Assembly (NCBI GenBank): GCA_041738235.1
Contig: JBGSQF010000013.1
Span: forward strand, 321,899 to 385,898
Length of the DNA stretch: 64,000 nucleotides
Direction of reading: 5' to 3'
Origin: Minisyncoccia bacterium
Lineage (GTDB): Bacteria > Patescibacteriota > Minisyncoccia > Moranbacterales > GCA-2747515
The notes beneath the pieces are model-generated. The model ran no database searches and was not told the origin of the DNA. It saw nothing but the letters and a program-made list of their open reading frames with translations. The number at the start of each line of letters is the position of its first letter. Positions within the stretch are counted from its first letter, which is position 1. The position numbers were made by a program, and so were the translations under genes. Below are positions 1-64,000 of the stretch, one piece after another.

Positions 1-189
1 ATTTTCCATAGACTGTTATGTGCTACACAATTAGTGACTTTAGTATACGTTGAGAAAGAAAAGTCCGCAACTTTTTCACTGGCTTCGATCTCTATTTGAC
101 TTGCATTTTTCGTCATTCATTCCCATACTACCCTCAAGGCATAATGCCGAAACTCTCTACCTGATCCACAGCAAAAAGAGGTTAGAACC

Positions 190-690
190 ATGCCTAGCAA
201 GCTCTTCGCAAAAAAAGACGAGAATTTCCACATTACGGTCGACTACGGGGTGCCTATCGGAAAGGCTTTGGAATTAGCTGAATCAGTTCTCAGATGGACT
301 GCTGTCGATCTCAATCTCAACTTAGAAAAGAGAACCTTTCCCCTCTTCTCAGGCATCAAGAAGTTCACCACTTACTATGCGGTGCTCCAACACGAATCCT
401 GCTGGCTCAGGGGGATGCGGGACGTCTTCCGGGAAGAGGATGTTGTACCAGCAGACATTTGGCAGTTCCTCGCCTTCCTCTATTTGTATGGGAGAACAGA
501 GGTAACTCCGAAAAATCCCTCTCCCATCGTCGCTGCCGCGCCAGGATCGACTTGGCTGTGTTCCCACGACTGTCTCAACGAGATGATCGGGGTTCGTTGG
601 GACACCTTCTACCACGCCCCCGGACCCAGTCTGGGAGTAGAATCCGACCCGTTCAGAAAAGGCATGCGTTTCTTGGCGATCCGGGCCTGA
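190..690 (+). CDS. hypothetical protein (166 aa)
   Basis: ORF with AAAGAGG Shine-Dalgarno 6-13 nt upstream of the ATG. Local GC is higher (~52%) than the window average. No recognisable motif. Confidence 0.35.
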   Translation: MPSKLFAKKDENFHITVDYGVPIGKALELAESVLRWTAVDLNLNLEKRTFPLFSGIKKFTTYYAVLQHESCWLRGMRDVFREEDVVPADIWQFLAFLYLYGRTEVTPKNPSPIVAAAPGSTWLCSHDCLNEMIGVRWDTFYHAPGPSLGVESDPFRKGMRFLAIRA

Positions 691-879
691 AACGTGCAAG
701 TCCTACCCATCAAAGGCGCCCTCTATCTGCAAAGATATTGGGCGCCTTCAACTTTTTTTGGACATACACACAACGATCTTACACTTTCACGACATATGGA
801 ATAGTAATTCGAAATGTGCTATCATAGAACACATTGATTTTCTCCCAAAACCATATAATCATAAAACTATTTACTCCCT

Positions 880-1458
880 ATGCGAAAGATCGTTCTTGAT
901 ATCGAAACACAAAATACCTTCCGTGATGTGGGGAAAAATGACCCAACGGCACTCGACATTTCCCTCCTCGTCATCTACGATTACGAAACGGATAAATACC
1001 TCTCATTCCTTCAAGACGACTTTCCAAAACTCTGGGCAATACTCGAACGATCCGATCTCATCATCGGATACAACTCCGACCATTTCGACATCCCACTCCT
1101 CAATAAATACTATCCGGGAGATCTCACAAGGATCAAAAGTGTAGACCTCCTCGTAGAGATCCAAAAATCGATCGGACGACGTGTTCGATTGGACGACGTG
1201 GCCTCCGCCACGCTCGGAGTAGGAAAAAGCGCCTCAGGACTTGAAGCGATCGAGTGGTGGAAAACCGGCGAAATAGAAAAGATCCGTGAGTATTGTGAGC
1301 AAGACGTTCGTGTTACCAAAGACGTGTACGAATATGCCAAAAAGAACAGTGCGCTGAAATACAAAGACATTGCCGGCATTCGAGAATTCCCTATTGACCC
1401 CTCCCGTTGGGAGCTTCAAATAAAGCCTGCCTCGATGAACTTTACCCTTCCTTTTTAG
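880..1458 (+). CDS. predicted 3'-5' exonuclease, RNase H-like fold (PolB-exo-like/DEDD family)
   Basis: Motifs LDIETQ (Exo I), GYNSDHFDIPLL (Exo II) and YCEQDVRVT (Exo III, DEDDy-like) in the order typical of RNase_H_2/DnaQ-like exonucleases. Confidence 0.6.
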   Translation: MRKIVLDIETQNTFRDVGKNDPTALDISLLVIYDYETDKYLSFLQDDFPKLWAILERSDLIIGYNSDHFDIPLLNKYYPGDLTRIKSVDLLVEIQKSIGRRVRLDDVASATLGVGKSASGLEAIEWWKTGEIEKIREYCEQDVRVTKDVYEYAKKNSALKYKDIAGIREFPIDPSRWELQIKPASMNFTLPF

Positions 1459-1484
1459 AACCTTTACTAAGTGTTTCCATTTTT

Positions 1485-1523
1485 AAACCGCGGTCATGAC
1501 CTCTGCATGGTACCGCGGTTTTT
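1485..1523. terminator. bidirectional rho-independent terminator between convergent genes
   Basis: Perfect 10-bp stem AAACCGCGGT/ACCGCGGTTT with a 17-nt loop. A-run upstream and T-run downstream. Sits between the + gene ending at 1458 and the - gene ending at 1550. Confidence 0.5.
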
Positions 1524-1549
1524 GTCTGCTGACGTGAGAGCTCCTTATC

Positions 1550-1888
1550 TCACGGATCTAGGCGAACAGGAATGCTGTTCTGTTTCCTTTTCTTTACCTT
1601 TGCCTCCCGACATCCAATCCCCTTCTCGCAGCACCTGATCCAAACGAGGATCAAGAACCCCGCGCAGAGACCGATGACAAGGTACCAAACCCAGTCAGGA
1701 AAAATAAACCTGCTTTCCAGCCCCGAATGGACAGAGAATGTTCCCATCGGGAACGATGGATTAGCAAGTGTTCGATTAACGAAGGGCATCGCGATCAATG
1801 CAAGAAATGCCATCACAGAGACGATCCAAAATTTTGGATTCTTCAGGCGGCATATGAAGCATTTTCTAGAAATACACCACTTCTTCAT
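1550..1888 (-). CDS. small membrane protein (hypothetical)
   Basis: 112-aa ORF with two predicted hydrophobic helices. GGAG 8 nt upstream of the start. Confidence 0.35.
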   Translation of the reverse strand: MKKWCISRKCFICRLKNPKFWIVSVMAFLALIAMPFVNRTLANPSFPMGTFSVHSGLESRFIFPDWVWYLVIGLCAGFLILVWIRCCEKGIGCREAKVKKRKQNSIPVRLDP

Positions 1889-2028
1889 TACTGCTCCTAC
1901 ACTTTCGATTGAACATTATTCTCTTTATACAACCTTTGTACCCGTTTTGTCTAATGCTAATAAATTTCTATGTACTGAAAAAACTTGGGTCGCGGTGTCA
2001 TCTGGCACCGCGACCCACAATACCGCCC

Positions 2029-2235
2029 TCATTTCCTCTCTGGCCGTCCCTTGGCCATGAGCCTTTCCCATCCCAGAAGAGCAAGGTAGACGAGAGTCCC
2101 AACACCCAAACCCCATATCCATTGATCCGGCCAACTCTCTGGGCTGGACTCTGTGGCCCATCCAGCAATGAGAGCAAGGGTTCCCGATATTGCAATGTTC
2201 ACACATTGCACGCCGATGCGTTCCAAAGGCTTCAT
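2029..2235 (-). CDS. small membrane protein (68 aa, hypothetical)
   Basis: Internal ATG at 2235 is preceded by a strong SD AAAGGAGGG 7 nt upstream. Two hydrophobic helices. The longer ORF start (2394) lacks an RBS. Confidence 0.45.
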   Translation of the reverse strand: MKPLERIGVQCVNIAISGTLALIAGWATESSPESWPDQWIWGLGVGTLVYLALLGWERLMAKGRPERK

Positions 2236-2404
2236 ATCACCCTCCTTTGAGTGATCGAGTGACATACGATGTGGTAATCTTGGTATACTCCTTTCTTGAA
2301 TATCCGTCCAGAAAAAGCATAGAAACAACACCACATAAAACCACCCTTGCCTGAAATCAAAAAATCGGGTATGCTCGTAAACGTACTCGAACAAAAAAGT
2401 ATAT

Positions 2405-2479
2405 GCCGCGTTCGTCTAGCCCGGTCAGGACGCCAGGTTCTCATCCTGGAAATCATGGGTTCGAATCCCATACGCGGTA
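2405..2479 (+). tRNA. tRNA-Glu (anticodon CUC)
   Basis: Cloverleaf read by eye: acceptor GCCGCGU/ACGCGGU (one G-U pair), D-arm GUCU/GGAC, anticodon stem CCAGG/CCUGG with loop UUCUCAU, T-arm AUGGG-UUCGAAU-CCCAU, discriminator A. CCA not encoded. Strongly resembles bacterial tRNA-Glu. Confidence 0.7.
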
Positions 2480-2491
2480 CAAATAGCAACC

Positions 2492-2526
2492 AAAAAAGAT
2501 GGTCTTAATGGCCATCTTTTTTTGTT
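2492..2526 (+). terminator. rho-independent terminator downstream of tRNA-Glu
   Basis: 8-bp stem AAAGATGG/CCATCTTT followed by a T-run of 7 or more. Confidence 0.5.
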
Positions 2527-2535
2527 TTTGTGTAG

Positions 2536-2672
2536 CCACGTATGGGATGAGAAGGGTATTTCAAAAAGGCAAACTGCTTTGCGTTTTTGAAAACCCGGGC
2601 TTTGGAGGAGAAAGCAAGGCATGTGCCAAAGGGCACGACTTGCGACGGAGGAAAAGGAATCCCATACGCGGT
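2536..2672 (+). repeat. ~137-nt structured direct repeat, copy 1 (attL-like; carries an 18-nt identical copy of the tRNA-Glu 3' end)
   Basis: About 90% identical to 6319-6456. Ends pair as a 10-bp stem CGTATGGGAT/ATCCCATACG. Internal hairpins GGCATGTGCC and GCAAG...CTTGC. The 3' end AATCCCATACGCGGTACA is identical to tRNA positions 2464-2481. Confidence 0.7.
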
Positions 2673-2678
2673 ACACTT

Positions 2679-2708
2679 AAAAAATGCCTTTTCAAAAGGC
2701 ATTTTTTT
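2679..2708. terminator. bidirectional rho-independent terminator
   Basis: A-run, palindrome ATGCCTT-TTCAA-AAGGCAT, then T7. Could terminate + transcription through repeat copy 1 and/or the minus-strand gene ending at 2888. Confidence 0.5.
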
Positions 2709-2710
2709 CT

Positions 2711-2738
2711 TACCTGTGTATGAGATTCGAACCTGATT
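2711..2738 (-). other. decayed inverted copy of the tRNA-Glu 3' half (att-site remnant)
   Basis: Minus-strand reading AATCAGGTTCGAATCTCATACACAGGTA aligns with tRNA AATCATGGGTTCGAATCCCATACGCGGTA, with a 2-nt deletion and 4 substitutions. Confidence 0.4.
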
Positions 2739-2887
2739 GTCGACACAATAACTCACTACCCACTCACTCACCGTATCTCTCCCCTTCTTTTTTCCAATAA
2801 AAAACCGACTCTTCCTTAAGTCGGCTGGGATGTCTCCCATTCGTGGCCATCTTTGGTCTTTGATTGCTCTCATCTTCTCTACTTTCC

Positions 2888-4537
2888 TCAATAGCAGAGA
2901 TAGTTGTCGTTCCAGGTATGCGGATCGGAAGGCTCCAGCCATTGCACACACCGCTTCCCTCCAATTGGTCCGGCACTGGACCAGGAGAAGTTAAGCGGAC
3001 TGCTCGGTGGCACGCAGAGGTAGTTGTCGTTCCAAGTATGCGGGTCAGCGCTTTCTCTAATCTGCGTACAGCGCATCCCTCCGATCGATCCGGCGCTGTT
3101 CCAACGCATCCCGTAGTCCTGGGTTGCGCAGAAGTAGTTATCCATCCAGGTATGCGGGTCAGCTCCTTCCGAGATCTGCGTGCAGTAGGCCCCGGAAACG
3201 GGTCCGGCATAGGACCAGACAAAAGTGCCGTCGGGACTTGTGGGGAAGTTAGTTACCGTGAACCCCATCGTCTGGGCATTATTGCCTTCGTTAGACTCAT
3301 GCAGGTTTCCCTGGTAGTCGGCGTAACATTGATAGGTGCGAGTTCCTGTGTCTCCCAGTCGGAAGCTATTGCTTATGTACTCCATCTTTTTTGCTCCGAC
3401 TCGCATGTCGCCTGCATCGACACCGTCATCTCCACGGCGGTTTCCTTGATTGATTTGGTAGTCAATGCGGAAACCGTTTGGGGCGTCACGGTTACCCACG
3501 TTTTGCACCTCGCAATACGGGTTGACGTAAGAATCCTTTCGAATGAATCCTCCCTGTCGAATAACCCAACCGTTTACCTTGAGGTACAGGTCGGAAACGA
3601 TGAGGTCGGCCTTCCAAGGCACGACATGGTAGGTGGCGCTTTTGCAGTTGTTGGCTTCGTTTAGCTCCGGAAGCCAGCCTTTGGAGTCCACGCAACAGGT
3701 GTACGTGCGATCTCCGGTGTTGCCCAGCTTCCAGCTGTCCCAGACCACTTCCGTGGCAATTTCACCCACTCTCGATTCTCCGGGGTCAAGGAAGTCCTCG
3801 TCACGCTCACTGCCATCCATACGGTGCGATACCTTGACTTGCAGAGGCGAGTCGATCTCGCCCAGATTGGTCATCTCGCAGTACGGATGCCAATAGTTAT
3901 CCTCCAATAATGTGGCGCCGTTGTAGTAGCGAGCACCCGTTATGGCATCAGAGAAATAGACGTCGGTGACGGTGAGGTCGGGACGCAGGCTTGTGACCTC
4001 GTACCGTTCCACACGGCTCTTGTTGTCACCCTCGTCATACTCTTCGACTTCGTTCCTGAAGTCGATCTCGGTGCGGAAGGCGATTGAGGAGATACCATCG
4101 GGGATGATGTAATCCTTCGTCTCCGTGATCGTCTCGCCTTCGTCGAGCTTGGCGATGGTGATGTAGCCCGTTTGCCATTGGACCCATTCTCCATCGTCGA
4201 TTGACACGAGATACTTGATGTCGATGGTGTCGGCATTGTCCCTCGTCTTCCAATTCCCCGCGTCGCCTCCCACAGCCTTCACCGCGACGCGGTTTCTGGC
4301 TTTCATACCGGGAAGGAATTGATCGTGTCCGGCGTAGAGCTCGTTGCCGTCGACACCGAGGATATCGGTGTCGTTTTTGAGGTTGACGGGGTCGAGGGGT
4401 TGAGGGTCGGTGGGATCAGATGTTGATCCGCCCGCTCCCGAGGTTGTAACAGTGATAGTAACTCCCTCGCAATCGGAAGCGAATGCCTCCGGAAGCAGAA
4501 GGAATAATGCAGTGACGAACAGTATGCCATATCTCAT
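2888..4537 (-). CDS. secreted repeat protein (549 aa) with CARDB-like segments and three C-terminal ~45-aa Cys repeats (C..DPHTW.DNY.C)
   Basis: ATG at 4537 with SD GGAGGAAAT upstream. Signal peptide MRYGILFVTALFLLLPEAFA. Three C-terminal ~130-nt tandem coding repeats. Elevated GC (~55%). The longer ORF start at 4663 overlaps the upstream gene and lacks an RBS. Confidence 0.7.
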   Translation of the reverse strand: MRYGILFVTALFLLLPEAFASDCEGVTITVTTSGAGGSTSDPTDPQPLDPVNLKNDTDILGVDGNELYAGHDQFLPGMKARNRVAVKAVGGDAGNWKTRDNADTIDIKYLVSIDDGEWVQWQTGYITIAKLDEGETITETKDYIIPDGISSIAFRTEIDFRNEVEEYDEGDNKSRVERYEVTSLRPDLTVTDVYFSDAITGARYYNGATLLEDNYWHPYCEMTNLGEIDSPLQVKVSHRMDGSERDEDFLDPGESRVGEIATEVVWDSWKLGNTGDRTYTCCVDSKGWLPELNEANNCKSATYHVVPWKADLIVSDLYLKVNGWVIRQGGFIRKDSYVNPYCEVQNVGNRDAPNGFRIDYQINQGNRRGDDGVDAGDMRVGAKKMEYISNSFRLGDTGTRTYQCYADYQGNLHESNEGNNAQTMGFTVTNFPTSPDGTFVWSYAGPVSGAYCTQISEGADPHTWMDNYFCATQDYGMRWNSAGSIGGMRCTQIRESADPHTWNDNYLCVPPSSPLNFSWSSAGPIGGKRCVQWLEPSDPHTWNDNYLCY

Positions 4538-4580
4538 GGCCGGATTTCCTCCGTTTTTGGGTTGATTGGTTGACATGTGA

Positions 4581-5300
4581 TCACTTGATGCACATGTCAC
4601 CTTTACCGAAGAGTGCATCATAGCTGACATCGTCCGGGTAATGCACCTGGAAGATGTCCGCACACACAGGCCAGGCGTACGTTCTCACGATCTGTCGGTT
4701 GCTGTCGAGTCCGTACCAGGCTTGTGCTTTGATGCACGAGGTGTCGAAGGGGTACCAGGCGTAGTTACCGACCTTGCGGACGGTGAACTGGTTGCCGGGG
4801 ATGGTGGCGGGGTCTTTCTCGTAGATGAACCCACGGAGGGTCCAACTGCCCTTAACATCAGATCCAAGATCCGTATTACGGTGATAAGTGTTACCGCTTC
4901 CTGGGTAGTAAGTGGCGTGATTAATGCCATCCTCAAACCCCTGGCTCTTATACCAATCCATCTCCAAAACATCGAAAGATCCGTCGGTGTATGCCTCCTC
5001 GACGTAAGCGACATGGCCTTCGAACTCCGCGATTGCGCCATCTTTCGGCTCGAACCCGACCATGAAGTCCAGGTTCCGAAGCTTATCGGACCACTGTCCG
5101 CCGTTCCATCCACTTCCGGTTATCGCCGAGGCGATGTCCGGGCGTTTGTATGCGGCCCACCAGGTGCAGTTTCCATGGTCACCACACTCGAAATGGCTCG
5201 TCGTGGACGTATATCCATAACACACCGAGTCACCAGCCAGCGCATTCACTCCGAAGAAAAACACGCAGACGCCAATCAGCCGAGCAAGTAAATTGCTCAT
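4581..5300 (-). CDS. secreted CHAP-domain peptidoglycan hydrolase/amidase
   Basis: Signal peptide. CHAP signature with Cys in GNCTWWAAY and downstream His in GHVAYVE. GC about 55%. Confidence 0.7.
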   Translation of the reverse strand: MSNLLARLIGVCVFFFGVNALAGDSVCYGYTSTTSHFECGDHGNCTWWAAYKRPDIASAITGSGWNGGQWSDKLRNLDFMVGFEPKDGAIAEFEGHVAYVEEAYTDGSFDVLEMDWYKSQGFEDGINHATYYPGSGNTYHRNTDLGSDVKGSWTLRGFIYEKDPATIPGNQFTVRKVGNYAWYPFDTSCIKAQAWYGLDSNRQIVRTYAWPVCADIFQVHYPDDVSYDALFGKGDMCIK

Positions 5301-5413
5301 GATATAAATCCTCTTTCAAGTTGTTAAGGGACGCACATTCTTTGAGAAACGGATATTACCGCTTCAGAGATCGCACGAGAGGTCATGCGATCAAAAAGAG
5401 GTAAAACTGTATC

Positions 5414-6103
5414 TTACTTTTTGAGAATGATACTCTCTGCCATTGTATCAAGAATTTCTTTTCTTATGATATTTTCTTGAGTCATTCTGGCAGTAAGTGT
5501 AAGTGAAATCTTCTTATTGATAATATAGTAAGACTGTTGCATTTGAGAATTTTCATACGTAGCCGAGCAATATGCAATAAAAGGTAATTTTTTGTCATTA
5601 AGAATTTTACATTCAGCAGAGGGATTATTGTCTTTTGCCATGTAGAATATGGAGTCTATCTCATCTTGAGGAGTTCCAGCATCCGAGGTTGCTGTTCCCC
5701 TGTCCGTAATCACGATCTCTGTATTATTGAAAATATCTAATGGAACATTTGATCCTATACCAGAGAAAATTCCAATGTCTGGATGTTTCTCAATATCAAA
5801 ATCTGGGTTATTCGTAATTATTTGCGCATTTTCGTTTGCATCTAGCACTTTCCAATACCACTCTTTCGGGAATTTAATCGTGAAATATTCCGTTTCTTTT
5901 GTTTGCCAATGACTCACATCGAGATCGACATCTGTCACAAAATTTTGATTCTGTTCTTCTTGCTTCCTTTGCTCTTCTTCGGTCTGTTTTTGATTCATTT
6001 CTATCCCCCTCTCCACCTTCCCCGAATACCACAAAACACCCCCGGCAATGAGGACGGCAACAACAAAGAAAATGCTGAGGAATGCGATGCTTTTTTTGGT
6101 CAT
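5414..6103 (-). CDS. membrane-anchored hypothetical protein (N-terminal TM, Gln/Glu-rich linker, beta-rich ectodomain)
   Basis: The ORF track start is a TTG. The in-frame ATG (MTKKSIAFLSIFFVVAVLIAGG) immediately precedes a TM helix. AT-rich (~33% GC), unlike the adjacent island genes. Confidence 0.45.
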   Translation of the reverse strand: MTKKSIAFLSIFFVVAVLIAGGVLWYSGKVERGIEMNQKQTEEEQRKQEEQNQNFVTDVDLDVSHWQTKETEYFTIKFPKEWYWKVLDANENAQIITNNPDFDIEKHPDIGIFSGIGSNVPLDIFNNTEIVITDRGTATSDAGTPQDEIDSIFYMAKDNNPSAECKILNDKKLPFIAYCSATYENSQMQQSYYIINKKISLTLTARMTQENIIRKEILDTMAESIILKK

Positions 6104-6318
6104 AGGGATGATAATAGATTGAATATATTTCTTGTTCAATTTACTATAATTAGCGGGATATGTCAATGTTTTTTAAGCCCGAATTTTTAAAAATACTCCA
6201 AAATCCCCCATCATTTCCCCTACCCTACTCCAATCCAAAGTTCCAAGAACATCACACAGGGGGTACAACTAAGGTAAACAAAAAATACACCCTTCCCAAG
6301 GATGTATTTTTTTTGTAA

Positions 6319-6456
6319 GCGCGTATGGGATGAGAAGGGTATTTCAAAAAGGCAAACTGCTTTGCATTTTTGAAAACCCGGGCTTTGGAGGAGAAAGCGA
6401 GGCATGTGCCAAAGGCACGCCTCGCGACGGAGGAAAAGGAATCCCGTACGCGGTTC
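6319..6456 (+). repeat. ~137-nt structured direct repeat, copy 2 (attR-like; tRNA-Glu 3' end with 2 mismatches)
   Basis: Same architecture as copy 1. Compensatory changes keep the pairing (GCAAG/CTTGC becomes GCGAG/CTCGC; an A.C mismatch at the stem end becomes G-C). Preceded by a terminator-like hairpin ATACACCCTT/AAGGATGTAT plus T8 at about 6285-6314. Confidence 0.7.
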
Positions 6457-6659
6457 AACTCAAGAGCATCTTTTTAAAGTGCATTCTACCTATTTTAGGG
6501 ATTACTCATCTAACTCAATCCCTTCTTTATAATTAGATCCTCATCAACTATCGCTACTGAACAGGAGGTAGAGATAAAAAATCCCCCCCTCTAGCTGATA
6601 AGGGATACACAAAAAAATATGTCACTACCAAAAAAATACAAGTTACCTTGACTTTCCTC

Positions 6660-9600
6660 CTACCACGTCCACGGATTCCACAATACAAAATTCTTAGTAG
6701 GTCGTGTCAAAGCTGGAGGAGTGACGGATTGTTGCGTCTGTTGAGTTTCTTGGGTTGAATTCGTTGGGTTTTGGATTTCTTCTGTGACTTGTCTTTCTGT
6801 ACGTGCTCCTTGCACACTCCCCTCTTCTGCTTGAGTTTGCGTTTCTGTCTGTGATGATACTTGTTGTATCTGACTTACGTAGTTTAGTACAATCGAAGTA
6901 TCTACTCTGTTTCCCGCTTTATCATAGGCTCGAATATTGAGAAGATACGTTCCAAGAGGAAGAGATTCGGGAAGAAGATAAAAAGACTCTTCAACACCTT
7001 GTCTTCTCCAAGACTTTAGAACTTTTCCATTCATATCGACAAGTTGAACCTTATAATAGGAAAGACCCGATCCATTAGGATTGTCAGCTGCAAGAAAATC
7101 TATTCTCTCTTTTCTGGTGAGAGTCTTTTTTTCTGGAAGAGGATTAATGAAAAAGGGATCGGTCTTATCAGTGATAAGAGTAAAGAAGTCAGAGATATCT
7201 GATCTATTCCCAGTGCTATCGATATAGCGTACGGCATATTGATTTTTTCCTTCCTTACTAGAAAGATTGAAGTTCCAAGAGCCCTTCTCATTTATAGAGA
7301 TAGTTTTGAGTTTTTTAGTACCTCCTTTATCTGTTTTGGTATAGAGAGTTATGGTTCCATTTCTTGCTTTTGGATTCTTTCCCTTAAGTCTGGGAGTGGT
7401 ATCGGATCGATAGTTAACATCTTTGAAAGAAATAGATTCCTCATTAGCAGAAAGGTTGCTCTTATTGTCATTTTGGAATTGTTCAAGGTTGGATTCTGAA
7501 GTTTGAAGCGTGGCGGAGTGAATGACAGGAGTGATATTGGGATCTTGTGTAGAAAGAGTTGCTTTCCAAGTAAAATTATTTGCTTTGGTATACTGGGGAA
7601 ATGTTATGGGAGGAGTGAAATCAGCCCAAGTAGATCCGTTGTCTATTGAGTATTGATACTCAATGCTAGTGCCTTCTGGAATCGTTTGATCTGTCTGGAA
7701 AGAGAGGAGTTCATTGGTATTTGGGAAAGAGAGGGTTTGTGAGGTGTAAGTGCCTGAATCAGAGATAAAAAGTCCGTCCTCTTGCCGAGCATATTTGATC
7801 TCCACGCTATCAAGGCTGGGCGTAATGGAATTGTCTTGAGTCGCAAGAACTGCCTTATAGCGAAAGTTGCGGGATAAGTTAACAGGCAGAGCATAAATGC
7901 CAGGATCGGTTCCCAAACTTGTGTATGTTTGACCTTCATCAAAAGAGTAGAACATTTCTATAGAAGTTCCTTCGGGAATAGTGGCTTCCCAAGATAGCTC
8001 AGAATACACCTCTTTTTGGTACGTGTCGGAAATATATTCTAAAGAAAAAAAATAATTCGTATCAAGAACGTTCGTATCTGAATCATTGTCCACATCGGTA
8101 CAGAGATCTGTATTTGATCCTCCAATAGCATAAATCCCACCATTTACCAACTCAGTTGATACTCTATTGAGACCAGTTGGTAATATCCCAATAATATCCC
8201 ATTTATCGTACTCCGGGTCATAGCTATATATATCCTTTGCACGAATAAGCGCATCATCTTTTCCTCCAATATATATAAGCTTACCATTTATAACTACCGT
8301 ATCACCACCACCTCGATATGAAGGCAGAAATGCCAAATCCGTATCCCATGTATCCGTGGCTGGATCATAACTTGCCATAGAGTTGGACACCATACCATCA
8401 CAATCCCGCCTCGCCCCAACGATATACAACTTTCCATTAATAAATTGACCCGAAGCCTGATTCATTTTTACAACAGGGGCAGGTGTTCCGGCCTCCCAAG
8501 TATCTGTTTCTGGATCATAGATCTCCATCTCAGTAGATGAAAGACCAGAACAATCTAAACCACCACTAATGTAGACAGGACCACCTCCCACGACATAGAT
8601 CTTCCCGTTATATACTCCTCCGACAGCTCCTTCCCTCACCCGACTCATAGGTGCGCCCGCTGTCCAAGTATCCGTTTCTGGGTCATATATTTCTACAGAA
8701 GAAAGTTCTGTCTTTGTAGGATAAACTCCGGTAGCACCTCCAAAGACATAGAGTTTGCTATCGTACGCAACAACCATTGGTCTCGTTCTTGTTTGCACCA
8801 TTGGGGATTTAGTCTCCCATGTATCGGTTGCTGTGTCGTAAACCAATAATGTATTATGTCCGCAATTTCCACAACTCATCTTTCCCCCACCCACAACATA
8901 TATTTTTGAACCAATAACAGCACTTCCCGCGCCTTTTGTCTCTTCGGGAAGAGGCGCTTTGTTTTGCCAAGTGTCACTCGATTCAGCATATACGGTTTTA
9001 ACATAAACTCCCTCACTATTATATACGTTATCTATATCAACAACCGAAAGACCGCTTTTATTATCCTCTTCATAGAAAGCCCCTGATTCACTCTTTTTGA
9101 CACTAACATACAAAAGATGATGAGTACCATCCAGAAAAGAATTGTGAACGCTATTATTTACGATTTCTGGAGTTGAAACATTATTATACGTTTTGACCAA
9201 AACATCATCTGCTGGACTCACTGTTCCCCGTGTATCAATAACCGAGAGGGCACCATTATTAATATTGGGATCATTTTTACTACTTACATATAAGAGATCG
9301 TTCGCAGAATCTAAAAAGGCATGCACTACATAATTATTCGCTATCGCTGGGGTGGTAGTTGTTTTATAAGTGATCACCAAAACATCGTCAGTGGCGGTCA
9401 CAGTTCCTTGCGTGTTGATCACGGTAAGACCACCCCCTAAAGTCCCCACATACAAAAGGTTATGCACCGAATCCATAAAGGAGTACGAAACATTGTTACC
9501 CCCGATCGCTGGGGTGGTAGTTGTTTTATAAGTGATCACCAAAACATCGTCAGTGGCGGTCACAGTTCCTTGCGTGTTGATCACGGTAAGACCACCACTT

Positions 9601-10436
9601 GTACTAACGTAAAGGAGATGCGTCGTCTCATCCAAGAAAGCATGCGATACGGAATTATGTCCTATCGCAGGTGTGGTGGTAGTTTTGTATGTTTTTACAA
9701 GTGTGTCATCACCAGCGCTGACCGTTCCTTGCGTGTTGATCACGGTAAGACCTCCACCCAAAGTAGCTATATAGAGAAGATTACGTAAATCATCAAGAAA
9801 AGCATATTTAACAGTGCTGTCATCGATTGCTGGGGTTGTAGTAGTGGTGTAGGTAGTAACCAAAACATCATCAGAGGGAGAAACAGTTCCTTGCGTGTTG
9901 ATCACAGATAATCCCTGACCATCAATGCTTATGTAGAGAAGATCGTTCTTTAAGAATGAGTTATGTATCATATTCCCGGGCAATGCTGGAGTCGATTCTG
10001 TGGAGTAAGTAATAATCAAACTGTCATCAGTTGGATCAACGGTATTACGCGTGTCTATAACTGAAACGCCTAATGAAGTATTAATATACAAAAGACCCTT
10101 AGAGACATCGAGAAATGAACTCCCTGTATTCCTGCTACTAAGCCCCGCAAAAGATCCGCTGGAATATAAATAACTTTTACCAAGAGTTACTTTCCCCTCA
10201 CCATTACGTGAAACTCTTGTAACAAGAGGACTATTATTTACGTAACCTGAATTAAAATCTCCGTCTGTGGTATCTGTATGAATGGTAGTTTTATATTTTA
10301 GACGTAAGTCTCCCGGAATTTGATAAAGATCAATATTTTCATCAGTTGTCCCCATCTCCCAATCCTCCTGAGAAGTAAAAACTTGCCCCTGACTTGAGGC
10401 GTAGACGAACTGCAAAGAAAAAAAGGGGGCCAACAA
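6660..10436 (-). CDS. giant secreted surface protein (1258 aa): YVTN-like beta-propeller repeats, Kelch-repeat propeller, Ig/FN3-like domains, Gln/Thr-rich C-terminus
   Basis: Six or seven ~54-aa repeats LLYV..GGGLTV(I)NTQGTV...TTTTPAI. Kelch-like blades (KIYVVGGG, KLYVFGG, YDPETDTW). The annotated start is TTG. A canonical signal peptide lies upstream in another frame (see findings). Confidence 0.75.
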   Translation of the reverse strand: MLAPFFSLQFVYASSQGQVFTSQEDWEMGTTDENIDLYQIPGDLRLKYKTTIHTDTTDGDFNSGYVNNSPLVTRVSRNGEGKVTLGKSYLYSSGSFAGLSSRNTGSSFLDVSKGLLYINTSLGVSVIDTRNTVDPTDDSLIITYSTESTPALPGNMIHNSFLKNDLLYISIDGQGLSVINTQGTVSPSDDVLVTTYTTTTTPAIDDSTVKYAFLDDLRNLLYIATLGGGLTVINTQGTVSAGDDTLVKTYKTTTTPAIGHNSVSHAFLDETTHLLYVSTSGGLTVINTQGTVTATDDVLVITYKTTTTPAIGGNNVSYSFMDSVHNLLYVGTLGGGLTVINTQGTVTATDDVLVITYKTTTTPAIANNYVVHAFLDSANDLLYVSSKNDPNINNGALSVIDTRGTVSPADDVLVKTYNNVSTPEIVNNSVHNSFLDGTHHLLYVSVKKSESGAFYEEDNKSGLSVVDIDNVYNSEGVYVKTVYAESSDTWQNKAPLPEETKGAGSAVIGSKIYVVGGGKMSCGNCGHNTLLVYDTATDTWETKSPMVQTRTRPMVVAYDSKLYVFGGATGVYPTKTELSSVEIYDPETDTWTAGAPMSRVREGAVGGVYNGKIYVVGGGPVYISGGLDCSGLSSTEMEIYDPETDTWEAGTPAPVVKMNQASGQFINGKLYIVGARRDCDGMVSNSMASYDPATDTWDTDLAFLPSYRGGGDTVVINGKLIYIGGKDDALIRAKDIYSYDPEYDKWDIIGILPTGLNRVSTELVNGGIYAIGGSNTDLCTDVDNDSDTNVLDTNYFFSLEYISDTYQKEVYSELSWEATIPEGTSIEMFYSFDEGQTYTSLGTDPGIYALPVNLSRNFRYKAVLATQDNSITPSLDSVEIKYARQEDGLFISDSGTYTSQTLSFPNTNELLSFQTDQTIPEGTSIEYQYSIDNGSTWADFTPPITFPQYTKANNFTWKATLSTQDPNITPVIHSATLQTSESNLEQFQNDNKSNLSANEESISFKDVNYRSDTTPRLKGKNPKARNGTITLYTKTDKGGTKKLKTISINEKGSWNFNLSSKEGKNQYAVRYIDSTGNRSDISDFFTLITDKTDPFFINPLPEKKTLTRKERIDFLAADNPNGSGLSYYKVQLVDMNGKVLKSWRRQGVEESFYLLPESLPLGTYLLNIRAYDKAGNRVDTSIVLNYVSQIQQVSSQTETQTQAEEGSVQGARTERQVTEEIQNPTNSTQETQQTQQSVTPPALTRPTKNFVLWNPWTW

Positions 10437-10583
10437 ACATAAAAAAAAGGAAAAAACAATATTTTTTTTATTTTTTTCAGCATATCTTTAATAATTATTT
10501 TAACGCAAACCTTCTAAGAAAATGTAATAAAACCACTTTTTCAATAATATCACAAACATCCAAACTAAGATACATTAGATCTG

Positions 10584-11870
10584 CTATGGCATCGTATACG
10601 GTATCTCTTTCCATCGTTTGGTTTGTCGACAGAGAAGTTTTCCCGCTTCCTCCGGATGCGCCATCGCTTGCTCAACGGCCAACTCCATTCGCATGCCCTG
10701 TGATCCCTTTACTAAAACAATGTCGTTGGTGCGAAGATGACTCACAATAAATTTCCCAGCCGATACAGGATCTTCAAAAAGCGCTATGGATTTCTTATGT
10801 ATCCCCTCTCGTTCCAAAGCGTCCCCCAAGAGTTTCATACGCGACCCCACCAATACGATCCCAGCTGGTCGCATCTTTGCTATTGGCTTGGCTAACAACA
10901 TATGCCCTTCCACCTCTTCCGCGCCTAACTCCAACATATCTCCCAGAATGAGTATCTTTCTCCCAAAAGGAATCTGTTCAACTGTCTTTACCGCCGCAAG
11001 CGTTGATGTTGGAGAGGCGTTATACGTATCGTCAAATATCCATGATCCATTCACCCCAGAAATTGGCTGAAGCCTCCCAGGAGAGAGCTGGAAATCTTCC
11101 GATGTTTGAATAACTTCCAAAAGATTTATTTTCAGAGCATCGGCCACCGCAAACGCCGCAAGCACCGCATACACGTGGTGTTTGGCAACAAGATATTTCA
11201 AGCGGATCGGGAGGGTTTTTCCATCGTACTGTATTTTAAACCGCATACCGCACAAACCTTTATCAGTACATACCACAGAATCATTGAACGCGCGTAGCGT
11301 AGCTCGTTTGTGAAAACCATATCCGATGATCCGAGCAGAGGTTCGTTTTCTCATCTTCCATACCCGCACATCATCAGCATTAAGCACCGCGTACCCATCT
11401 GAGCTCAACGCCTCAATAAGCCTTCCCTTTTCTTCGGCGATCGCATCAAGGGATCCAAAGAACTCAAGATGACTCGAGGATATCTCCGTCACAACTGAAA
11501 CATTGGGACGCACAATCGAAAGAAGATATTTCATATCTCCCGGACGATCTACACCCAATTCCAATATCAAGGCATCTGGATATCGAATACGAAAAACCAT
11601 CAACAATAAAAATCGAAATCCGACTCCTATCCACCGAACGAGAGACCTTCCCGGAGCATCACATCCAAGTATTGTCAGAGGGACGCCAATTTCATTATTG
11701 AAGTTCTTTTCACTGCCACGCACAAACACGCGTGGTGAAAGGATGTGCATGATAGCGTCTTTTGTGGTCGTTTTTCCAACTGAACCAGTCACGCCTACAA
11801 CAACCGGTCGGTACTTTAGAAGCACCCCTTTGGCCATATATTTCAATATCCACTGCATCAATCCTTTCAT
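10584..11870 (-). CDS. murF: UDP-N-acetylmuramoyl-tripeptide--D-alanyl-D-alanine ligase (Mur ligase family)
   Basis: P-loop VVGVTGSVGKTTTKD, Mur ligase middle domain, DDTYNASP motif. Follows ftsI in the dcw gene order. Confidence 0.8.
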   Translation of the reverse strand: MKGLMQWILKYMAKGVLLKYRPVVVGVTGSVGKTTTKDAIMHILSPRVFVRGSEKNFNNEIGVPLTILGCDAPGRSLVRWIGVGFRFLLLMVFRIRYPDALILELGVDRPGDMKYLLSIVRPNVSVVTEISSSHLEFFGSLDAIAEEKGRLIEALSSDGYAVLNADDVRVWKMRKRTSARIIGYGFHKRATLRAFNDSVVCTDKGLCGMRFKIQYDGKTLPIRLKYLVAKHHVYAVLAAFAVADALKINLLEVIQTSEDFQLSPGRLQPISGVNGSWIFDDTYNASPTSTLAAVKTVEQIPFGRKILILGDMLELGAEEVEGHMLLAKPIAKMRPAGIVLVGSRMKLLGDALEREGIHKKSIALFEDPVSAGKFIVSHLRTNDIVLVKGSQGMRMELAVEQAMAHPEEAGKLLCRQTKRWKEIPYTMP

Positions 11871-11877
11871 AAAGCAC

Positions 11878-13653
11878 CTACTGTTTAGTCACTAATTGAT
11901 CTTGTTCCGTAGGAGGGATCTTTGCATGTTCGAGAAGAAATGTCATCATCTTCCCAAAAACCGGACCAGCAACCGTTTCCGCCCAGATCACCTTTTTTGG
12001 ATTATCGATCTTTACCACCACAACAAACTTTGGATCACCGATCGGCGCATACCCCGCAAATGATCCGATAGTTATACCCTCAGCATACCCTTTTTCATCT
12101 TTCTTGGCCACCTGGGCAGTTCCTGTTTTTCCTCCCACACGGTATCCGGGGATCTTAGCCTTCTTTCCATGTCCGTTTTCTACTACACTGTAGAGCATCT
12201 CCCCGATCTGTTTCGATGTACTTTCTTGTATGACCCGACGGTCCTCTTCAGGTTGCACGACCTCGACACTCCCATCAGGATGAATGATCCGATCCACAAA
12301 TTGCGGTTTCATGAGTCGCCCGCCATTGGCCAATGCAGAATACGCACGCGCCAATTGCAACGGAGTAAGTGAAATTCCCTGACCAAATGAGGCAGTAAAA
12401 AAGTTGATCTCTCGATTCAGATAATCCAGGTTCTTTATATTGCCTAAAGCCTCTCCAATAAAACCACTTCCCGTACTTTCTCCAAAACCAAAACGCCGTA
12501 CATATTCGGCAAACATCTTGTTTCCCAAAAGCTTCTCTACATACACGGTACCCGTATTCAGAGACTCATCAAGTACTCGTGTCATAGTTTGCAATCCATA
12601 CGCCTTTTCGTCGGAGTTTTTGATTGTATAACTGCCGGAATGCACTGCTCCTGTATCCACATACGTACTTTCAGGAGTGATCTTACCTTGATCGATCCCC
12701 ATGGCTATCGTAAAGGGTTTGAAGACTGATCCACACTCATATGACGATTGAATAGGTGTATTGATAAAAAGGGAGAGATCTTCTACCTTGGAGTATTCGT
12801 TCGGATCAAAATCGGGATAGGATGCAAGGGCAAGCACCTTGCCTGTGTTTGGATCCATCACCACCATACTGCCACTATCAGCCTCATTCTCGTCTATGGC
12901 TTCTTTGAGGATCCTTTCCGCCTCATACTGGATCGTGTGGTGGATCGATAATACAACATCTGAACCATCAGAGGGCGCTTCGAAAGAACCTGCTTCATGC
13001 AACATTCGTCTTCCGCCAGCATCACGTTTCCCAGATATCACTCCAGCCTCCCCGCCCAGAACACCTTCAAATGATGCTTCTATTCCATATCGACCAAGTC
13101 TTTTTTGCCCATCTGATCCGACGAATCCGATCATATGGGATGCCAGTGTTCCTCCAGGGTAATATCGATACTCCTCTGGGTGCACAAAGACACCTTTGAC
13201 ACCAGAATTTTGTATAGCATTTTTCTGATCCTCAGAAACCCGATGCTCGATCACCTCAAATGGATCTGAGCGATCTACAAGCTTTTGTTCGATCTCTGAA
13301 CGCTCCTTTCCCAATACGCTACTGAGCAATGAAACAACTGCATTCGGATCTGAAACCATGTTTGGAGCAATATAAACCATCGGATATTCGCGATTTACCG
13401 CAGCCGGGTAGAGTCCACTCTCAGTGTCATCCTCAAGATATATTTCTCCCCTCCTTCCTTGTAAAAGCTGAGAGATGTTATGCTGCTTGTCCGCCAAAAT
13501 TTGATACGTATCAGAAGCGCTTACCTGCAAATTATACAAACGAAGACTGACTATGATCGAGATCAGTAAAACTCCCAACGACAAAAACATCACGCGAACA
13601 TTTCGCGGGATCTCTCGAATACGCTCCGCCTTTCGCGCTTTCAGTTTCTTCAT
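11878..13653 (-). CDS. ftsI: penicillin-binding protein 2/3 transpeptidase (FtsI-like)
   Basis: N-terminal TM. SXXK (SVFKPF), SXN (NSDE region) and KTG (GGKTGTAQV) motifs. Position in the dcw cluster. Confidence 0.85.
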   Translation of the reverse strand: MKKLKARKAERIREIPRNVRVMFLSLGVLLISIIVSLRLYNLQVSASDTYQILADKQHNISQLLQGRRGEIYLEDDTESGLYPAAVNREYPMVYIAPNMVSDPNAVVSLLSSVLGKERSEIEQKLVDRSDPFEVIEHRVSEDQKNAIQNSGVKGVFVHPEEYRYYPGGTLASHMIGFVGSDGQKRLGRYGIEASFEGVLGGEAGVISGKRDAGGRRMLHEAGSFEAPSDGSDVVLSIHHTIQYEAERILKEAIDENEADSGSMVVMDPNTGKVLALASYPDFDPNEYSKVEDLSLFINTPIQSSYECGSVFKPFTIAMGIDQGKITPESTYVDTGAVHSGSYTIKNSDEKAYGLQTMTRVLDESLNTGTVYVEKLLGNKMFAEYVRRFGFGESTGSGFIGEALGNIKNLDYLNREINFFTASFGQGISLTPLQLARAYSALANGGRLMKPQFVDRIIHPDGSVEVVQPEEDRRVIQESTSKQIGEMLYSVVENGHGKKAKIPGYRVGGKTGTAQVAKKDEKGYAEGITIGSFAGYAPIGDPKFVVVVKIDNPKKVIWAETVAGPVFGKMMTFLLEHAKIPPTEQDQLVTKQ

Positions 13654-13670
13654 ATCTCCTGTAGTGACTC

Positions 13671-13994
13671 CTATCGCAAGGCAAGAGGCCCTGAACCGTT
13701 AACATACAAAACCTCTTCAGGGGCGATCGCTTGAAATTCACCCTCCCTATCTTTCAGTCGATGCAAAGAAGAAAGTTCTGCCATCTCGATCTGAAGCTGA
13801 CGATATTCCTTTGAGAGTTCCTGTATCCTCTGCTCCGAACGATGACTGCTGTTTCCTTGGATAGCGATCGCATTCGTTGAAGCCAGATAAAAACCAATCG
13901 AGACAAAAAGTATCGCCCCAGAAAAAGCAAGAAATATCACACAGAATCGTGATGTATATGCATGCTCATGTTGATGATGATGTCGTACGGTCAT
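13671..13994 (-). CDS. ftsL: FtsL-like cell division protein (bitopic, coiled-coil)
   Basis: Small protein with one TM helix and a periplasmic coiled coil (EYRQLQIEMAELSSL), between rsmH and ftsI. ATG at 13994 was chosen to avoid overlap with rsmH. Confidence 0.45.
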   Translation of the reverse strand: MTVRHHHQHEHAYTSRFCVIFLAFSGAILFVSIGFYLASTNAIAIQGNSSHRSEQRIQELSKEYRQLQIEMAELSSLHRLKDREGEFQAIAPEEVLYVNGSGPLALR

Positions 13995-14043
13995 AGACTT
14001 TTTGTATTTTGTATTTTTACTCCCAAACCTTACCGCTTCCACA

Positions 14044-14991
14044 TCACACTCTTTGAGCCACTCGTAGCTTTGCACTTCTCGATCTTGGATTGTTTTGGAT
14101 CTCCTGATCTGATGGAATGATCGGCTTTTTTGTGAGAATTTTTATCTTTGGAAGTTGCCCGCAACGGCACACTGGGAATCCAACTGGACAAATACATCCT
14201 TGCGCTTGATCCCGGAAAAATCTCTTCACAGAAATGTCTTCGCCGGAATGAAACGTAACGATCGCTACAACTCCCCCGATCCGTGTGACCGCAATAGAAC
14301 TTTCCAAAAATGTTCTTAAACTCTCCATCTCCTCATTCACGCTCATGCGCAACGCCATAAACGTCTTCGTTGCAGGATCTATCCTTCTCCCACGGTAACC
14401 ACTCGCGGCTGCGTCACGTACTATCTTTGCTAATTCATCGGTCGTGTCTATCGACTTTTCCCTCCTCCGCTCTCCGATCGCCTGCGCGATCCGATGAGCA
14501 TATTTTTCCTGAGCGTTGTCCCTGAGTATCTTCTCAATATCTTCTACCTTCCAATTATTTATAATATCCTTTGCGGTTATTCCCTTTGATCGATCCAAGC
14601 GCATATCCAACGGACCCTCTCTCAAAAAACTCAATCCTCTTGCTACATCCTCCAATTGATCCGAAGAAATACCCAGATCGGCCACTATCACATCAACCGT
14701 TTCTAGTCCGATCTCTTTCACAATATCCAATAACTCACCAAAATTTCTTTGTATCAAATGTACTGAGACGCCCTGTTCTTTCGCTTCCAAAACCCACTGT
14801 GCTCGTTCTGCTCTTTGGATCGCTTGCTCATCTCGATCGATACCAATGTACATCCCTCCAGGCGCAATATGACGCACGATCTCTCTTCCATATCCTCCAC
14901 CTCCTAATGTTGCGTCCACCACCACCATTCCCGGTCGTAGCTTCAACACATTCACCACTTCATTCAGCAATACGGGAATATGCTTAACCAT
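14044..14991 (-). CDS. rsmH: 16S rRNA (cytosine1402-N4)-methyltransferase
   Basis: N-terminus MVKHIPVLLNEV..VDATLGGGGY is the classic RsmH/MraW SAM-binding start. The ORF track start is TTG 3 codons upstream. Confidence 0.9.
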   Translation of the reverse strand: MVKHIPVLLNEVVNVLKLRPGMVVVDATLGGGGYGREIVRHIAPGGMYIGIDRDEQAIQRAERAQWVLEAKEQGVSVHLIQRNFGELLDIVKEIGLETVDVIVADLGISSDQLEDVARGLSFLREGPLDMRLDRSKGITAKDIINNWKVEDIEKILRDNAQEKYAHRIAQAIGERRREKSIDTTDELAKIVRDAAASGYRGRRIDPATKTFMALRMSVNEEMESLRTFLESSIAVTRIGGVVAIVTFHSGEDISVKRFFRDQAQGCICPVGFPVCRCGQLPKIKILTKKPIIPSDQEIQNNPRSRSAKLRVAQRV

Positions 14992-15021
14992 ACGGTTCAA
15001 AATTCAACATTCAAGATCCTA

Positions 15022-15456
15022 TCAATACAATCCCAACTCTCCCAATTTTTGTGCCACACTGTCCGTATCTTTTTCTGCCTTTGCTTTATATACGCTCCAT
15101 CGCTTTTCATCCCAGATCTCGATCCGATCAAAAAGTCCTGCAACTACCACCGTCTTTTTGACACCTGCATATTTTCGTAAATACTCAGGCAAAACAATTC
15201 GTCCCTGTTTGTCCACTTCAGTGTCCGTTGCTCCCGCAAGAAGCAACCGAACAAAACTCCTGGCCTGCGCATCTCCAATTGGGAACGTGCTCAACTTCTC
15301 TGCCATCTTTTCCCACACACGGACAGGATAGGCAAACAAGCAAGCATCCAACCCTCTCGTTACGATCATCTTCTCTCCTAACTCTCCGCGAAACTTTGAA
15401 GGAACCGCTATGCGATTTTTTGTATCAACCGTATGTGTGAATTCTCCGATGAACAT
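15022..15456 (-). CDS. mraZ: transcriptional regulator MraZ
   Basis: MFIGEFTHTVDTKNRIAVPSKFR and a second repeat GRIVLPEYLRKYAGV: two MraZ (SpoVT/AbrB-like) repeats. Confidence 0.9.
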   Translation of the reverse strand: MFIGEFTHTVDTKNRIAVPSKFRGELGEKMIVTRGLDACLFAYPVRVWEKMAEKLSTFPIGDAQARSFVRLLLAGATDTEVDKQGRIVLPEYLRKYAGVKKTVVVAGLFDRIEIWDEKRWSVYKAKAEKDTDSVAQKLGELGLY

Positions 15457-15526
15457 ACAAACAAGCTAAAAGTTGAAGGTCAAAAATCCATAAAGTAGCA
15501 TGCAGAAAATTCAAGGATTCAGATTT

Positions 15527-15573
15527 CACCACTTTTCCCCACTTATCTGCTATTTTACTCCACCAGCCCACAC
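15527..15573 (-). promoter_or_regulatory. candidate MraZ operator: direct GTGG(G/T) repeats upstream of mraZ
   Basis: On the minus strand GTGGG, GTGGAG, GTGGGG and GTGGTG lie 70-120 nt upstream of mraZ. The last two have 10-nt spacing, as in known MraZ boxes. Confidence 0.35.
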
Positions 15574-15742
15574 TCGTCAACACGAGTTATCCACCGCTCT
15601 CCACGATGACTCTCAAATACCCCTATCTCCTCAAATGATCGCCGATCCAAGCCCTTGATGGCCGGTATTTTCTCCCTAAAGACCTTCTACCCAATAAAAA
15701 AACCACCTTTCGGCGTTCATATCCTTTCTGAAATTACTTCAC

Positions 15743-15794
15743 CGCCCGCACAAGTTCTCTTCTTCACGATGTGAAGCTAAGAATTGTGCGGGCG
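15743..15794. promoter_or_regulatory. long GC-rich inverted repeat (15-bp stem, 21-nt loop) immediately 3' of the GC-rich gene
   Basis: CGCCCGCACAAGTTCT ... AGAATTGTGCGGGCG, with a nested mini-palindrome TTCACGATGTGAA in the loop. Confidence 0.4.
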
Positions 15795-15801
15795 ACAGCC
15801 C

Positions 15802-16239
15802 CTACGCGCATACTCCGGTGCACTCAGGGTGTGGTTGTGGGTTCGGCGGTGGGTTCGGAACCTCCTGCCCCGAGTCCGCCGACCACACCCGAGGCGGTGA
15901 GATACGATTGCGCCACCACGGGTCGGTGGCTTCTCGTTCGTCGTCCTCCTCCTCGAGAGGGGGTGGGGTAACCCCGCGTTCAATCGGGGGATGCATCAAC
16001 GCCTCCCCGTCAGGAGCTGGTAGCGTCTCCGCTGGTGGCTCCACCGCCAGCTCCTCGTCCGTCAGCCCCAGGTTCCCGTACTCGTCCGTGACGGGATCCG
16101 CACTTGCCAGCGACGTCCATGTCGCCAACAAAACGAGTAGGATTAGGATGGTGACGGCCGTCACCCACCCCCACCCCTTCTGAGAACGTGGTATCTCATC
16201 GTTCGGGTCCCACACTTCCACTTTGTTATCCTCCAGCAA
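15802..16239 (-). CDS. GC-rich (~62%) Pro/Glu-rich membrane-anchored hypothetical protein
   Basis: 145-aa ORF with an N-terminal TM (VTAVTILILLVLLATW) and a Pro-rich tail. Strong compositional contrast with its ~40% GC flanks. Confidence 0.5.
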   Translation of the reverse strand: MLEDNKVEVWDPNDEIPRSQKGWGWVTAVTILILLVLLATWTSLASADPVTDEYGNLGLTDEELAVEPPAETLPAPDGEALMHPPIERGVTPPPLEEEDDEREATDPWWRNRISPPRVWSADSGQEVPNPPPNPQPHPECTGVCA

Positions 16240-16379
16240 ATTTTTGGGGAATTTGAAAAAAGCACCCTCCTATCCCCAGGTTGAAAGGTACTGTCTCCAA
16301 TATTAGCACATATTGTATATTTTGTCAATAGCTAAGATGGGGATCCTCGCACCCCAAAAAACCGCAAGAGAGATCTCTT

Positions 16380-17084
16380 CTATGTCGCAAGACTGAAGAA
16401 AAAGATAAGCGCGTTGGAAAGTATGAACTGTATCGGACCCGAAAAGAATATAATGATAAAAAGCAGCAGGACCATCCCATACTGTTCAAAAAGGATCTGT
16501 GCCTCTTGTGAAAAAGGAAATATCGTATAGAGAAGTTTCGATCCGTCCAAAGGAGGAATGGGGATCAAGTTAAAGAACGCCAAAATAACGTTCCAAAAAA
16601 TGATCATAATACATACCTCATAGAAGATACCTCCCAACGATCCCGCTACCACATCTGCTGTACCACTCCAATCACGACTAAACATCAACTCCTGAATATT
16701 TTGCTTCATCAAGATCGGGATCAGTGTCAACTTTGCCAGAATGGCCGCAGTTATCGCGATCACAATGTTCGTTCCCGGCCCAGCAAGCGCTACAAGCAAA
16801 GGGCCCCACTTCTGATCCCAGAGATTGTACGGATTATAGGGAACTGGCTTCGCCCATCCAAATGCCATCTGAAAGTTCGATATTAATAAGAGAAATATCG
16901 GTACGATCACTGACCCCCATGGATCAACATGACTCATTGGTTTGAGCGTGAGTCGTCCGGCATACTGCGCCGTGCGATCTCCCAACCATAGGGCCACTAC
17001 ACCATGTGAAACCTCGTGCAAAATAATGGAGTACAGCAAAATAAGCAGATAAACCCCAATAAGAATAAATTCATGCATATACAA
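16380..17084 (-). CDS. site-2 protease family zinc metalloprotease (peptidase M50)
   Basis: HEXXH in a TM helix (ILHEVSHGVVA), polytopic membrane protein, downstream LDG motif (PPLDGSK). Confidence 0.7.
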   Translation of the reverse strand: MYMHEFILIGVYLLILLYSIILHEVSHGVVALWLGDRTAQYAGRLTLKPMSHVDPWGSVIVPIFLLLISNFQMAFGWAKPVPYNPYNLWDQKWGPLLVALAGPGTNIVIAITAAILAKLTLIPILMKQNIQELMFSRDWSGTADVVAGSLGGIFYEVCIMIIFWNVILAFFNLIPIPPLDGSKLLYTIFPFSQEAQILFEQYGMVLLLFIIIFFSGPIQFILSNALIFFFSLAT

Positions 17085-17204
17085 AAATTCAATTTCTCGG
17101 AACGAATTAAAGCCTCACAATGGAAAACAACATTCCCCTCTTGCAAGAATTCCTTTTCTATGTTACCATCAATCGCACGATAAATCAACCTTAAGTTTTT
17201 CTCT

Positions 17205-17378
17205 ATGTCTGGAAAATCTTGCACTCGTTGTAACAAAGTTGCTGGAAAAGGTAATGCCCGAAGTCATTCCAATATTGCCACAAAACGCAGATTCAACGCC
17301 AACATCCAAGCCAAGACGATCGACGGAAAGCAAGAGCAACTTTGCGCTTCTTGCATCCGAACGTTGAGCAAGGCGTGA
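17205..17378 (+). CDS. rpmB: 50S ribosomal protein L28 (57 aa, Cys4 zinc-ribbon type)
   Basis: Manual translation gives MSGKSCTRCNKVAGKGNARSHSNIATKRRFNANIQ...CASCIRTLSKA. L28 signature GN..SHSN..TKRRF.PN and CxxC...CxxC. Below the 60-aa cutoff of the ORF track. Confidence 0.75.
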   Translation: MSGKSCTRCNKVAGKGNARSHSNIATKRRFNANIQAKTIDGKQEQLCASCIRTLSKA

Positions 17379-17410
17379 TCTTACTTCAGGTCATACCCTA
17401 CCCATATAAG

Positions 17411-17437
17411 AAAAAGCCGGAAAGATCCGGCTTTTTG
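17411..17437. terminator. bidirectional rho-independent terminator (rpmB and the convergent minus-strand gene)
   Basis: AAAAA-GCCGGA-AAGA-TCCGGC-TTTTT. Confidence 0.55.
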
Positions 17438-17479
17438 TTGTTTACAGGCTCAGCATTCCTTTCACCATCTTCACAAAGA

Positions 17480-18142
17480 TCAAGACACCGCCACCTCACT
17501 CACGGCATTCTTAAACTCATCATAGATCGTCCTCAATTCCGAAATGTCCACATGCGAACTATAAGAAATGATCTCCATACGGATCCCTATAAGACGATCC
17601 TTGAATTTCTCACTGGACTCTCCTCGCTCAGTTGATTGCACGTAAGCCACATACACATCGCGAAGATACGTAATGAACGAAACGCATTCCTCTTTGTCCG
17701 TATACTTTGCTAAAAGCATCCGAGCTACCTCGTCCACCCGATCCACACCTCCACTAGACACCTTAAAATCCTCGTATATCTCTCGAGCAAGAGTTTTATC
17801 CATCTTTCCAACACTCAAAGATTCCTCAATATGATTTCTAGCCAATTCCTCGCGAATCTGCTCGTTGGTCCAATGCTTGATCTTTCCTTTCACAAAAACT
17901 TTTTCTGCAGATCGCATCATATCTATATACCCTACCAGATATGGGTTGGTCTCATATTTTCTCATAAGATGAAGGGAGACATCCTCAATATGTTGCCAAC
18001 GGCGATGTATCTCTGACTCCTGTCGATATTCCACCTCAAAGTTCTCGTACGGATTTCTCCCCACCATCGTTTGACCTGTGGCACCTTTTTGTTTTGAATT
18101 TTTTTGAAACCAGAGCATACGAAGAATATAATATGTCGTCAC
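17480..18142 (-). CDS. hypothetical protein (220 aa)
   Basis: Long ORF with protein-like composition and no recognisable motif. Confidence 0.5.
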   Translation of the reverse strand: MTTYYILRMLWFQKNSKQKGATGQTMVGRNPYENFEVEYRQESEIHRRWQHIEDVSLHLMRKYETNPYLVGYIDMMRSAEKVFVKGKIKHWTNEQIREELARNHIEESLSVGKMDKTLAREIYEDFKVSSGGVDRVDEVARMLLAKYTDKEECVSFITYLRDVYVAYVQSTERGESSEKFKDRLIGIRMEIISYSSHVDISELRTIYDEFKNAVSEVAVS

Positions 18143-18253
18143 TCCTTACAGATACAATACGCCCCTCCGAAAAAACCTGAGATCAACTCACCACAATGAT
18201 GTACTCTTTACTATAGTATACCACACATGAAGAGCTTGCGCTTTTTTCACAAC

Positions 18254-20263
18254 CTACACATCGAGGTTTTTCACCGATTTGGCATGCATTTGTATGAATC
18301 GTCTCCGTGGTTCCACATCCTTTCCCATCAGAACATCGAACATCTTTTCCGCCGCCTCCGCATCCTCGATGCATACTTTGTACATTAATCGATTCTCCGG
18401 ATCCATCGTCGTCTCCCAAAGCAGTTCCGGATTCATCTCTCCTAATCCCTTATACCGCTGTATCACTATTGAACCTTTTTGCTCCGTTTTTGCCAAAACA
18501 TTCCCATCGCCCACCTCTTCTTGTGGGGACTCTTCTTGAGATACTTCCTCTACCACAACACCCATCCTTTTGAGAAGCGCATCTTTTTCTTGATCCGTAT
18601 ACACATATGTTGTTTTTTTGCCTCTTTTTATTCCATACAAGGGTGGTTGTGCAATATAGATATATCCCCCACGAACCAGATCCTCAAAGTATCGGTAAAA
18701 GAATGTGAGCAACAATGTTCTAATGTGTGATCCATCGACGTCAGCGTCTGCCATAATGATGATCTTGTGATAACGCAACTTCTCAATATTAAAACTATCT
18801 CCAATGCCGGCTCCCAGAGCGATAATGATCGGTTTGAGCGTATCAGACTTCACCACTTTATCGAGTGTTGTTTTTTCCACATTCACCATCTTTCCTCGAA
18901 GTGGAAGTATCGCTTGATACATACGATCTCGCCCTTGTTTAGCCGACCCACCAGCCGAGTCTCCCTCTACAATATAGAGTTCCGCGTTTTCCGCCTTTCT
19001 CGTCGTACAATCAGCAAGTTTGCCGGGAAGCGTCATCCCTTCCAATACCCCCTTGCGAAGCACAGCGTCTTTTGCGGCTCGCGCGGCAATACGAGCTCGA
19101 ACAGTGAGTAGGCACTTCTCCAAAATAAGTTTTGCATCACTGGGATTTGCTTCCAGATACTCCGCAAGTTCCTTGGATACAACCCCTGCCACAGCCGTTC
19201 TTGCTTCGCTACTGCCCAGCTTTGCCTTTGTCTGACCTTCAAACTGAGGATCGGGAAGTTTAACGCTGACCACCGCCGTCAACCCCTCCGCCAGATCATC
19301 AGAAGTGAACGTTCCTTCTTTCTCTTTCAAGAAGTTGTGCTTCTTTGCATAGTCATTCAGAACACGCGTGAGCGCTGATTTGAATCCCGTAATATGCATA
19401 CCTCCTTCCGGGGTATGAATATTATTCGCAAATGCATACAAATGCTCCTTAAAACTATCCGTATACTGCAACGCTACTTCCACCATTACCTCCCCAGACT
19501 GTTTCTGTATGAATATAGGACGCTTATTTTTCACATCCAAAGAACGGTTGAGATAATCAACAAACGAAATAATCCCGGCGTCAAAATAGAAGGCATACTG
19601 TATCGGAGGTTCCACCTCTCCTGCACGTAGATCCTCCAAGGTGATCCGAACCCCCTTCGTCAAATAAGCTTGCCATCTTGTATAATCCAATATTTTTTTC
19701 CAATTGAACTCGATCTCCGGAAATATCTGAGGATCAGGACGAAAAGATACCTTTGTCCCTGTTTCCTTTGATGTACCGATCGCACGGACATCTTTCTTTG
19801 GTTTTCCTCTTTCATACTCTTGCATCCAAACCTTTCCATCTCTTTGAACCTCAACTTTCGTCCACTCAGAAAGAGCGTTTACCACAGAAACTCCCACGCC
19901 GTGCAACCCCCCCGACATCTTATATCCACCACCACCAAATTTTCCTCCAGCATGGAGGATCGTCAACACGGTTTCCAGTGTCGACTTTTTTGTTTGAGGA
20001 TGCTTCTCTACCGGGATACCGCGACCATTGTCTGCTATTTCGACCGTATTATTAGGAAGCAAGCGAATACGAATAGAATCACAATATCCTGCCATTGCCT
20101 CATCGATCGAGTTATTGACCACCTCCCAGATCAAATGATGAAGCCCTTCAAGCGATGTTCCCCCGATGTACATACCGGGACGCTTCCTCACCGGGTCCAA
20201 TCCTTCTAGGACCTGTATCGATTTGGCTCCATAAGAAGATTTTTCATTTTTCTCTTGTATCAT
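18254..20263 (-). CDS. gyrB: DNA gyrase subunit B
   Basis: GHKL ATPase N-terminus (LEGLDPVRKRPGMYIGGT...HLIWEVVNNSIDEA), TOPRIM domain (EGDSAGG), C-terminal GyrB tail. Confidence 0.9.
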   Translation of the reverse strand: MIQEKNEKSSYGAKSIQVLEGLDPVRKRPGMYIGGTSLEGLHHLIWEVVNNSIDEAMAGYCDSIRIRLLPNNTVEIADNGRGIPVEKHPQTKKSTLETVLTILHAGGKFGGGGYKMSGGLHGVGVSVVNALSEWTKVEVQRDGKVWMQEYERGKPKKDVRAIGTSKETGTKVSFRPDPQIFPEIEFNWKKILDYTRWQAYLTKGVRITLEDLRAGEVEPPIQYAFYFDAGIISFVDYLNRSLDVKNKRPIFIQKQSGEVMVEVALQYTDSFKEHLYAFANNIHTPEGGMHITGFKSALTRVLNDYAKKHNFLKEKEGTFTSDDLAEGLTAVVSVKLPDPQFEGQTKAKLGSSEARTAVAGVVSKELAEYLEANPSDAKLILEKCLLTVRARIAARAAKDAVLRKGVLEGMTLPGKLADCTTRKAENAELYIVEGDSAGGSAKQGRDRMYQAILPLRGKMVNVEKTTLDKVVKSDTLKPIIIALGAGIGDSFNIEKLRYHKIIIMADADVDGSHIRTLLLTFFYRYFEDLVRGGYIYIAQPPLYGIKRGKKTTYVYTDQEKDALLKRMGVVVEEVSQEESPQEEVGDGNVLAKTEQKGSIVIQRYKGLGEMNPELLWETTMDPENRLMYKVCIEDAEAAEKMFDVLMGKDVEPRRRFIQMHAKSVKNLDV

Positions 20264-20282
20264 ACGATTTCATTTAACCAAC

Positions 20283-20693
20283 TTATTCTTTCCTCCTCTC
20301 TTTTCCCGCAGAGAGCACAATAAACATTCCTTCCAAAAAAATAAACAACAATCCCAATAAGATCAAGACCCACCACACAAGAACCCGAAAACTCTGCAAT
20401 ATCAACATAACTACTACGAGTCCGCCCAACAATATTCCTTCACGAAAACCTGCTGATATCTTTTCTGATGGCCCCTCCGATCCCATAGACCGCATACGAA
20501 GCCAAAGCAACGCCAAAACACAGATCCCCGAAACGAGAAAGAAGACACTTCCATAGAAAAGGAGCTGCCCAACCAAACCCGATATAGTAGGATCTACCCA
20601 AAATAAAACGGTCGAAAAAACGATAAAAGAAAATATAACCTCCAAAACTATCACCAAAAAAAGCAGTCGGAAGCCCATATGCTCAAATTTCAA
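20283..20693 (-). CDS. polytopic small membrane protein (hypothetical; possible T4SS-associated)
   Basis: 136 aa, about four TM helices, immediately downstream of the T4SS ATPase gene. Confidence 0.45.
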   Translation of the reverse strand: MKFEHMGFRLLFLVIVLEVIFSFIVFSTVLFWVDPTISGLVGQLLFYGSVFFLVSGICVLALLWLRMRSMGSEGPSEKISAGFREGILLGGLVVVMLILQSFRVLVWWVLILLGLLFIFLEGMFIVLSAGKERRKE

Positions 20694-20828
20694 AAAAAAC
20701 TATAAGGGTATCATTTAGCACCCCTTTCTCTTCTAATATACTCCTATTTCACCCCCCTGGCAATATGCCGAAAGGACATCCTCAGATGTCCCCGTCCTCA
20801 AAAACGTTCCGTATAAAGCATTTTTCTA

Positions 20829-23348
20829 TCATGGAAACTTTGGAAATGCTGGGGGTGGCGAGGGAGCATTTGCCCGATTAAGACGATCTTCTATCTCTTT
20901 TTTTACAACATCCTTGTCTCGACCATAGCGCAAGCGAGACAATTCTTTTACTATCTCCACCTGTTCAGGTCGACCCTCTTTTGGTATATAGGTTTTCATA
21001 TTAAAAGGTTTTGTAGATTCATTGTTCATAAGTGCTCGCACAAAACAACTGTAATTATCAGCGTTCACCAGATCGTTGGCGGTAAATATCGGTTCAAATT
21101 GCTTTTCCAAGAATTCTGCATCTTCTGGTCCCACGCGAAATGCCGCCATTGATCCCACGTTCCCAAAGACCGCTTTAGAAATTTCCTCAGAAAGTTGTCC
21201 AATGAATTGATGTGCGATCGTCAGGTCCAAACGATACTTTCTCGCTTCTGAGAGGATCTGTGAAATAGAATCGGTTGTCACATTCTGAAACTCATCAATG
21301 TACAAATAAAAGTCACGACGTGTTGCCTCCGGCATATCTACACGCGACAATGCTGCCATCAACAATTTTCCGACTATCACCATACCAAGCAGATAACTGT
21401 TTGTTTCACCGATCTTTCCCTTGGAGAGATTGATAAGCAAGATCTTTCCTTCGTCCATAACCTTCCGAAAATCGATCGTGCTGACTTGCTGCGAAATGAT
21501 AGGTCGCATCATATCGTTAGCGATAAATTGCGTAAGTTTTGAAGTGATATAGGGTACCATATTGGCAAGCGATGCCTCTCCCCCAGCCTTCTCGGCCTCC
21601 TTCTGCCAAAAGTCCTTTACAATAGGATTCCCACACTTTGTAAGTTTATAACGACGAAATTGGTCGTCGGCGAGCACCTTTGGGATCTCCATTAACGTCG
21701 ACCCCGATTCCGGATCTTCCATAACCAAGAGCATGGCATTTCGCATATATTGCTCAAACATCGGACCCCCCGTTTGTTTGAGATCGTACAGCTTGTCAAA
21801 GATATTGATCATCTCATTGATCACGAAAGTTTTCTCCTCCGGACGATGGTACTCGAGCATATTAAGCCCAAAGGGGCGTTCAATGTCCGAGGGATCAAAA
21901 TGTACAACATCTTCCAAACGTTCTGCGGGGATCGATGCAAGGAGTGACTCAATGGCATCCCCGTGCGGATCGATAAAACACATTCCTTTACCATTGGCGA
22001 TATCCTGTTTTGCCAAACCCTCAAGAAAAACAGATTTACCAACACCTGTCTGTCCGATCACATACAAGTGTCGCCGTCGGTCTGAGTCGGAAAGGCGAAT
22101 ATCCGTCTTTGTGCCACGATAATCATTAAAGCCAAGTGCAAGCCCTTCTTTTGGAATGTTGGTAGGAGGAGGAGCAGCACCTGCCTTAAGCCATTTGATC
22201 TTTGGCGTTTGCGTCGTGGATATAGGAAAGTGAAACATACCCGCCAACTCTTCCACGCCCAAAACAACACTATTCCCCTTATTGAAAGTCCTCATTATAT
22301 AGTCAAACACTACGGCTTTCTTTTGGATCCTCTTTTTGACAACGAGATAATTAATATCAGCACGCTCAAACTGCCCAAAGGCATTTTCCATCTGTCCGAG
22401 TATTTGATCCGCCCGTTGGCGAGTCTTCGCCGAGGCAAGAAGACGAATATTCACAAAAAAAGCTCCTTTTCTCGTTTTTTGCTCAATGGCTTTTACAAGT
22501 TCCTGCTCATCAGGGGTCAACTGTATCGGATCCTTTTCCGACGGCATTTTTCGCTCTTGATCCTTACGCTTTCCTCCACCAGAGGCAACCACATCCAAAA
22601 AACCCTTACCCACCCCACCTGCAACATCTTTAATGATCGATTTACGAACATCCTTGAGCTGTTTTCCCTGTTGCATCTTATGAGCGATATTTCTCCCGGT
22701 ACTTCGCCATCCATCCCCTGCCGGCACGAGAAGGAATTGAATAGCCGCCCCTTCCTCTATCGTCTCAAGTCGACTAAGCGCATTACTGATCTCATTCATC
22801 GGATCGACGTCCATCTCCTCGTACGTCAGTAGCGGCAACGCAGATGAACCCTTGAGCGTGAGAGCAGAAACAGCGTGTTCGGAATCTGAGGTAAAGATCG
22901 TATAGTCGGAAGTTTGTTCGATAAGCGCATCTGGAAAAAAACTGTGGATCTGCTTCTCTATCGCCTCGCGGTATCGCCTTGGAAAAGAAACATAAAAAAA
23001 TATCTCCTCACTATTCGACGGATTCGCCATTTCCAGAGAGAACGTTGCGTCCCCCATTGGATTTCCAAACATAGAATGGCGTTTCTTTAGCCCTGCGAGC
23101 GAAGCGAGTAGTTGTTCCATTGCTCCTATTTCTTCTTTCCACTGTTCAGGATTGCCTCCAGTCTCCCCCTGTTTCTTGCCCCCTCCAAGAGTAACTCGAA
23201 CGACCTCCAGATCCATATTCAAAGACGCCTGTACCTTTCGACGAAAGACCACGATAGATTGAAAAAGAAAAACACCGCCACTTATAAATGCTGCTATCCC
23301 AGCAATAAGTATCAGTGAAAGAAACAAAAGCTGAATTGGATCTGTCAT
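20829..23348 (-). CDS. type IV secretion/conjugation-type ATPase (VirB4/TrbE-like or VirD4/TraG-like), 839 aa
   Basis: N-terminal TM helix and a ~400-aa N-domain. Walker A LYVIGQTGVGKS followed by IDPHGD, Walker B YLYIDEFQNV, motif RKYRLDLTIAHQFIGQL. Confidence 0.6.
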   Translation of the reverse strand: MTDPIQLLFLSLILIAGIAAFISGGVFLFQSIVVFRRKVQASLNMDLEVVRVTLGGGKKQGETGGNPEQWKEEIGAMEQLLASLAGLKKRHSMFGNPMGDATFSLEMANPSNSEEIFFYVSFPRRYREAIEKQIHSFFPDALIEQTSDYTIFTSDSEHAVSALTLKGSSALPLLTYEEMDVDPMNEISNALSRLETIEEGAAIQFLLVPAGDGWRSTGRNIAHKMQQGKQLKDVRKSIIKDVAGGVGKGFLDVVASGGGKRKDQERKMPSEKDPIQLTPDEQELVKAIEQKTRKGAFFVNIRLLASAKTRQRADQILGQMENAFGQFERADINYLVVKKRIQKKAVVFDYIMRTFNKGNSVVLGVEELAGMFHFPISTTQTPKIKWLKAGAAPPPTNIPKEGLALGFNDYRGTKTDIRLSDSDRRRHLYVIGQTGVGKSVFLEGLAKQDIANGKGMCFIDPHGDAIESLLASIPAERLEDVVHFDPSDIERPFGLNMLEYHRPEEKTFVINEMINIFDKLYDLKQTGGPMFEQYMRNAMLLVMEDPESGSTLMEIPKVLADDQFRRYKLTKCGNPIVKDFWQKEAEKAGGEASLANMVPYITSKLTQFIANDMMRPIISQQVSTIDFRKVMDEGKILLINLSKGKIGETNSYLLGMVIVGKLLMAALSRVDMPEATRRDFYLYIDEFQNVTTDSISQILSEARKYRLDLTIAHQFIGQLSEEISKAVFGNVGSMAAFRVGPEDAEFLEKQFEPIFTANDLVNADNYSCFVRALMNNESTKPFNMKTYIPKEGRPEQVEIVKELSRLRYGRDKDVVKKEIEDRLNRANAPSPPPAFPKFP

Positions 23349-23389
23349 AGATAGAAAAACTCAATAAAGATAAAAAGGGGGAATAACAT

Positions 23390-23824
23390 CTAACCTTCCT
23401 CTTTTAGCAATCCTTTCGAAACCAGTTCCTGATACAGTTTATGCGATAATTGATCGTGTAACATATCCAAAGCATACATATCATCCAGCTCGATCGCCAC
23501 CTTAAAAGCATGTTCCGGACCCTTCTCCATAGCAATATTCACCAACTTTTGGATGCGCGTCTCCTCATCCACAGAAGAGACACTCGACACATCATTACTC
23601 ACCGAAGAGTGGATTTGTCCCGAAGAACTTTGTGCTTGCGATCTTACACGCTCCAAAACCTTTTCATACGAATTCTCCTTCGCCACTTCCGGAGCTTGCT
23701 CTAAAACACTTTCAGGTGAGCGGTCTCGCTCCGCAACACCCGCTGACCCACCTTCTAGATCGACAGGTGCTTCCTGAGTAGCACCCCTCTCTTCTTCGAT
23801 CGGCTCAAGATTATATACAGCCAT
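23390..23824 (-). CDS. acidic hypothetical protein (144 aa)
   Basis: ORF upstream of the T4SS ATPase on the same strand. Highly acidic. Confidence 0.4.
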   Translation of the reverse strand: MAVYNLEPIEEERGATQEAPVDLEGGSAGVAERDRSPESVLEQAPEVAKENSYEKVLERVRSQAQSSSGQIHSSVSNDVSSVSSVDEETRIQKLVNIAMEKGPEHAFKVAIELDDMYALDMLHDQLSHKLYQELVSKGLLKEEG

Positions 23825-23856
23825 ACATAAGAACGTTATCTAATTAACACCCACGA

Positions 23857-25560
23857 CTACCCCTTACCAACCACACTTAGTACCCATTCCAACTTTCCCT
23901 TTCCTGCGCGATGTACTGCTATTGTCAGCCAACGAGCAGCATCCTCCCTATTTTTTGCATTCCACATTTCGGCAAATTTCTTTCCTTCGATCTTGAGTCC
24001 AACTCCATAGCTTTTTGCAGCCAAAATATATCGTCCCCAACGCAGTTGTCGCGTTCGATCCTTTTCAGCTTCGCTCATCTTTTCTTCATGCATTATGCTA
24101 CCCCCCAAATACGCCATCATCTTTTCTTGAGCTGCAATAAGTTTCTGCTGCTCACCAGGCGACACCGTTTCTAAGTAGGTCTCCCAATACGCCTTTGGGT
24201 CCCCCTTCATCACCTTAGAAAACTCCTCTCCCTTCCATTGAGCCTTCTTTGAAGGCGCTTCTGACATCGCGCTCTTACTTGCAGGAGTGGCCACAACCTC
24301 TTTGCTCACAGTGTCAGATACCGGTTCTGCTTCACCTGTTTTTCCGTCCCATCCCAATTTTTTGGATATCCCATCAAGTACATCTTGTCCATCAGCCAAA
24401 ATATCCTCCGTACTTTGTATATCTATCGTATCCTGCAGGTCATTCAGGTATCGATCTTCAATTGCCTCGACAGCCTTCTTTTCTTCCTTTTTTCCTTTTT
24501 CCATAAAATCTTTCTCATCCTCCTCTGCCTCTTCCCAGGCGATCTCCAGTTCTTGAGCCTTATCGCGTAGACTGTCATAACTCACCTGAGCAGCATTGAT
24601 CTCCTCCTTGAAAGCACCAAGGTCTACACCTTCATACTCGACACGACCGACTGAAGCCGCTATAGCCTTGGGAAACAACCGCTTGATCCTCGCAAAAAAA
24701 CCATCTCTTTTTTTGATCAAATTTTGCAGTGCTTGTTCCGCTTCACCGGCTTTTTCCCTTGCTGCCTCCCATTCTTCCTTTGCTGCCACGGTCTTACGTT
24801 GAAACTCCATAAACTGCTCTTGTTTCCCCTGAACGCCCTCCTCCGCCTCCTTCGCCACATGGTCGGAAACATGTTCACCACCTTCTTCTACCGATCCCTG
24901 CACTAGAACTGGCCCCTTTTGGTTTTGCAGCTCTCGTATTCTGTCTTCACTACTTAAAACGATATTTTCGATCCCCTGACCTTTTTTACTATCAACTCCC
25001 TGCTGCACCTGCTTATTCAACTCATCAATTCTTCTCTTGAGCGCCTCGATCTCTTCTTGTGGGGAAGGTTGAACAACAGCTGACCCCAACTCCTCATCAG
25101 CATCAACTGTCATATCTGGATCAGAGTTTACCGAAGACGCGCTCTGTTCCGCTTCCACAGGTGGGTCGGATTCGATCGCACCCGTCTCCGCGTCCTTTTT
25201 ATCTTCAGGAGGAGTAACTTCCGGATATATCTGAAACTTTTCTTCCACTTCGTTGAGAAAAAATGGAATAGGCTGTGTTTTGATTCCACTCGCTTTTATA
25301 GTAACGATCCCCCCCACATTTTTGTTGCGAAGCGAGGTCCAACGGATCGACCTTATCGCGCAGGGAGTTCCATTATATATGAACTGCAATCGACCAGACC
25401 GCATCAAGTCCTCAACAGAACCAACTTTTTCGACCGAATCTCCTTTCGCAACCCCACGCAGTCTAGCCAGGATCTTTTGTTCAAAAACATCCCTGGCTTC
25501 GGTGATCTTTGGGTCTTCTTTCTTAACTGAATCTGCGGGATCAGTTCTCCTTCTCGACAT
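23857..25560 (-). CDS. coiled-coil, Glu/Lys-rich hypothetical protein (567 aa)
   Basis: Long ORF with extensive predicted coiled coil. Possible T4SS-associated scaffold. Confidence 0.5.
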   Translation of the reverse strand: MSRRRTDPADSVKKEDPKITEARDVFEQKILARLRGVAKGDSVEKVGSVEDLMRSGRLQFIYNGTPCAIRSIRWTSLRNKNVGGIVTIKASGIKTQPIPFFLNEVEEKFQIYPEVTPPEDKKDAETGAIESDPPVEAEQSASSVNSDPDMTVDADEELGSAVVQPSPQEEIEALKRRIDELNKQVQQGVDSKKGQGIENIVLSSEDRIRELQNQKGPVLVQGSVEEGGEHVSDHVAKEAEEGVQGKQEQFMEFQRKTVAAKEEWEAAREKAGEAEQALQNLIKKRDGFFARIKRLFPKAIAASVGRVEYEGVDLGAFKEEINAAQVSYDSLRDKAQELEIAWEEAEEDEKDFMEKGKKEEKKAVEAIEDRYLNDLQDTIDIQSTEDILADGQDVLDGISKKLGWDGKTGEAEPVSDTVSKEVVATPASKSAMSEAPSKKAQWKGEEFSKVMKGDPKAYWETYLETVSPGEQQKLIAAQEKMMAYLGGSIMHEEKMSEAEKDRTRQLRWGRYILAAKSYGVGLKIEGKKFAEMWNAKNREDAARWLTIAVHRAGKGKLEWVLSVVGKG

Positions 25561-25728
25561 ATCTTTTTATTTTACAAAATGTAATTGAAGTATACCATAG
25601 ATCACGCTCTGTGCACAGAATACCCGTCCCCAAACCCTTTGAAGAAATTACTCTCTACAACTTGCTCTTAACATACATATATGTTACCATTCCCAGTCCC
25701 CTAAAAATATTTATAATACCCCTATTAT

Positions 25729-26808
25729 ATGAAAAAATATCTCATTATCGGCATTACTTTGATCATCGTCGTTGTGGTTGTCTTTTTTGGATTTCAAACC
25801 AGAAAGAATTCCGAACTGCAAACATCGGAAGATGCACCCACCGCAAGTCCACTATCAGTTCAAACGCTCTCATTCGCCAAAGCAAAAACATCTTCCTCAG
25901 AGCGGTCATTCCCCACAACTATAACCATGGAAGGAGAGGCAACGATCATCGCTGAGGTTCCCGGAACGATCATCGCTGATACTGTTTCTCTTGGATCTCG
26001 AGTTGGCGTGGGACAAACTCTCTATAAGATCGATGAGCGTGGAGGATCGATATACTCCGAAACAGGTTTCGAGAGCACGGCTCTTTTACAAGCTAAACTT
26101 GCTCTTAAAAATGCTGAGGAGTCTTACGGTCAAGCCAAACGTGATTACGAAAAAAATGAGAGTCAGGCAATGAAGACTGCACGCGACATCCAAAAAAACC
26201 TCCGCGACATTGCTCTATCCAATTACAACGCTCTACTCGATAAATACACTATAAAAAGCCCTCTCTCCGGTACCGTAACTATGGAATCTGCTGCTCTCGG
26301 GGACAGTGTCACTCCTGGAACAGTCCTAGCAACCATAGGCGCTGGAAAAAAGATCGCTCGTTTTTACGTCCCTGCAAATGATCTTTCTCTTTTCTCTACT
26401 GGACAACCGGTATCTCTCCTCGCCAACAATACTTCGATCCCTGGATCTATTCGCCGAATCTCTCCTATTGCCGACGACGCCAGCAAGCGTTTTCTTATTG
26501 AAGCTGTCAGCACAGATAAAACTTTCCAAACGCTTCCCTCCGGAACGATCGCAACACTTGCCATTACGCTCACACGATCTGCTCAGAAAGACGCCGTACT
26601 CATTCCCCTTTCAGCTCTCCTTCAAGAGCAGAACGGGAGTTTTGTCTTTGTGGTAGAAGATGGCCACGCCAAACGCCAAGAAGTCGATATCAACGCCATA
26701 TACGGAGAAACAGTAGAAATATCTGGGGACTTCAACACAGATACACAATTCATAGTGACCAATGCCAAACGACTTTCCGACGGAACAGCCGTTGCTATTG
26801 AAAAATAA
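25729..26808 (+). CDS. efflux RND transporter periplasmic adaptor (membrane fusion protein, HlyD family)
   Basis: N-terminal TM, then a lipoyl-like/alpha-hairpin/beta-barrel architecture. Followed 19 nt later by the RND permease gene. Confidence 0.75.
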   Translation: MKKYLIIGITLIIVVVVVFFGFQTRKNSELQTSEDAPTASPLSVQTLSFAKAKTSSSERSFPTTITMEGEATIIAEVPGTIIADTVSLGSRVGVGQTLYKIDERGGSIYSETGFESTALLQAKLALKNAEESYGQAKRDYEKNESQAMKTARDIQKNLRDIALSNYNALLDKYTIKSPLSGTVTMESAALGDSVTPGTVLATIGAGKKIARFYVPANDLSLFSTGQPVSLLANNTSIPGSIRRISPIADDASKRFLIEAVSTDKTFQTLPSGTIATLAITLTRSAQKDAVLIPLSALLQEQNGSFVFVVEDGHAKRQEVDINAIYGETVEISGDFNTDTQFIVTNAKRLSDGTAVAIEK

Positions 26809-26827
26809 ACATACCCTATAACAGCCT

Positions 26828-29800
26828 ATGCAAGAAAAAGATCTCACCTCATCATCCAAATACTTTTCTCAACTTTCCTTCGATCCAAAACTCCGAAAAG
26901 GTTTTTTCCATTTCTTTGTATCACGTCCACGTATCGTGATCCTAATGATCATTCTTCTCACGGGCTGGGGATCCTACGCTTATCTGACACTCCCGAGAGA
27001 ATCCAGTCCAGAGGTAAAAATCCCTGTAGCGATCGTATCTGTAGTTTTCCCTGGAGCCTCTCCAAATGATGTAGAGGAACTCGTGACCAAGAAAGTTGAA
27101 ACGGAACTCTCCTCTCTCAAGGGGGTCGACAAAATTCAGTCCTCTTCTTCCAACTCCCTCTCCATAACCACGGTCAATTTTAGTGCGAGTGAAAATCTCG
27201 AAAATGCCATTCGCAGTGTTCGTGATTCCGTCGATAACATCAGATCAAAACTTCCCGACCAAGCAAATGACCCGGTCGTTTCAGAAGTGTCCTTCAGCGA
27301 TCAACCGATCCTTACCCTTTCTCTTACTGGACCCTATGATGGTACGACACTCTATACCTATGCCGAAACGCTCAAAAAAGAACTCGAGAAAGTTTCCGGG
27401 GTCCGCGAAGTGATCCTTTCAGGAGGTGAGCAAACGGAATTTTCCATAAATTACATTCCTGAAAAGATCTCTTTTTACGGTATCTCACCCGCGGTAGCCA
27501 ATCAGGCAGTCACTGCTCGAAATACCTCCATTCCGGGAGGAAATTATGATGGACAATCCTTTTCCTATCCAATACGTTCCGATGCCCGATTCTTCGACGC
27601 CAAGGCACTCGGCGAAACACCCATTCTCACTACTAAAGATGGTGCCGTAGTACTCCTACGGGACATCGCCACCATTTCTGAAAGTCCGATCCCTCGTACG
27701 ACCGCTTCACGATTTTCCTTAAATGGTTCAGTACCCGAAAATGCTGTTACGCTCGATATCAAAAAGAAGACTGGAGGATCGGTACTGGATATTGTAGAAA
27801 ACGCAAAAAAAAGAGCAACAGAACTTACTCCCTCCTTTGGCGAAGGTATCAAGATCGAGACCACCGTGGATTTCTCAGAACAGATCCGTGAAGACTTTGA
27901 TCAACTAGGGAAAGACTTTGCCATTACCGTTCTTTTGGTGGTGGGTACGCTCTTCCTTATAGTGGGTCTCAAAGAAGCCTTCATCGCGGGACTAGCAATA
28001 CCCATGGTGTTCTTCTCGACCTTTGGGGTCATGATGGCCACGGGTACATCACTCAACTTTCTTTCTCTCTTTTCACTCATCCTATCCCTTGGGCTTCTAG
28101 TAGACGACGCTATCGTAGTAGTGTCGGCCACCAAGCAATATCTGCGAAGCGGAAAATTCACTCCTGAAGAGGCGATCCTTTTGGTCCTCCGTGACTTCAA
28201 GATCGTACTCCTTACCACCACACTCGCCACTACGTTCGCCTTCCTTCCTCTTCTCTTGGCAAGTGGAATCATCGGAGAATTCATCAAATCGATCCCTATC
28301 ACCGTTTCTGTGACCCTCATCTCTTCACTGATCATAGCGCTCATTATCAATAACCCCCTTGCGGCCGCATTGGAACGAATACGTTTCACGAGAGCTTTCC
28401 TCTGGATAACGATCGCTATACTTATTCTCTTCTCCTGGACCTCTCTTGCATGGATCCCTGGCATCGCCGGATATTTCGGAGCCTCACTGGCGCTGGCTGG
28501 CATCGTGTCCCTGCTTTTTTTCCGATTCTCCAAAAAAGGAGAGTCTACACTCAACACCAACGAGCGTCTACTTCAAGAGGAACGCCGAAGTGACGAGCTC
28601 ATAAAGAAGCGTCTTCAGACTAGCACTATTGATCATCCTGACTTCTTTCATCGACTCCTCCATGGCATCGTCGGATTTGAAAGAATTATCCCGGTCTACG
28701 GTCGAGCTCTCAACTACGTTCTCGCCTCCAAAAAACATCGGGTTATAACACTGATCGCGACAGTGCTTCTTTTTCTTGCTACGCTTACCCTTCCTGTTCT
28801 CGGCATCGTCAAAACGGAGTTTTTTCCTTCAACGGACAGTAACCTGCTCTTCATCAATGTCACCGCATCATCAGGACTCAAGCTTGACGAAACAGACAGG
28901 CTCACTATGCGTGTTGAAGAAAAACTTCGCAACTACAAAGAGATAGAAAGTTTCTCTACCATTGTAGGACGCGCCGGAATATCCACCAATGGTCCGGGAG
29001 GCTCTGCCGGAGATTCATCAAATCTTGCCGGGATCACCGTTCGGCTGGTAGATAAAAAGGATCGCACGACTCCTTCGTACGACCTTGCCACAAAGATCCG
29101 TAATGACCTCGCAACGATAAACGATGCTGATATCACCGTCGAAGCGGAGCAAGGTGGCCCTCCTGCCGGTGCCGCCTTTGAAGCGCGTATCACCGGAGAT
29201 GACCTCCGCGTTCTCTCCGCGACGGCCGATGATCTTAAAAAGATCCTCGAAACGATCCCCGGTGTCGTAGGGGCCGATATTTCCCTCAAGGAAGCCCCTG
29301 CAGAATACACGTTCACGCTCGATCCCGATCGAGTAGCCCTTTATGGACTCGACGCTACTTCGGTCGGATCCACATTGCGCATGGCCATTTCCGGCGTAGA
29401 GATCTCAACAGTCCTCCGAGACAACAAAGAATATTCCGTTGTCGCACGATTTGATAAACAATATATTTCCACACTTGAATCAGTTCAAAATCTTGAAATA
29501 ATAAATAGAAATGGGACCCCCGTATTTCTCAAGGACGTTGCCAAGATCGAGCTCAAGCCCTCGGTAAATTCCATCGCGCGTACCGATGAACAGCGCGTTG
29601 TCACATTGGCCGCCGGTGTTGAAGGAAAAACCAACCCACAAGATATTCTCAAAGCCTTCCAGGAAAAGGTTGCGAAAGAGTATACCCTCCCCGAAGGGTA
29701 CAGCATCGGCTATGGTGGTCAAAACGAGGAAAATGCCAAGTCGGTGCAATCGATCCTCCAGGCGATGATAATTGCTGCGGCACTTATCATTACCGTACTT

Positions 29801-30235
29801 GTCATCCAATTCAACTCTTTCCGGAAGGCAGTACTTGTGCTTGTCACATTACCTCTTGCGCTCATTGGGGTATTCATCGGGCTCGCGCTATTTCAGATCC
29901 CGCTCTCCTTCCCCGGACTCATCGGGATCCTGGCGCTTTTTGGTATCGTCGTAAAAAATGCCATCATCTTGGTTGATAAAATAAATCTCAATCTTAAAAC
30001 GGGCATTCCTTTTGCCGAGTCAGTGCTTGATGCCGGAAAATCTCGTATCGAAGCGATCGTCATCACCTCGCTCTGTACCATCCTCGGCATCCTCCCCGTC
30101 ACGCTCAGCAATGACACCTGGCGAGCACTAGGCAGTGCCGTCATCTTCGGTCTGGTCTTTTCTTCTTTCCTCACACTCTTTATTATCCCCACACTCTACT
30201 TCGTCATCGCTCGGAAAGAAGAACGGGAAAAATAA
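26828..30235 (+). CDS. efflux RND transporter permease (AcrB/HAE family, 1135 aa)
   Basis: Twelve TM helices with two large periplasmic loops. The conserved TM4/TM10 regions are typical of ACR_tran proteins. Confidence 0.85.
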   Translation: MQEKDLTSSSKYFSQLSFDPKLRKGFFHFFVSRPRIVILMIILLTGWGSYAYLTLPRESSPEVKIPVAIVSVVFPGASPNDVEELVTKKVETELSSLKGVDKIQSSSSNSLSITTVNFSASENLENAIRSVRDSVDNIRSKLPDQANDPVVSEVSFSDQPILTLSLTGPYDGTTLYTYAETLKKELEKVSGVREVILSGGEQTEFSINYIPEKISFYGISPAVANQAVTARNTSIPGGNYDGQSFSYPIRSDARFFDAKALGETPILTTKDGAVVLLRDIATISESPIPRTTASRFSLNGSVPENAVTLDIKKKTGGSVLDIVENAKKRATELTPSFGEGIKIETTVDFSEQIREDFDQLGKDFAITVLLVVGTLFLIVGLKEAFIAGLAIPMVFFSTFGVMMATGTSLNFLSLFSLILSLGLLVDDAIVVVSATKQYLRSGKFTPEEAILLVLRDFKIVLLTTTLATTFAFLPLLLASGIIGEFIKSIPITVSVTLISSLIIALIINNPLAAALERIRFTRAFLWITIAILILFSWTSLAWIPGIAGYFGASLALAGIVSLLFFRFSKKGESTLNTNERLLQEERRSDELIKKRLQTSTIDHPDFFHRLLHGIVGFERIIPVYGRALNYVLASKKHRVITLIATVLLFLATLTLPVLGIVKTEFFPSTDSNLLFINVTASSGLKLDETDRLTMRVEEKLRNYKEIESFSTIVGRAGISTNGPGGSAGDSSNLAGITVRLVDKKDRTTPSYDLATKIRNDLATINDADITVEAEQGGPPAGAAFEARITGDDLRVLSATADDLKKILETIPGVVGADISLKEAPAEYTFTLDPDRVALYGLDATSVGSTLRMAISGVEISTVLRDNKEYSVVARFDKQYISTLESVQNLEIINRNGTPVFLKDVAKIELKPSVNSIARTDEQRVVTLAAGVEGKTNPQDILKAFQEKVAKEYTLPEGYSIGYGGQNEENAKSVQSILQAMIIAAALIITVLVIQFNSFRKAVLVLVTLPLALIGVFIGLALFQIPLSFPGLIGILALFGIVVKNAIILVDKINLNLKTGIPFAESVLDAGKSRIEAIVITSLCTILGILPVTLSNDTWRALGSAVIFGLVFSSFLTLFIIPTLYFVIARKEEREK

Positions 30236-30258
30236 AAATTTTCCATTTTTCCATTTTT

Positions 30259-30290
30259 AAAGGGGTCCCGTTGTGGTCCCTTTTCCTTTT
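30259..30290. terminator. possible terminator between convergent genes
   Basis: AAAGGG-(13 nt)-CCCTTTTCCTTTT. Weak stem. Confidence 0.3.
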
Positions 30291-30412
30291 GTCCGAGTGG
30301 ATGTTCCTGTCTCACTTTCCCTACCAGGCTCTAGGGGTCGTTGCCCCCTCTATGTCAATATATCACAAAACACCTCTTGTGAGCCGTTTTATTCACACAC
30401 AAACTTATAGGA

Positions 30413-30733
30413 TCACAGGCCCTCCCCCTTCAAAGCGCCCTCCATCTTCTTCCCTTCCGCGTCCACCGTTCCCTGCACATCTTCAGCAGCTTCCTTGGCA
30501 GAGTTTAGCTGCTCCAGACGTGTCTTGGGAACCGATCCATCAGGACCCGCGGGAAGCAAATTCTGCACCTCAGTTCCCACACCCTTTTCTTCCGAAGAAA
30601 GGTAGATCTTTACAAATAACATCACAATGATCGCCGTTGCCAAAAGAAGCACGAGAAGTCCAATAAAACCTTTTTTATTTTTATGCATAGTATTGAGCTT
30701 AGCTGTTTTACACAAACCAAACGTACACCCCAT
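30413..30733 (-). CDS. small membrane-anchored hypothetical protein
   Basis: Probable start at the internal Met (MHKNKKGFIGLLVLLLATAIIV). Single TM and a low-complexity tail. Confidence 0.35.
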   Translation of the reverse strand: MGCTFGLCKTAKLNTMHKNKKGFIGLLVLLLATAIIVMLFVKIYLSSEEKGVGTEVQNLLPAGPDGSVPKTRLEQLNSAKEAAEDVQGTVDAEGKKMEGALKGEGL

Positions 30734-30992
30734 AGAGAAGTGCTATGTTTTGTACGATCAACATTGGAATACCCAGTACAAAGTACCACTTGCGCGTTTT
30801 GTGTCGGAACACCCACATCCCCGCATACACTCCCACGCTCCCAAACATCGTCGCCAAGAAAAACAGCATTCCTTCCGAGATCCGTTCCGCACCCTCCTTT
30901 TTTGATCGCATTTTATCCCACAAAATAACCAAGAATGCACCCACATTCACAACTGCAAAAAAGTATATGAAGATACGGGAAATATTCTCCAT
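30708..30992 (-). CDS. DUF1294-family small membrane protein
   Basis: 94 aa, WDK..SKK...RISE...FRHKTRK motif typical of DUF1294. Confidence 0.55.
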   Translation of the reverse strand: MENISRIFIYFFAVVNVGAFLVILWDKMRSKKEGAERISEGMLFFLATMFGSVGVYAGMWVFRHKTRKWYFVLGIPMLIVQNIALLYGVYVWFV

Positions 30993-31010
30993 ATTGATCC
31001 TCGTAAAGGT

Positions 31011-31547
31011 TTATATGACTTCTTCTCGTTGAGATCTCTCCCACTCCTCTATTCGCTTACTCGCCCTCTCCATATAATGTGCAAATACCGATCCCTCCCG
31101 GGACACCCCCTCCACCTCTACTGTTTCATGCATAAATTCTATCTGCAAAACATCCTGCATAATAGGCAAGATATCATCCCGATCGGCAACAACGCTTTGT
31201 CGCGCAAAGAATTCAACACGTGGGGAGTCAGGCATATTTCTATTGGTCATAAACTTTTTTTTAGACTCTTCTTCCCATTCTTCCCGTAGTGATCCTGTAA
31301 GATCAAATGACTGGTCTTTCATGATCTTTCCCTTTTCTTCTGCCAAATGAGCGAGAACTTTGTTGAGTTTGGGGTAAATTCCGGATTCAAGAAACGATGC
31401 GTATATTCTTCTCATTCTTACGACTCTCTGATCCTGTGAGGAACGAAAAATATTTTCCATAGAATGCCTCCACTCCTTAACCCTTCTCATATCTTCTCCT
31501 ACAAACTTTCCTTGCATATCCATCTCCGGAAAATATTCTGCCTTCAT
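31011..31547 (-). CDS. hypothetical protein (178 aa)
   Basis: ORF with no recognisable motif. Confidence 0.45.
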   Translation of the reverse strand: MKAEYFPEMDMQGKFVGEDMRRVKEWRHSMENIFRSSQDQRVVRMRRIYASFLESGIYPKLNKVLAHLAEEKGKIMKDQSFDLTGSLREEWEEESKKKFMTNRNMPDSPRVEFFARQSVVADRDDILPIMQDVLQIEFMHETVEVEGVSREGSVFAHYMERASKRIEEWERSQREEVI

Positions 31548-31678
31548 AGAGTACTCTTTAAATGTTATACCCTCATATTACACGAAAAATAATTAATCCC
31601 AAAATCCTTCTTGTTATCCCCATCTACGTTCTTCCGTTTGTCAGACACCGTTTCCCCTGCTACAATATCCTTACAAAT

Positions 31679-33442
31679 ATGAAAGAGTTTTCCCTTTCGA
31701 ACAATATTTTTCTCTTCTTCTCTGGATGGGGATTTTTAGGTGTTCTCTTGGCATGGACAGGAAAATTTAACGCTTTCTGGTTTATCGCTTATACCATCGT
31801 CTTTTGTATGATCACCCTTCTTGTCGCTTGGCGATCCAGACACAAGGTTTCAGATGCTAGACCTTCTTCTCTCCTCTCACGACTCTCCCACTACCTCTTC
31901 CCCGCACTTCTTGCATGTCTTCTTGCTTCCTTTTTTCAACCCACAACCTACTTCTCCGGACGCGATGAGGGATCTATCTTTCAAGCTTCCTTTGAACTAG
32001 AGCAAACACGCTCCCTGGCATTTTCTTCCCCAGAGTCCCGTGCGTTCTTTGATATCTATCATAAAGGCCGGGCTCTCAATTATCCCGGATTTTACTACAC
32101 TGAAAATGGATCACTGACCACACAATTTCCTATTGCGTACATCGCATGGCTCGCCTCATTCCTCTCCCTCTTTGGGCTGACCGGACTTATGGTCGCCAAT
32201 GGCACGCTCTTATTCCTCTTCTTTCTTGCGGTCACACATATCATCCAAACATTTGCTCCGAAAAAATGGGGTGTGATCGGGATGATCCTTCTCGCCACCT
32301 CCTTCCCAATATTTTGGTTTTCGCGATTTACGCTCAGCGAGAATTTTGCCCTTGCTTTCCTTTGGATATTTATTTGGAGCATCTACGCTTTCGCTCACAG
32401 CCCGGATCGAAAAAAATTATTTCTTCTATTGCTTACTGGAACACTTCTGCTTTTTGGACGCATAGAAGGGATCGCCTTTCTAGGAATGGCTGCTCTTTTT
32501 CTGTTCTACAAAAAAAATACACGAGTTTTTCTCACAAAAAGTATTTGGATCCATATTATTCTTCCGCTCATCCTATTTGCTCTCTTGGCTTTCATATCAT
32601 TTTCCGTGAACACGCCCTTCTACATCACCATCGTCAAAGGGTTTTTGGAAGGATCCTCAGAGGCGCTGAGCAATGCCCCATCAATTCTCTCTACGTTCAT
32701 TGACCGAATAAGCATTCTGTTCCTCTATGGGATCGGGCTTTCTCTACTCCTTGGAAGTGTCGGTTTCTACTTTCTCGTGAAAGAAAGATCCAAAGAAAAC
32801 GCTCTTACCGCTACCCTTTGGATAGTGCTCCCTTCATTCTTATATCTGTTTATATCTTTTATATCTCCCGACCATCCTTGGATGCTACGTAGATTTATGT
32901 TCTCGATCGTGCCGACCTTCCTGCTCTTTTCCATATTCCTTTGTGTCAAAGCAGAATCACCACGACACCGATTCCGAGGGTACGCATTCGCATTCGTACT
33001 GCTCATCGCGCAACTCAGCTCTCTCCTTTATTTCTTTCCCATTTCACAAGGAGATGACCTTCTCAGGTCGACCAAAAATATAGCGGCTTCCTTGCCAGAG
33101 AACGACCTCGTACTCGTGGACCAACTGGCTAGCGGAGATGGATTTCATATGCTGTCAGGTCCGCTCCAAACCCTCCTCAGTCGTCATGCCCTTTATTTTA
33201 TGAACCCCTATGACCTCGATCGTCTCGATCTCTCGGATTTTTCTACTGTCTCCCTCCTCGTTCCCGAAGGTCGTGAGGATATCTATGCACCCATACTGGC
33301 TGAACACGGTGCACGAAGAATGAATACCTTTCCGATATCCTTTTCCACACTCGAAAGCACCTCACTTTCTTCCCACCAATTCCCCAAAAAAATTCATATC
33401 GAGCAAAATGTTATTCTCTATCGATGGGAAGCATCAGAGTAG
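31679..33442 (+). CDS. polytopic membrane protein, putative GT-C-fold glycosyltransferase (ArnT/PMT-like)
   Basis: ATG at 31679 precedes the first TM. About 12 TM helices with a large C-terminal soluble domain. Architecture resembles 4-amino-arabinose/mannosyl transferases. No residue-level confirmation. Confidence 0.5.
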   Translation: MKEFSLSNNIFLFFSGWGFLGVLLAWTGKFNAFWFIAYTIVFCMITLLVAWRSRHKVSDARPSSLLSRLSHYLFPALLACLLASFFQPTTYFSGRDEGSIFQASFELEQTRSLAFSSPESRAFFDIYHKGRALNYPGFYYTENGSLTTQFPIAYIAWLASFLSLFGLTGLMVANGTLLFLFFLAVTHIIQTFAPKKWGVIGMILLATSFPIFWFSRFTLSENFALAFLWIFIWSIYAFAHSPDRKKLFLLLLTGTLLLFGRIEGIAFLGMAALFLFYKKNTRVFLTKSIWIHIILPLILFALLAFISFSVNTPFYITIVKGFLEGSSEALSNAPSILSTFIDRISILFLYGIGLSLLLGSVGFYFLVKERSKENALTATLWIVLPSFLYLFISFISPDHPWMLRRFMFSIVPTFLLFSIFLCVKAESPRHRFRGYAFAFVLLIAQLSSLLYFFPISQGDDLLRSTKNIAASLPENDLVLVDQLASGDGFHMLSGPLQTLLSRHALYFMNPYDLDRLDLSDFSTVSLLVPEGREDIYAPILAEHGARRMNTFPISFSTLESTSLSSHQFPKKIHIEQNVILYRWEASE

Positions 33443-33492
33443 AAGAATATTCCGCTCAACAAATCACAATTTCTTTAAATGATCTTAAAAAG

Positions 33493-33518
33493 AACGGCCC
33501 TATAAAGCCGTTTTTTTT
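33493..33518 (+). terminator. rho-independent terminator of the GT-C gene
   Basis: AACGGC-CCTATAAA-GCCGTT followed by T8. Confidence 0.55.
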
Positions 33519-33527
33519 GTTTAATTA

Positions 33528-33556
33528 TTGACACTTATCAATAATAATGCTATAAT
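33528..33556 (+). promoter_or_regulatory. consensus sigma70-type promoter (TTGACA-17-TATAAT) driving the GC-rich small gene
   Basis: Perfect -35 (33528-33533) and -10 (33551-33556) with a 17-nt spacer. Followed by a ~120-nt GC-rich structured leader (hairpin TGGAGGA-ACCC-TCCTCCA) and SD AAAGGAG before the ATG at 33680. Confidence 0.55.
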
Positions 33557-33679
33557 ATACGGTTAATTTTCGTTCCTTAAAATGGCGTGAAACTTCTCGC
33601 GAGCATGGTGTGGAGGAACCCTCCTCCACGACTCACTCGCGGGAAACCCCCGCAATCCACATACAGAAAAGGAGCAGAA

Positions 33680-34060
33680 ATGAAGCCCGAGCGAGTTCTA
33701 GCTTTCGGAATATCAGTCATGGTGGCATTGGCCATTTGGCTCTGGGTCGAAGGGCGGGAGGAGGTGCGGGTGCGGGAGATCACTCACGCTCTCCAGCACC
33801 TCAACCGCGGAGACGCGGTCATCTTCCGCGACGGACGTCACGGGGAGGTTGTCCAAGGAAGGGAGTCTCCGCCAGTGGGGATCAGCACCCTGGACGGCGA
33901 GATGACCCTCCCGATCGTCATCATGGAGATCTATGGTCCAGGTGACGGGAAATGGGAGGGGCGGATGACGTACGCCGTCCACCGCGTCGGGGCGATCGCC
34001 CCAGACATCGAGAGGGTCGAGCTGAAGGGAGTTCCGGACCCCCGACCCACCACCCCATAG
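33680..34060 (+). CDS. GC-rich (~63%) small membrane-anchored hypothetical protein (126 aa)
   Basis: ATG with SD AAAGGAG. N-terminal TM (VLAFGISVMVALAIWLW). The ORF track start further upstream lies in the leader. Confidence 0.55.
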   Translation: MKPERVLAFGISVMVALAIWLWVEGREEVRVREITHALQHLNRGDAVIFRDGRHGEVVQGRESPPVGISTLDGEMTLPIVIMEIYGPGDGKWEGRMTYAVHRVGAIAPDIERVELKGVPDPRPTTP

Positions 34061-34092
34061 ATTCGTTTGCCGACGCGTTGGCGAACAAAAAC

Positions 34093-34130
34093 CCCGCTAC
34101 AAAAGATATGTAGCGGGTGTTTTCTTTTTA
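34093..34130. terminator. bidirectional rho-independent terminator
   Basis: Perfect 9-bp stem CCCGCTACA/TGTAGCGGG, then a T-rich run. Sits between convergent genes. Confidence 0.55.
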
Positions 34131-34154
34131 TAGCATTCTTTTTCAAAAGATATT

Positions 34155-35294
34155 TTATTGATCATTTCGTATCCATTCCATCGTCTCTCTTGCACATTTG
34201 TCCCACGAGAATTTTTTGAGCTGCGATCGACCCTTTTCTCTGCATTTCTCTTGAAGTTCTTTGTCCCCCAACACTTGTTGTAGTTTTTCTGTAAGATCGC
34301 CTAGCGAATTTGCATCAAAATACACCGCACCCTCCCCTCCCACTTCTGGAAGACTTGAATTGTTGGCACATATCACCGGAACATCCTGCGCAAACGCTTC
34401 CAAAACAGGCAAACCAAAACCTTCATACAAAGAAGGAAACACGAACACAGAAGCATGTTTATACAGCATTTCTCTTTCTCCGAAGGAAACCAAACCGGGC
34501 AAAACAATGTCTTTAAAGTATTCTGAGCTTCCCGCCGTTTTGATAACATTTTCCCAAAGCCATGCCTTCTCTCCTACGAGCATAAGTTTTAGATCCGAAG
34601 ATCGAGAGTCTTTCTTGAGTCTTTCAAATGCGTGAATGAGCATCTCAAGGTTTTTTCTTGGCTGAATGGCTCCCACATATAATATATATCGAGTATTTGG
34701 TATATCCAGAGCGATCTTCTTACTCGTCATCTGTTCCCTGTTCCCTCCTTCTCGTCCCTCGTTGCTCATGATTTGTTTCTCATATCCATGGTATACCACT
34801 CGTATCTTTTGTTCAGAAATATCCGGATAATACAAAAGAACGTCACGCTTGGTAGACTCCGAAACGGCAATTATACGATCGCTCTTTTTAATTGCTTGAT
34901 CGGTAAGCATTGTAAGGCGCCGGAGGTCACCCTTAGGAAAATGCTCGGGAAATTTGCGAAATGCCAAGTCATGGATCGTCACTATCGTTTCCATCTTCTG
35001 TGGCCGACTCAGCGGAATAGCCTGCATCGGCATCCAGAGTCGATCCGGTCGCGTCTTCCAAAGCTCGAGTGCGAATCGTGTCTGCGTCCAGAAAAAAGGA
35101 AATGGGATAGACCGCACTCTATATTTTGAAAAGTCTTTTGGTTCAAGCAGAGGGTTAAATGTCCCGCGATGATAGATTGAAAACATATCCTGAGGTGCAA
35201 CCTTTCCAAAGCGATTAAGGAGCTCGAGAATATATACGCGTGTTCCATCGATCCGCTTTCCGTCAAGGTCCGCTGCTTGAATGGCGATTTGCAT
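34155..35294 (-). CDS. glycosyltransferase family 4 (GT-B, Glycos_transf_1)
   Basis: C-terminal motif VFVFPSLYEGFGLPVLEAFAQDVPVI and the E-X7-E region typical of GT4 enzymes. Confidence 0.8.
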   Translation of the reverse strand: MQIAIQAADLDGKRIDGTRVYILELLNRFGKVAPQDMFSIYHRGTFNPLLEPKDFSKYRVRSIPFPFFWTQTRFALELWKTRPDRLWMPMQAIPLSRPQKMETIVTIHDLAFRKFPEHFPKGDLRRLTMLTDQAIKKSDRIIAVSESTKRDVLLYYPDISEQKIRVVYHGYEKQIMSNEGREGGNREQMTSKKIALDIPNTRYILYVGAIQPRKNLEMLIHAFERLKKDSRSSDLKLMLVGEKAWLWENVIKTAGSSEYFKDIVLPGLVSFGEREMLYKHASVFVFPSLYEGFGLPVLEAFAQDVPVICANNSSLPEVGGEGAVYFDANSLGDLTEKLQQVLGDKELQEKCREKGRSQLKKFSWDKCARETMEWIRNDQ

Positions 35295-35306
35295 AAATAG
35301 GTATTA

Positions 35307-35759
35307 TTATTCCCAACTCACATTATGTTCTCGCAAAAATATTCTCGAACAGAGTGAGCCTTCTTTCGCCGATCTTTGTAGGTCGCTAAAATCGTCTGTC
35401 CATTTTTGTTCAACATACTGTGTCACACCTTCAAACGCTTGGGGTACAACTGGTTCACCGGCAATGATCTCAACCTCATAATCTCGAAGGATCAGAATAT
35501 ACTCTCCTCTATCAGCGGTGTCTTCACCAAGCATGTTCACTATTCGTACATCTACGCCCAATTTGATCCTTGCTGCGCGCGCAACAGTATCTTCCCACAA
35601 CTCCTGAGGATCCTTCTTTGAGGCCGCTGGAAACCCCCAGTGACCCGCTACGTCCGCATCATCATCTGGACGCCTCACAATAAGAAATTTTGATCTCTCT
35701 GCATTATAGACGACAAGCGCTACAGAAACTGTAACTGGTTTTTCACTATTCATATTCAC
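35307..35759 (-). CDS. Nudix-like hydrolase (divergent)
   Basis: VALVVYN...LIVRR..GHWGFPAA...ELWEDTVARAARIKLG loosely matches the Nudix fold and box. Low confidence. Confidence 0.4.
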   Translation of the reverse strand: MNMNSEKPVTVSVALVVYNAERSKFLIVRRPDDDADVAGHWGFPAASKKDPQELWEDTVARAARIKLGVDVRIVNMLGEDTADRGEYILILRDYEVEIIAGEPVVPQAFEGVTQYVEQKWTDDFSDLQRSAKEGSLCSRIFLREHNVSWE

Positions 35760-35772
35760 GCATTATAACTCA

Positions 35773-36924
35773 TTAGTTGATACTGTGCTCCAATAACTTT
35801 TTCGCGTCCTTACAACTCTTTGTTTCCATGAGTTGTATCCTAAGTTCCTTTGCCCCAGAGAATCCTCGAACATATGACGCATAGTGCTTCTTTAAGATAT
35901 CATAGTTCTTGGTTTCTCCCCAGGTAATATCAAAAAAAACGATAAGCGCTATAAGCGCACGCAGGCGATTGTCGGAATCAGCCTTGAACATTTGACTATC
36001 GGTGTTTAACACAACTTTCTTTTCCACTCTCCCTATATCAGCTTTACTTAGCATCGACTCGAAACGTTTTTGTTCGGATGAGATACGAGGCACGAATGAG
36101 GAGCGAAGTAAGCCGTACTGTTGTACGGCGTCAAGCACCGAAGCTCGCAACAAAGCAGATCGCCGAACAGGAACGTTTCGAGTAAACACCCAAGGATTTC
36201 CGAAAATACCTCGACCGATCATGATCCCGTCACAGCCCGTTTCTTTGACGCGCCGTTCTCCCTCCTCACGATTTGTTACATCCCCATTCCCTATGATCAC
36301 TGTTCCTGTACCTCGTGCCATTTCTACAATCTTTGGCATCTCCTCCCAATGCGCCAAAACTTTGGACATTTCTTTGCGAGTTCGAAGATGTACGATAAGC
36401 GCCGCCGGTCTTTCTTTCAATAATTCCCCGATCCAAGCCTCTGTTTCGATCATATTGTATCCAATGCGCGTCTTGACCGCTACCGGAATATCCCCCGCGC
36501 CTTCCTTGAGCGCCCGAATAATAGCTCGTGCTCGAGCAGGGTCCTGTATAAGTGCCGCTCCTGCTCCCTGTTTCTCAACCTTTTTATCTGGGCATCCCAT
36601 GTTGACATCGATCCCATCAAATCCTAGTTCGCGCACGAACTGCGCGCACCACAAAAAATCCTCTGGGTCGCTTCCGAACACCTGTGCCACGATCGGTCGC
36701 TGTGTCTCGGTATAAAAAAGATCTCGAACAAGTGCTTTTCGTCCGAGATCTGAGAGGAGTCCTTTGCAGGCAACAAATTCTGTGTATAGAACATCCGGTT
36801 TACCTGTACGCGCGATAAACTCACGGAATGCCACGTCCGTCACATCTGCCATAGGCGCCAAAACAAAGAACGGTTTCGGTAAATCATTCCAAAAATTTTT
36901 CATCTTACAACCCTTATCTTTCAA
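35773..36924 (-). CDS. dus: tRNA-dihydrouridine synthase
   Basis: FVLAPMADVTDVAFR N-terminal motif, TIM-barrel FMN-binding pattern, C-terminal helical domain. Confidence 0.8.
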   Translation of the reverse strand: MKDKGCKMKNFWNDLPKPFFVLAPMADVTDVAFREFIARTGKPDVLYTEFVACKGLLSDLGRKALVRDLFYTETQRPIVAQVFGSDPEDFLWCAQFVRELGFDGIDVNMGCPDKKVEKQGAGAALIQDPARARAIIRALKEGAGDIPVAVKTRIGYNMIETEAWIGELLKERPAALIVHLRTRKEMSKVLAHWEEMPKIVEMARGTGTVIIGNGDVTNREEGERRVKETGCDGIMIGRGIFGNPWVFTRNVPVRRSALLRASVLDAVQQYGLLRSSFVPRISSEQKRFESMLSKADIGRVEKKVVLNTDSQMFKADSDNRLRALIALIVFFDITWGETKNYDILKKHYASYVRGFSGAKELRIQLMETKSCKDAKKLLEHSIN

Positions 36925-38061
36925 TTATGCTGCTTCTCGGAAGGAATCTTCCTCTAAGGAATTCTCTTCTAAGGAATCATCTTGCTGCTTCTCCAAATGA
37001 GCAATTCTCTGAAGAACAACCTCTACTGTCTCACTTTGATTAAGTGATTCCCGAAAAGAAGGACTGTTCTCAGCGAGTTTGAAAATGCTTTCCTTTTCCT
37101 CTTCCGAAATCGTTGAAAACCTTTTATCTCGAAGAGTTTTCCATCTGTCCCCATCTCCTTCTGTAAGAGACTGCGCAAGTTTGGATGCTTTACCGAGAGG
37201 CCACTCCATCTGCGATGGTGGGACTAACCGAGAAATTCGCTCGACCCAATTCGCCAATGTCTCGTTTTGATGTTCCATTGCAAAGAGATCCTTGGCAACA
37301 GGTGCTCGTTTTACGAGATCGATGGATGTCTGCACAATACGATCCTGATATTGTTTATACTCTTCATTCGAGAAAATATCTTGGTAAAACAAAGATTCCA
37401 TCTTTCCGTATTGAGAAATATCATCAAAAAAAGTGCTTGCGATGATACTATTTTGAAACCGATCCAACTCTTTCGATCTTCTCTCTTTTGTTTCAGTAAT
37501 GCCCCTCTCTGAAGTTGTCTGTTGCTCAATGTTCATTTCTCCCGTCTCTTCCGTCGCAACCGAAGGCATCTCTCCTCCTTCAACACTACCTTCTCGTTTT
37601 TTTCTCAGCACTCTACTAACCCTCGATATCCAAGCAAGCATGATCTCCCCTTCTCGAATCGACAAGTCTCTTCCCGTATACTCTCCACCAGAGGAAAGAG
37701 CCTCAAGAGACCGCTGCGTGATCGCCTGGACCCTACTTTCTAGCCCAGGATCTTGTTCCTTAGCATGCTCAAATGTGAGGTTGCTTATCTCACGCCAGAA
37801 GTCTTGATCGTTTCCGGAAACCTCGAGCATAAGGGAGAGCACCTCACCAGATTCATTCCCTTCAATGTCTATGATACGTCCCTGTTCATCCGTCTTTACC
37901 TGAGCTTTTGGATCAATAATCAGTCGCTCCCTCCCTCCGAAAAAGAAGGCACCAACGCGAGAACTTTTAACACGTTCCCACAAGCTCTTAGTTGTTTTCC
38001 CACTCAACTCTCTCCCAGCAATTTTTTTGGCGGGATCATTTGATGTCATCCTTTCGAACAT
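36925..38061 (-). CDS. hypothetical protein (378 aa)
   Basis: ORF with a 1-nt gap to dus, so probably co-transcribed. No motif recognised. Confidence 0.45.
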   Translation of the reverse strand: MFERMTSNDPAKKIAGRELSGKTTKSLWERVKSSRVGAFFFGGRERLIIDPKAQVKTDEQGRIIDIEGNESGEVLSLMLEVSGNDQDFWREISNLTFEHAKEQDPGLESRVQAITQRSLEALSSGGEYTGRDLSIREGEIMLAWISRVSRVLRKKREGSVEGGEMPSVATEETGEMNIEQQTTSERGITETKERRSKELDRFQNSIIASTFFDDISQYGKMESLFYQDIFSNEEYKQYQDRIVQTSIDLVKRAPVAKDLFAMEHQNETLANWVERISRLVPPSQMEWPLGKASKLAQSLTEGDGDRWKTLRDKRFSTISEEEKESIFKLAENSPSFRESLNQSETVEVVLQRIAHLEKQQDDSLEENSLEEDSFREAA

Positions 38062-38178
38062 AGGATTTCTCGTTTATTATTTAGTATATAACTTCCTCCT
38101 CTAGGATACACTATTTTTGAACATCTCACAATACAATTACAATTGCATGCTGAGTCAAAAGATGCTACCATTTTATAT

Positions 38179-38628
38179 ATGAAAACGATCGCCTTCAACA
38201 AACGAGCTTCTTATGATTACTTCCTCCACTCACATACCGAGGCAGGAGTGGTTTTAAGTGGACAAGAAGTACGATCTATAAAAACTGGGCATATCAGCCT
38301 CAAGGGAAGCTTTGTGACCGTAAAAGGATCGGAGCTCTACCTTACGAACGCCAATATCCCTCCCTATATTCACGCCGGGGAGATCAAGAACTATGACCCC
38401 ACTCGTCCACGAAAACTCCTTCTCAAAAAGAACGAGATCGCCTCTTTTATAGGGAAAAGCAAGGCTGAAGGCATGACCCTTATCCCCACTCGAGTATATG
38501 TCAAAAAAGGGAAAGTAAAGGTGGAGATTGCCACCGCTACAGGAAAGAAAAAGTACGACAAACGCGATACCATTGCCAAGCGAGAATCCAAGAGAAGGAT
38601 CGAACGCACCCTTCGTACCAATTCTTGA
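38179..38628 (+). CDS. smpB: SsrA-binding protein SmpB
   Basis: MKTIAFNKRASYDY...GKVKVEIATATGKKKYDKRD...RTLR, a classic SmpB. ATG at 38179 chosen. Confidence 0.85.
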   Translation: MKTIAFNKRASYDYFLHSHTEAGVVLSGQEVRSIKTGHISLKGSFVTVKGSELYLTNANIPPYIHAGEIKNYDPTRPRKLLLKKNEIASFIGKSKAEGMTLIPTRVYVKKGKVKVEIATATGKKKYDKRDTIAKRESKRRIERTLRTNS

Positions 38629-38653
38629 CAAGAAGTGTTTTTTGCCGTATTAT
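38625..38653 (+). promoter_or_regulatory. candidate ssrA promoter (TTGACA-17-TATTAT)
   Basis: -35 overlaps the smpB stop codon. About 95 nt upstream of the mature tmRNA 5' end. Confidence 0.4.
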
Positions 38654-38749
38654 TAGCCCCAGATTGGAAAAGTCGTTTTTCCTTATTTTCCTTTTTACAA
38701 AGACCTAGATCGTCGCATTCGCTATTTTTTCTCAGAAAAAGTCTCGAAT

Positions 38750-39183
38750 GGGGTTGTTTAGATTCGACAGGTTGTTATTTGACATAAGTAAGCAAGCCGG
38801 TTCACGCGCGGTAACACCGAAACCTTCTCCGCGCACTCGATAAGTGCAAACTTCATCACAAAAGCCAAAGACGCTATTGCGCGAGCATTTAGCACCTCTT
38901 TCGCTACCGCCCTGGCTTAATTGCCGAGGCCATCGAATTTCGTGACTCCTTATAACGAATGTTCGGTGTCATATGTATAAGGATAGTCCTCTTCCCCCTT
39001 CTCGAAGGAAGAAGGACGAAACCTCCGAGACCGCCTTAGATGTACTTTGTTTGTTTCTGGGCATCTTCGGTTGGTTCAGGTGAAGGGAAGTAATGCGCCT
39101 TTTATCTGTCAAACAAACTCTGCTTGAAGAAAGCTTTGTCATATCATCTCTGGACATGGGTGCAATTCCCATCAACTCCACCA
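38750..39183 (+). ncRNA. ssrA: tmRNA (ssrA), ~434 nt
   Basis: 5' GGGGTTGTTTAGATTCGACAGG matches the tmRNA consensus GGGGCUGAUUCUGGAUUCGACGGG. 3' GGACATGGGTGCAATTCCCATCAACTCCACCA matches the T-arm plus acceptor and encoded CCA. Acceptor pairs GGGGUUG/CAACUCC. In-frame tag ORF ends ...FATALA-TAA (stop 38918-38920). Lies just downstream of smpB. Confidence 0.8.
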
Positions 39184-39207
39184 ATACCGTTAACGTAAAA
39201 CATATTC

Positions 39208-39753
39208 ATGCGCAGAAGATTCAGACGTCCAAAAAAATTCAAAGTGATCGAACCAAAGTTCAAGGCCAACGAGAAGATCCTTTCTCCTCGTGTTTTTGTG
39301 ATAGACGAGAACAATGTTTCACTGGGAGATATGGATACTGCCAAGGCACTTGACCTCGCCAACGAACGTGGGTATGATCTGGTAGAGGTTTCACCAAAAG
39401 CAAATCCTCCAGTTTGTCGATTGATCGATTTTGGGAAGTTTCAATATCAACAGGCCAAGCAGGAACAACAAGCAAAGGCCAAACAGAAAAAAGTTGATAC
39501 CAAGGGGGTTCGCATCGGACTCCGAACCGACACTCACGATCTTCACTTCAAAAAAGTCCAGTCAGAGAAATTCCTCAAGAAAGGACATAAAGTAAAGATC
39601 GAGATCGTGCTCCGTGGTCGAGAAAAAGCCCATCAGGTTCTCGCCAAACAATCCTTGAAAGAATTCCTCTTATCCATTGAGGTTCCCCACACTGTCGAGG
39701 ATGAGATAAAAAGTTTCCCAGGGGGTTTTAATACACTTATCGCTCCGGAATAA
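39208..39753 (+). CDS. infC: translation initiation factor IF-3
   Basis: VRLIDENNVSLG...GYDLVEVSPKANPPVCRLIDFGKFQYQ plus a C-domain. Followed by rpmI and rplT. Confidence 0.85.
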   Translation: MRRRFRRPKKFKVIEPKFKANEKILSPRVFVIDENNVSLGDMDTAKALDLANERGYDLVEVSPKANPPVCRLIDFGKFQYQQAKQEQQAKAKQKKVDTKGVRIGLRTDTHDLHFKKVQSEKFLKKGHKVKIEIVLRGREKAHQVLAKQSLKEFLLSIEVPHTVEDEIKSFPGGFNTLIAPE

Positions 39754-39757
39754 ATAT

Positions 39758-39958
39758 ATGAAACAGAAGACCAAGAAATGTGTCGCAAAGAAGATCAGGG
39801 TAAGCGCTAAGAAGAAGATCCTTCGACGCCACAGCGGACAAAACCATTTTAACGCGAAAGAGTCAGGAAAGACCCGGAGAAACAAGCGCAAATCCCAAGG
39901 ACTGAATGCCACGGATTCACAAAACGTTCTACGAGCCGTTCCCTACATTCAATCGTAA
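39758..39958 (+). CDS. rpmI: 50S ribosomal protein L35
   Basis: 66-aa basic protein, MKQKTKK...RRHSGQNHF. In the infC-rpmI-rplT context. Confidence 0.8.
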   Translation: MKQKTKKCVAKKIRVSAKKKILRRHSGQNHFNAKESGKTRRNKRKSQGLNATDSQNVLRAVPYIQS

Positions 39959-40016
39959 CACGACTTTGATTCCAGAACAGTTATTTTGATCAATATTCAG
40001 CTAATAGAACACTATT

Positions 40017-40364
40017 ATGAGTCGAGTAAAACGAGGAGTAGCCGCTTCCAAACGGCGCAAGAACATCATTAAACAAGCAAAGGGATTCAAATGGAAAAGA
40101 AAATCCCATTATACCGCAGCCAAAGAGGCGGTGATCAAGGCAGGAAAGTATGCCTATCGAGATCGACGAACTAAAAAACGAGTGAATCGTCGCCTCTGGA
40201 TCACCCGACTCAACAATGCGGTACGTGAATTAGGGCTCACCTATCGAGAACTCATTCACCTCCAACAGGTAAAGAATAATACCCTGGACCGAAAAGTGCT
40301 TTCCGAAATGGCTGTAAAAGATCCGAAAATGTTTGCTCGCGTCATAGAGGAACTTAAGAAATAG
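40017..40364 (+). CDS. rplT: 50S ribosomal protein L20
   Basis: MSRVKRGVAASKRRKNIIKQAKGF...AGKYAYRDRRTKKR..RRLWITRLNNA, near-consensus L20. Confidence 0.9.
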   Translation: MSRVKRGVAASKRRKNIIKQAKGFKWKRKSHYTAAKEAVIKAGKYAYRDRRTKKRVNRRLWITRLNNAVRELGLTYRELIHLQQVKNNTLDRKVLSEMAVKDPKMFARVIEELKK

Positions 40365-40428
40365 CCCTTGATAATACTCAAAGAAAAGCACCTCTCTCGG
40401 GAGGTGTTTTTCAATCAAAATACCACTT

Positions 40429-41388
40429 ATGTCATTACCACATAAAGCCCTTGCCCTTGTTGGCCCCACTGCCTCGGGAAAATCAGACATTGCCATTGCA
40501 CTTGCCAAGAAGTATCATGGCGAGATCATTTCCTGTGACTCACGGCAAGTGTACCGAGGAATGAACAAAGGGACTGGAAAAGTCATAAGAGACCAGATCA
40601 TTCTCTCCGACGAACGTGTCTTCTTATCTGAAGGCATACGACACTGGATGATCGATATTGTAGAACCTAGTACGATCTATAACGTTGTAAAATTTCAGAA
40701 AAAGACGAACCGTATCATTGCAGATATCTTCAAACGAGGAAAAATTCCTATTCTGTGTGGTGGTACCGGACTCTGGGCGCAAGCCGTTGTAGAAAACATG
40801 ACATTCCCCACAGCACTCCCAGATACAAGTATACGAAAGAAATTGATCGATACCACAACCGATGAATTACTGACTCAACTCACATCACTCGATCCTGATC
40901 GAGCAAAAGTTATTGATCCCAAAAATAGACATCGCCTCATCCGAGCAATAGAGATAGCAGTTCAAACAACAGAATACAAAGAACAGATACCACATAGATC
41001 AAAAAGAAATTTTATCTACACACCCATTGATTGGATCGTTATCGCAATAAATCCAAAGAGAGAAGTCCTTTTTGAAAAAATAGAGGAACGACTCAAAAAG
41101 CGACTCGAAGAGAGTATGATCGACGAGGTAGAAATACTCCACCAAGAGAAGAAAATATCGTGGACACGTCTTGATTCGTTTGGTCTTGAATATCGATGGA
41201 TCACACGCTACCTTCGGGGTTTTATTTCTTACCAAGAAATGCACGATAAACTCCTTTTCGACATTCGCCATTATGCTAAACGCCAACTCACCTGGCTAAG
41301 GCGCTGGGAAAAAATGGGACGAAAGATCCATTGGATCACCTCTCAAAAAGAAGCTCTCACAGTTTCTCAAACTTTCCTTAAAAAGTAG
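40429..41388 (+). CDS. miaA: tRNA dimethylallyltransferase
   Basis: P-loop LVGPTASGKSDIAIALAKKYHGEIISCDSRQVYRGMNKGTGK, typical MiaA N-terminus. Confidence 0.85.
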   Translation: MSLPHKALALVGPTASGKSDIAIALAKKYHGEIISCDSRQVYRGMNKGTGKVIRDQIILSDERVFLSEGIRHWMIDIVEPSTIYNVVKFQKKTNRIIADIFKRGKIPILCGGTGLWAQAVVENMTFPTALPDTSIRKKLIDTTTDELLTQLTSLDPDRAKVIDPKNRHRLIRAIEIAVQTTEYKEQIPHRSKRNFIYTPIDWIVIAINPKREVLFEKIEERLKKRLEESMIDEVEILHQEKKISWTRLDSFGLEYRWITRYLRGFISYQEMHDKLLFDIRHYAKRQLTWLRRWEKMGRKIHWITSQKEALTVSQTFLKK

Positions 41389-41660
41389 GGAGGCCGGCTG
41401 CGCGTTGCGCACACCGGCCCCAGACACTCAGGAAATCCCACACTGCTTCAGAACCTCCTGAGGGGACATCCCTTCTGGGAGTCCATTCGGATATTGAAGA
41501 TGGGGATAACAGTACGACCTGCTACATGCTCCCACATACCCGCACCGAAATTGACCATTCCGGTCCGTACCAGAGACAAACGGGATCTCCGGATGGAGGC
41601 ACGTTTCATACCCTGCGGGACACTGTATCGCTCGCGCATTCATGTTTCCACCTCACCACT
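41389..41660. ncRNA. GC-rich (~58%) structured intergenic region: candidate ncRNA (SRP-RNA-like motif)
   Basis: Nested hairpin GGCCGG-CTGCGCGTTGCGCACA-CCGGCC at the 5' end. Internal UACCAG...CUCC-GGAU-GGAG-GCAC resembles SRP RNA domain IV (UACCAGG...UCC-GGAA-GGA-AGCAG). No RNase P signatures. Confidence 0.3.
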
Positions 41661-41665
41661 AAGGA

Positions 41666-41692
41666 GCTAATGAAAACCACTCACTGAGTGGC
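41666..41692 (-). terminator. probable terminator of pyrB
   Basis: Hairpin CCACTC-ACT-GAGTGG overlapping the pyrB stop, followed on the minus strand by TTTTCATT. Confidence 0.35.
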
Positions 41693-42643
41693 TGTTGATA
41701 ATACCCTTTTCCTCCGACCTTTGTCGGAAATTTCCAAAATCATTTTGAGAAGCACCATCCGGACATAAAGCCCATTCTCTACTTGTCGAAAATACCCCGC
41801 TCGAAGATCACTATCCACTTCCGGATCGATCTCACCCACACGAGGCAGTGGATGCAAAACAACCGATCGTTTCTTCATTTTTCTCATCCAGCTTCTGTCC
41901 AGAACGTACTTCCCAGCGACTTTCTCGTAAACATCCGCTCTGTCCCCAAAACGTTCCTTCTGGATACGCGTCTGATATACTACATCCACCTTGGAAAGCA
42001 CACCTAACACATCTTCTCGTTCCTCAAAGTCAACTTGTTTTTTCCGAAGATACGTAAGAATATCTTTTCGCATCGCCACTTCCTTCGGTGCCACAAAGTA
42101 GATCTTCTTTACCTTGAATTTCGTTAAAAGATATGTCAGTGAATGCACCGTACGTCCATACAATAGATCCCCCACAAAGACAATGGAAATGCCGTCAATT
42201 TTTCCTATCTCTCGTTGTATCGTAAAAAGATCAAGAAGTGCTTGTGTAGGATGCTGCCCCGCTCCGTCCCCTGCATTGATAATAGGAACTGAACTTGCTT
42301 GGGCCGCTCGATCCGCCGCTCCTGTGTCAAAATGTCGAAGTACAATAGCATCCGCATATTTCCCTACAACACGCATTGTGTCTTCCAACGTTTCTCCCTT
42401 GGCTGCCGAAGAGAATTCTCGAGCATTTTCCGTCGTGATCACCGATGCCCCCAACTGAAGCGCTGCGGATTCGAACGAAAGACGCGTACGTGTGGAAGGT
42501 TCGTAAAAAAGCGTGGCAACGATCTTTCCTCGGAGCGTTTCTCCGTACTCGCTCCGATCCATAGACTGCAGATCTTCTGCTTCCAAAAATATCCTCTCCA
42601 TTGTCCCCCTATCAAATTGTTGTGCCCGTATAACATGCTTCAT
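41681..42643 (-). CDS. pyrB: aspartate carbamoyltransferase catalytic subunit
   Basis: STRTR carbamoyl-phosphate motif (YEPSTRTRLSFE), HPTQ and HPLPR motifs. ATG at 42643 (MKHVIRAQQF) chosen. Confidence 0.8.
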   Translation of the reverse strand: MKHVIRAQQFDRGTMERIFLEAEDLQSMDRSEYGETLRGKIVATLFYEPSTRTRLSFESAALQLGASVITTENAREFSSAAKGETLEDTMRVVGKYADAIVLRHFDTGAADRAAQASSVPIINAGDGAGQHPTQALLDLFTIQREIGKIDGISIVFVGDLLYGRTVHSLTYLLTKFKVKKIYFVAPKEVAMRKDILTYLRKKQVDFEEREDVLGVLSKVDVVYQTRIQKERFGDRADVYEKVAGKYVLDRSWMRKMKKRSVVLHPLPRVGEIDPEVDSDLRAGYFRQVENGLYVRMVLLKMILEISDKGRRKRVLSTATQ

Positions 42644-42803
42644 ATATTTGAAAGTATTTTTGGACCAGAAAAAAACCGCCACAGGGGCGGTCTTATAAGA
42701 TCGTTTCAAATTTATTTTTGGTTGTTGCGGTAATTTCTTTCATATTTTCCCTTATTGTACTCTCCTACTTTTAGATGTCAAACAGGAGTTATCCACACTC
42801 GAT

Positions 42804-44270
42804 CTATATAATGTTCTTCTTCAGGATCTCCATCACCACTCCCGGATTCGCCTTGCCTTGAGTTTCTTTCATTACCTGACCCATCAAATATTGAAGGGCA
42901 TTCTGTTTTCCTGCACGATAGTCTGCAACAGATTTCTTATTTGCCTCTAATACCTTTTCTACCACCTCTTCCAGCTCGCCAGCATCGTTCGTTTGGGCGA
43001 GATTCTTTTCCGCAATAATATGATCCGGATCATCCCCCGTTTCATACATAGCAGCTAATACCGTTTGTGCTGCACTTGAGTTTATGCGCTCATCCACGAC
43101 CAACGCAATAAGTTCCGCAAAGTTCTCTGGCGTTATTTTTACATCCTGAATATTCTCTCCCTTCTCAATAAGATGCTTTCGTAGTTCAGTGATACTATAA
43201 TTTACCGCTAGTTTCCTTGCCCTTTCAATAACATCCCTGATCTCTTGAGATTGCTTCTTTTCATCAAGCTCGCTCATAACCCGCTCAAAGTACTCTGCAA
43301 ATCCCTTGTCTGACACTAAGATCTCTGCGTCCTTGTCCTCAATGCCATACTGCAAAATAAATCTTCCTCGCTTTACATCAGGCATCTCGGGTAGTAACAT
43401 GCGCAATCTTTCCACATACTCCGGCGTAAACTCCATCGGGGGAATATCTGGTTCAGGAAAATACCGATAATCGTGTGCCGACTCCTTCTTTCTCTGAGAG
43501 AATGTGATCGATCGATTATCATCCCAACCCCGCGTTTCTTGTACCACCTGTTCACTTGAGTCCAACACCTCTGTTTGTCTTTTGATCTCATAAACTATGG
43601 CGCGCTCCACTGATCGAAAGGAGTTCAAATTCTTCACCTCGACTTTCGTTCCACTCAAACGATCCTGTCCCTTCTTATGAAGAGAAATATTTGCCTCACA
43701 ACGCATCTGCCCCTTTTCCATATCAGCATCACTTACCGAAAGATACCGCAAGATCTGCTGAAGTTTCTGACAAAACTTCCGTGCCTGTTCACCACTTTCA
43801 ATATCTGGTTCTGTTACCAATTCCATAAGCGGAACACTCGAACGATTGAGATCCACCAGTGTTCCTCCGTTTACTTTATCATGCTGTGATTTCCCCGTGT
43901 CCTCCTCCATATGCACACGCGTGATACCTACACGTTTCCCATCGATCTCTAAAGATCCCTCCTCCACGAGAGGTTCATCATATTGAGAGATCTGATACCC
44001 CTTGGGAAGATCAGGATAAAAGTAGTTCTTTCGATCAAATTTTGACTTGAGATTCACTCGACATCCTAAAGCAAGTCCCACCTTTTGCACAAACTCGATG
44101 GCTTGTCGATTTGGAACGGGAATTGCCCCCGGTTGACCCGTACATACCGGACAAATATGAATATTCGGTTCCTTCTCAAGTCCCAAGCCATTTTTACAAC
44201 GACAAAACATCTTAGACTTGGTCTTTAATTCACAATGGACCTCCATGCCAATGACGGGAATGTATTTCAT
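42804..44270 (-). CDS. gatB: Asp-tRNA(Asn)/Glu-tRNA(Gln) amidotransferase subunit B
   Basis: MKYIPVIGMEVHCELKTKSKMFC..C...C zinc cluster. Full-length GatB/GatE architecture with a YqeY-like C-terminus. Confidence 0.9.
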   Translation of the reverse strand: MKYIPVIGMEVHCELKTKSKMFCRCKNGLGLEKEPNIHICPVCTGQPGAIPVPNRQAIEFVQKVGLALGCRVNLKSKFDRKNYFYPDLPKGYQISQYDEPLVEEGSLEIDGKRVGITRVHMEEDTGKSQHDKVNGGTLVDLNRSSVPLMELVTEPDIESGEQARKFCQKLQQILRYLSVSDADMEKGQMRCEANISLHKKGQDRLSGTKVEVKNLNSFRSVERAIVYEIKRQTEVLDSSEQVVQETRGWDDNRSITFSQRKKESAHDYRYFPEPDIPPMEFTPEYVERLRMLLPEMPDVKRGRFILQYGIEDKDAEILVSDKGFAEYFERVMSELDEKKQSQEIRDVIERARKLAVNYSITELRKHLIEKGENIQDVKITPENFAELIALVVDERINSSAAQTVLAAMYETGDDPDHIIAEKNLAQTNDAGELEEVVEKVLEANKKSVADYRAGKQNALQYLMGQVMKETQGKANPGVVMEILKKNII

Positions 44271-44309
44271 ATATTTTTAGACATGCCGTATATAAACCCT
44301 CAAAATAGT

Positions 44310-44855
44310 TCAGACTATCCCCCGAATCACCTCATCCACCTTTGTCTGCAATTCGTCTCTGCCTCGTTCATTTATCACTACAAAATCTGCCATAGCAATA
44401 GGGCCCCCTTGGCTCAAATTGACGATCTGCGCATAATCACGCGACCGAGCCTCTTCCAGCGTAAGAGGTCGATCCGGACGATGCAAAAGACGCGCGTACC
44501 GAGTCTTTGGGGAACTGTGGACAGCAATAGTGGTCATGCTCTCACCAAAACGGTCTTTGAGTACCAAAAACTCTTCCCAGCTATAAAGACTCTCCACCAA
44601 CACCACATCTTCCCCGGAGAGCATTTCTAATTTCTCAATTACCTTGCGGGCATAATAATCCTGTCCATGAAGGGCACGGAGGTCTTCTCTCACCAGTCGC
44701 TCATTGGCTTGTATTGGTTCAAGTCCACGAAGCTTCATTTCATCAAAGGTTACCTCCCCAAAATACACCTTTTTCCATTGGTGTTTTTGCATTAAATACT
44801 CTATAACTTCCGTTTTTCCAGATCCCGGCATCCCAAGAAGTGCAATCACTTTCAT
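44310..44855 (-). CDS. P-loop nucleotide kinase (dephospho-CoA/cytidylate kinase-like; possible (d)NMP kinase)
   Basis: Walker A LLGMPGSGKTE at the N-terminus, ~180 aa, kinase-sized. Substrate unknown. Confidence 0.5.
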   Translation of the reverse strand: MKVIALLGMPGSGKTEVIEYLMQKHQWKKVYFGEVTFDEMKLRGLEPIQANERLVREDLRALHGQDYYARKVIEKLEMLSGEDVVLVESLYSWEEFLVLKDRFGESMTTIAVHSSPKTRYARLLHRPDRPLTLEEARSRDYAQIVNLSQGGPIAMADFVVINERGRDELQTKVDEVIRGIV

Positions 44856-44899
44856 AGCGTCATATAAATTTTTACAGATTCGTTATCCCTGGTTGGTCA

Positions 44900-45385
44900 T
44901 TACCGCTCCAGTACCACAAACCGATACTGAAAATTCTCATCTTGACTCGGTCGGTCACTTATAGTTTTCCCGAAACTTCCCTCATATTCAGGAAAAAAAA
45001 CATCGGCATCAGGAAAACTGGCATCGATCAACGTCAAATATAATCTATCAGATTTTGGAAGAAAAAGCGAGTACACCATCGCCCCACCAATGACAAAAGC
45101 CTCCCCATCCTTCTCATACTGCTCAGCCAATAGAAGGGCCTCCTTCAGGCTGTACGCCACGATCACTCCCTCGAAAGCAAAATTTTTATCTTGGGTAAGA
45201 ACAATATTTACCCTTTTTGGAAGCGGTCGACCAATCGATTCAAACGTCCTTTGTCCCATGATCACTACATGCCCACGCGTAGTATCACGAAAATATTGCA
45301 TATCTTCAGGAATGTTCCACAGTAGAGCATTATTTTTCCCTAATTCTCGATTTTTTCCAACAGCCGCGACCATAGAAAGGATCAT
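44900..45385 (-). CDS. folA: dihydrofolate reductase
   Basis: MILSMVAAVGKNRELGKNNALLW...VIMGQRTFESIGRPLPKR.NIVLT. ATG at 45385 gives a ~161-aa DHFR. Confidence 0.8.
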   Translation of the reverse strand: MILSMVAAVGKNRELGKNNALLWNIPEDMQYFRDTTRGHVVIMGQRTFESIGRPLPKRVNIVLTQDKNFAFEGVIVAYSLKEALLLAEQYEKDGEAFVIGGAMVYSLFLPKSDRLYLTLIDASFPDADVFFPEYEGSFGKTISDRPSQDENFQYRFVVLER

Positions 45386-45395
45386 AAATAGACAG

Positions 45396-46040
45396 TTAGG
45401 GTTTAAAAATAGATGAATATATTTCCTCGGAAATTTCCTCAACAGGTCGTAAAACTCCCCTCCGCACACATTGAATCGTAACCCATCCATACCTTTTTGC
45501 CAACCATCGAGCACACCGAGATGATCGATCCTGGTACACCCTGTTTTTCTCTGCCATATCCCGATCTTTTTCTTGGATCATATCACGCGAAACAAGAACA
45601 GGAACATGCAAGAATACCGTCTTGTTTGGTTTTGGCAGTCCAAGAACGCCATACTCTAGACCTTCGATCCATTGTAAAAATTCTTTTCTTTGTGAATTAT
45701 TCAGGATCTTTCCCCCTTGATGGATCTGGTTAGAGCTCACATACCGGTCTAGAACGACTATACACCCTTCCTTGAGCCACCGCTCAATCTTCTGCTTCGA
45801 TTCAAAACGATCCACAGCATACAGCACTGAAGCGATACGCGCATCCAACTCCATAAAACCTCCATGCAAACCTCGTAAACACTCCCCGATCAACCCGCCA
45901 CAAATATTCTTTTCATACTGGGGAAAATCAAGCGTCCGCACCTTGTGTCCCATTTGCCTCAACCGTTTTACCAACGATCTCGCCTGTGTCGCTTTCCCCG
46001 ACCCGTCTATTCCATCAATAACGATAAGTTTGCCTTTCAT
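45396..46040 (-). CDS. tmk: thymidylate kinase
   Basis: LIVIDGIDGSGKATQ P-loop, DRY-like motif, lid region. Confidence 0.85.
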   Translation of the reverse strand: MKGKLIVIDGIDGSGKATQARSLVKRLRQMGHKVRTLDFPQYEKNICGGLIGECLRGLHGGFMELDARIASVLYAVDRFESKQKIERWLKEGCIVVLDRYVSSNQIHQGGKILNNSQRKEFLQWIEGLEYGVLGLPKPNKTVFLHVPVLVSRDMIQEKDRDMAEKNRVYQDRSSRCARWLAKRYGWVTIQCVRRGVLRPVEEISEEIYSSIFKP

Positions 46041-46801
46041 ACAAAGTCAATATCCGCAATACACTGATAATGATCCGCCTCAAGTTTCCGAATCTCATAC
46101 CTACTCACTTTCCAGTGTTTTGATAGTAGAATGTGATCCTGCTGACCTTTTCCTGGAGCTGTTTCTGTGTCGGTAAACACTTCAAAGAAGTTTCCTACAG
46201 AAAAAACTCTCGGAAGCATTTCTGCTAGATACGAGTAATTGAAATCCCCCACCAATACTGTCGGAACCTTTTTATATTGCAACACGAAATTTTCAATTGT
46301 GTCACGTACATTTTGAAACTCCCCCTCCATAGCATTCCTTCCAAGATAGTGATACGCAACTAAATGCGTATTGAGCAACATCACTTCCTGACCATCCACA
46401 TCCAAACAAGAACACGCTATGCCCACATCCAACGATCTCCAAACATCTCCATTTTCTCGAACCTTTTGAAGGTTTGGATTTGGCAATTCAAAGAAAAAAC
46501 TTTCTTTGATCGGGTATCGAGAAAAGTTCGCCAGAGATAACCAACTTTCTTCTTTAATATGCGACTCCCCATACGGATAGTTCTCACTTCGATTATAGCC
46601 CACCTTCGAGACCATTTCTGAAAAGGTCATCGTCTTTCCAGCCAAAGCATGATGCGTTTCTTGAAGTCCAACTATATCAGCATTGATGTCCAAAATATGC
46701 CTCAAAAAATACTCTTGATCCTCCTTCTCATGCTGGTATCCATCTTGCAGAGTACCCAAAAATCGGTGTTCCCCACCAACATTCCATGACAAAATTCTCA
46801 T
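46037..46801 (-). CDS. endonuclease/exonuclease/phosphatase (EEP) family protein
   Basis: MRILSWNVGG N-terminus, conserved Asp/His positions and a C-terminal SDH-like motif of the EEP fold. Confidence 0.65.
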   Translation of the reverse strand: MRILSWNVGGEHRFLGTLQDGYQHEKEDQEYFLRHILDINADIVGLQETHHALAGKTMTFSEMVSKVGYNRSENYPYGESHIKEESWLSLANFSRYPIKESFFFELPNPNLQKVRENGDVWRSLDVGIACSCLDVDGQEVMLLNTHLVAYHYLGRNAMEGEFQNVRDTIENFVLQYKKVPTVLVGDFNYSYLAEMLPRVFSVGNFFEVFTDTETAPGKGQQDHILLSKHWKVSRYEIRKLEADHYQCIADIDFV

Positions 46802-47253
46802 AAAGTTCCCTTAATGCCCTCAATAAGTAAACTCTGCGCATCCCGTACCGCGTTTTTTACATTAGGCAAAGTTACACTGAGATGGTTGAGTGCCTGCATA
46901 GAAACCCATTGTGGCTCTGTTTCTTTCGAAGACACCAATTCTCCAACATACTTCGTGCACACGTATATATCCACGGAAAACCTTTTCACAATACCGTCCT
47001 TTCTTTGAATGTCCGCACAATATTGTTTTACAAAGCTCAGCTCCCTCATATTCACTTCCAGACCGGTTTCTTCTTTAAGTTCTCGTGCTGCCGCATCAAT
47101 GCTCGCCTCTCCTTTCTGGATCCTCCCAGCTGGCAAACCATAAACATCCGTCAAATGTGAGGCCCCTTCAAGGTGCTTCACAAGTAGCACCTGTCCCCCG
47201 TCATTAAATACTACCACACCCGCCGTCGGAACAATTTGTGGATCTTGCGCCAT
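46798..47253 (-). CDS. Nudix hydrolase
   Basis: Canonical Nudix box GLPAGRIQKGEASIDAAARELKEETGL. Confidence 0.75.
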   Translation of the reverse strand: MAQDPQIVPTAGVVVFNDGGQVLLVKHLEGASHLTDVYGLPAGRIQKGEASIDAAARELKEETGLEVNMRELSFVKQYCADIQRKDGIVKRFSVDIYVCTKYVGELVSSKETEPQWVSMQALNHLSVTLPNVKNAVRDAQSLLIEGIKGTL

Positions 47254-47297
47254 ATTTCAACAATTTCTTAACAAATTCTTTGCCCCTGAAAAATGAA

Positions 47298-48290
47298 TTA
47301 TTTCTTCTCCATATACTTTCGCCAATTTTTTCGAAAATCATCTGTGTAAACCCCGCCCGTTGTAGACATAGTGGCACGAATCGAGGGGTGTGTTTTATAT
47401 CCATCAAGATGCGCATGCTCGGGAAGAAAATCGTCGATATCTTTTACGACATCATCTATGGTCAATGTTGGGAATTTGAATGGTTTTCGGGTAAGCTGTT
47501 CCTTTACCTGCTCAAAATGATCCCCATAGATATGCGCATCCCCAAATGTATGGATAAATTCCCCAGGTTCATTTCCTGTCGCACGAGCTAGAATATATGC
47601 AAGAAGAGCATAACTTGCGATGTTGAATGGTACACCCAAAAACATATCAGCACTACGCTGATAGAGCTGAAGCGAAAGCTTCCCATTTTTGACATTGACC
47701 TGATACATATTATGGCAAATGGGAAATCGGCACGCTTCTTTGGGAAGTGCCATACCATAGAGGTATTCCGGGTTCCAAGAATTGACCAATGCGTTGTGGC
47801 AATCAGGGTCACGCTTTACCTCCTCTACTATCCATCGAACCTGATCCACTGTCCGCCCATTCCTGGCTGGCCACCTTCGCCAAAGCTCTCCATAGATCTT
47901 CGGGAGTTCCCCCCACCTCGAAGCAAATCGTTTATCGGCTTTGATCTTTTGGATAAATTCCTTTTTGGTCAACTTGGACAGCGATCTCCTCTTGGACTGC
48001 TTTTCCAAATAGATCTTGTAGGGGTAATCATTCCAGATCGGCACTTTATTCTCAATAAGGTATTTAATGTTACTTTGTCCCGACAAAAACCAATACAACT
48101 CATGCAAAACCCCTTTCCAATACACTTCTTTGGTGGTCAGAAGTGGAAAACCCTTGGAAAGATCAAATCGGATCTGTCGCCCAAACACACTATACGTCAC
48201 CGCGCCCGTTCCCTTATCATCTTGCCGAACCCCATTCTTGAGGATATCCTCCAACAGGTCAAGATACTGATATTCTGGATGTTTTGCCAT
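47298..48290 (-). CDS. thyA: thymidylate synthase (ThyA, long form with insert)
   Basis: N-terminus YLDLLEDIL..G...DKGTG.VTYSVFGRQIRFDLSKGFPLLTTKEV.WKGV..ELYWFLSG, catalytic Cys in FPICH, C-terminal ...DAHIYGDHFEQVKEQL. 330 aa, like the L. casei-type enzyme with a ~50-aa insert. Confidence 0.85.
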   Translation of the reverse strand: MAKHPEYQYLDLLEDILKNGVRQDDKGTGAVTYSVFGRQIRFDLSKGFPLLTTKEVYWKGVLHELYWFLSGQSNIKYLIENKVPIWNDYPYKIYLEKQSKRRSLSKLTKKEFIQKIKADKRFASRWGELPKIYGELWRRWPARNGRTVDQVRWIVEEVKRDPDCHNALVNSWNPEYLYGMALPKEACRFPICHNMYQVNVKNGKLSLQLYQRSADMFLGVPFNIASYALLAYILARATGNEPGEFIHTFGDAHIYGDHFEQVKEQLTRKPFKFPTLTIDDVVKDIDDFLPEHAHLDGYKTHPSIRATMSTTGGVYTDDFRKNWRKYMEKK

Positions 48291-48296
48291 ATGTTT

Positions 48297-48494
48297 TTAT
48301 ACATTATCTTTTTTATTCAAAATAGCCACGCCAATACACACTACTAGATATACTCCCAGAACGAGAATACTGATGTTCTTCACAAATGAAAATGAGATTG
48401 AATACCGAACAGCCGCCAACAGATCAAAGAAAGGCAAAGAGACAATAATAAGTGTTGCGATCACTTTCTTCTTTGTAGGGAGAAAAAAATTCAT
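48297..48494 (-). CDS. small two-TM membrane protein (hypothetical)
   Basis: 65-aa ORF, hydrophobic. Confidence 0.3.
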   Translation of the reverse strand: MNFFLPTKKKVIATLIIVSLPFFDLLAAVRYSISFSFVKNISILVLGVYLVVCIGVAILNKKDNV

Positions 48495-48511
48495 GCATCT
48501 CTCGTTACCCC

Positions 48512-49171
48512 TTAGTGAGATGCTTTATACTCCTCAAAGTCTTTGGCCATGTTTTCAAAAAGTCCCTCCGCCATCTCACGACTCACTTCAAATCGTAATT
48601 TTTCTTTCTTGTCCAACTTCCTTTGTATAGAACTCTCCAATTTTTCTCGATGTGCCCACTCGATAAATAACATATATAATCTCTTATCGGAGGGAAGCGC
48701 CAAAGCATCAGCATCTTTAATAATCTTCATCTCATCAGTATCACTTGAGTAGCTGATAATCCCCCTTATCTTTGCAAGGCGCCCCTTTTCAAGTCCTAGG
48801 CCATCAAGAAATTCCTCAGATACAAGCACGTTAAACGACTCATGTGCTCGGTGAAGCGTTTCGGCATCCGCTTTATGTGTTTTACCAATATCGTGCAGAA
48901 GCGCCCCCACAGAAACGACCAAAGAATCACATGGAACACTTTCGGCAATTTTCCGAGCGATTTCCTCGACTCGACAGCTGTGATCGTACATCACGTGCCA
49001 ATCATTGAAACTATAATGAGGATTTTCCTGAAAAGCCTTCTTCACAAAATCCCGTGTCTTTTGAATTACAGCTAATTCATCCATATTCATTGCTTGCTTC
49101 CATTCTAAGAAATTAGTTGTGCTGAGCGCCGCCACCCCCGAAAAGGTCGTCGAGGTTACGAACTCAAACAC
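48512..49171 (-). CDS. HD-domain phosphohydrolase
   Basis: H...HD motif (GALLHDIGKTHK) and a downstream conserved Asp. Confidence 0.7.
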   Translation of the reverse strand: MFEFVTSTTFSGVAALSTTNFLEWKQAMNMDELAVIQKTRDFVKKAFQENPHYSFNDWHVMYDHSCRVEEIARKIAESVPCDSLVVSVGALLHDIGKTHKADAETLHRAHESFNVLVSEEFLDGLGLEKGRLAKIRGIISYSSDTDEMKIIKDADALALPSDKRLYMLFIEWAHREKLESSIQRKLDKKEKLRFEVSREMAEGLFENMAKDFEEYKASH

Positions 49172-49191
49172 TTATGATCAGTGTCCTAAGT

Positions 49192-49749
49192 CTAACCTTT
49201 TTTTGGTTCCGGTGTAAAGTTTTTTTTCCAATTATCTCCATTAAAACGCCCTGTTTCTGTATAATCCCGAGAAACAGGAGAGGATAACTTGCTAAACGTG
49301 AGTTGCGCAATGGCCATTCCTGGTCGCAAAATGATCGGAACCACATTAAAATTCGCCAATTCCAGAGTAATGTGCAAAAAATGCCCGGGGTTAATAATTC
49401 CGGCGGTATTGTGCACTACGAGCCCTATTCTTGCCAAAGAACTCTTCCCCGATATCTGAATGAGATACTCGTATGATCCCACAAAATCCTTGAGCGTTCC
49501 GAGAACCGTCGCTCGTGGGTGCAATACGAACTCTTCTCCATCAGGGATTTCCACTTCGCTCGTCTTGGGGAATATTTTATGAGCCGGATCGATCGCCTGC
49601 GTCTCGTGCGCGCTCGTGAGAATAAACCTATTTCCCAACAACACATCGTAACTTGCCGGCTGAAGTCGATTTTCATCAAATTCCTTGATAGTAATCACCC
49701 CATCTTCCACCGCCTTTTTTATGTCTCCATCGGATAAGAACATACTCAC
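49192..49749 (-). CDS. dcd: dCTP deaminase (dUTPase superfamily)
   Basis: MFLSDGDIKKAVEDGVITIKEFDENRLQPASYDVLLG resembles the Dcd N-terminus. Trimeric dUTPase-fold motifs. Confidence 0.75.
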   Translation of the reverse strand: MSMFLSDGDIKKAVEDGVITIKEFDENRLQPASYDVLLGNRFILTSAHETQAIDPAHKIFPKTSEVEIPDGEEFVLHPRATVLGTLKDFVGSYEYLIQISGKSSLARIGLVVHNTAGIINPGHFLHITLELANFNVVPIILRPGMAIAQLTFSKLSSPVSRDYTETGRFNGDNWKKNFTPEPKKG

Positions 49750-49789
49750 TACAAATTACAAATAAATGCCCATACAAATATACAAATAC

Positions 49790-50230
49790 CTAATCACTGA
49801 CTACCCGTTCTTTTAAAACTTTTTCCAGTTGAACAAGTAGATCTTTTTCATCTTCCGCCTCGATCATACTACTGACTGCAGGATTTCCTCTTGTCATTCT
49901 TCCCACCAATTCTCCCTTAAACCAAAACAAAATAATATCTGAGGTAGTAATTCTTGCAATTTCTAACTCGGCACCCACGCCCAGTGAAGGCATACCTACA
50001 TAAGCAATAAGCATATCCGATGATGCCACCTCTCTATGGTCCGTCTTCCACACTTCGCGGGCGCTTACTTGTGGATCTTTTATCGGATCCGTTCCACCAA
50101 GATGAGGGATATAAACGGAATCAAAATACTTGGAAGCGACCTTTCCAACATCCTCATATAAGCGCTTCATCTTCTCTATTTCCTTGACTCCCGTCAGCGG
50201 ACCAGAGATATATACTTTTTTCATATCCAT
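49790..50230 (-). CDS. nucleoside 2-deoxyribosyltransferase-like protein
   Basis: KVYISGPLTG...YIPH...D.......D..M...ADMLIAYVG...G...ELEIA pattern of the Nuc_deoxyrib_tr family. Confidence 0.6.
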   Translation of the reverse strand: MDMKKVYISGPLTGVKEIEKMKRLYEDVGKVASKYFDSVYIPHLGGTDPIKDPQVSAREVWKTDHREVASSDMLIAYVGMPSLGVGAELEIARITTSDIILFWFKGELVGRMTRGNPAVSSMIEAEDEKDLLVQLEKVLKERVVSD

Positions 50231-50315
50231 TCTTTTACCGTTTTATACCAAATCAATCTCGAAAAATTTTTAATTCCCCGAATTAAAACACTTTTTACTT
50301 TAAACTTTTCACTTT

Positions 50316-50999
50316 TTACTGAATTGTAAACGTCTTCTCCGTTCCGTAATACTCCTGCCAATGTTGATTGTAATGGGCAAACATTCGCTCGAGGCGATCT
50401 TGAGGAAGTTCTTCTACGCCCAATGTTGCCATAAGCGCACGAATCTCCTTTTTTACTTCGTCGGCGGAAATATTCTCCGACACCACTCGTTCAAATTCTG
50501 CCAAATAACCATACCCGGCGTTGCGATCGATACAGATATGCGTCCCATCACTCATTTCATATTCTTCACGATCACGTGACCACTTGGCTTGATACTCACA
50601 CCCACTGGCAATCACCAATGCGTCAACCTCATCGATGCTCATTGCCACCGTTGATTCAAACTCAATGCGTGCTGTGCCATTGGAGCTTGTCGTATCGTCG
50701 ATAGAGGCTTTGATCACAAATAATACCACATCATCAGTCTTGCGTGTGCGAATGGAAATATTTTTTCCTTCGTGAAGTATACGCAAAAAACGTTCAGTCC
50801 CATCAGGTGAGATCGTTTGTAGAAAGTTTTTTTCCAACAGCTTCATATCACCTCCCACGAAGTAATGATTGAGCTGTTTGTTCGTATCAATAATGCGACA
50901 ACTTGGGTCAAGCTCCAACATTCTTTTTTTGAGCTCTTGCACCTTCTCAATACTCCCCAACAATGACTTGATCTCCACTTCTACCAAATGATTTTCCAT
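50316..50999 (-). CDS. CYTH-domain protein (triphosphate tunnel metalloenzyme family)
   Basis: N-terminal EVEIK motif and the alternating charged beta-strand pattern of CYTH/CyaB-like enzymes. Confidence 0.5.
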   Translation of the reverse strand: MENHLVEVEIKSLLGSIEKVQELKKRMLELDPSCRIIDTNKQLNHYFVGGDMKLLEKNFLQTISPDGTERFLRILHEGKNISIRTRKTDDVVLFVIKASIDDTTSSNGTARIEFESTVAMSIDEVDALVIASGCEYQAKWSRDREEYEMSDGTHICIDRNAGYGYLAEFERVVSENISADEVKKEIRALMATLGVEELPQDRLERMFAHYNQHWQEYYGTEKTFTIQ

Positions 51000-51100
51000 A
51001 AAAGCTCCAATAATTTAATTGTATTAATTTTTCTATTATACCCCTATTCTGCCTATCCGTAAAATATCAGGAAAGTCCGTACAAAAAGAAAAAACGGACA

Positions 51101-51664
51101 TTATCGATCCGTTTTTATCTTCTTTATGATCTCCTCAGTTTTCTGCATAAGCTCTTCGAGCGTTCCTTCATTGTAGAGTGTAAAATCGGCATGACTGCCT
51201 ATCTCCGGGATACTTTTCTCTGTCTCCAAAGAAGCCTCCATCGTAACAAACTTCTCAAAAGGAATATTATCATCCGACTTCTCTCCACGACCTACTGTTC
51301 GTTTCCATCGCAATTCTTGACTTGCCGTAACATAGATCAGTATACTATTCTCAAACTTCCGCAGATATTCATAGTCCTCCATGTACCGAAGTCCATTGAT
51401 CGAGGCGATATCCTCAATAAACGCGATCTTACGATCCAATGCTCGGCAAAAGATATCCTTACCAAAATGTTTTTTGAATTCCACAGCGATCCATGCCTGG
51501 TCTTCTCGGGACGGTCGCTCAAAGAACATTCTGAGGATATCTTTGATAGGATCGGAAAAACGGAGCAGCACCGCTCCATATACATCACGAAGATGGTATG
51601 CCACCGTATCTTTCCCAGAACCACTTTCTCCAACCAAACCAATAACGAGGGGATGTTTTTGCAT
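51101..51664 (-). CDS. deoxynucleoside monophosphate kinase, phage T4 gp1-like
   Basis: LVIGLVGESGSGKDTVAYHL...RFSDPIKDILRMFF parallels T4 dNMP kinase IFLSGVKRSGKDTTADFI...QLAGPIKDALAYAW. Confidence 0.65.
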   Translation of the reverse strand: MQKHPLVIGLVGESGSGKDTVAYHLRDVYGAVLLRFSDPIKDILRMFFERPSREDQAWIAVEFKKHFGKDIFCRALDRKIAFIEDIASINGLRYMEDYEYLRKFENSILIYVTASQELRWKRTVGRGEKSDDNIPFEKFVTMEASLETEKSIPEIGSHADFTLYNEGTLEELMQKTEEIIKKIKTDR

Positions 51665-51689
51665 ACCTTCTTAAATTACCCTTGAAAGA

Positions 51690-52367
51690 TTATTGCACAC
51701 GAATGCTCGGTCCCATTGTAGAACACACTGACAAAGATACAATAAATTTCCCCTTCACAGAACCTGGTTTGGATTTGGCGATCGTTTCGGTAAATACCCC
51801 AAAGTTTTCCTGTAGTTTTTCGATTCCGAATGATACTTTTCCAATAACCTGGTGGATATTCCCGGTATTATCATTTTTAAAATTCACCTTTCCCTTTCGC
51901 AGTGACTCAACAGCCTCCGTTACTTTTGTTGTAACCGTTTCCGTCTTCGGGCTTGGCATCATGCCTCGAGGTCCCAAGATCTTAGCCATGGGGGCAAGTT
52001 TCGGCATCATCTCCGGAGTAGCCACCAATATATCACAATCGAGAGCAAAGAATTTTCCAGATTTAATATCCTCGATCAACTCCTCTCCTCCAACAACATC
52101 TGCTCCAGCTTTCTTTGCATCAGCCTGAGCGGTTGATGTGATCACGGCAACCTTTTTCTGTTTTCCCGTTCCATGAGGAAGTACGATCGTTCCCCGTATC
52201 TGTTGGTCACCTTTTTTAGGATCGATATTGAGATGCATATGCACTTCAACCGACTCATCAAACTTTGCTGTTGCGTTCTCTATCACGAATTGCAACGCAT
52301 CAGAGGGTGTATATACCTTATCCTCCAACTTCTCTATTACTGCTCGATACTTTTTTCCTTGTTTCAT
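51690..52367 (-). CDS. rplA: 50S ribosomal protein L1
   Basis: ATG at 52367 (MKQGKKYRAV). Conserved L1 core, GKVNFKNDNTGNIHQVIGKVSF. Confidence 0.85.
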   Translation of the reverse strand: MKQGKKYRAVIEKLEDKVYTPSDALQFVIENATAKFDESVEVHMHLNIDPKKGDQQIRGTIVLPHGTGKQKKVAVITSTAQADAKKAGADVVGGEELIEDIKSGKFFALDCDILVATPEMMPKLAPMAKILGPRGMMPSPKTETVTTKVTEAVESLRKGKVNFKNDNTGNIHQVIGKVSFGIEKLQENFGVFTETIAKSKPGSVKGKFIVSLSVCSTMGPSIRVQ

Positions 52368-52476
52368 ATGTTTTTCGTGGTGATAACGAGTCAACAACTC
52401 TCCCACAAATTAAATACTTATATTAATTCATCTTTCAAAGGATCCCGAATACATTTTCAGAGATATTCCCCGTCAT

Positions 52477-52902
52477 TTATTCACTGATCTTGATGCCCAT
52501 TGATCGCGCTGTTCCTTCAACGATCTTTATTGCAGCCTCAATATCATTTGCATTCAAATCCTCCATCTTGATCTCAGCGATTTCCCGCACCTGTGCTTTC
52601 GTTACCTTCCCAGCTGTATCCTTAAGAGGATTAGCAGCTCCTTTCTCGACCTTCGCTGCCTTCTTCAATAATTCCGATGCGGGGGGCGTCTTCATGACAA
52701 AATCAAATGTTCGATCCTCAAAAACCGTGATCTCCACTGGAACCACATCACCCATACGATCTTTCGAGGCCTCATTGAATTTGGTGCAAAAATCCTGAAT
52801 ATTCAAACCGTGCTGCCCCAATGCTGGGCCAACTGGAGGAGCGGGATTTGCTTTTCCTCCTTGTATCTGAAGCTTGATCACTGTTGTTACTTTCTTTGCC
52901 AT
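52477..52902 (-). CDS. rplK: 50S ribosomal protein L11
   Basis: [35 protein letters not shown], near-consensus L11. Confidence 0.9.
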
Positions 52903-52926
52903 AACACTACAAAAATTACAAATTGA

Positions 52927-53472
52927 TTATACCTTTCGTATCTGCAAGAAATCGAGTTCCACCGGTGTCTCCCGACCAAATATCGACACCAACACCTTTA
53001 TCTTCCCCTTTCCTTCATCAACATCCTGCACTTTTCCATCAAACTCCTTAAATGGTCCATCAGTGATCTTCACACTATCCCCACTCTTTACATCGATCTT
53101 GAATTTCGGCTCAGCAACACCCATTCTTTTCTTAATAGTAGATACTTCCTGAGGATCAACAGGCGTGGGTGTAGTTCCCAAGCCAATGAACCCGGTCACG
53201 TTGGGCGTATTCCGAACAACATACCAAGAAGCATCCGTAACGATCATATCCACTAAAACGTACCCTGGATATATTCTCTCATCCACAACAACACGCTTCC
53301 CCCCTTTTATCTTTATCTTTTTCTCTTTTGGAACAATAACGTCAAAGATAAGATCCTGCATATCCATCGATTCGATACGCTGTTTCAGGTTCCTTGCTAC
53401 ATTATCCTCATACCCTGAATATGTATGTATAACATACCACGCTCGACCATGATGTTGTGATTGTTTGGCCAT
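52927..53472 (-). CDS. nusG: transcription termination/antitermination factor NusG
   Basis: WYVIHTYSGYE NGN domain and C-terminal KOW (GDSVKITDGPFKEFDGKV). Confidence 0.9.
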   Translation of the reverse strand: MAKQSQHHGRAWYVIHTYSGYEDNVARNLKQRIESMDMQDLIFDVIVPKEKKIKIKGGKRVVVDERIYPGYVLVDMIVTDASWYVVRNTPNVTGFIGLGTTPTPVDPQEVSTIKKRMGVAEPKFKIDVKSGDSVKITDGPFKEFDGKVQDVDEGKGKIKVLVSIFGRETPVELDFLQIRKV

Positions 53473-53558
53473 ACAGAATGATCCCTTATATAATAAATTA
53501 TAAAACCCCTAGTATAAAGATACGTTATCCACCTTTCTTTAAAATAACTGACCAAAAC

Positions 53559-53747
53559 CTATCCCAAGAAGAAAGTTCGTAAACCCCAACTAAATAAGTA
53601 ATCCAACCCGCCAAGGAAAAGAGCAGTAAGAACACTCAAAAATATCACCAAAAGGGTGTAATTTTTGACTTGGTCTTTTGTTGGCCAGTTTACTCTTTTG
53701 AGTTCTGCCTGCGACTCCTTAAAGTAGGTCGTAATATCCTTTATCAT
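53559..53747 (-). CDS. secE: preprotein translocase subunit SecE
   Basis: 62 aa, ELKRVNWPTKDQV then a single TM. Immediately upstream of nusG. Confidence 0.75.
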   Translation of the reverse strand: MIKDITTYFKESQAELKRVNWPTKDQVKNYTLLVIFLSVLTALFLGGLDYLFSWGLRTFFLG

Positions 53748-53788
53748 ATTTTTCCTTTTTTAAAAGCCCTTCTGGGCTTCGTAGCTAC

Positions 53789-53817
53789 ATAATAGAACAA
53801 TATACCCTGCTTGTCAA
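53789..53817 (-). promoter_or_regulatory. sigma70-type promoter for secE-nusG-rplK-rplA (TTGACA-17-TATTAT on the minus strand)
   Basis: -35 at 53812-53817 and -10 at 53789-53794 (minus strand). A GC hairpin GAAGCCC-AGAA-GGGCTTC at 53763-53782 lies in the leader or acts as terminator of the upstream gene. Confidence 0.45.
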
Positions 53818-53844
53818 ACGCTCTCCTATAATAGAGAAAAATAC

Positions 53845-55809
53845 TTATTGACCGATTTCAACATGGATCTTATTAGGATCTACAGGGAGTTTATTTTGAA
53901 GATGAATGCCCTGCGCCTCCACCTCAAAGCTCTGCACCTGAGAATACTTATTCAGCACATCCTGTAACCCAGACTCATCCTTTCCAGCAACATCAAGACG
54001 TATATCATTTACTGGAAGAACTGGAAAAAAGTATCCGGAAACAAACATTTTTATATCAGCTGTTTTATTGTCAAAGTTAGTGGTGATCTTACCATATTCT
54101 ATGTGAATAGAACGATTATCGGAAATTTTCCTTTCACTCTCGGACAAGTTTCCACTAAGTTTTTCTAAAGCCATATTTTCCATGTCCTGATCAGAGAATG
54201 CTATGTAGCGAACAGCTACCTTTGCCTGAAGCTCAAAAGTATCCGTAACAGTACCGATAGAAGGAACTGGCTTTTCTTCAAGAAACTTCACTTCAATAAG
54301 ATCCTCCAAGGTATTTCCCGATGATACGTCTGTTTTCGCTTTCTCCATGACCTTGGTCCGTATAGAGTCTTCTATATTTTTCTTTGCTTGGATAATATCT
54401 TGATCTGAAACAGACCTGTTCTTTTCATTCTCTGCTCCCCCTCCAGACATTATCTGTTGAGATTCAGCGTAGATCTTTTCGTATTTTGGCCCCCCAGAGA
54501 ATCCAGGTATGGTAAATTTAGTAGCTTCAATATTATATTCAGCCCCAGGAACATCCGCCTGCGCTTCAACTTCCACTTGACCCGGCTGCATGACCCCATC
54601 CTTCTCATACATACCCGGCACAACAATGGATTTCGTAATGCGAAATATCTTCCCATCCGGTGTTTGTAGTCGAGTAGTCGCTACCAACGGCTGATCCTCG
54701 GTACTAAAAGCATTGTAGATCGTCACCATACCGTATGCCTTGCTTCCTCTGCCTGAAGCGATCCCCGTGGCTGATCCTGACATGTTCACATCCTCTTGAT
54801 ATTCAGAAAAGTATGCCTGAACACTACCATCTCCACCATCAACCGCTAAAAGATAACTCACATCCCCAGAGATATCTTCTTTTTTTGGATAAGCTGTTAC
54901 CTTCACCTCTGGATTTCCAATATACATCCAAACAACGAACATCATCCCAATAATAATGGCGAAAGAACCCACCACGATCCATCGAATTCGAAAACCCTTA
55001 GACGCTTTCTTTTCTTGCTGACGGTCGAGTGTTTCTAATGACAGAGCGCGTCGCTCTCTTGAACTCTCGTCACTATGCCGGATTTTCTCTGAAAGACTTT
55101 CTCTCCTATTCTTAGGGAGATCCTGATATGGACCTTTGCTGAGACCCCTATCGTTCCAAGCATGCGAACCCATTGTATTGTCTGCTCCATCATCTGAGAA
55201 AGTTTGTTGCACTCGCTCTCTTGACTCAGAAAAAGATCCGGAATCAGTTTTTACATCTGACCTTCTAGGAGTCTTTGCTCTAAACAAGGACTGAACAGCT
55301 GATCGTGGTGCAGCCCTCAATACTGGTTGTTTCTGTATATTCTCAGCAGATGGATCAATAGGCGCTTCCTGTCGTGCTACAACTTTTACCGACTCAGCAT
55401 ACGGTCCCGGAACCGCATCAAACGATCTGGGCATCCTATCAGAATTCCTCAACACACTTGTTACTTCTGATTGTGGTTGTGGCACTCGCTGATTTCGTAC
55501 CTCCTCTCCCACACCGCTTGCAGGTTGTTCCTCTTTAAGAAAAAGCATTTCCTCCAACGTGTGTCGAACAAAAAATCCTACACGCGTTGCCATCTGAAAC
55601 CCTTGTTCATCCTGAGTGACTATGGAAACATCTTTCCCCAATCGATCTGCTTCCCGCTTCAGGAGGCGCATGGTAATGACACTTGAAAATAAAAGTGCCC
55701 GATGTGGAACAACTAGCACAATAAAACCGGCCTCCGTTGATTTCATCCGGGCTATAAAAGAAAGGATCTCATCGTCAGGATCTACATGAAAAATGACGTA
55801 TCCAGACAT
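53845..55809 (-). CDS. membrane hypothetical protein (654 aa; cytoplasmic N-domain, disordered linker, one TM, large extracytoplasmic beta-rich domain)
   Basis: Single central TM (WIVVGSFAIIIGMMFVVWMY). Sits where ftsZ would be expected after ftsA, but has no tubulin motifs. Confidence 0.5.
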   Translation of the reverse strand: MSGYVIFHVDPDDEILSFIARMKSTEAGFIVLVVPHRALLFSSVITMRLLKREADRLGKDVSIVTQDEQGFQMATRVGFFVRHTLEEMLFLKEEQPASGVGEEVRNQRVPQPQSEVTSVLRNSDRMPRSFDAVPGPYAESVKVVARQEAPIDPSAENIQKQPVLRAAPRSAVQSLFRAKTPRRSDVKTDSGSFSESRERVQQTFSDDGADNTMGSHAWNDRGLSKGPYQDLPKNRRESLSEKIRHSDESSRERRALSLETLDRQQEKKASKGFRIRWIVVGSFAIIIGMMFVVWMYIGNPEVKVTAYPKKEDISGDVSYLLAVDGGDGSVQAYFSEYQEDVNMSGSATGIASGRGSKAYGMVTIYNAFSTEDQPLVATTRLQTPDGKIFRITKSIVVPGMYEKDGVMQPGQVEVEAQADVPGAEYNIEATKFTIPGFSGGPKYEKIYAESQQIMSGGGAENEKNRSVSDQDIIQAKKNIEDSIRTKVMEKAKTDVSSGNTLEDLIEVKFLEEKPVPSIGTVTDTFELQAKVAVRYIAFSDQDMENMALEKLSGNLSESERKISDNRSIHIEYGKITTNFDNKTADIKMFVSGYFFPVLPVNDIRLDVAGKDESGLQDVLNKYSQVQSFEVEAQGIHLQNKLPVDPNKIHVEIGQ

Positions 55810-55846
55810 AACAACTCTTTTTTAAAAACACAACGACTACGCCCGA

Positions 55847-57094
55847 TCATACAACTTTACGTGCCTCCCTTCGCAAGATTCCCGAAAGAAATTTCTCTTC
55901 ATCAAGAAGTTCCACACCCAAACTCACTAAACTCATCGGCGTGACATCTTGTGGTGTTGACAATTCCCCAGTCCGATCCTCAACGCGCTTTACATCCTTT
56001 GGATGAAGAAAATTGACGGTCAATGTTTTTGAGAAAGGTAGTTCTTGTGTCCATTCGGGAAGCAAAAGTGATTCCCGGATCTCCTCCAGCCCTGATCCTC
56101 CTCCACAGAGAAATATTTTGGAAGGAAGAACATCATTTTCAGAAAATTCTGCCAAAGACATCTCCATACCTCCAAGCCACACCAGACTATCTTCCTTTAA
56201 TATACTGCGAACAGGATCCCGGTCCCTTGCAGCAAGAGTTCCCTGAGAATATCCGATCTTCACCCTCTCCGCCTCAGCAAAATCCAAATTAAATGCCTGC
56301 GCCAATCGTTTTGTAAATACTCGCCCCCCAAGCGCAAACATTCTCGTCCCCTCCAATCCGCCATTTCGTACCACGGCAATATCGGTTGTCCCGCCTCCAA
56401 TATCCACAAATATGGCATGAAAATCAAAATTATCATCCTGCATGACTGATTTTGCAACTGCGTAAGGTTCTGCCACGATAGAAAAAATATCAACACCGAT
56501 GTCGTCTGCTATCTTTTCTAAGGCTCCCAAATGCACCAGTGGTGCATACGCATTAAAAACACTGATAGACACATCGGTTCCCTGAAATCCAATTGGACTC
56601 GTAACTTTGTATCCATCGATACGAACATCCACCAAAGCAGAATTGACCAGACGAACCTCGATCGTCTGTTGTCCCGTATCCAGCGCAAGCTGTTTTTTTA
56701 TTCGTTCATATGCATTTTGCTGTACCTGTCGAATGATCTCTTTCACCTCTGAGACATCAATACGAATACTCGATCTGATTCGCTTATAATGTACGGTCGT
56801 AGTTGTGCCCTTTACTAATTCACCAGCAATACCCAGAATAGATTTTCCCACATTCTTTACGTGAGCGCTTTTTTTCGCTTTCTCAATAGCTACCCTCGAT
56901 GTGTCGATCACTCCTTGGATGTGAGAAATAGCACCGCTACGCATATTCCCAGGCTTTTGTGCCTCTTTCCCGACCCCAAGAATAATGCCTTTATTCGCCT
57001 TTTTGTCCACCTCAAAAACCAAAGCCTTAACAACTTCCGTTCCAATATCCAATGCTAAATATTTTTCAGACGATCCTCCTCCCCAAAAAGACAT
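55847..57094 (-). CDS. actin-like ATPase of the FtsA/PilM family
   Basis: LALDIGTEVVKALVFEV phosphate-1 motif, SGAISHIQGVIDTSRVAIEKA, DIGGGTTDIAV phosphate-2 and a ...CGGGS adenosine motif. 415 aa favours FtsA over PilM. Confidence 0.6.
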   Translation of the reverse strand: MSFWGGGSSEKYLALDIGTEVVKALVFEVDKKANKGIILGVGKEAQKPGNMRSGAISHIQGVIDTSRVAIEKAKKSAHVKNVGKSILGIAGELVKGTTTTVHYKRIRSSIRIDVSEVKEIIRQVQQNAYERIKKQLALDTGQQTIEVRLVNSALVDVRIDGYKVTSPIGFQGTDVSISVFNAYAPLVHLGALEKIADDIGVDIFSIVAEPYAVAKSVMQDDNFDFHAIFVDIGGGTTDIAVVRNGGLEGTRMFALGGRVFTKRLAQAFNLDFAEAERVKIGYSQGTLAARDRDPVRSILKEDSLVWLGGMEMSLAEFSENDVLPSKIFLCGGGSGLEEIRESLLLPEWTQELPFSKTLTVNFLHPKDVKRVEDRTGELSTPQDVTPMSLVSLGVELLDEEKFLSGILRREARKVV

Positions 57095-57174
57095 AGTAAG
57101 CGAGATTTATTAAGATACAAACCTACCTATATGAACAAAACATGACTCCCAATATATAGGTTCTCATTTGATAA

Positions 57175-58185
57175 TTATACCACAATTACCTCGATCTGCT
57201 CTGCAACAACAGACATCTCACTCAATGTCAATAATCCATCTCGCGCTCCATAATACTGAACAACGCTCCCACCGTTGGCAATTCCCCATCGCAAACATTC
57301 TGCCATATCCTTTCCTCGCAGATAGGCCGCAATGAATGCTCCCGTAAAAGCGTCTCCTGCGCCAGTGCTATCCACAATATGCTCGACCTTCCTTGATCTT
57401 GCAAAATAGCAAGTTTCTCGATTGTATACCCATGCCCCACGATCACCATCAGTAATAACTGCATACTTTGCCCCAAACGACGTTATTACCTCCGCAAGAT
57501 ATCTTTCTTCACTCAGGCGATCTCTTTCAACATTTTCGTTCTCCCTCAAAATAACTTCTATAGCCTCATCCTTATTTACAAAGACTATCTCACTTATACC
57601 CATAAGGCTCACTACACAATGTACATCATCTACAATATTCCTCTGCCCAGGATTGTAATACACTCGAGCCAAATGGTCCTTCACAACACCTTCTATAACA
57701 GTGATATTATCTTGCCATTCCCCATACATCCCACTGACAAATATCTCTTCCAGATTCTCGATATCTTCCTTTTTTACTTTGAGTCGCTCATTAGCGTCAC
57801 GATTATACACAACGGTTCTGTCAGCACTTTTTGGCTCAACGATAATACATGCCACATCCGTTCCTACACCCTTTTCTCGGGTCAGATACCGAGTATCAAC
57901 CCCCTCATTAGAAAGGTCCGCAATGATCTCTTCTCCATAGGTATCCTCTCCCACAACAGAATAACTCAACGGTTGCACCTCAAGTCTTGCTAAAGCCAAA
58001 GACACATTCAAAGAACACCCTCCTGGGGCCTCATATCGGTTTTCCGTACGATATTTAGCACCCAATTCTAAGAGTATATTTTTTTTAGATGTTAGGTCCT
58101 CCGGGGTATTATAGACCCGCACATCCTCAAGAGGAAAAAATATATCCCGAGACGCAGAACCGATGCACACGATAGATTTACTCAT
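57175..58185 (-). CDS. PfkB-family carbohydrate/nucleoside kinase (ribokinase-like)
   Basis: N-terminal IVCIGSASRDIFF and C-terminal anion-hole GAGDAFTGAFIAAY. Confidence 0.75.
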   Translation of the reverse strand: MSKSIVCIGSASRDIFFPLEDVRVYNTPEDLTSKKNILLELGAKYRTENRYEAPGGCSLNVSLALARLEVQPLSYSVVGEDTYGEEIIADLSNEGVDTRYLTREKGVGTDVACIIVEPKSADRTVVYNRDANERLKVKKEDIENLEEIFVSGMYGEWQDNITVIEGVVKDHLARVYYNPGQRNIVDDVHCVVSLMGISEIVFVNKDEAIEVILRENENVERDRLSEERYLAEVITSFGAKYAVITDGDRGAWVYNRETCYFARSRKVEHIVDSTGAGDAFTGAFIAAYLRGKDMAECLRWGIANGGSVVQYYGARDGLLTLSEMSVVAEQIEVIVV

Positions 58186-58261
58186 ATATAATTTATTTAA
58201 GCTCTTCAAACCAACATCTACTTAGTTGAGAACATAAGCCCTTCCACGAGAAACAAAAAGA

Positions 58262-58681
58262 TCAAAATGTAGTATTTGACCCCCTCAACCAGGTATCGAT
58301 CGCCGTAATAATGATCAATCCTGAAAGCATTATAATAACACCGACGATCGAATAGATCATATTGCGTTTTGCTGTTTCAATAATGTCATCATTCCCAGCA
58401 GAAACTAAATATTGTATCCCGGAGATCACGAAAGCGATAATAGCAACGGTACCAGCAATTAGCAAAAGCCACTTTAAAACATTGAGCGATACCTCTAGCG
58501 GAGTCTTTTCCGACAATCCAAGTTTTGTCCCTTTTGGGACACATGTTCCTTTATACAGCGTAAGGTTAGAATCTTGCTTTGTACAATCGGACTCAGTGAG
58601 CGCATATACATTTGACTGTAAGAGAAAGCAAGAAAGAAATAAAAAACTTATCAAAAAAAGTTTTTTCATATCAAAAATCAT
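58262..58681 (-). CDS. secreted protein with conserved C-terminal two-helix membrane hairpin module (pilin-like paralog 1; VirB2/TrbC-like topology)
   Basis: Signal peptide, ~45-aa ectodomain, then the shared module LKWLLLIAGTVAIIAFVISGIQYLVSAGNDDIIETAKRNMIYSIVGVIIMLSGLIIITAIDTWLRG. Confidence 0.55.
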   Translation of the reverse strand: MIFDMKKLFLISFLFLSCFLLQSNVYALTESDCTKQDSNLTLYKGTCVPKGTKLGLSEKTPLEVSLNVLKWLLLIAGTVAIIAFVISGIQYLVSAGNDDIIETAKRNMIYSIVGVIIMLSGLIIITAIDTWLRGSNTTF

Positions 58682-58740
58682 AATCTATTTTTACTTTCTT
58701 ATTTTTACAAGATCTTATTTCCATTTTACCACTTTTCACC

Positions 58741-58776
58741 CAAAAACAAAAGCGACCCTTGGCATAGGATCGCTCT
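58741..58776 (-). terminator. rho-independent terminator after paralog 2
   Basis: Minus-strand AGCGATCC-TATGCCAAG-GGTCGCT followed by TTTTGTTTTTGG. Confidence 0.4.
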
Positions 58777-58796
58777 TGCGAAAATACAGAGAGTAT

Positions 58797-59222
58797 TTAG
58801 AACTGAGAGGTGGTTCCGCCAAGCCAGGTACTGACCGCATTGATGATGATGAGTCCCATAAGCGCTACGATCACACCAACGATCGCGTAGATCATCGTTG
58901 TCTTTGCTTTCTCTATTTTGTCATCATCTCCAGCCGCAGTGAGGTACAGGATACCAGAGATCACAAAAGCGATAACCGCCAAAAATCCTACTAAATAGAG
59001 CAACCAGCGCATTAATGTAAGCACAACCACTGAGATCCGAGCAGAAGACAATTCAGATGCCGACCCCGAATCAGTAAGTCCAGTTGACCACCCGCCGTCT
59101 GCCGGACCAGTAATTGCCGCCTCCACTCCTCCTGCCAAAGAAAACAAAACGACTCCGAAAACAAATACCGAAACAATAAACAAAGCACCTCGCATTTTCT
59201 CCACCAAAAACATTTGCCTCAT
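58797..59222 (-). CDS. pilin-like paralog 2 (same C-terminal module, Ser/Gly-rich ectodomain)
   Basis: Module MRWLLYLVGFLAVIAFVISGILYLTAAGDDDKIEKAKTTMIYAIVGVIVALMGLIIINAVSTWLGG. About 90% aa identity to paralog 3 over the module, with a shared 33-nt identical core. Confidence 0.55.
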   Translation of the reverse strand: MRQMFLVEKMRGALFIVSVFVFGVVLFSLAGGVEAAITGPADGGWSTGLTDSGSASELSSARISVVVLTLMRWLLYLVGFLAVIAFVISGILYLTAAGDDDKIEKAKTTMIYAIVGVIVALMGLIIINAVSTWLGGTTSQF

Positions 59223-59260
59223 ACTTTTTTTATTAATTTTTAAACATTATGTAATAAACA

Positions 59261-59647
59261 TTAAAATTGAGCAGTTTGTCCGCCAAGCCAAGTATTTATG
59301 GCATTCACAATAATGAGTCCCATGAGCCCAACAATTACCCCAATGATTGCATAGATCATCGTTGTCTTTGCTTTCTCTATCTTATCGTCATCACCTGCTG
59401 CAGTAAGGTAAAATATAGCAGAAATCACAAAAGCAATGATCGCAAGAAATCCCATGATATAAAGAAGCCAGCGCAGAAGGCTCAGGACAACCCCAGATAT
59501 GGACGTCGAGCTCAAACCAAGTCCGGTCAAGTTAGAATTACTGGTTGGATTTGTCCACTGTGCGCTCACCACCACTGGAGCAAGAAGAAGAGATGCTCCA
59601 ATCCCATACCACATCCGCCGAATGTTTCGAATTATGTGCATAGGCAT
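59261..59647 (-). CDS. pilin-like paralog 3
   Basis: Signal peptide, ~35-aa ectodomain, then the conserved module ...AAGDDDKIEKAKTTMIYAIIGVIVGLMGLIIVNAINTWLGG. Confidence 0.55.
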   Translation of the reverse strand: MPMHIIRNIRRMWYGIGASLLLAPVVVSAQWTNPTSNSNLTGLGLSSTSISGVVLSLLRWLLYIMGFLAIIAFVISAIFYLTAAGDDDKIEKAKTTMIYAIIGVIVGLMGLIIVNAINTWLGGQTAQF

Positions 59648-59755
59648 TTCTAATTACTTTTTATTTTTATTATTCTCCACACACTCCTTTTGTAAACAGG
59701 AAAGGATGCATAGATCTCAGTCACTTGCTTTTATGTTAACACAAAATCTCGCGCA

Positions 59756-60034
59756 TTACAATAACATATCAATTGTGGATAACATCACAAGCGCTCCAAG
59801 CGCCACGATCACTCCGACCACCGAATAGATCATCCACTTCTTTGCCCGATCAAGAACATCTTGGTTTCCACTTGCTAAAAGATATAAAAGTCCCAAGCCA
59901 ACGAACGCGATAACTGCAACCACTCCAAAAACTTGAAGTAGCCATTGTAACACATTAGTTAAAACGGTCGATATAGGAGTGGCATCAGTGATCACTCCAG
60001 CGTACGCGGTAGGTATGGACAGATATTGGAACAT
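59756..60034 (-). CDS. pilin-like paralog 4 (minimal form, 92 aa)
   Basis: Short leader directly followed by the module LQWLLQVFGVVAVIAFVGLGLLYLLASGNQDVLDRAKKWMIYSVVGVIVALGALVM. Confidence 0.5.
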   Translation of the reverse strand: MFQYLSIPTAYAGVITDATPISTVLTNVLQWLLQVFGVVAVIAFVGLGLLYLLASGNQDVLDRAKKWMIYSVVGVIVALGALVMLSTIDMLL

Positions 60035-60066
60035 CTTTTTTTCAGAGTTGGATCAGTTATCTATTA

Positions 60067-61464
60067 CTACTGTACATATATAAGAACCGTTGATTTCTTT
60101 GTTGTATCAGCTTTGTATATCGCTGTTATAGTCGTACTCCCTGCAGAAACAGCTCGCACGACCCCATTATCATCAACCGTTGCCACGGCAGTGTTACTTG
60201 ACGTCCAGGTAGCAAGATCATTTGAGATCTGAGTTCCCCCCTGTGGTGGCCCAAGGGCGGGACACTGGATCGCCTGTGTGCTCGTATAGAGGTTTAGGAC
60301 CGTTTCACTCCCCACACTTGCGGTCTTCATCCCGGGACATGCGATAAGATATGCGATATCCGGAGGAAGAACGAGTATTTGAACAGATTCCTTTCTTCCG
60401 TTTATTGCTGCCGTGATCGTAACATTTTTCCCACCCGTAGTAGTGGCTGGTGCGGTCACCTTTCCCTTATCAACGGTAGCTAGGGTAGTATCAGATGATG
60501 TCCAGGTAGCCGTACTGGTAACATCGGTAGCACTTCCGGTATTATTGCAATCCGAGATCGTACTTGTGGCAGAATCCCATGCCTTAAGCTGAACCGAATC
60601 TCCTGCTTTAAGTGATTGGCTCGCGTACAACCCACATATGGCCATATCCCCACTTCCACTACCCCCACCACCTCCGCTACCACCTCCTCCACCGTCACTA
60701 CCACCATCTCCCGATTCAGAAGTTGTGTTACACGACACCTGCCACCAATTGCCCGATACATAACTCTTGTTGATCGGGAGTACCAGGATAACGGCATTGA
60801 TGATCACCCAAGAAAGTAATACGATCGTAAAACCAACAAGTGTATTTTTAATGAATGTTTTAGCACTTTCCATCATGGAGGAGTTCCCTGCTGAAGCAAT
60901 GTACATGAGACCCGCCGCCACCAACATCACAAATGCCACTGCTGTCAAAACCCTCATACCCCAATTGATGATATTTTGAATGAGTTGGAAAAGATGACAG
61001 AGCGTACAAGTAGACTGTCCTGTTCCACCACACGGAACCAATCCACCAGATGAAGATCCCGTATTTGTTTGAGAAGTCGACTCCGTCCCACCACAACAAA
61101 TGTCTGTCGTTCTTTTGGTGCAATCGGTACTCGTCCCAGAAGTCTGCCCCCCAGTACAAGCAGAAGAAGCAACACAAGAACCGTCCTTGTAGGTCTTTCC
61201 CCCAGATGTATAACTACAGGACTGTGCCTGAATGTCAATTTGCAAGATCGCATCACAACAAATATCCGTCTGAGAAGTACATTGGTTACTAGCCCCCTTA
61301 AATTGAGAAGTACAGGATGTTGCAAGCTTGCACGTCCCTGCGTACGTATACGATCCACTCGCATAGGTGCATGTTTCACCCGCTGCAAACACTTCTTGAG
61401 GCAAGCCCACTATCACCGCCAACGAGAATAACCCAAGAAAAAATGTGAGGATCTTTGTTTTCAT
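60067..61464 (-). CDS. 465-aa chimeric surface protein: signal peptide, three Cys-rich ~40-aa repeats, embedded pilin-like two-helix module, poly-Gly/Ser linker, two Ig-like (Big_2-type) domains
   Basis: Repeats C.Y.SG..TY..G.C......C......C....TDICC. Module INWGMRVLTAVAFVMLVAAGLMYIASAGNSSMMESAKTFIKNTLVGFTIVLLSWVIINAV. Linker GDGGSDGGGGGSGGGGGSGSGD. Two segments with ATVD..G.V.A...G..TITA. Confidence 0.6.
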   Translation of the reverse strand: MKTKILTFFLGLFSLAVIVGLPQEVFAAGETCTYASGSYTYAGTCKLATSCTSQFKGASNQCTSQTDICCDAILQIDIQAQSCSYTSGGKTYKDGSCVASSACTGGQTSGTSTDCTKRTTDICCGGTESTSQTNTGSSSGGLVPCGGTGQSTCTLCHLFQLIQNIINWGMRVLTAVAFVMLVAAGLMYIASAGNSSMMESAKTFIKNTLVGFTIVLLSWVIINAVILVLPINKSYVSGNWWQVSCNTTSESGDGGSDGGGGGSGGGGGSGSGDMAICGLYASQSLKAGDSVQLKAWDSATSTISDCNNTGSATDVTSTATWTSSDTTLATVDKGKVTAPATTTGGKNVTITAAINGRKESVQILVLPPDIAYLIACPGMKTASVGSETVLNLYTSTQAIQCPALGPPQGGTQISNDLATWTSSNTAVATVDDNGVVRAVSAGSTTITAIYKADTTKKSTVLIYVQ

Positions 61465-61509
61465 CTTGCCTATGTATTACAGATACTTATAGACCGCCTT
61501 AGACACATT

Positions 61510-62799
61510 TTACCCATTCTCTTTTCGAAAATTCCTCCATCCCGCATACACTGCCCGCTCTCCCAATTCCTCTTCTATACGAAGGAGTTGATTATACTTG
61601 GAAAGTCGCTCTCCGCGACAAGGTGCACCGGATTTGATCTGTCCCGCACCAACCGCTACAGAAAAATCCGCGATAAAATCATCCACCGTTTCTCCGGATC
61701 TGTGACTCACATACACCGTATACCCGCCTGCGTGAGAAACGCGCACCGCTTCCCTTGCTTCTGTGACGGTTCCAATCTGATTTAGCTTGATGAGTGATGC
61801 ATTCGCGACACCACCAGTAATAGCATCTTGAATTATTTGTGGATTTGTACAAAACAGATCATCCCCAACCAACTGGATCTTATCTCCCAATCTTTTGGTG
61901 ATCTCCTGCCATCCCTCCCAATCATTTTGCCCCAGGGCATCCTCAATAGAAACAATCGGATAATCCGTAATCCACCGCTCCCACAGGTCGATCATTTGCG
62001 CTGTACTGAGTCGTCGTTTGTCCGACTTAAAGAATTCATATTCGCCATCATGCCACAGTTCGCTCACTGCCGGATCTAATCCTATTGCAATATCCTCACG
62101 CGCTCGATATCCTGCTTTCTCAATACTTGCTACCATCATTTCGATCGCTTCTTCATTAGATGCCACATTTGGAGCAAATCCCCCCTCATCGCCCACACCC
62201 GTAGAAAGTCCTTTATCCTTCAGCATTCCCTTTAATATATGATACACTTCTGATCCCATCTGGAAAGCTTGGGAAAAATTCTTGGCTCCTACTGGCACAA
62301 ATTTGAATTCTTGAAAATCGATAGTATTGTCTGCGTGCGCTCCTCCGTTGATGCTATTAAAGCAGGGGGTGGGAATAATGACAGCCTCATCTCCTCCCAA
62401 AGATCGATAGAGAGGTAACCTCTTTTGGTTCGAGTTAGCTCTCGCGCATGCCATCGACACTCCCAATATGGCATTAGCCCCAAGATTACCCTTATTATTC
62501 GTACCATCCAATTCGATCATTGTTTGATCGATCCCCTCTTGATCCTCCACATCCAACCCGAGAAGCACCGGGGCAATAACCTCGTTTACATTACGCACTG
62601 CCTTGGTTACTCCCTTTCCTCCATATCGCTTTTCATCCCCATCACGAAGTTCTACAGCTTCACGATCCCCCGTGGAAGCACCAGAAGGGACTCCCGCACG
62701 ACCTATCGAGCCATCTTCAAGCATCATATCTACTTCCACCGTTGGGTTTCCCCGAGAATCCAGAATCTCCCGAGCATATATCTTTGTGATCTTTGCCAT
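61510..62799 (-). CDS. eno: enolase (phosphopyruvate hydratase)
   Basis: MAKITKIYAREILDSRGNPTVEVD..., near-consensus enolase throughout. Confidence 0.95.
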   Translation of the reverse strand: MAKITKIYAREILDSRGNPTVEVDMMLEDGSIGRAGVPSGASTGDREAVELRDGDEKRYGGKGVTKAVRNVNEVIAPVLLGLDVEDQEGIDQTMIELDGTNNKGNLGANAILGVSMACARANSNQKRLPLYRSLGGDEAVIIPTPCFNSINGGAHADNTIDFQEFKFVPVGAKNFSQAFQMGSEVYHILKGMLKDKGLSTGVGDEGGFAPNVASNEEAIEMMVASIEKAGYRAREDIAIGLDPAVSELWHDGEYEFFKSDKRRLSTAQMIDLWERWITDYPIVSIEDALGQNDWEGWQEITKRLGDKIQLVGDDLFCTNPQIIQDAITGGVANASLIKLNQIGTVTEAREAVRVSHAGGYTVYVSHRSGETVDDFIADFSVAVGAGQIKSGAPCRGERLSKYNQLLRIEEELGERAVYAGWRNFRKENG

Positions 62800-62815
62800 A
62801 CGATTACCTTGTTAC

Positions 62816-63892
62816 TTATTTATGATCTATACCCTGACTAACCTTCTTTGACTTGCTTAATACTTCTATCCCCGGCATCCTCTCCCCGCCCAAAAAATCG
62901 AGCATCGCTCCTCCACCAGTTGAAACAAAAGAGATCTTCTCCATCAATCCCATTTCTTCCAATGCCTGCACCGATTCCCCACCACCAACGATCGAGTATG
63001 CATCCAATCTAGCAATGGCTTGTGCTATTTCATGTGTTCCGCGAGCATAACGAGTGTCCTCAAACATACCCATAGGACCATTCCATATGATCGTCTCTGC
63101 CAATTTCATCTTTTCAATAAAGAGATCTATTGTTTTTGGACCGATGTCCAAACGATCGTCCACGAAGTCCACTGGAAGAAATACTCTATCAGAAAATTGT
63201 ATGCCCTCATCTATCGCTTCATTCGCTATCTTTCCACCCACCAGAATTATATCATACTCTTTTTCCAACCTCCTCAGAAGTGGAAGCTTGGTTTCGATCT
63301 TCGCCCCACCAATGACCGCCACTGCAGGACGTTTTGGCTGAGTTAGAATCTGAGAAAGATATTCCACTTCCTGTTGCAAGTGAAGTCCTGAAAAGCTTGG
63401 CAAAAATTTCGTTATTCCCGTAACAGATGCTTGATCCCTATGACATACACTAAAAGCGTCATTGATGAACACATCAAATGAAGATGCGATCGCTTGGGCA
63501 AAGTCGTTATCGTTCTCTTCTTCCCCCGGATAGAATCGTACGTTCTCAAGTAAAAGAACCGACCTTGTGGGTACCTCATCAAGAGCTTTTTTGATCTCCT
63601 TCTGAGAGATGTCCGACACAAAGATAGCCTGATACCCCAAAACACGCACGATATCGTCCAAAATATTTTTCAAAGAAAGACTTGGATCCGGCTTTCCGTC
63701 AGGACGACCGAGATGCGTGATAAGCGTCACGCTATGAGCCCCTTTTGACAAAACGTATTCGATGCTCTTTTTTGAACTCTCCACTTTATATCGCTCCGTA
63801 ATATCGCCGTTTTTAAGCGTTACATTAAAATCTACTCGCATAAGCACCTTCTTTCCCACATATTCAACATCTTGCATTTTCTTCAGCTCCAT
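62816..63892 (-). CDS. pgk: phosphoglycerate kinase
   Basis: VLMRVDFNV N-terminal motif, HLGRP, C-terminal GGGESVQALEEMGL...STGGGAMLDFLGG. Confidence 0.85.
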   Translation of the reverse strand: MELKKMQDVEYVGKKVLMRVDFNVTLKNGDITERYKVESSKKSIEYVLSKGAHSVTLITHLGRPDGKPDPSLSLKNILDDIVRVLGYQAIFVSDISQKEIKKALDEVPTRSVLLLENVRFYPGEEENDNDFAQAIASSFDVFINDAFSVCHRDQASVTGITKFLPSFSGLHLQQEVEYLSQILTQPKRPAVAVIGGAKIETKLPLLRRLEKEYDIILVGGKIANEAIDEGIQFSDRVFLPVDFVDDRLDIGPKTIDLFIEKMKLAETIIWNGPMGMFEDTRYARGTHEIAQAIARLDAYSIVGGGESVQALEEMGLMEKISFVSTGGGAMLDFLGGERMPGIEVLSKSKKVSQGIDHK

Positions 63893-64000
63893 ACAGAGTA
63901 CTTTATATTTAACACTGCTCAGAACAAAACTTAATATTCACATTATACTATTCAAAAAGCAAAACCCCAAGCATTCTCTCTGGAGCACCTTTATCCCATA

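Follow-up and report, generated by a model that had tools for sequence, protein, structure and literature searches.

A repeated structured element carrying the tRNA-Glu 3' end at a variable locus of a Minisyncoccia bacterium

The tRNA-Glu gene, its neighbours and copies of its 3' end

The window analysed here, a 64-kb stretch of DNA from an uncultivated, Moranbacteria-like Minisyncoccia bacterium of the CPR, contains a tRNA-Glu gene that is followed by a structured element, three cargo genes on the opposite strand, a second copy of the element and a gene for a surface protein (Table 1). The open reading frame of the CARDB-repeat protein reaches 4663, with the signal-peptide start at 4537. The start of the third cargo gene is uncertain: a protein begun at the ATG at 6103 has an N-terminal membrane helix, and a start at 6166 gives 250 aa, matching the gene called in the related contig L132. 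The CHAP hydrolase has a 95% identical homologue on L132 (P0121). None of the cargo proteins gave a match in exact-protein look-ups. Against a gene mean of 45.1% GC (sd 4.0), the CARDB and CHAP genes are rich in GC (z ~ +2.4) and the membrane-protein gene is poor (z -2.1), which bears out an earlier sequence-only reading that the cargo is compositionally heterogeneous.

Table 1. Features of the tRNA-Glu locus, in window coordinates
Feature	Position	Strand	Evidence or remark
tRNA-Glu (anticodon CTC)	2405-2480	+	ARAGORN; Rfam tRNA 61.4 bits; pattern search
Terminator-like hairpin, A and T runs either side (bidirectional)	2488-2526	.	inverted repeat; terminator scan, + strand, 2492-2522
Structured element, copy 1 (predicted)	2526-2682	+	fold -74.2 kcal/mol, z -6.9; covariance model R1 171.6 bits
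Copy 1, P1 5' strand	2536-2548	+	inverted tRNA-end copy
Copy 1, P2 hairpin	2554-2596	+	
Copy 1, P3 hairpin	2615-2642	+	
Copy 1, P1 3' strand	2659-2671	+	within exact tRNA-end copy 2657-2675 (att2)
Perfect 14-bp hairpin, A and T runs, after copy 1	2679-2707	.	inverted repeat, 100% complementary
5' arm of second, truncated element, type E (GTATGAGATTCGAAC...TGTCGAC)	2711-2747	+	inverted repeat; alignment
Cargo gene 1, secreted CARDB-repeat protein	2888-4537	-	Pfam CARDB, E 4.6e-17; 54.9% GC
Cargo gene 2, CHAP-domain hydrolase	4581-5300	-	Pfam CHAP; 54.4% GC
Cargo gene 3, membrane-anchored protein, no Pfam family	5414-6166	-	36.8% GC
Cargo right end: conserved flank (CCAATCCAAAGTTCCAAGAAC), then decayed tRNA-end copy (ATCACACAGGGGGTAC, 6251-6266; att3*)	6223-6268	+	local alignment to L126
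Hairpin before copy 2	6275-6317	.	inverted repeat; terminator scan, - strand; blastn
Structured element, copy 2 (predicted)	6309-6464	+	fold z -4.25; R1 169.2 bits
Copy 2, P1 5' strand	6319-6331	+	
Copy 2, P2	6337-6379	+	
Copy 2, P3	6398-6424	+	
Copy 2, P1 3' strand	6441-6453	+	within tRNA-end copy 6439-6457, 2 mismatches (att4)
Kelch/Ig-like surface protein gene	6660-10436	-	Pfam

The end of the tRNA gene (~19 nt) together with one trailer base (2463-2481; att1) is the reference copy of a repeated block. A pattern search of the window with the 19-mer GAATCCCATACGCGGTACA matched this position and 2657-2675 exactly, and 6439-6457 with two mismatches. About 0.01 matches are expected by chance, and three were reached by no shuffle, so the three + strand copies reported from the sequence alone are real. 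Three more had been overlooked. Two are inverted (2536-2553 and 6320-6336), each opening one copy of the repeat, and the third is the decayed direct copy at 6251-6266, recognisable only through its homology to an intact copy in the relative L126. The decayed inverted tRNA half described earlier was correctly seen as an inverted match (2718-2733 is 94% complementary to 2458-2473), and its identity is the 5' arm of a type E element; the arm at 2711-2747 can be aligned with L132 and with the same arm in the second element of L129. A fifth att copy was considered at 10553-10572 and rejected, as only 13 of 20 positions match and the L132 alignment gives no support.

The identity block starts at G57 in the T loop and extends through the end of tRNA-Glu. 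The T loop through the tRNA end is the typical extent of att sites. Among the fetched genes, a non-tRNA copy lies no more than 600 nt away in 6 of 23 A-variant and 14 of 93 G-variant tRNA-Glu genes; in the examples printed, such copies follow a purine-rich tract, not the T-loop UUC. Partial tRNA-Glu copies that resume at G57 turn up repeatedly in CPR and, in a second phylum, in Bacteroidota-like contigs, which suggests that there may be a general mechanism of insertion at that position. Four of the Bacteroidota-like contigs (L042, L091, L097, L100) have free-standing GIY-YIG endonuclease cassettes beside tRNA-Glu. Like the units of the window, these lie between tRNA-Glu and a partial copy resuming at G57 after an inserted hairpin. 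Unlike the units of the window, which have no nuclease, they encode one that could drive their own spread.

The repeated structured element

The direct repeats align between 2525-2632 and 6308-6415 with 94% identity and between 2629-2703 and 6411-6485 with 79% identity and a 1-nt indel. A repeat of 137 nt had been reported here; it exists, but its real extent is longer, about 150 nt. Each unit is predicted to fold as a three-way junction in which the closing helix, P1, pairs the tRNA-end copy with the inverted copy. In copy 1, P1 reproduces the acceptor and T-stem stack of tRNA-Glu (GCCACGU-AUGGG / CCCAU-ACGCGGU-ACA). Its 3' strand holds the last ~19 nt of the tRNA, from G57 in the T loop to A73-C, and the P2 and P3 hairpins, which are maintained by compensatory changes, stand in place of the T loop. 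Copies 1 and 2 themselves differ by compensatory changes in P3.

In four type A sequences, two of them near-identical, 94% of the cells are paired, compared with 24-53% when the partners are slid. In the same four, 12 of the 42 pairs have changed on both sides, a score reached by 0 of 500 shuffles. Independent folding gave P1, P2 and P3 for 10 of 12 family members. In 8 of 9 sequences the + strand folds no worse than the other strand, and pair changes on one side only are G-U on the + strand. Watson-Crick covariation would fit a folded single-stranded DNA site too.

The copies are accompanied by hairpins. The one between tRNA-Glu and copy 1 has flanks that resemble the spacers of L126 and L129, and the one before copy 2 has a homologue in L129, located between tRNA-Glu and the element (L129 970-1094 with window 6275-6391, 79% by blastn). 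No sigma-70-like promoter was predicted on the + strand upstream of either copy.

Does the element belong to a class that has already been described? No Rfam family covers it at gathering thresholds or among matches with E up to 5 in the window and up to 1 in L085, L046 and L129. The sole overlapping match, to RsaE, is below threshold (27 bits against a gathering score of 79). A tRNA or tRNA pseudogene was rejected, as ARAGORN and the Rfam tRNA model call only 2405-2480 and the element keeps the acceptor and T-stem strands alone. Coding potential was likewise rejected: the 1-nt indel between the copies interrupts a small + strand ORF, whose part in P3 is replaced in relatives. A six-frame chimeric protein query of the element had no match in 5.8 billion proteins, its interior had none among called ORFs, and no hammerhead or other small-ribozyme core was found in it by eye. 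Interior 20-mers had 0 matches in IMG/VR and three in the GTDB representatives, all of them due to chance and inside unrelated coding regions. Even with filters off the 64-kb window holds two copies only. This number, and the lack of interior matches in GTDB representatives and IMG/VR, speak against a MITE or dispersed repeat, despite the inverted termini. Literature searches returned no description of such an element. From these comparisons it appears to be a previously uncatalogued tRNA-linked structured element.

Related elements and variable segments

The close relatives L126 and L129, in which the RNase-H-like proteins are 96% and 90% identical to that of the window, have the element directly 3' of tRNA-Glu on the same strand, with inner hairpins that covary with those of the window. 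Identity between L126 and the window is 72% in the element, 59% in the spacer and 50% in the 3' flank; in a neighbouring gene third-codon identity is only 61%. The two copies of the window are 94% alike and only ~75% like the orthologues. In L127, L128, L130 and L131, tRNA-Glu is absent after the RNase-H-like gene. The populations of L126, L129 and L132 are represented by the Logan runs ERR14790927, SRR14761453 and SRR11567540, and the Mur gene of the window is present in SRR28170473 and SRR28170474.

With the covariance models R1 and R2, matches on the same strand immediately 3' of tRNA-Glu appeared in L122, L058, L085, L105 and L047 as well. L113 has a tandem pair of elements, and L046 has a copy with no tRNA on the 3.9 kb fetched. 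Other sequence types 3' of tRNA-Glu in distant CPR contigs share the skeleton UGGGAUUCGAAGGG ... CCCRGGCU ... GAGGAGGAAUCCCAUACGCGGUAC. With a Mur ligase upstream in L085 and L122 and a polyprenyl synthetase downstream in L047, L085 and L122, related element types occupy conserved core synteny in some CPR contigs. Several types have a possible GAA/CGAA duplication at the T-loop junction.

The right edge of the island had been placed at 6439-6456. That segment belongs to the second element, and the cargo instead ends at the decayed copy att3*. The alignment of 6223-6268 with L126 12540-12581, where the copy is intact, scores 56 against a shuffle maximum of 50. A block of 87% identity with L132 stops at 6244, and L132 carries the same decayed copy. 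In L126, cargo with a ClpP-like gene lies between the element and the intact third tRNA-end copy, whose flank is common to window 6223-6266. Left-flank homology between the cargo segments of the window and L126 did not rise above shuffles. The second element heads a further variable segment of ~4.3 kb (about 6270-10570), with the Kelch gene, that blastn against the window shows to be missing from L132. L129 has neither cargo. Segments bounded by tRNA-end copies differ between close relatives. The L132 junction lies ~25 nt past att3*, inside the hairpin, and looks like a deletion rather than an excision. Among L126, L129 and L132, no precise empty site was recovered.

At the nucleotide level L132 and the window are 90-94% identical in the membrane, CHAP and CARDB cargo and 73% in the adjacent Mur and PBP genes. 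This indicates an exchange of the cargo that is recent by comparison with the core genes beside it. A complete Moranbacteria genome has this gene triad at two places, neither of them within 10 kb of a tRNA or att copy, so the cargo is not tied to the tRNA-Glu site.

A Pfam scan of ~50 ORFs of the window, nearly all those of at least 150 aa, found no recombinase, in agreement with the absence of an integrase noted earlier; an integron cassette array was rejected, there being no integrase of any kind in the window. The ORFs tested next to 16 related tRNA-Glu loci with partial copies gave no integrase either. On the viral contig L134, a large serine recombinase gene has a sister variant of the block at its 3' end. 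The A-variant block itself is in no viral contig.

A proposed recombination hot spot at tRNA-Glu

We propose, with about an even chance of being right, that tRNA-Glu anchors a modular hot spot of recombination at this locus and that the repeated unit, rather than being an integration scar, is a conserved structured element. Downstream of the tRNA gene, each element would provide a second, spare att-type identity block, so DNA could be inserted, lost or swapped there without damage to the tRNA. A unit of hairpin, element copy 1 and cargo would have entered at the tRNA end, pushing the resident old tRNA end (6251-6266), hairpin and element copy 2 downstream. Recombination would depend on an enzyme acting in trans, whether an integrase from a phage or island or, following DNA uptake, RecA. 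Transcription of the element probably follows the tRNA strand and gives a tRNA-like 'top-half' RNA, which tRNA-processing enzymes could handle.

The sequence-only reading had instead seen site-specific integration into tRNA-Glu, possibly more than once. On this model there were one or two integrase-mediated integrations, and the repeats would be att-proximal arms of a decaying, integrase-less (CIME-like) island. Several observations favour it. The block spans the T loop through the tRNA end, decay is greater in distal than in proximal copies, tRNA-end copies delimit the segments that vary among relatives, and the cargo is atypical in GC and closer between lineages than core genes are. Tandem units occur elsewhere (L031, L106, L113), and the sister block sits beside a serine recombinase in a virus. 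What does not fit is a simple duplication of att arms, since the repeats are copies of an element that is kept by tRNA-Glu in relatives from which this island is missing, with 12 compensatory pairs and better conservation than its flanks. Related types lie in conserved Mur / tRNA-Glu / polyprenyl-synthetase synteny, and no tested ORF at these loci is an integrase. A decaying scar would moreover have lost the two hairpins and the exact 19-mer, synonymous sites being near saturation. The evidence partly supports an exchangeable island at a hot spot of recombination on tRNA-Glu, and we consider an origin of the repeats as island arms unlikely.

Two processes might simply be superimposed: a small RNA gene of ordinary vertical descent that segmental duplication or unequal crossing-over has copied once, and surface genes that vary through homologous recombination and indels, with the tRNA-end copies uninvolved. 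The covariation and synteny of the element are in keeping with this, as are copies 94% alike and ~75% like their orthologues, a L132 junction off any att copy and a gene triad found elsewhere without att copies. Surface-protein loci of CPR are also generally hypervariable. However, in the window, L132 and L126 alike, a tRNA-end copy marks where the high-identity cargo block stops on the right, and what follows that copy, a hairpin and an element, is orthologous to the unit next to the tRNA in L129, as insertion at the tRNA end predicts. Partial copies that begin exactly at G57 in two phyla also speak against uninvolved copies, and we doubt this explanation. Still less probable is an element acting as DNA, either a miniature inverted-repeat element or invertible segment with inverted tRNA-end termini, or a folded single-strand site like attC. 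The terminal inverted repeats of 12-20 bp around ~105 nt, the possible duplication at the T-loop junction of several types, the tandem arrays and Watson-Crick pairs compatible with folded DNA would suit it. Yet there are two copies only in 64 kb, and copies lie directly 3' of tRNA-Glu or in an array following one, L046 excepted. The interior has no match in GTDB representatives, IMG/VR or called ORFs, no transposase, invertase or intI is nearby, and G-U pairs and fold energies favour one strand.

How does a tRNA-Glu hot spot of this kind compare with known systems? Islands and prophages in tRNA genes reportedly include a T-loop sublocation class, described by Williams in 2002, in which the tRNA 3' end is duplicated. 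Like the locus, tRNA-integrated islands and prophages have direct repeats of the tRNA from T loop to 3' end, variable cargo of atypical composition between the repeats, and tandem copies whose decay grows with distance from the tRNA. Unlike them, the locus and the ORFs tested at related loci have no integrase or excisionase, and the repeat lies in a conserved, covarying structured element that persists without an island. CIMEs are integrase-less elements that accrete in tandem beside ICEs, as with Streptococcus thermophilus ICESt1/CIME. They resemble the locus as recombinase-less, att-flanked segments in tandem at one tRNA-type site, presumably mobilised in trans. The units of the locus differ in their size of 0.15-4 kb, in an att copy that is part of a folded element, and in having no helper element identified. 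In integrons, attC sites, like the element, have an interior conserved in structure rather than sequence and delimit arrayed promoter-less cassettes. The locus, in contrast, has no intI, attI or Pc; the terminal 19-mer of its element is strictly conserved and tRNA-derived, and its cargo includes multi-gene segments that have promoters and terminators of their own.

At the RNA level, tRNA-like minihelix RNAs are handled by tRNA-processing enzymes, as in the phage P1/P7 C4 RNA precursor, mascRNA and the tRNA-like domain of tmRNA. The element likewise has a helix of 12-14 bp equivalent to the acceptor and T-stem stack, with a 3' strand and discriminator identical to those of the real tRNA. It differs in lacking D and anticodon arms and in having two hairpins in place of the T loop. 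It also goes unrecognised by ARAGORN and the Rfam tRNA and tmRNA models. A further and quite improbable thought is that the element family is a portable docking platform. Such a 'top-half' mimic of tRNA-Glu would offer its 3' strand as a spare attB, and its RNA, which would contain the target and its complement, might take part in recombination or in recognition of the tRNA end. If this were true, CPR would have a tRNA-anchored cassette array with a recombinase in trans, comparable to an integron and built from a tRNA fragment.

The genomes of CPR/Patescibacteria are tiny, with few recognisable mobile elements and very variable surface-protein genes. A conserved element that duplicates the tRNA-Glu attachment block would offer a concrete and testable route for cassette exchange in these bacteria, here with cargo that has moved between lineages whose core genes are 27% different at the nucleotide level. 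A phylum in which few non-coding RNAs are known would also gain an uncatalogued tRNA-linked RNA motif.

The repeat and the tRNA-Glu 3' end

The window comes from the chromosome of a CPR bacterium close to Candidatus Moranbacteria. Its genes include dcw genes, gyrB, smpB with tmRNA, infC, miaA, gatB, and type-IV-secretion-like genes, and homologues of its RNase-H-like protein carry the names Moranbacteria or Moraniibacteriota. The sequence GAATCCCATACGCGGTACA, the last 19 nt of tRNA-Glu plus trailer, occurs twice more, the number of matches expected by chance being about 0.01. The threefold occurrence of the tRNA-Glu 3' end claimed in the sequence-only reading is thus borne out. Both additional copies are the ends of a longer direct repeat, and inverted tRNA-end copies, missed by that reading, open each repeat copy. 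With an inverted copy at its start and a direct one at its end, the unit therefore closes on itself.

Coordinates of features in the window
Feature	Position (strand)	Remark
RNase-H-like protein	880-1458	
tRNA-Glu(CTC)	2405-2480	sole tRNA in the window
Element, copies 1 and 2	2526-2682 (+); 6309-6464 (+)	
Direct repeat, first part	2525-2632; 6308-6415	94%
Direct repeat, remainder	to 2703; to 6485	79%, 1-nt indel
Inverted tRNA-end copies	2536-2553; 6320-6336	
Direct tRNA-end copies	2657-2675; 6439-6457	exact; two mismatches
5' arm, truncated type-E unit	2711-2747	
Inverted tRNA-end fragment	2718-2733	
CARDB gene	2888-4537 (-)	
Repeats, CARDB gene 3' end	2893-3185	three of ~115 nt
CHAP hydrolase gene	4581-5300 (-)	
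Membrane-anchored protein gene	5414-6166 (-)	
Flank CCAATCAAAAGTTCCAAGAAC	6223-6250	
Decayed tRNA-end copy	6251-6266	with its flank, aligned to L126: score 56, shuffle maximum 50
Kelch/Ig-like gene	6660-10436 (-)	
Tandem repeats in Kelch/Ig-like gene	9281-9943	159-162 nt each
Mur ligase gene	10584-11870	
157-aa ORF region	33587-34060	61.8% GC in a 44.7% GC window (z 4.2); no Pfam family, no Rfam match
smpB, immediately followed by tmRNA	38143-39183	tmRNA of 434 nt, tag ANFITKAKDAIARAFSTSFATALA

In copy 1 the closing helix P1 (GCCACGU-AUGGG / CCCAU-ACGCGGU-ACA) is the tRNA-Glu acceptor stem stacked on the T stem, and the place of the T loop is taken by about 105 nt making two hairpins, P2 and P3. 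Compared with shuffled sequences, copy 1 folds at -74.2 kcal/mol (z -6.9) and copy 2 at -66.7 kcal/mol (z -4.25). The few differences between them are largely compensatory, such as GCAAG/CTTGC versus GCGAG/CTCGC. A small ORF across the unit was considered as a coding sequence; it is interrupted by the 1-nt indel.

A conserved element in relatives

No Rfam family matches the unit, and no description of it was found in the literature searched. Its interior was not found in IMG/VR or in the called ORFs of a large protein collection, and GTDB representative genomes gave three chance matches only. The RNase-H-like protein led to contigs of close relatives. Two of these, L126 (96% amino acid identity) and L129 (90%), have tRNA-Glu, then a hairpin, then a homologue of the unit. 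Between the window and L126 the unit is 72% identical at the nucleotide level, versus 59% for the spacer before it, 50% for the 100 nt after it, and 61% for third codon positions in the gene next to it, which means that the unit is constrained.

In the alignment of these four sequences (both window copies, L126, and L129), 94% of cells are paired in the P1/P2/P3 structure versus 24–53% with slid partners, and 12 pairs have changed on both sides, with none of 500 shuffles as good. P3 has a wholly different sequence in L126 and L129, with the hairpin retained. Conserved single-stranded motifs are GAAGGG, the P2 loop AAACUGCUU, CCCRGGCUYUGGAGG, and GGAAGAGGAAUCCC.

Within the window, a covariance model built on the same four sequences found no more than the two copies, and R2, a family-wide model, added no further copies there with filters off. 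Weaker but significant matches were obtained in seven metagenome contigs that had been fetched by the tRNA-end pattern. In six (L122, L058, L085, L105, L047, and L113, the last with two copies in tandem) the element is directly 3' of the tRNA-Glu gene on the same strand; L046 is the exception. The common skeleton is UGGGAUUCGAAGGG, a hairpin, CCCRGGCU, a helix CUYYG/CGGRG, and GAGGAGGAAUCCC(A/G)UACGCGGUAC, with variable interiors, and 10 of 12 family members fold independently into the same three-way junction. Another sequence type, type E, is found in L129 after the first element and also at the end of contig L132. The inverted fragment noticed earlier is real, but its surroundings, taken for a decayed inverted tRNA half, are the 5' arm of a truncated type-E unit.

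In L085 and L122 the element has a Mur ligase gene and tRNA-Glu on one side and a polyprenyl synthetase gene on the other, with a lectin-like gene intervening in L122; in L047 it is flanked by tRNA-Glu and polyprenyl synthetase. No recombinase turned up among the ORFs tested near it in these three. Such a position speaks for a stable part of the chromosome, not a recent scar.

In five distant relatives (L026, L035, L074, L085, and L122) tRNA-Glu is directly downstream of the Mur ligase gene in the same direction, whereas in the window these genes are 8 kb apart and convergent. This suggests an inversion or rearrangement in the window's lineage.

Exchange downstream of tRNA-Glu

The heterogeneous composition of the cargo genes was confirmed: where genes average 45.1 ± 4.0% GC, CARDB has 54.9% and CHAP 54.4%, but the membrane gene has 36.8%. 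Likewise, as the sequence-only reading had stated, the window has no integrase; Pfam gave no recombinase matches among about 50 ORFs, a set that covers nearly every ORF of 150 aa or longer.

Contig L132 was reached through a CHAP protein 95% identical. Read in window orientation, its order is the terminal part of a type-E element with an intact copy of the tRNA end, the same hairpin and inverted arm, the genes for CARDB, CHAP, and the membrane protein, the decayed copy as in the window, about 190 nt, and then Mur and PBP. The cargo is 90–94% identical to that of the window at the nucleotide level, versus 73% for Mur and PBP, and therefore was exchanged between lineages long after their divergence. 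Conservation within the cargo is lowest in the C-terminal part of CARDB. The block of high identity stops at 6244, a little short of the decayed copy. L132 is without copy 2 and the Kelch gene (window ~6270-10570); its junction, about 25 nt past the decayed copy, is not that of a clean excision. In L126 the order is element, exact tRNA-end copy, terminator, ClpP-like gene, and a third intact copy (ATCCCATACGCGGTAC), preceded by the same flank, CCAATCAAAAGTTCCAAGAAC, as the decayed copy. The complete Moranbacteria genome CP065011.1 has the full membrane (239-aa)/CHAP/CARDB triad once and a second 239-aa/CHAP pair 10 kb away, running off the locus end (9157-12060 and 19512-20723 of locus L133), with an AbiEii/AAA region between. 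No tRNA or tRNA-end copy is within 10 kb of the triad; thus these genes are native to the group and not bound to the tRNA-Glu site.

Proposed insertion at tRNA-Glu and the nature of the element

Of the tRNA-Glu genes whose fetched loci reach far enough downstream, 6 of 23 with the A-variant of the end block and 14 of 93 with the G-variant are followed within 600 nt by a partial copy of the 3' end that does not belong to a tRNA. A purine-rich tract, not the UUC of the T loop, precedes the copy in the examples printed, so the copy begins at about G57. Tandem units of 93 and 110 nt, each ending in the tRNA-Glu 3' end, follow tRNA-Glu in three loci (L031 4841-5117, L106 1571-1847, and L113 3928-4151). 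In Bacteroidota-like contigs (L042, L048, L075, L091, L097, and L100) tRNA-Glu is followed by a unit of about 330 nt (e.g. L097 3552-3902) containing a terminator, an ORF for a GIY-YIG nuclease of 88 aa (Pfam E 3e-13), and 'GGGTTC-hairpin-GAATCCCGTACGCGGTACA'. The unit has the look of a selfish cassette that entered the T loop at C56/G57. A different partial copy, starting in the anticodon loop (motif GGCGGGCAGGTCATCCTGG...), is found in L009, L033, L035, L037, and L053, and in L122 on the downstream side of the element. Its place in L009 and L035 is between tRNA-Glu and the polyprenyl synthetase gene. The ORFs tested near these copies yielded no integrase.

In the IMG/VR viral contig L134, a gene for a large serine recombinase (782-2368) overlaps with its 3' end a block (2288-2306) identical to the G-variant from T loop to 3' end, with no tRNA there. 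This block can thus be used by a phage for attachment, and is likely a phage attP aimed at tRNA-Glu. The A-variant is in no viral contig, and the ORFs tested beside 16 related loci include no recombinase.

Are the long repeats att duplications, as the sequence-only reading proposed, or an element in their own right? The latter holds, and the element looks functional. The proposed integration island is partly supported: there is an exchangeable island at a tRNA-Glu hot spot, with no integrase in cis and with different limits, its right end being the decayed copy rather than the second long repeat. The tRNA-end copies would provide sites of attachment or homology, used by a recombinase supplied in trans or, following DNA uptake, by RecA. 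The hairpin, copy 1, and the cargo may have been inserted at the tRNA end, ahead of a resident old end, hairpin, and copy 2. The hairpin before copy 2 is homologous to that between tRNA-Glu and the element in L129, as expected if copy 2 once adjoined the tRNA and was then displaced by such an insertion.

As to its nature, the element could be transcribed, as a tRNA-like 'top half', or could be a site in the DNA that folds. In 8 of 9 cases the + strand matches or exceeds the - strand in folding, and where only one side of a pair has changed, the + strand has a G-U pair; this weakly favours an RNA made in the tRNA's direction. RNA is favoured because of these two features, the position of the element, and the lack of a terminator between tRNA and element in L085 and L047. 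Best supported is a reading in which the repeat, as a conserved structured element, is tied to tRNA-Glu and is followed downstream by a modular region of exchangeable DNA, with tRNA-end copies at the boundaries of its segments.

Follow-up and report, generated by a model that had tools for sequence, protein, structure and literature searches.

What kind of element is a repeat that folds like an RNA and yet lies beside a tRNA gene from which its own ends are copied? The window analysed here, a 64,000-nt stretch of a Minisyncoccia bacterium contig, carries two copies of such a repeat, for which an initial annotation, made from the sequence alone, had proposed a small structured RNA rather than a passive att scar.

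Layout of the repeat pair and its tRNA gene

The repeat pair was found where it had been described, on the + strand at positions 2536-2675 and 6320-6457, with 93% identity over ∼140 nt, ∼10-11 differences (one of them a 1-nt indel) and no third copy within the 64-kb window. Copy 1 was delimited by covariance model, folds, family structure and tail identity, and copy 2 by covariance model, fold and tail comparison; they match the model at 111.5 bits (E = 7e-36) and 110.5 bits (E = 1.5e-35), respectively. Each copy folds much more stably than shuffled sequence does (RNA z = -5.8, -6.6 on the + strand and -7.5 on the - strand).

Upstream of copy 1 lies the cognate tRNA, a tRNA-Glu(CUC) gene at 2405-2480 on the + strand (ARAGORN; Rfam tRNA, 61.4 bits), which the initial annotation had overlooked and which is the source of the closing stem. 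Both arms of the element come from the T-loop, T-stem and acceptor 3′ strand of this tRNA, and a 19-nt block, GAATCCCATACGCGGTACA, stands at 2463-2481 and again at 2657-2675. The spacer between tRNA-Glu and copy 1 holds a terminator-like hairpin (2492-2522, +; terminator scan), and a hairpin with a T-run occupies the same spacer in most family members inspected. Copy 1 then reads, on the + strand, as a 5′ arm forming the 5′ strand of helix P1 (2536-2548), the junction GAGAA (2549-2553), helix P2 with the apex AAACUGCUUU (2554-2596), GGG (2597-2599), helix P1b (2600-2603 with 2653-2656), a purine internal loop (2604-2609 with 2647-2652), helix P3 (2614-2643, with an inner hairpin at 2623-2636) and the 3′ strand of P1 (2659-2671), which falls within the tRNA-identical tail (2657-2675). 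P1b, a short CUUU/AAAG helix, had also been overlooked. A hairpin 3′ of copy 1 (2679-2708, read from the sequence and assigned to neither strand) is preceded by an A-run and followed by a T-run, so that it could terminate transcription in either direction; similar hairpins stand 3′ of the tail in many family members.

The two copies are separated by a 3.6-kb segment (2740-6275, -) that is missing in the sister strain L074. It encodes, all on the - strand, a CARDB protein (2888-4663) and a CHAP protein (4581-5300), both assigned by Pfam, and a 250-aa protein (5414-6166); Pfam identified no recombinase domain in this cargo. A further hairpin with a T-run (6280-6312, neither strand) precedes copy 2 and resembles the spacer hairpin 3′ of tRNA-Glu in strain L142. 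Copy 2 repeats the layout of copy 1 on the + strand, with P1 (6320-6331 with 6441-6452), GAGAA (6332-6336), P2 (6337-6379), P1b (6383-6386 with 6435-6438), P3 (6397-6425, inner hairpin 6406-6418) and a tail (6439-6457) that has two mismatches to the tRNA. The terminator scan bore out the description of both copies as flanked by hairpins followed by T-runs.

The base changes on which the RNA proposal had rested hold up. GCAAG/CUUGC of copy 1 (2614-2618 with 2639-2643) is indeed GCGAG/CUCGC in copy 2, where an additional A-to-C change extends the helix to GCGAGGC/GCCUCGC (6397-6403 with 6419-6425), and where copy 1 has the mismatch A2538.C, copy 2 has a G-C pair. The change of A2664 to G6446 does give a U.G wobble on the + strand, as claimed, but does not by itself identify that strand as the RNA; a third point that had been overlooked is that A.C in copy 1 would be a wobble on the opposite strand, and the repeat pair alone therefore leaves the strand unfixed. 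The A/U-rich arm agrees with its earlier description. The long closing stem is likewise present, but its length of 12-13 bp is peculiar to the window's lineage and not family-wide, and the proposed internal hairpin GGCAUGUGCC is not the conserved helix, the family showing GUGCC/GGCAC instead (2623-2627 with 2632-2636).

A conserved fold across Patescibacteria

The window repeats are two paralogues of a ∼125-nt element family that is widespread in Patescibacteria (CPR). Further members occur at 26 genome loci across this group and in three sister strains, and the covariance model recovers 32 full-length copies scoring 87-136 bits. Each genome seen so far has 1-3 copies, cases of two or three copies at different tRNAs within one MAG occur, and the tRNAs that carry the element differ between related genomes.

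The conserved core is a three-way junction composed of P1, in which the two arms of the element pair, P2, P1b, a purine-rich 6x6 internal loop and P3. All four helices covary across the 32 homologues, in agreement with the conserved structure first suggested by the repeat pair, and pairs changed on both sides number 28 of 40. Pairing is kept well above controls, with 92.9% of cells paired, whereas shuffles reach 76.8% and slid controls 30-60%. Covariation in all four helices shows that the element is no passive scar and that its fold is under selection. Unpaired motifs, namely the AACUGCUU apex and the GGAGGA/GGGGGA loop, are kept across CPR phyla, the internal loops GGAGGA/GGGGGA being invariant, and element size and the gap between tRNA and core are constant across the family.

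The family is absent from Rfam 15, from viral, phage and plasmid collections and from the searchable literature, and appears to be undescribed; it is probably a new type of miniature mobile element or tRNA-linked small RNA. The Rfam search that had been suggested for the repeat gave no family at the gathering threshold: the window, 13 family loci and scans at E<=10 (window 2350-2750, L136 640-900 and L142 850-1450) yielded nothing but tRNA, tmRNA and a single group I intron, the best match overlapping the element being RsaE on the minus strand with 27 bits against a threshold of 79. A tRNA or tRNA-like RNA (tmRNA, YrlA-type) was considered and rejected, as neither ARAGORN nor the Rfam tRNA and tmRNA models call the element. 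Its tRNA content is restricted to nt 57-76 plus antisense nt 54 to ∼63, with no full cloverleaf or T-arm, and an acceptor-like helix is found only in the window's lineage. No recurrent protein family was found within 4.5 kb in 29 loci, nor any recombinase, reverse transcriptase or nuclease gene near any copy. The antitoxin-like role offered in the initial annotation is unsupported, there being no conserved protein partner near the element in the 29 loci.

Link to the tRNA and possible origins

Almost all copies follow a tRNA gene on the same strand at a distance of 16-61 nt, always in its orientation, and the tRNAs concerned are of more than 10 types. From tRNA to core, the gap is either 16-18 or 48-61 nt, the latter in most loci. 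The 3′ tail repeats the tRNA exactly, beginning at T-loop nt 57 and running to the 3′ end; this block of 17-30 nt is exact in 22 of the 28 copies whose locus includes an upstream tRNA, its first position is nt 57 in every case, and the tRNA genes beside the copies are intact (ARAGORN, Rfam). CCA is present in the tail only at four loci (L110, L123, L124, L135) and in the tRNA only at three (L117, L120, L133), and at L125 the identity continues 12 nt into the trailer. Tails with trailer bases and inconsistent CCA indicate a duplication of DNA rather than an end selected for its likeness to a tRNA. The 5′ arm is antisense to tRNA nt 54 to ∼63; in 24 of 30 copies the complementary stretch extends without a break over 8-17 nt, and the part of the arm complementary to nt 54-56 has no partner inside the element. 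Arm and tRNA agree at nt 55 in 24/24 cases (three letter states) and at nt 59 in 23/24 (four states), and none of 20,000 permutations of arm/tRNA partners reached the observed match. P1 corresponds in sequence to the tRNA gene duplex at nt 57-63(65) and varies with the bases specific to each tRNA. The earlier guesses of a tRNA-like mimic and a mobile-element RNA were apt in that the tail reproduces the 3′ end of the adjacent tRNA letter for letter; the contrast drawn with an att scar was wrong, as every copy ends in a direct repeat of the tRNA 3′ end, just as an attR site does. The element is structured and att-like together.

Comparison of strains bears on mobility. The tRNA-Glu gene of four strains is followed by one copy, two copies, or two copies plus cargo. 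In L074 two copies lie adjacent, ∼60 nt apart, and the 3.6 kb between the window copies is therefore strain-specific cargo. Copy 2 is the positional counterpart of the degenerate, visibly decaying L074 copy B, yet is 96.7% identical to L074 copy A. An independent case of two copies plus cargo occurs at the tRNA-Asp of L127, where the cargo again contains no recombinase domain. No empty tRNA-Glu site was recovered among the four strains, and no excised or circular form of the element was seen.

Our preferred reading, held with somewhat less than even confidence, is that of a non-autonomous element that enters tRNA T-loops and whose fold is its cis-acting part. The element would enter the tRNA gene by recombining in the T-loop, the junction falling between nt 56 and 57. 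As is the case for classical integrative elements that target tRNA genes, it would keep the tRNA intact by supplying a new 3′ end, in most cases together with a terminator, while the original 3′ end would be moved beyond the insert and become the tail. Its conserved fold would be recognised by an enzyme encoded elsewhere: P1 would mimic, in one folded strand, the duplex of the target T-loop and T-stem, and the unpaired GAA could pair with target nt 54-56. That strand might be a transcript or single-stranded DNA, as in CTXphi attP(+) or integron attC, and the order of tRNA, copy 1, 3.6-kb cargo and copy 2 may reflect a second integration or homologous recombination into a resident copy. Several observations count against a mobile element: no recombinase candidate has been identified, neither an empty site nor an excised or circular form was seen, no autonomous, phage-borne or plasmid-borne version turned up, the conservation of unpaired motifs across CPR phyla suits a functional RNA better than a selfish DNA site, the -10-like box, terminators and P2 wobbles described below point to a + strand transcript, and a simple integration model does not explain the new 3′ block that each new tRNA needs. 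A more specific and rather doubtful version has the insertion site chosen by base pairing, through one arm complementary to the T-loop and T-stem and another identical to nt 57 to the end, with a host enzyme recombining and each insertion re-setting the arms. If true, the element would be a nucleic-acid-guided integrative element without protein genes, specific to CPR bacteria.

The main rival, a host small RNA gene on the + strand that acts with the neighbouring tRNA, is possible but on balance unlikely. Its 5′ arm would pair with the T-loop and T-stem, or its tail would mimic or compete with the tRNA 3′ half; it could, for example, control tRNA maturation, stability or surveillance, with position and tail as by-products of the gene's spread. 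Such a role would suit the conservation of fold and unpaired motifs across phyla, the constant co-orientation with the tRNA, the covariation with tRNA nt 54-56, which suggests pairing in trans, and a predicted strand-swapped fold of a read-through transcript with the tRNA. A + strand transcript is further suggested by the modest enrichment of a -10-like box (TANNNT) 3-12 nt upstream of P1 (15/32 copies vs 8.4 +/- 2.5, p ∼0.01), by the frequent terminator after the tail and by wobbles in P2 (6 G.U vs 0 A.C); the P1 wobbles in L116 and L128 also lie on the + strand. Against this, wobbles overall are rare and near-symmetric (G.U vs A.C = 23 vs 17) and both strands fold with DNA parameters, which fits a constraint at the DNA level, so that + strand RNA is weakly supported as the active form. 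Furthermore, a terminator usually stands between tRNA and element, a scan of the window detected no sigma-70-type promoter, only 1-3 tRNAs per genome carry the element and these vary between related genomes, and the tail, with its trailer bases and inconsistent CCA, is a duplication of DNA.

The arms might instead belong to a guide nucleic acid that serves a recombinase or nuclease encoded at another site, following the logic of bridge RNA, seekRNA or omega-RNA, in which the core is a scaffold and the two arms, re-set at each insertion, read the tRNA gene near the crossover point on both of its strands. A 3′ segment of 17-24 nt identical to the target, a 5′ complement that spans the junction and includes nt 54-56, a GAA junction without a cis partner and the TTC that precedes the target block in most tRNAs all agree with this, but we regard it as improbable: none of the 29 loci has an IS110, TnpB, IscB or Cas gene within 4.5 kb, the invariant internal loops are not programmable, only the terminal arms track the target, and the arms pair with each other and would mask one another. 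Less probable still is a tRNA repair cassette, in which a self-cleaving core would free the tail, from nt 57 to its end, with a 5′-OH and the 5′ arm would splint its ligation to a tRNA cut in the T-loop and ending at nt 56. T-loop-cleaving toxins exist, the geometry fits exactly in that a second set of nt 57 to the end is held by an arm complementary to nt 54-63 whose 54-56 complements stay free, and the purine loops of the core are highly conserved; the idea is purely speculative, with no match to an Rfam ribozyme family, no linked ligase gene and tails that at times lack CCA or carry mismatches. We give the least credence to passive remnants, whether att scars of decayed integrative elements or a functionless segmental duplication. 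A directly repeated tRNA 3′ end and tandem copies at a tRNA are known from decayed elements (the CIME concept, PMC5704250) and L074 copy B is decaying, but compensatory changes in all helices already contradict this reading, as do a core conserved in sequence and structure across CPR phyla, a 5′ arm that stays complementary to each tRNA and the constancy of size and gap.

Comparison with known systems

Small structured intergenic repeats of the ERIC/IRU, Correia, RPE and REP/BIME kinds are of unknown mobility. They are imperfect palindromes of 100-150 nt without their own transposase, often transcribed, conserved across genera with compensatory changes and present in high copy number at many intergenic sites. 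The element shares their small size, lack of a transposase and compensatory changes, and differs in its 1-3 copies per genome seen, its placement only after tRNA genes and its target-derived arms. Guide RNAs of mobile elements (IS110 bridge RNA/seekRNA, TnpB/IscB omega-RNA) place a scaffold and target-matching segments at an element end, the guide being set by flanking DNA. The element likewise joins a structured scaffold to target-matching segments; unlike these guides, it has no adjacent cognate protein gene (no IS110, TnpB or IscB nearby), its loops are invariant, and it has a target duplication of 17-24 nt, whereas those systems make none.

Integrative elements that target tRNA or tmRNA genes, and their decayed derivatives (P4-type islands, ICE/IME, CIMEs, Dehalococcoides ssrA islands), were also compared. 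As in these, the element sits at a tRNA 3′ end, has a direct repeat starting in the T-loop, restores the tRNA and occurs in tandem arrays with strain-specific cargo (PMC5704250; PMC3146451); a direct repeat of the tRNA 3′ end surrounds the insert, in the manner of attL and attR. In contrast, it measures only ∼180 bp including the spacer, no tyrosine or serine recombinase lies within or adjoining it (window cargo, L127 cargo and 29 loci within 4.5 kb), its interior is a covarying fold common to phyla and not decaying genes, and an antisense copy of the target T-loop stands at its other end. CIMEs, which derive from a decayed ICE or IME, have lost integration and transfer genes and kept attL and attR (PMC5704250). 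The att-like repeats and lack of genes fit this description; derivation from an ICE or IME is unsupported, given the conserved fold of the interior and the lack of any related full-size element, and no autonomous, phage-borne or plasmid-borne version was found in the collections searched.

The CTXphi attP(+) and integron attC sites arise from intrastrand pairing that imitates a duplex target, and CTXphi, which encodes no recombinase of its own, has attP(+) used by the host XerCD (PMC3442271, PMC4246890, PMC4792948). The element differs in its target, a tRNA T-loop and not dif or attI, and in forming a three-way junction with conserved loops and not a simple hairpin; its likeness to Xer and single-stranded DNA systems is one of sequence and fold. 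P1 is nevertheless an intrastrand stem of the kind that defines a folded att site, reproducing tRNA gene nt 57-63(65) as the duplex target, and the element, which like CTXphi encodes no recombinase, shares with attP(+) and attC a stem structure conserved over sequence and unpaired bases next to the crossover (PMC3442271, PMC4246890, PMC4792948).

Repeat pair at the tRNA-Glu gene

The window contains two copies of a ∼125-nt folded element, copy 1 (2536–2675, + strand) and copy 2 (6320–6457, + strand), and a covariance model recovered only these two within the 64 kb. The copies are 93% identical, differing by ∼10 substitutions and one 1-nt indel. The compensatory differences on which the initial annotation based its proposal of a small RNA were all found: GCAAG/CUUGC in copy 1 is replaced by GCGAG/CUCGC in copy 2, with a further change extending the helix to 7 bp, copy 2 has a G-C pair where copy 1 has an A·C mismatch, and an A-to-G change yields a U·G wobble on the + strand. 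Both copies are flanked by T-run hairpins, as had been described, whereas the internal hairpin proposed at GGCAUGUGCC is not the conserved helix, the family having GUGCC/GGCAC instead. Both copies fold far more stably than shuffled sequence, with RNA z-scores of −5.8 and −6.6 for the + strand and of −7.5 for the − strand.

Immediately upstream of copy 1 lies a tRNA-Glu(CUC) gene (2405–2480) that the initial annotation had not seen. The final 19 nt of copy 1 (GAATCCCATACGCGGTACA, 2657–2675) are identical to the tRNA-Glu 3′ end at 2463–2481, and the 5′ strand of its long closing stem is complementary to the same stretch; the stem is thus made of the tRNA T-stem and acceptor 3′ strand.

The tRNA-Glu gene is 100% identical in the window and in contigs from all three sister strains, and the DNA following it varies. 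One copy follows it in L076 and in L142, and two copies ∼60 nt apart in L074, the distal of which (copy B) is degenerate. In the window, two copies enclose a strain-specific 3.6-kb segment (2740–6275) that is absent in L074 and encodes, on the − strand, a CARDB protein, a CHAP-domain protein and a 250-aa protein without a Pfam match. The P2 and P3 arms of the element vary widely between strain groups and remain paired (UUUCAAAAAGGCAAA/UUUGCGUUUUUGAAA vs. CUCUCAAAAUGUAAA/UUUACAUUUUGAGAG; in P3, GCAAG/CUUGC vs. UCAUUUUCC/GGAAAAUGA). Similarity of the core is decoupled from that of the flanks in this lineage: L076 and L142 share 82% identity in the core and 76% in the flanking gene, and window copy 2 shares 96.7% identity with L074 copy A and just 60% with copy B, which occupies the corresponding position. 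This discordance suggests conversion or replacement.

The neighboring genes in the window are bacterial (an RNase H-like protein, Mur ligase, penicillin-binding protein, CARDB, CHAP and Kelch surface proteins), and the RNase H-like protein has its best named relatives in Candidatus Moranbacteria and other Patescibacteria. A 1258-aa Kelch-repeat/bacterial Ig-like protein (6660–10436, − strand) carries internal ∼160-nt tandem repeats (∼9100–10120), and a tmRNA gene (38750–39183, + strand; Rfam, 98.5 bits) has an unusually long predicted tag peptide, ANFITKAKDAIARAFSTSFATALA. A few tens of nucleotides downstream of each window-lineage copy, a reverse-strand T-arm-like fragment, GGGATTCGAACC (complement of GGTTCGAATCCC), was observed (window 2722–2733 and ∼6497–6511; L074 ∼7024–7040; L142 ∼1174–1187). 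Neither ARAGORN nor Rfam makes a call at these sites, and the fragment may be what is left of a further tRNA or att site.

A structured family across the CPR

Homologues were sought in one genome per species using the interior motif AAACTGCTTT N11–15 CCCGG N4–6 GGAGGAG. Of the 28 loci returned, 26 were real; the matches at L112 and L126 fell inside coding sequence by chance and were discarded. The hosts include Saccharibacteria, Azambacteria, Wolfebacteria, Sungbacteria, Kerfeldbacteria, Paceibacterota and unclassified Patescibacteria. Two loci, L125 and L133 (contigs CAZBFB010000021.1 and CAZBFB010000002.1), belong to one MAG labelled Gammaproteobacteria, a label that may reflect misbinning; the other real matches are CPR or unclassified. 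One MAG carries at least three copies, spread over three different tRNAs, and another carries two. A diverged variant at L125 (2732–2850, + strand), directly after tRNA-Asp and with a tail identity of 22 nt, retains P1, an ACUGCU apex, GGGAGGAG, P3 and GGAGGGGA, so the family is wider than the exact search pattern could catch. On an Azambacteria contig (L132), a group I intron (3510–3709, + strand; Rfam, 65 bits) lies ∼0.7 kb from the element.

Searches of JGI metagenomes with the closing-stem pattern CGTATGGGAT N95–125 ATCCCRTACG gave 27 matches, all in unrelated coding regions or palindromes, which indicates that the 12–13 bp stem is peculiar to the window lineage. The family is not present in Rfam 15, even at E ≤ 10 and with consensus-like members as queries. 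Viral contigs scanned with different parts of the element returned chance seeds only, BLAST against annotated phage and plasmid collections gave no match to it, and no account of the family was found in the searchable literature.

Three sources agree on the architecture: RNAalifold applied to the family, single sequences folded independently, and the covariance-model alignment. P1 (GGGAUUC/GAAUCCC, frequently 9 bp) is followed by a 3-nt GAA junction and by P2, which runs from GGGU with a bulged A through ∼15 bp to the invariant apex AAACUGCUUU and closes with ACCC. A GGG then precedes P1b (CUCU/AGAG), which is stacked on P1 and covaries (CUUU/AAAG, CUUC/GAAG, CUCC/GGAG). Beyond a nearly invariant 6×6 purine internal loop (GGAGGA/GGGGGA) lies P3, of ∼9–10 bp plus an inner hairpin, whose sequence is free. 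Across 32 copies, in an alignment itself fitted to the model, 92.9% of pair cells held standard pairs, compared with 76.8±0.7% after shuffling and 30–60% when partners were slid by 1–3 columns. On the same model-fitted alignment of 32 copies, both-sided changes occurred in 28 of 40 pairs and every helix was supported. The structural evidence for the family is strong. A small peptide was considered and rejected, as the AUG after GGAGGAG is not conserved and indels in P3 are not in threes, and ORFs over the element are artefacts of nucleotide conservation. Spurious ORFs of this kind, overlapping the element itself, were the sole “family” shared near the 29 loci surveyed for context; within 4.5 kb of the element these showed no recombinase, reverse transcriptase, nuclease or other recurrent protein family, and none of the loci examined had a conserved neighbor gene (integrase, RT, TnpB or toxin).

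Correspondence with the cognate tRNA

A same-strand tRNA gene precedes every copy that has enough upstream sequence, with the exception of second copies behind cargo. The tRNAs used are Glu, Gly, Gln, Trp, Leu, Asp, Ser, Lys, Pro and Ala, together with one tRNA-like gene missed by ARAGORN. The gap between tRNA and element is 16–18 nt in three loci and 48–61 nt elsewhere, the longer gap usually containing a terminator hairpin. At L127, the layout of the window is independently repeated at a tRNA-Asp: the tRNA is followed by a hairpin, a copy and its tail, 1.6 kb encoding a DUF6159 membrane protein, and then a hairpin, a copy and the same tail.

In 22 of 28 copies the 3′ tail is an exact copy of the cognate tRNA over 17–30 nt. 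The left edge of this identity always falls between T-loop nt 56 and 57, and the right edge is usually at, or a few bases from, the tRNA 3′ end. CCA is encoded in the tail only in some loci and in the tRNA only in others, and at L125 the identity extends 12 nt into the trailer. Boundaries of this kind mark a duplication at the DNA level, for example an attL/attR pair; neither an end selected for tRNA likeness nor copying from mature tRNA would look like this. Reverse transcription of mature tRNA, with a stop in the T-loop that yields a copy of the 3′ end, was rejected as the source, since tails sometimes lack CCA and sometimes carry trailer bases.

The 5′ arm, up to P2, is the reverse complement of cognate tRNA nt 54 to ∼63–65, with 8–17 contiguous matches in 24 of 30 copies. 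Among 24 independent pairs, agreement was complete at nt 55 (24/24) across three letter states (TTC–GAA; TCC–GGA twice; TGC–GCA once), 22/24 at nt 57 (two states) and 23/24 at nt 59 (four states), fell to about half at nt 64–65 (four states), and was at chance level at nt 67 (4/24; three states). No permutation of element–tRNA partners in 20,000 reached the observed match. As nt 54–56 have no partner within the element, their covariation suggests either pairing with the tRNA (or with its gene) or a copying process. An origin as a T-arm with an insertion in its loop was rejected, because TCC and TGC tRNA loops appear in the element as GGA and GCA, the reverse complement rather than a direct copy. 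At T-loop position 55, where T is nearly universal, the tRNA-Lys of L125 (5533–5607) and the tRNA-Asp of L132 have C (TCCGAAT), and the adjoining elements have the matching G. The tRNA-like gene missed by ARAGORN (L130, ∼1826–1957, + strand) is ∼130 nt long with an odd T-loop, TGCAATT, which the arms of the next element match exactly.

Possible origin and relation to known elements

The element is new, widespread and structurally constrained, and is tied physically and by sequence to tRNA-gene 3′ ends. We consider a miniature non-autonomous element that recombines into the T-loops of tRNA genes to be the most likely reading, and hold it at somewhat short of even confidence. Such an element would bring a replacement tRNA 3′ end, usually plus a terminator, and the original 3′ end, displaced downstream, would become the tail. 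The conserved fold would be the part recognized by a trans-encoded enzyme, with P1 mimicking the target duplex within one folded strand. Copy 2 of the window and the 3.6-kb cargo could then represent either another round of integration or a homologous insertion, of the Campbell type, into the copy already present. The main rival, a small RNA linked to the tRNA and either pairing with it or mimicking it, is possible, if doubtful. A guide nucleic acid for an unlinked recombinase is improbable and a tRNA repair cassette very much so; passive scars, which covariation in the family contradicts, are the least credible of all.

That the active form is a + strand RNA is weakly supported. The element is always co-oriented with the tRNA, T-run hairpins follow the tail, and 15 of 32 copies have a −10-like TANNNT 3–12 nt upstream of P1 (8.4±2.5 in shuffled sequence). 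P2 has six G·U against no A·C, and P1 in L116 and L128 shows wobbles on the + strand; overall, however, G·U and A·C number 23 and 17, each <2% of cells, and wobbles are unusually few for an RNA family. Moreover, a sigma-70-type promoter was not found in the window, a terminator usually separates tRNA and element, and the same architecture folds from both DNA strands (z = −6.8 and −8.1). For a hypothetical read-through transcript of tRNA-Glu and copy 1, a strand-swapped fold is predicted, pairing the element 5′ arm with the tRNA 3′ half and the tail with the tRNA 5′ acceptor strand. On this prediction the two would be able to compete for pairing, which does not imply cellular behavior.

The CPR (Patescibacteria) makes up a large share of bacterial diversity and, to our knowledge, almost nothing is known of its non-coding RNAs and mobile DNA. 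A phylum-spanning, structurally well-supported family not in Rfam merits inclusion in RNA and mobile-element annotation. Its unusual architecture, a conserved fold between antisense and sense copies of the neighboring tRNA's T-loop and 3′ end, offers a concrete starting point for testing how very small elements that lack a recombinase of their own target tRNA genes. We think it unlikely that something categorically new is involved, be it base-pairing-directed choice of the target with no protein encoded by the element, or tRNA repair; the former, if true, would be a new, very compact and programmable integration principle. The elements also mark hot spots for gain and loss of strain-specific surface-protein genes, as in the window. 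In CPR MAGs they break contigs and can mislead the annotation of tRNAs and att sites.

Among known systems, the element resembles tRNA-targeting integrative elements in its att-like repeats but differs in that no integrase accompanies it, for which Xer-dependent elements and CIMEs offer a parallel (PMC4246890, PMC5704250). In that its stem mimics the target, it is akin to the folded single-stranded att sites CTXphi attP(+) and integron attC (PMC3442271, PMC4792948). In size and absence of a transposase it is similar to ERIC- and Correia-type repeats, from which it differs by its strict tRNA linkage and target-derived arms.

Follow-up and report, generated by a model that had tools for sequence, protein, structure and literature searches.

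The window (the whole stretch of 64,000 nt that was analysed) was shown to be ordinary chromosome, with mraZ-mraW-ftsI-mur ligase, gyrB, an RND pump and tmRNA. Between positions 2481 and 6485, the only credible genes were three genes on the minus strand: a gene for a CHAP peptidoglycan hydrolase (4581–5300; 239 aa, from the ORF and its translation), a gene for a protein with CARDB-like modules and Cys repeats (2888–4537; 549 aa, ATG at 4537), and a third, low-GC gene upstream of the CHAP gene (5414–6166; likely start MTKKSIAF...). The CHAP and CARDB/Cys genes were separated by 43 nt and each of the two ATGs was preceded by a Shine-Dalgarno sequence, which for the CARDB/Cys gene was GGAGGA, 9 nt upstream of the ATG at 4537. 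A terminator-like hairpin followed by a T run, detected by a consensus scan downstream of the CARDB/Cys gene (2803–2826, minus strand), is the probable end of a CHAP-CARDB operon. Upstream starts that overlap into the CHAP gene were used by a 591-aa ORF beginning with GTG and by the 580-aa public annotation (P0294), which is 100% identical to the window protein. The orthologues in a close relative (L001) and in a more distant member of the Moraniibacteriota (L002) begin with the same N-terminus as the 549-aa protein.

The CHAP protein showed a signal-like N-terminus, MSNLLARLIGVCVFFFGVNALA|GD (approximately aa 1–22; 5235–5300); the signal peptides of both this protein and its partner were called by eye. 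Pfam CHAP (PF05257) matched residues 42–114 (4959–5177) with 34.1 bits against a gathering cutoff of 26, and the same domain was present in all 55 of 55 relatives. Cys45 (5166–5168, within GNCTWW), His96 (5013–5015, within GHVAYVE), and Glu113 (4962–4964, within LEMD) were all invariant in an alignment of 18 sequences; in an alignment of 56 sequences the Cys and His were invariant and the Glu was conserved in at least 90%. The Cys and His lined up with those of the structures 2lrj, 2k3a, and 5t1q by phmmer. An AF2 model (pLDDT 86) was matched by Foldseek with probability 1.0 to 5t1q, 2lrj, 4cgk (PcsB), 2k3a, and 9eum. Alignments and model thus directly support a CHAP fold, predicted to be papain-like, with all three residues of the Cys-His-Glu site in place, and the secreted CHAP hydrolase with a Cys/His dyad that was proposed in a preliminary description of this DNA was confirmed, its catalytic residues being aligned and conserved. 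Members of the CHAP family cut stem-peptide or amide bonds of peptidoglycan. The remaining part of the protein, a conserved Cys/Trp-rich C-terminal region of about 90 aa (approximately aa 150–239; 4584–4853, minus strand), gave no fold match.

The 549-aa protein also begins with a signal-like sequence, MRYGILFVTALFLLLPEAFA|SD (aa 1–20; 4478–4537), followed by three CARDB-like modules (approximately 3989–4387, 3617–3988, and 3254–3616) and by a linker with the Cys-repeat domain (2891–3253), all on the minus strand, with the stop codon at 2888–2890. Pfam CARDB (PF07705) was found in three stretches, the best at residues 339–423 (62.5 bits compared to a cutoff of 22.7; E 4.6e-17). CARDB is a structural label with no defined function. 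The orthologues showed 56% identity in L002 and 87% DNA identity in L001. These data directly support a protein in which three Ig-like CARDB modules form a stalk with a compact three-repeat domain at its end, in agreement with the earlier description of a secreted, CARDB-like protein of this length with three C-terminal Cys repeats. As in many bacterial and archaeal surface proteins with CARDB domains, the protein is secreted and multi-modular, but in the Moraniibacteriota compared here the array is a common scaffold whose head may be CHAP or M23 and whose tail may be CARDB or the Cys domain.

The Cys-repeat domain comprises the C-terminal 120 aa (2891–3250, minus strand) and was modelled by AF2 as one globular domain (pLDDT 92.4, pTM 0.86) with nine strands, three per repeat. 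The three repeats of about 40 aa each, WSYAGPVSGAYCTQISEGADPHTWMDNYFC (3128–3223), WNSAGSIGGMRCTQIRESADPHTWNDNYLC (3014–3109), and WSSAGPIGGKRCVQWLEPSDPHTWNDNYLC (2894–2989), were shown to fit the pattern described previously. On DNA level they correspond to a direct repeat of 59 nt in three copies (66–80% identity; spacing 120 and 114 nt), and since repeats 2 and 3 in addition share 22 out of 30 residues, the pattern is not due to chance. The family consensus contains W-S-x-A-G-P-I-x-G-x-x-C-x-Q-I-x-E-x-A-D-P-H-T-W-x-D-N-Y-L-C three times, and the conserved Cys pair probably forms one disulfide in each repeat. The motif had not been recognised when first described, and a profile check of the repeat agreed with this: nothing significant was found in Pfam, NCBIfam, PHROG, or PDB sequences, the PDB search giving nothing under E = 0.3 with either the single sequence or the family profile. 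Foldseek of the model showed no fold match in PDB or BFVD, and a literature search on the motif strings returned nothing relevant.

The domain resembles ricin-type β-trefoil and bulb-type β-prism II lectins in its size (about 115–120 aa, three repeats of about 40 aa), in the conserved aromatic/acidic/Asn motif of each repeat, in its occurrence either by itself, as a small secreted protein, or as an addition to secreted hydrolases, and likely in having three equivalent sites. It differs from both in lacking any sequence relationship, in the conserved Cys pair per repeat, and in a model with three instead of four strands per repeat for which Foldseek gave no trefoil or prism match; besides, several members of the family bear a ricin-B domain as well. 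A β-trefoil (ricin-type, CBM13) was therefore ruled out by the strand count, which falls short of the twelve strands of that fold, together with the Foldseek result. The sole trace of a ricin lectin was a match to the NCBIfam Rv1419 model with 17.4 bits over 32 residues, compared to a cutoff of 200; Pfam Ricin_B did not match the domain even at E ≤ 10, and B_lectin gave no match.

Both the CHAP and the CARDB/Cys genes were shown to be elevated in GC (0.549 and 0.544, compared to 0.447 for the whole window), as had been noted before, and the elevation is seated in the third codon positions, where GC was 0.66–0.67 (0.34–0.53 in 13 other genes of the window). The independent assembly of L001 has the same jump, so the rise is not an assembly artefact, and since the GC3 offset is also present, more weakly, in L002, it must be old. 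The third gene has a GC content of 0.36 and a GC3 of 0.37. Its product, in which a charged linker joins an N-terminal membrane anchor to a globular domain, showed no family match in Pfam or NCBIfam, was 39% identical to its counterpart encoded upstream of CHAP in L002, and is also encoded in L001. Genes of the same size and architecture with weak PsbP_2 matches (25–26 bits) were found upstream of fused hydrolases in L003 and L083.

The three genes are flanked by two direct repeat copies on the plus strand, a 179-nt copy A at 2525–2703 and a copy B at 6308–6485 with 88% identity to it, both strongly structured (MFE −61.8 kcal/mol, z −6.8, and MFE −63.3 kcal/mol, z −6.2, respectively). A tRNA-Glu(CUC) gene lies beside the cluster (2405–2480), and its 19-nt 3′ end recurs inside the repeats at 2657–2675 (100%) and 6439–6457 (89%). 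The element belongs to no Rfam family, a metagenome scan with its 32-nt conserved core gave 0 matches, and among 83 other loci no copy was found except for a partial one in L001; an att-site duplication and a small RNA are candidates for its nature. The adjacent tRNA gene, the repeats in which its 3′ end recurs, and, for two of the three genes, an atypical GC3 are shared with tRNA-integrated islands and support part of the previous claim that the two secreted proteins are the cargo of an island. In contrast to such islands, the cluster contained no mobility gene: no integrase or recombinase was found inside 2481–6485, and the three genes gave no recombinase match. In addition, the repeat is 179 nt long and strongly structured, and one of the three bracketed genes is of low GC. 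The cluster (TM protein, CHAP, CARDB protein) is syntenic in L002 and in L001, the one close relative compared, where the same three genes lie between a mur ligase gene and the same downstream intergenic sequence, with the same flanks, but without repeat copy B; the Kelch gene is also missing there. No presence/absence polymorphism of the cluster was seen in this comparison with L001. The segment bracketed by the repeats includes the third gene, and any cargo would therefore consist of more than the two genes.

Further comparison with other Moraniibacteriota showed that modules encoded separately in the window are found fused there. A protein from Moranbacteria (P0308) contains, in one chain, a CHAP domain of the window type (42% identity, E 1e-30), CARDB, a Cys trimer (60%), and further CARDB. 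P0296 combines CHAP with the same CARDB array as the window partner, P0295, P0304, and P0316 combine M23 with this array, and the L003 protein (Moraniibacteriota) consists of M23, a CARDB-like module, and a Cys trimer with 74% identity. Because of these fusions (CHAP or M23 with a CARDB array, with or without Cys repeats), we regard the pair as a modular lytic enzyme in split form. We estimate at roughly 0.6 the probability that the two genes form one operon for a split, modular, secreted cell-wall-lytic system. The fusions suggest that the CHAP enzyme and the CARDB protein work together, possibly as a physical complex. The secreted CHAP enzyme would cut peptidoglycan, with the CARDB protein as a stalk and its terminal Cys domain as a binding head that would place the enzyme on a cell envelope. 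The target might be the envelope of another cell, e.g., the host of the presumed epibiont, rather than the own wall, but this is suggested weakly. The epibiotic lifestyle is assumed from the taxon, which in turn is assigned from the nearest relatives. The idea of cell-wall remodelling or attack put forward in the preliminary description fits this evidence.

Like CHAP enzymes of the Sle1/LysK type and PcsB of Streptococcus pneumoniae, the window CHAP is predicted to be secreted and papain-like with a Cys-His-Glu site, and its catalytic module has non-catalytic repeats as partners, whose presumed role is to place it on the wall. It differs from these modular hydrolases in that catalysis and presumed targeting are divided between two polypeptides, fused only in relatives, and in the conserved C-terminal region of its own. 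Staphylococcal Sle1/LysK-type enzymes carry LysM or SH3b domains; the accessory parts in the window are CARDB and an uncatalogued Cys domain instead of LysM, SH3b, coiled coil, or choline-binding repeats.

The Cys domain was acquired by a replacement at the C-terminus. An alignment of the window with L001 showed an identity per 30 nt of about 70–80% that dropped to about 25–45% between approximately 3280 and 2900 and returned to 65–90% downstream, which delimits a cassette of about 390 nt (approximate limits 2901–3290, minus strand). L001 contains at this site a further CARDB-type module that is non-homologous to the window stretch, and the proteins of L001 and L002 both terminate in '...FPTVERT(I/M)SFYLR'. 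As the orthologues in the two closest relatives end in a CARDB module, the window lineage is taken to have gained the Cys domain by a swap. The cassette junction GFTVTNFPTSPDG(T/S)FVWSYAGPVSGA was also found in P0259, and the window cassette DNA was 71% identical to a gene from Myxococcaceae. In this lineage, an in-frame swap of about 390 nt thus replaced the ancestral CARDB-type module with the Cys domain, in effect a change of the presumed targeting head.

The Cys domain was found to belong to a large family with 1131 representatives in public data (E ≤ 1e-3, 50% clustering); 99 close relatives were also found. The number of motif copies is mostly a multiple of three, with a period of 38–41 aa, and many members consist only of a signal peptide and one trimer (140–200 aa). 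The best 80 genome loci included 45 from Myxococcota, 15 from Pseudoalteromonas, one from Bdellovibrionales, and two from CPR bacteria, and the domain is also present in the cnidarian Clytia. Among the multidomain members, about one in four also has a cell-wall hydrolase domain. Partners in 96 multidomain representatives were Peptidase_M23 (12), CHAP (4), VanY (3), Amidase_2 (2), and GH25 (1), besides astacin, matrixin, trypsin, S8, ricin-B, C-type lectin, and DM9; in 80 named bacterial genomes they were Ricin_B (13), matrixin (7), S8 (5), VanY (5), astacin (5), M23 (4), and PI-PLC (3), besides phospholipase C, lipase, PLA2, and GH25. From these partners and the stand-alone secreted forms, we infer that the domain may be a multivalent binding module that guides lytic enzymes to a ligand of the cell envelope, although this ligand need not be peptidoglycan, since proteases, lipases, phospholipases, and di-haem peroxidases are among the partners. 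Only tentatively do we suggest the further step that the domain is a new trivalent envelope- or glycan-binding fold, spread horizontally and swapped here to retarget the CHAP system to the envelope of a host. The spread in such a reading covers predatory Myxococcota, Pseudoalteromonas, and Bdellovibrionales, CPR epibionts, and eukaryotes such as cnidarians, in which the domain may serve in microbe recognition.

The strongest alternative, possible but in our view doubtful, is that the CHAP enzyme and the CARDB protein together form a housekeeping autolysin, which would remodel or split the own peptidoglycan at division, with the Cys domain binding the own wall. The organism makes peptidoglycan, as PBP and Mur ligase genes are present in the window, and in the window the cluster lies directly downstream of mraZ-mraW-ftsL-like-ftsI-mur ligase, in L001 beside ftsI-mur ligase, a position that suits an autolysin just as well; the CHAP family is conserved over Moraniibacteriota (55 relatives), and its best NCBIfam and fold neighbours include the division hydrolase PcsB. 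This location is, however, not constant, the cluster in L002 being found among glycosyltransferase and uncharacterised genes and that in L083 beside copper-ATPase and tRNA-synthetase genes. Besides, the GC3 is strongly atypical in three genomes, and a targeting head that varies between close relatives would be odd for a core division enzyme. That the Cys domain is found above all in bacteria that are predatory or antagonistic, fused to many lytic enzymes that do not act on the wall, also speaks against an autolysin.

Roles of the Cys domain other than targeting are considered improbable; it might inhibit the attached hydrolases or be their pro-domain, bind a metal, have a redox function, or act as a stabilising cap. 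Metal binding is conceivable, since the invariant residues of the domain (E, D-P-H-T-W, D-N) are acidic or His/Trp; fusions to MauG-type di-haem peroxidases and to a MopE-like Cu-binding motif exist in some members, and versions without any attached hydrolase are secreted on their own. However, the domain is joined to at least 10 unrelated catalytic families and to lectins, in one to three copies and at either end, as is typical of a binding module and not of a class-specific inhibitor, and in the window the domain is borne by a non-catalytic stalk protein. The origin from a prophage that had also been considered, with the CHAP protein as endolysin and the repeat protein as tail-fibre or receptor-binding protein, was rejected as highly improbable: CHAP domains are common in endolysins, the window CHAP is weakly similar (28–30%) to CHAP regions of Staphylococcus phages, an atypical GC3, the adjacent tRNA gene, and the flanking repeats would fit such an origin, and the product of 5414–6166 showed weak, low-complexity matches to Rz-like spanin PHROGs (E 0.002–0.07), but the flanks and neighbouring genes are chromosomal with no holin, integrase, capsid, portal, or tail genes, both proteins have Sec-type signal peptides, the cluster is kept in three cellular genomes, and the full-length CARDB/Cys protein matched no PHROG at E ≤ 0.1 and none of 50,697 phage records by tblastn (INPHARED), its Cys domain showing no fold match in BFVD and occurring on one of 2.9 million IMG/VR contigs; these search results and the chromosomal neighbours also argue against a phage tail-fibre family.

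The split version of fused enzymes, the cross-kingdom family of Cys domains, and the C-terminal cassette swap go beyond what the preliminary description could reach. The ways in which CPR bacteria act on the cells thought to support them are, to our knowledge, poorly established. The locus represents a testable module in which an enzyme is combined with a stalk whose head is exchangeable, and of which natural fused and split versions are available for comparison, and the different head in a close relative makes a direct head-to-head comparison possible. The Cys domain itself represents a large family missing from curated databases, whose structure is predicted with confidence although no relative has been solved, and which is found on many secreted lytic enzymes of bacterial predators and also in animals. 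Its ligand, once found, would annotate more than 1000 protein clusters, and the domain could supply a new affinity module for cell-wall-targeting enzymes.

The gene at 4581–5300 (minus strand) had been described as encoding a CHAP hydrolase with a signal peptide and a Cys/His dyad. The 239-aa product indeed showed a Pfam CHAP match (34.1 bits; cutoff 26) and a hydrophobic N-terminus ending in ALA/GD, and its Cys45, His96 and Glu113 aligned with the active-site residues of CHAP domains of known structure. All three were invariant in an alignment of 18 sequences; in one of 56 sequences Cys45 and His96 were invariant and Glu113 was conserved in at least 90%. The AlphaFold model (pLDDT 86) matched CHAP structures, including PcsB, with a Foldseek probability of 1.0. 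Loss of the catalytic residues, considered as an objection to the CHAP identity, is thus contradicted by alignment, conservation and fold, and the protein appears to be a credible enzyme. The C-terminal part of about 90 aa, which is conserved and rich in Cys and Trp, gave no structural match. The 55 relatives found were metagenomic proteins or annotated as Moraniibacteriota, a phylum in the Patescibacteria/Parcubacteria group.

The neighboring gene (2888–4537, minus strand) was confirmed to encode a putatively secreted 549-aa protein, with an N-terminus ending in AFA/SD, three CARDB stretches (Pfam, 62.5 bits) and three C-terminal repeats of about 40 aa fitting the pattern in the preliminary description. 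The start is supported by a GGAGGA 9 nt upstream and by conserved N-termini in orthologues. In the public annotation (P0294, 580 aa) the start is placed 31 codons further upstream, within 4538–4663, so that the gene overlaps the end of the CHAP gene, as does the longest ORF (591 aa, GTG start). Since the genes are separated by 43 nt, each ATG is preceded by a Shine-Dalgarno sequence and a single terminator-like hairpin (2826–2803) follows the second gene, they were treated as a putative operon. The GC content of both was elevated as claimed (0.549 for CHAP and 0.544 for CARDB/Cys vs. 0.447 for the whole window), with the excess in third codon positions (0.66–0.67 vs. 0.34–0.53 in 13 other genes). 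At every locus examined, the hydrolase gene was preceded by a gene for a membrane-anchored protein of about 240–255 aa (5414–6166, minus strand, in the window). The versions in the window, in a close relative (L001) and in a distant Moraniibacteriota locus (L002, 7157–7876) were homologous (39% identity), and those at two loci with fused hydrolases (L003, 1709–2476; L083, 5112–5840) resembled them only in architecture and in having a 'W..Y....F...YP..W' start, and matched PsbP_2 weakly. This protein could be an immunity protein, a regulator or an anchoring partner.

Gene fusions are a classical sign of joint action by separately encoded proteins. A full-length search showed that Moraniibacteriota combine one common CARDB array, as scaffold, with varied heads and tails: CHAP with the array (P0296), M23 with the array (P0295, P0304, P0316), and, in L003, M23 with a CARDB-like module and the Cys-repeat trimer (74% identity). 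P0308 contains in a single chain a CHAP domain of the window subfamily (42% identity, E 1e-30), CARDB, the Cys trimer (60% identity) and further CARDB. These fusions are an indication that the two window genes belong together and that their products would act jointly.

L001 showed 87% DNA identity to the window across the cluster, and the L002 orthologue 56% protein identity. Since both orthologues end in a further CARDB-type module ('...FPTVERT(I/M)SFYLR') and nucleotide identity to L001 collapses at about 3280–2900, being restored on either side, the window lineage has exchanged an in-frame stretch of about 390 nt. Because P0259 carries the same junction sequence, a paralogous CPR gene is the probable donor; at the DNA level the cassette shares 74% identity with L003 and 71% with a gene of Myxococcaceae. 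In L001 (5364–7017) the CARDB gene is broken into ORFs of 196 and 340 aa by a frameshift after '...RPDL', so that the gene is a pseudogene there or the assembly contains an error.

The last 120 aa of the repeat protein, as a single sequence or a profile, gave no significant match in Pfam (even at E<=10), NCBIfam, PHROGs or PDB sequences, in agreement with the repeat motif having been unrecognized. A word-indexed search found 99 relatives with up to 70% identity, most of them consisting of a signal peptide and one trimer (140–200 aa). When the profile was searched exhaustively, 1131 representatives passed E<=1e-3 and 491 passed E<=1e-30, and multidomain proteins were numerous among them. As motif copies number mostly three (120 proteins) or six (28 proteins), with a period of 38–41 aa, the unit is a trimer of repeats. 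The AlphaFold model, run on a 63-sequence alignment, was all-beta with three strands per repeat (pLDDT 92.4, pTM 0.86). The relatives included proteins of the cnidarian Clytia hemisphaerica (P0047, P0048, P0079) and EukProt entries (P0044, P0050, P0172). These are located on megabase scaffolds and are up to 59% identical to the CPR copy; the domain either makes up a small secreted protein or is joined to WSC, astacin/CUB, trypsin, C-type lectin or DM9. This points to transfer between kingdoms or to a constraint of unusual strength.

Among 96 multidomain representatives, the partners were Peptidase_M23 (12 proteins), CARDB (6), Astacin (5), CHAP and Matrixin (4 each), VanY (3), Amidase_2, Trypsin and Ricin-B (2 each) and GH25 (1), with S8, C-type lectin and DM9 among the single cases. 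The best 80 loci in named genomes included 45 from Myxococcota, 15 from Pseudoalteromonas, one from Bdellovibrionales and two from CPR (Moraniibacteriota, Saccharibacteria); here Ricin_B (13 proteins), Matrixin (7), S8, VanY and Astacin (5 each), M23 and MauG-type peroxidase (4 each) and PI-PLC (3) were found, and further phospholipase C, lipase, PLA2, GH25, B_lectin and tectonin. Because the domain is joined to a wide range of unrelated secreted lytic enzymes and lectins and also stands alone, we infer a probable role in binding or targeting. Fusions to MauG-type di-haem cytochrome c peroxidases or a MopE-like Cu-binding motif were seen in P0157, P0158 and four named-genome loci. Tryptophans are modified by MauG enzymes, and Trp residues are invariant in the Cys domain.

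Taken together, we favor a lytic system that is split between two proteins and has a binding head, at a probability of about 0.6. Its target could be the producing cell itself, since the cluster adjoins division and cell-wall genes in two genomes and the CHAP protein resembles PcsB. The balance leans modestly toward a foreign cell, because the Cys-domain family is concentrated in predators and joined to lytic enzymes with targets other than the wall, the head can be exchanged, codon usage of both genes is atypical and the gene neighborhood varies (L002, L083).

The claim that the genes are island cargo was only partly supported. In its favor are the atypical GC3, a tRNA-Glu(CUC) at 2405–2480 and a 179-nt direct repeat (2525–2703 and 6308–6485, plus strand; 88% identical), each copy holding the last 19 nt of the tRNA. 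However, no integrase is present at the bracketed cluster, the third bracketed gene has low GC, and the trio of genes for the membrane-anchored protein, CHAP and the CARDB protein is syntenic in L001, with the same flanks, and in L002. As the GC3 offset is common to all three genomes, any transfer would be old. The window differs from L001 by a 4.3-kb stretch with the second repeat copy and a gene (6660–10436, minus strand) for a secreted 1258-aa Kelch-repeat protein ('TVINTQGTV..DD.LV.TY' repeats of about 40 residues, Kelch beta-propeller, Big_13); in L001, which lacks both, 260 nt separate the mur ligase gene from the membrane-protein gene after it. Each 179-nt copy forms a multi-stem fold (MFE about -62 kcal/mol, z about -6.5) closed by a 10–12-bp stem, the 3′ strand of which is the T-stem/acceptor 3′ end of the neighboring tRNA-Glu. 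No Rfam family, no further copy in the window and no metagenome match to the core (0) were found; an att-site duplication is one possible reading of the element, a tRNA-derived small RNA or mobile element another. An inverted partial tRNA 3′ fragment, GTATGAGATTCGAACC (2718–2733), complementary to the tRNA-Glu T-arm, lies just past a terminator hairpin (2679–2707), is also conserved in L001, and may be the scar of an older, oppositely oriented integration.

The alternative of a prophage lysis remnant was rejected: the flanks are chromosomal (mraZ, mraW, an ftsL-like gene, ftsI, mur ligase, M50 protease, gyrB, RND pump, tmRNA), no flanking gene matched capsid, portal or tail-fiber families in PHROGs, the repeat protein had no match in PHROGs or phage records, contrary to the objection that it might belong to a phage tail-fiber family, and the Cys domain is nearly absent from IMG/VR. 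Nearby PHROG matches concerned Kelch repeats or proteins of cellular type, among them the RND pump and a HerA-type ATPase, and a 192-aa exonuclease gene (880–1458) matched polymerase-exonuclease families. The HerA/DUF87-type ATPase (839 aa; 20829–23348, minus strand) matched the function-unknown phrog_5156 over its full length (E 1e-84), is adjoined by small ORFs without family matches, and may serve in secretion or conjugation as a VirB4-like ATPase, such as has been reported from Patescibacteria. The tmRNA gene (38750–39183, plus strand; Rfam 98.5 bits) encodes the tag peptide ANFITKAKDAIARAFSTSFATALA.

The observation in the preliminary description was confirmed, and its interpretation was right in part only. 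Within the proposed split lytic system, the pairing of a hydrolase with a binding module follows a well-known overall logic, and the CHAP enzyme and the CARDB stalk are members of known families. The head domain, as judged from sequence searches and the predicted model, is a new, large, cross-kingdom family without a curated model or detectable solved fold.
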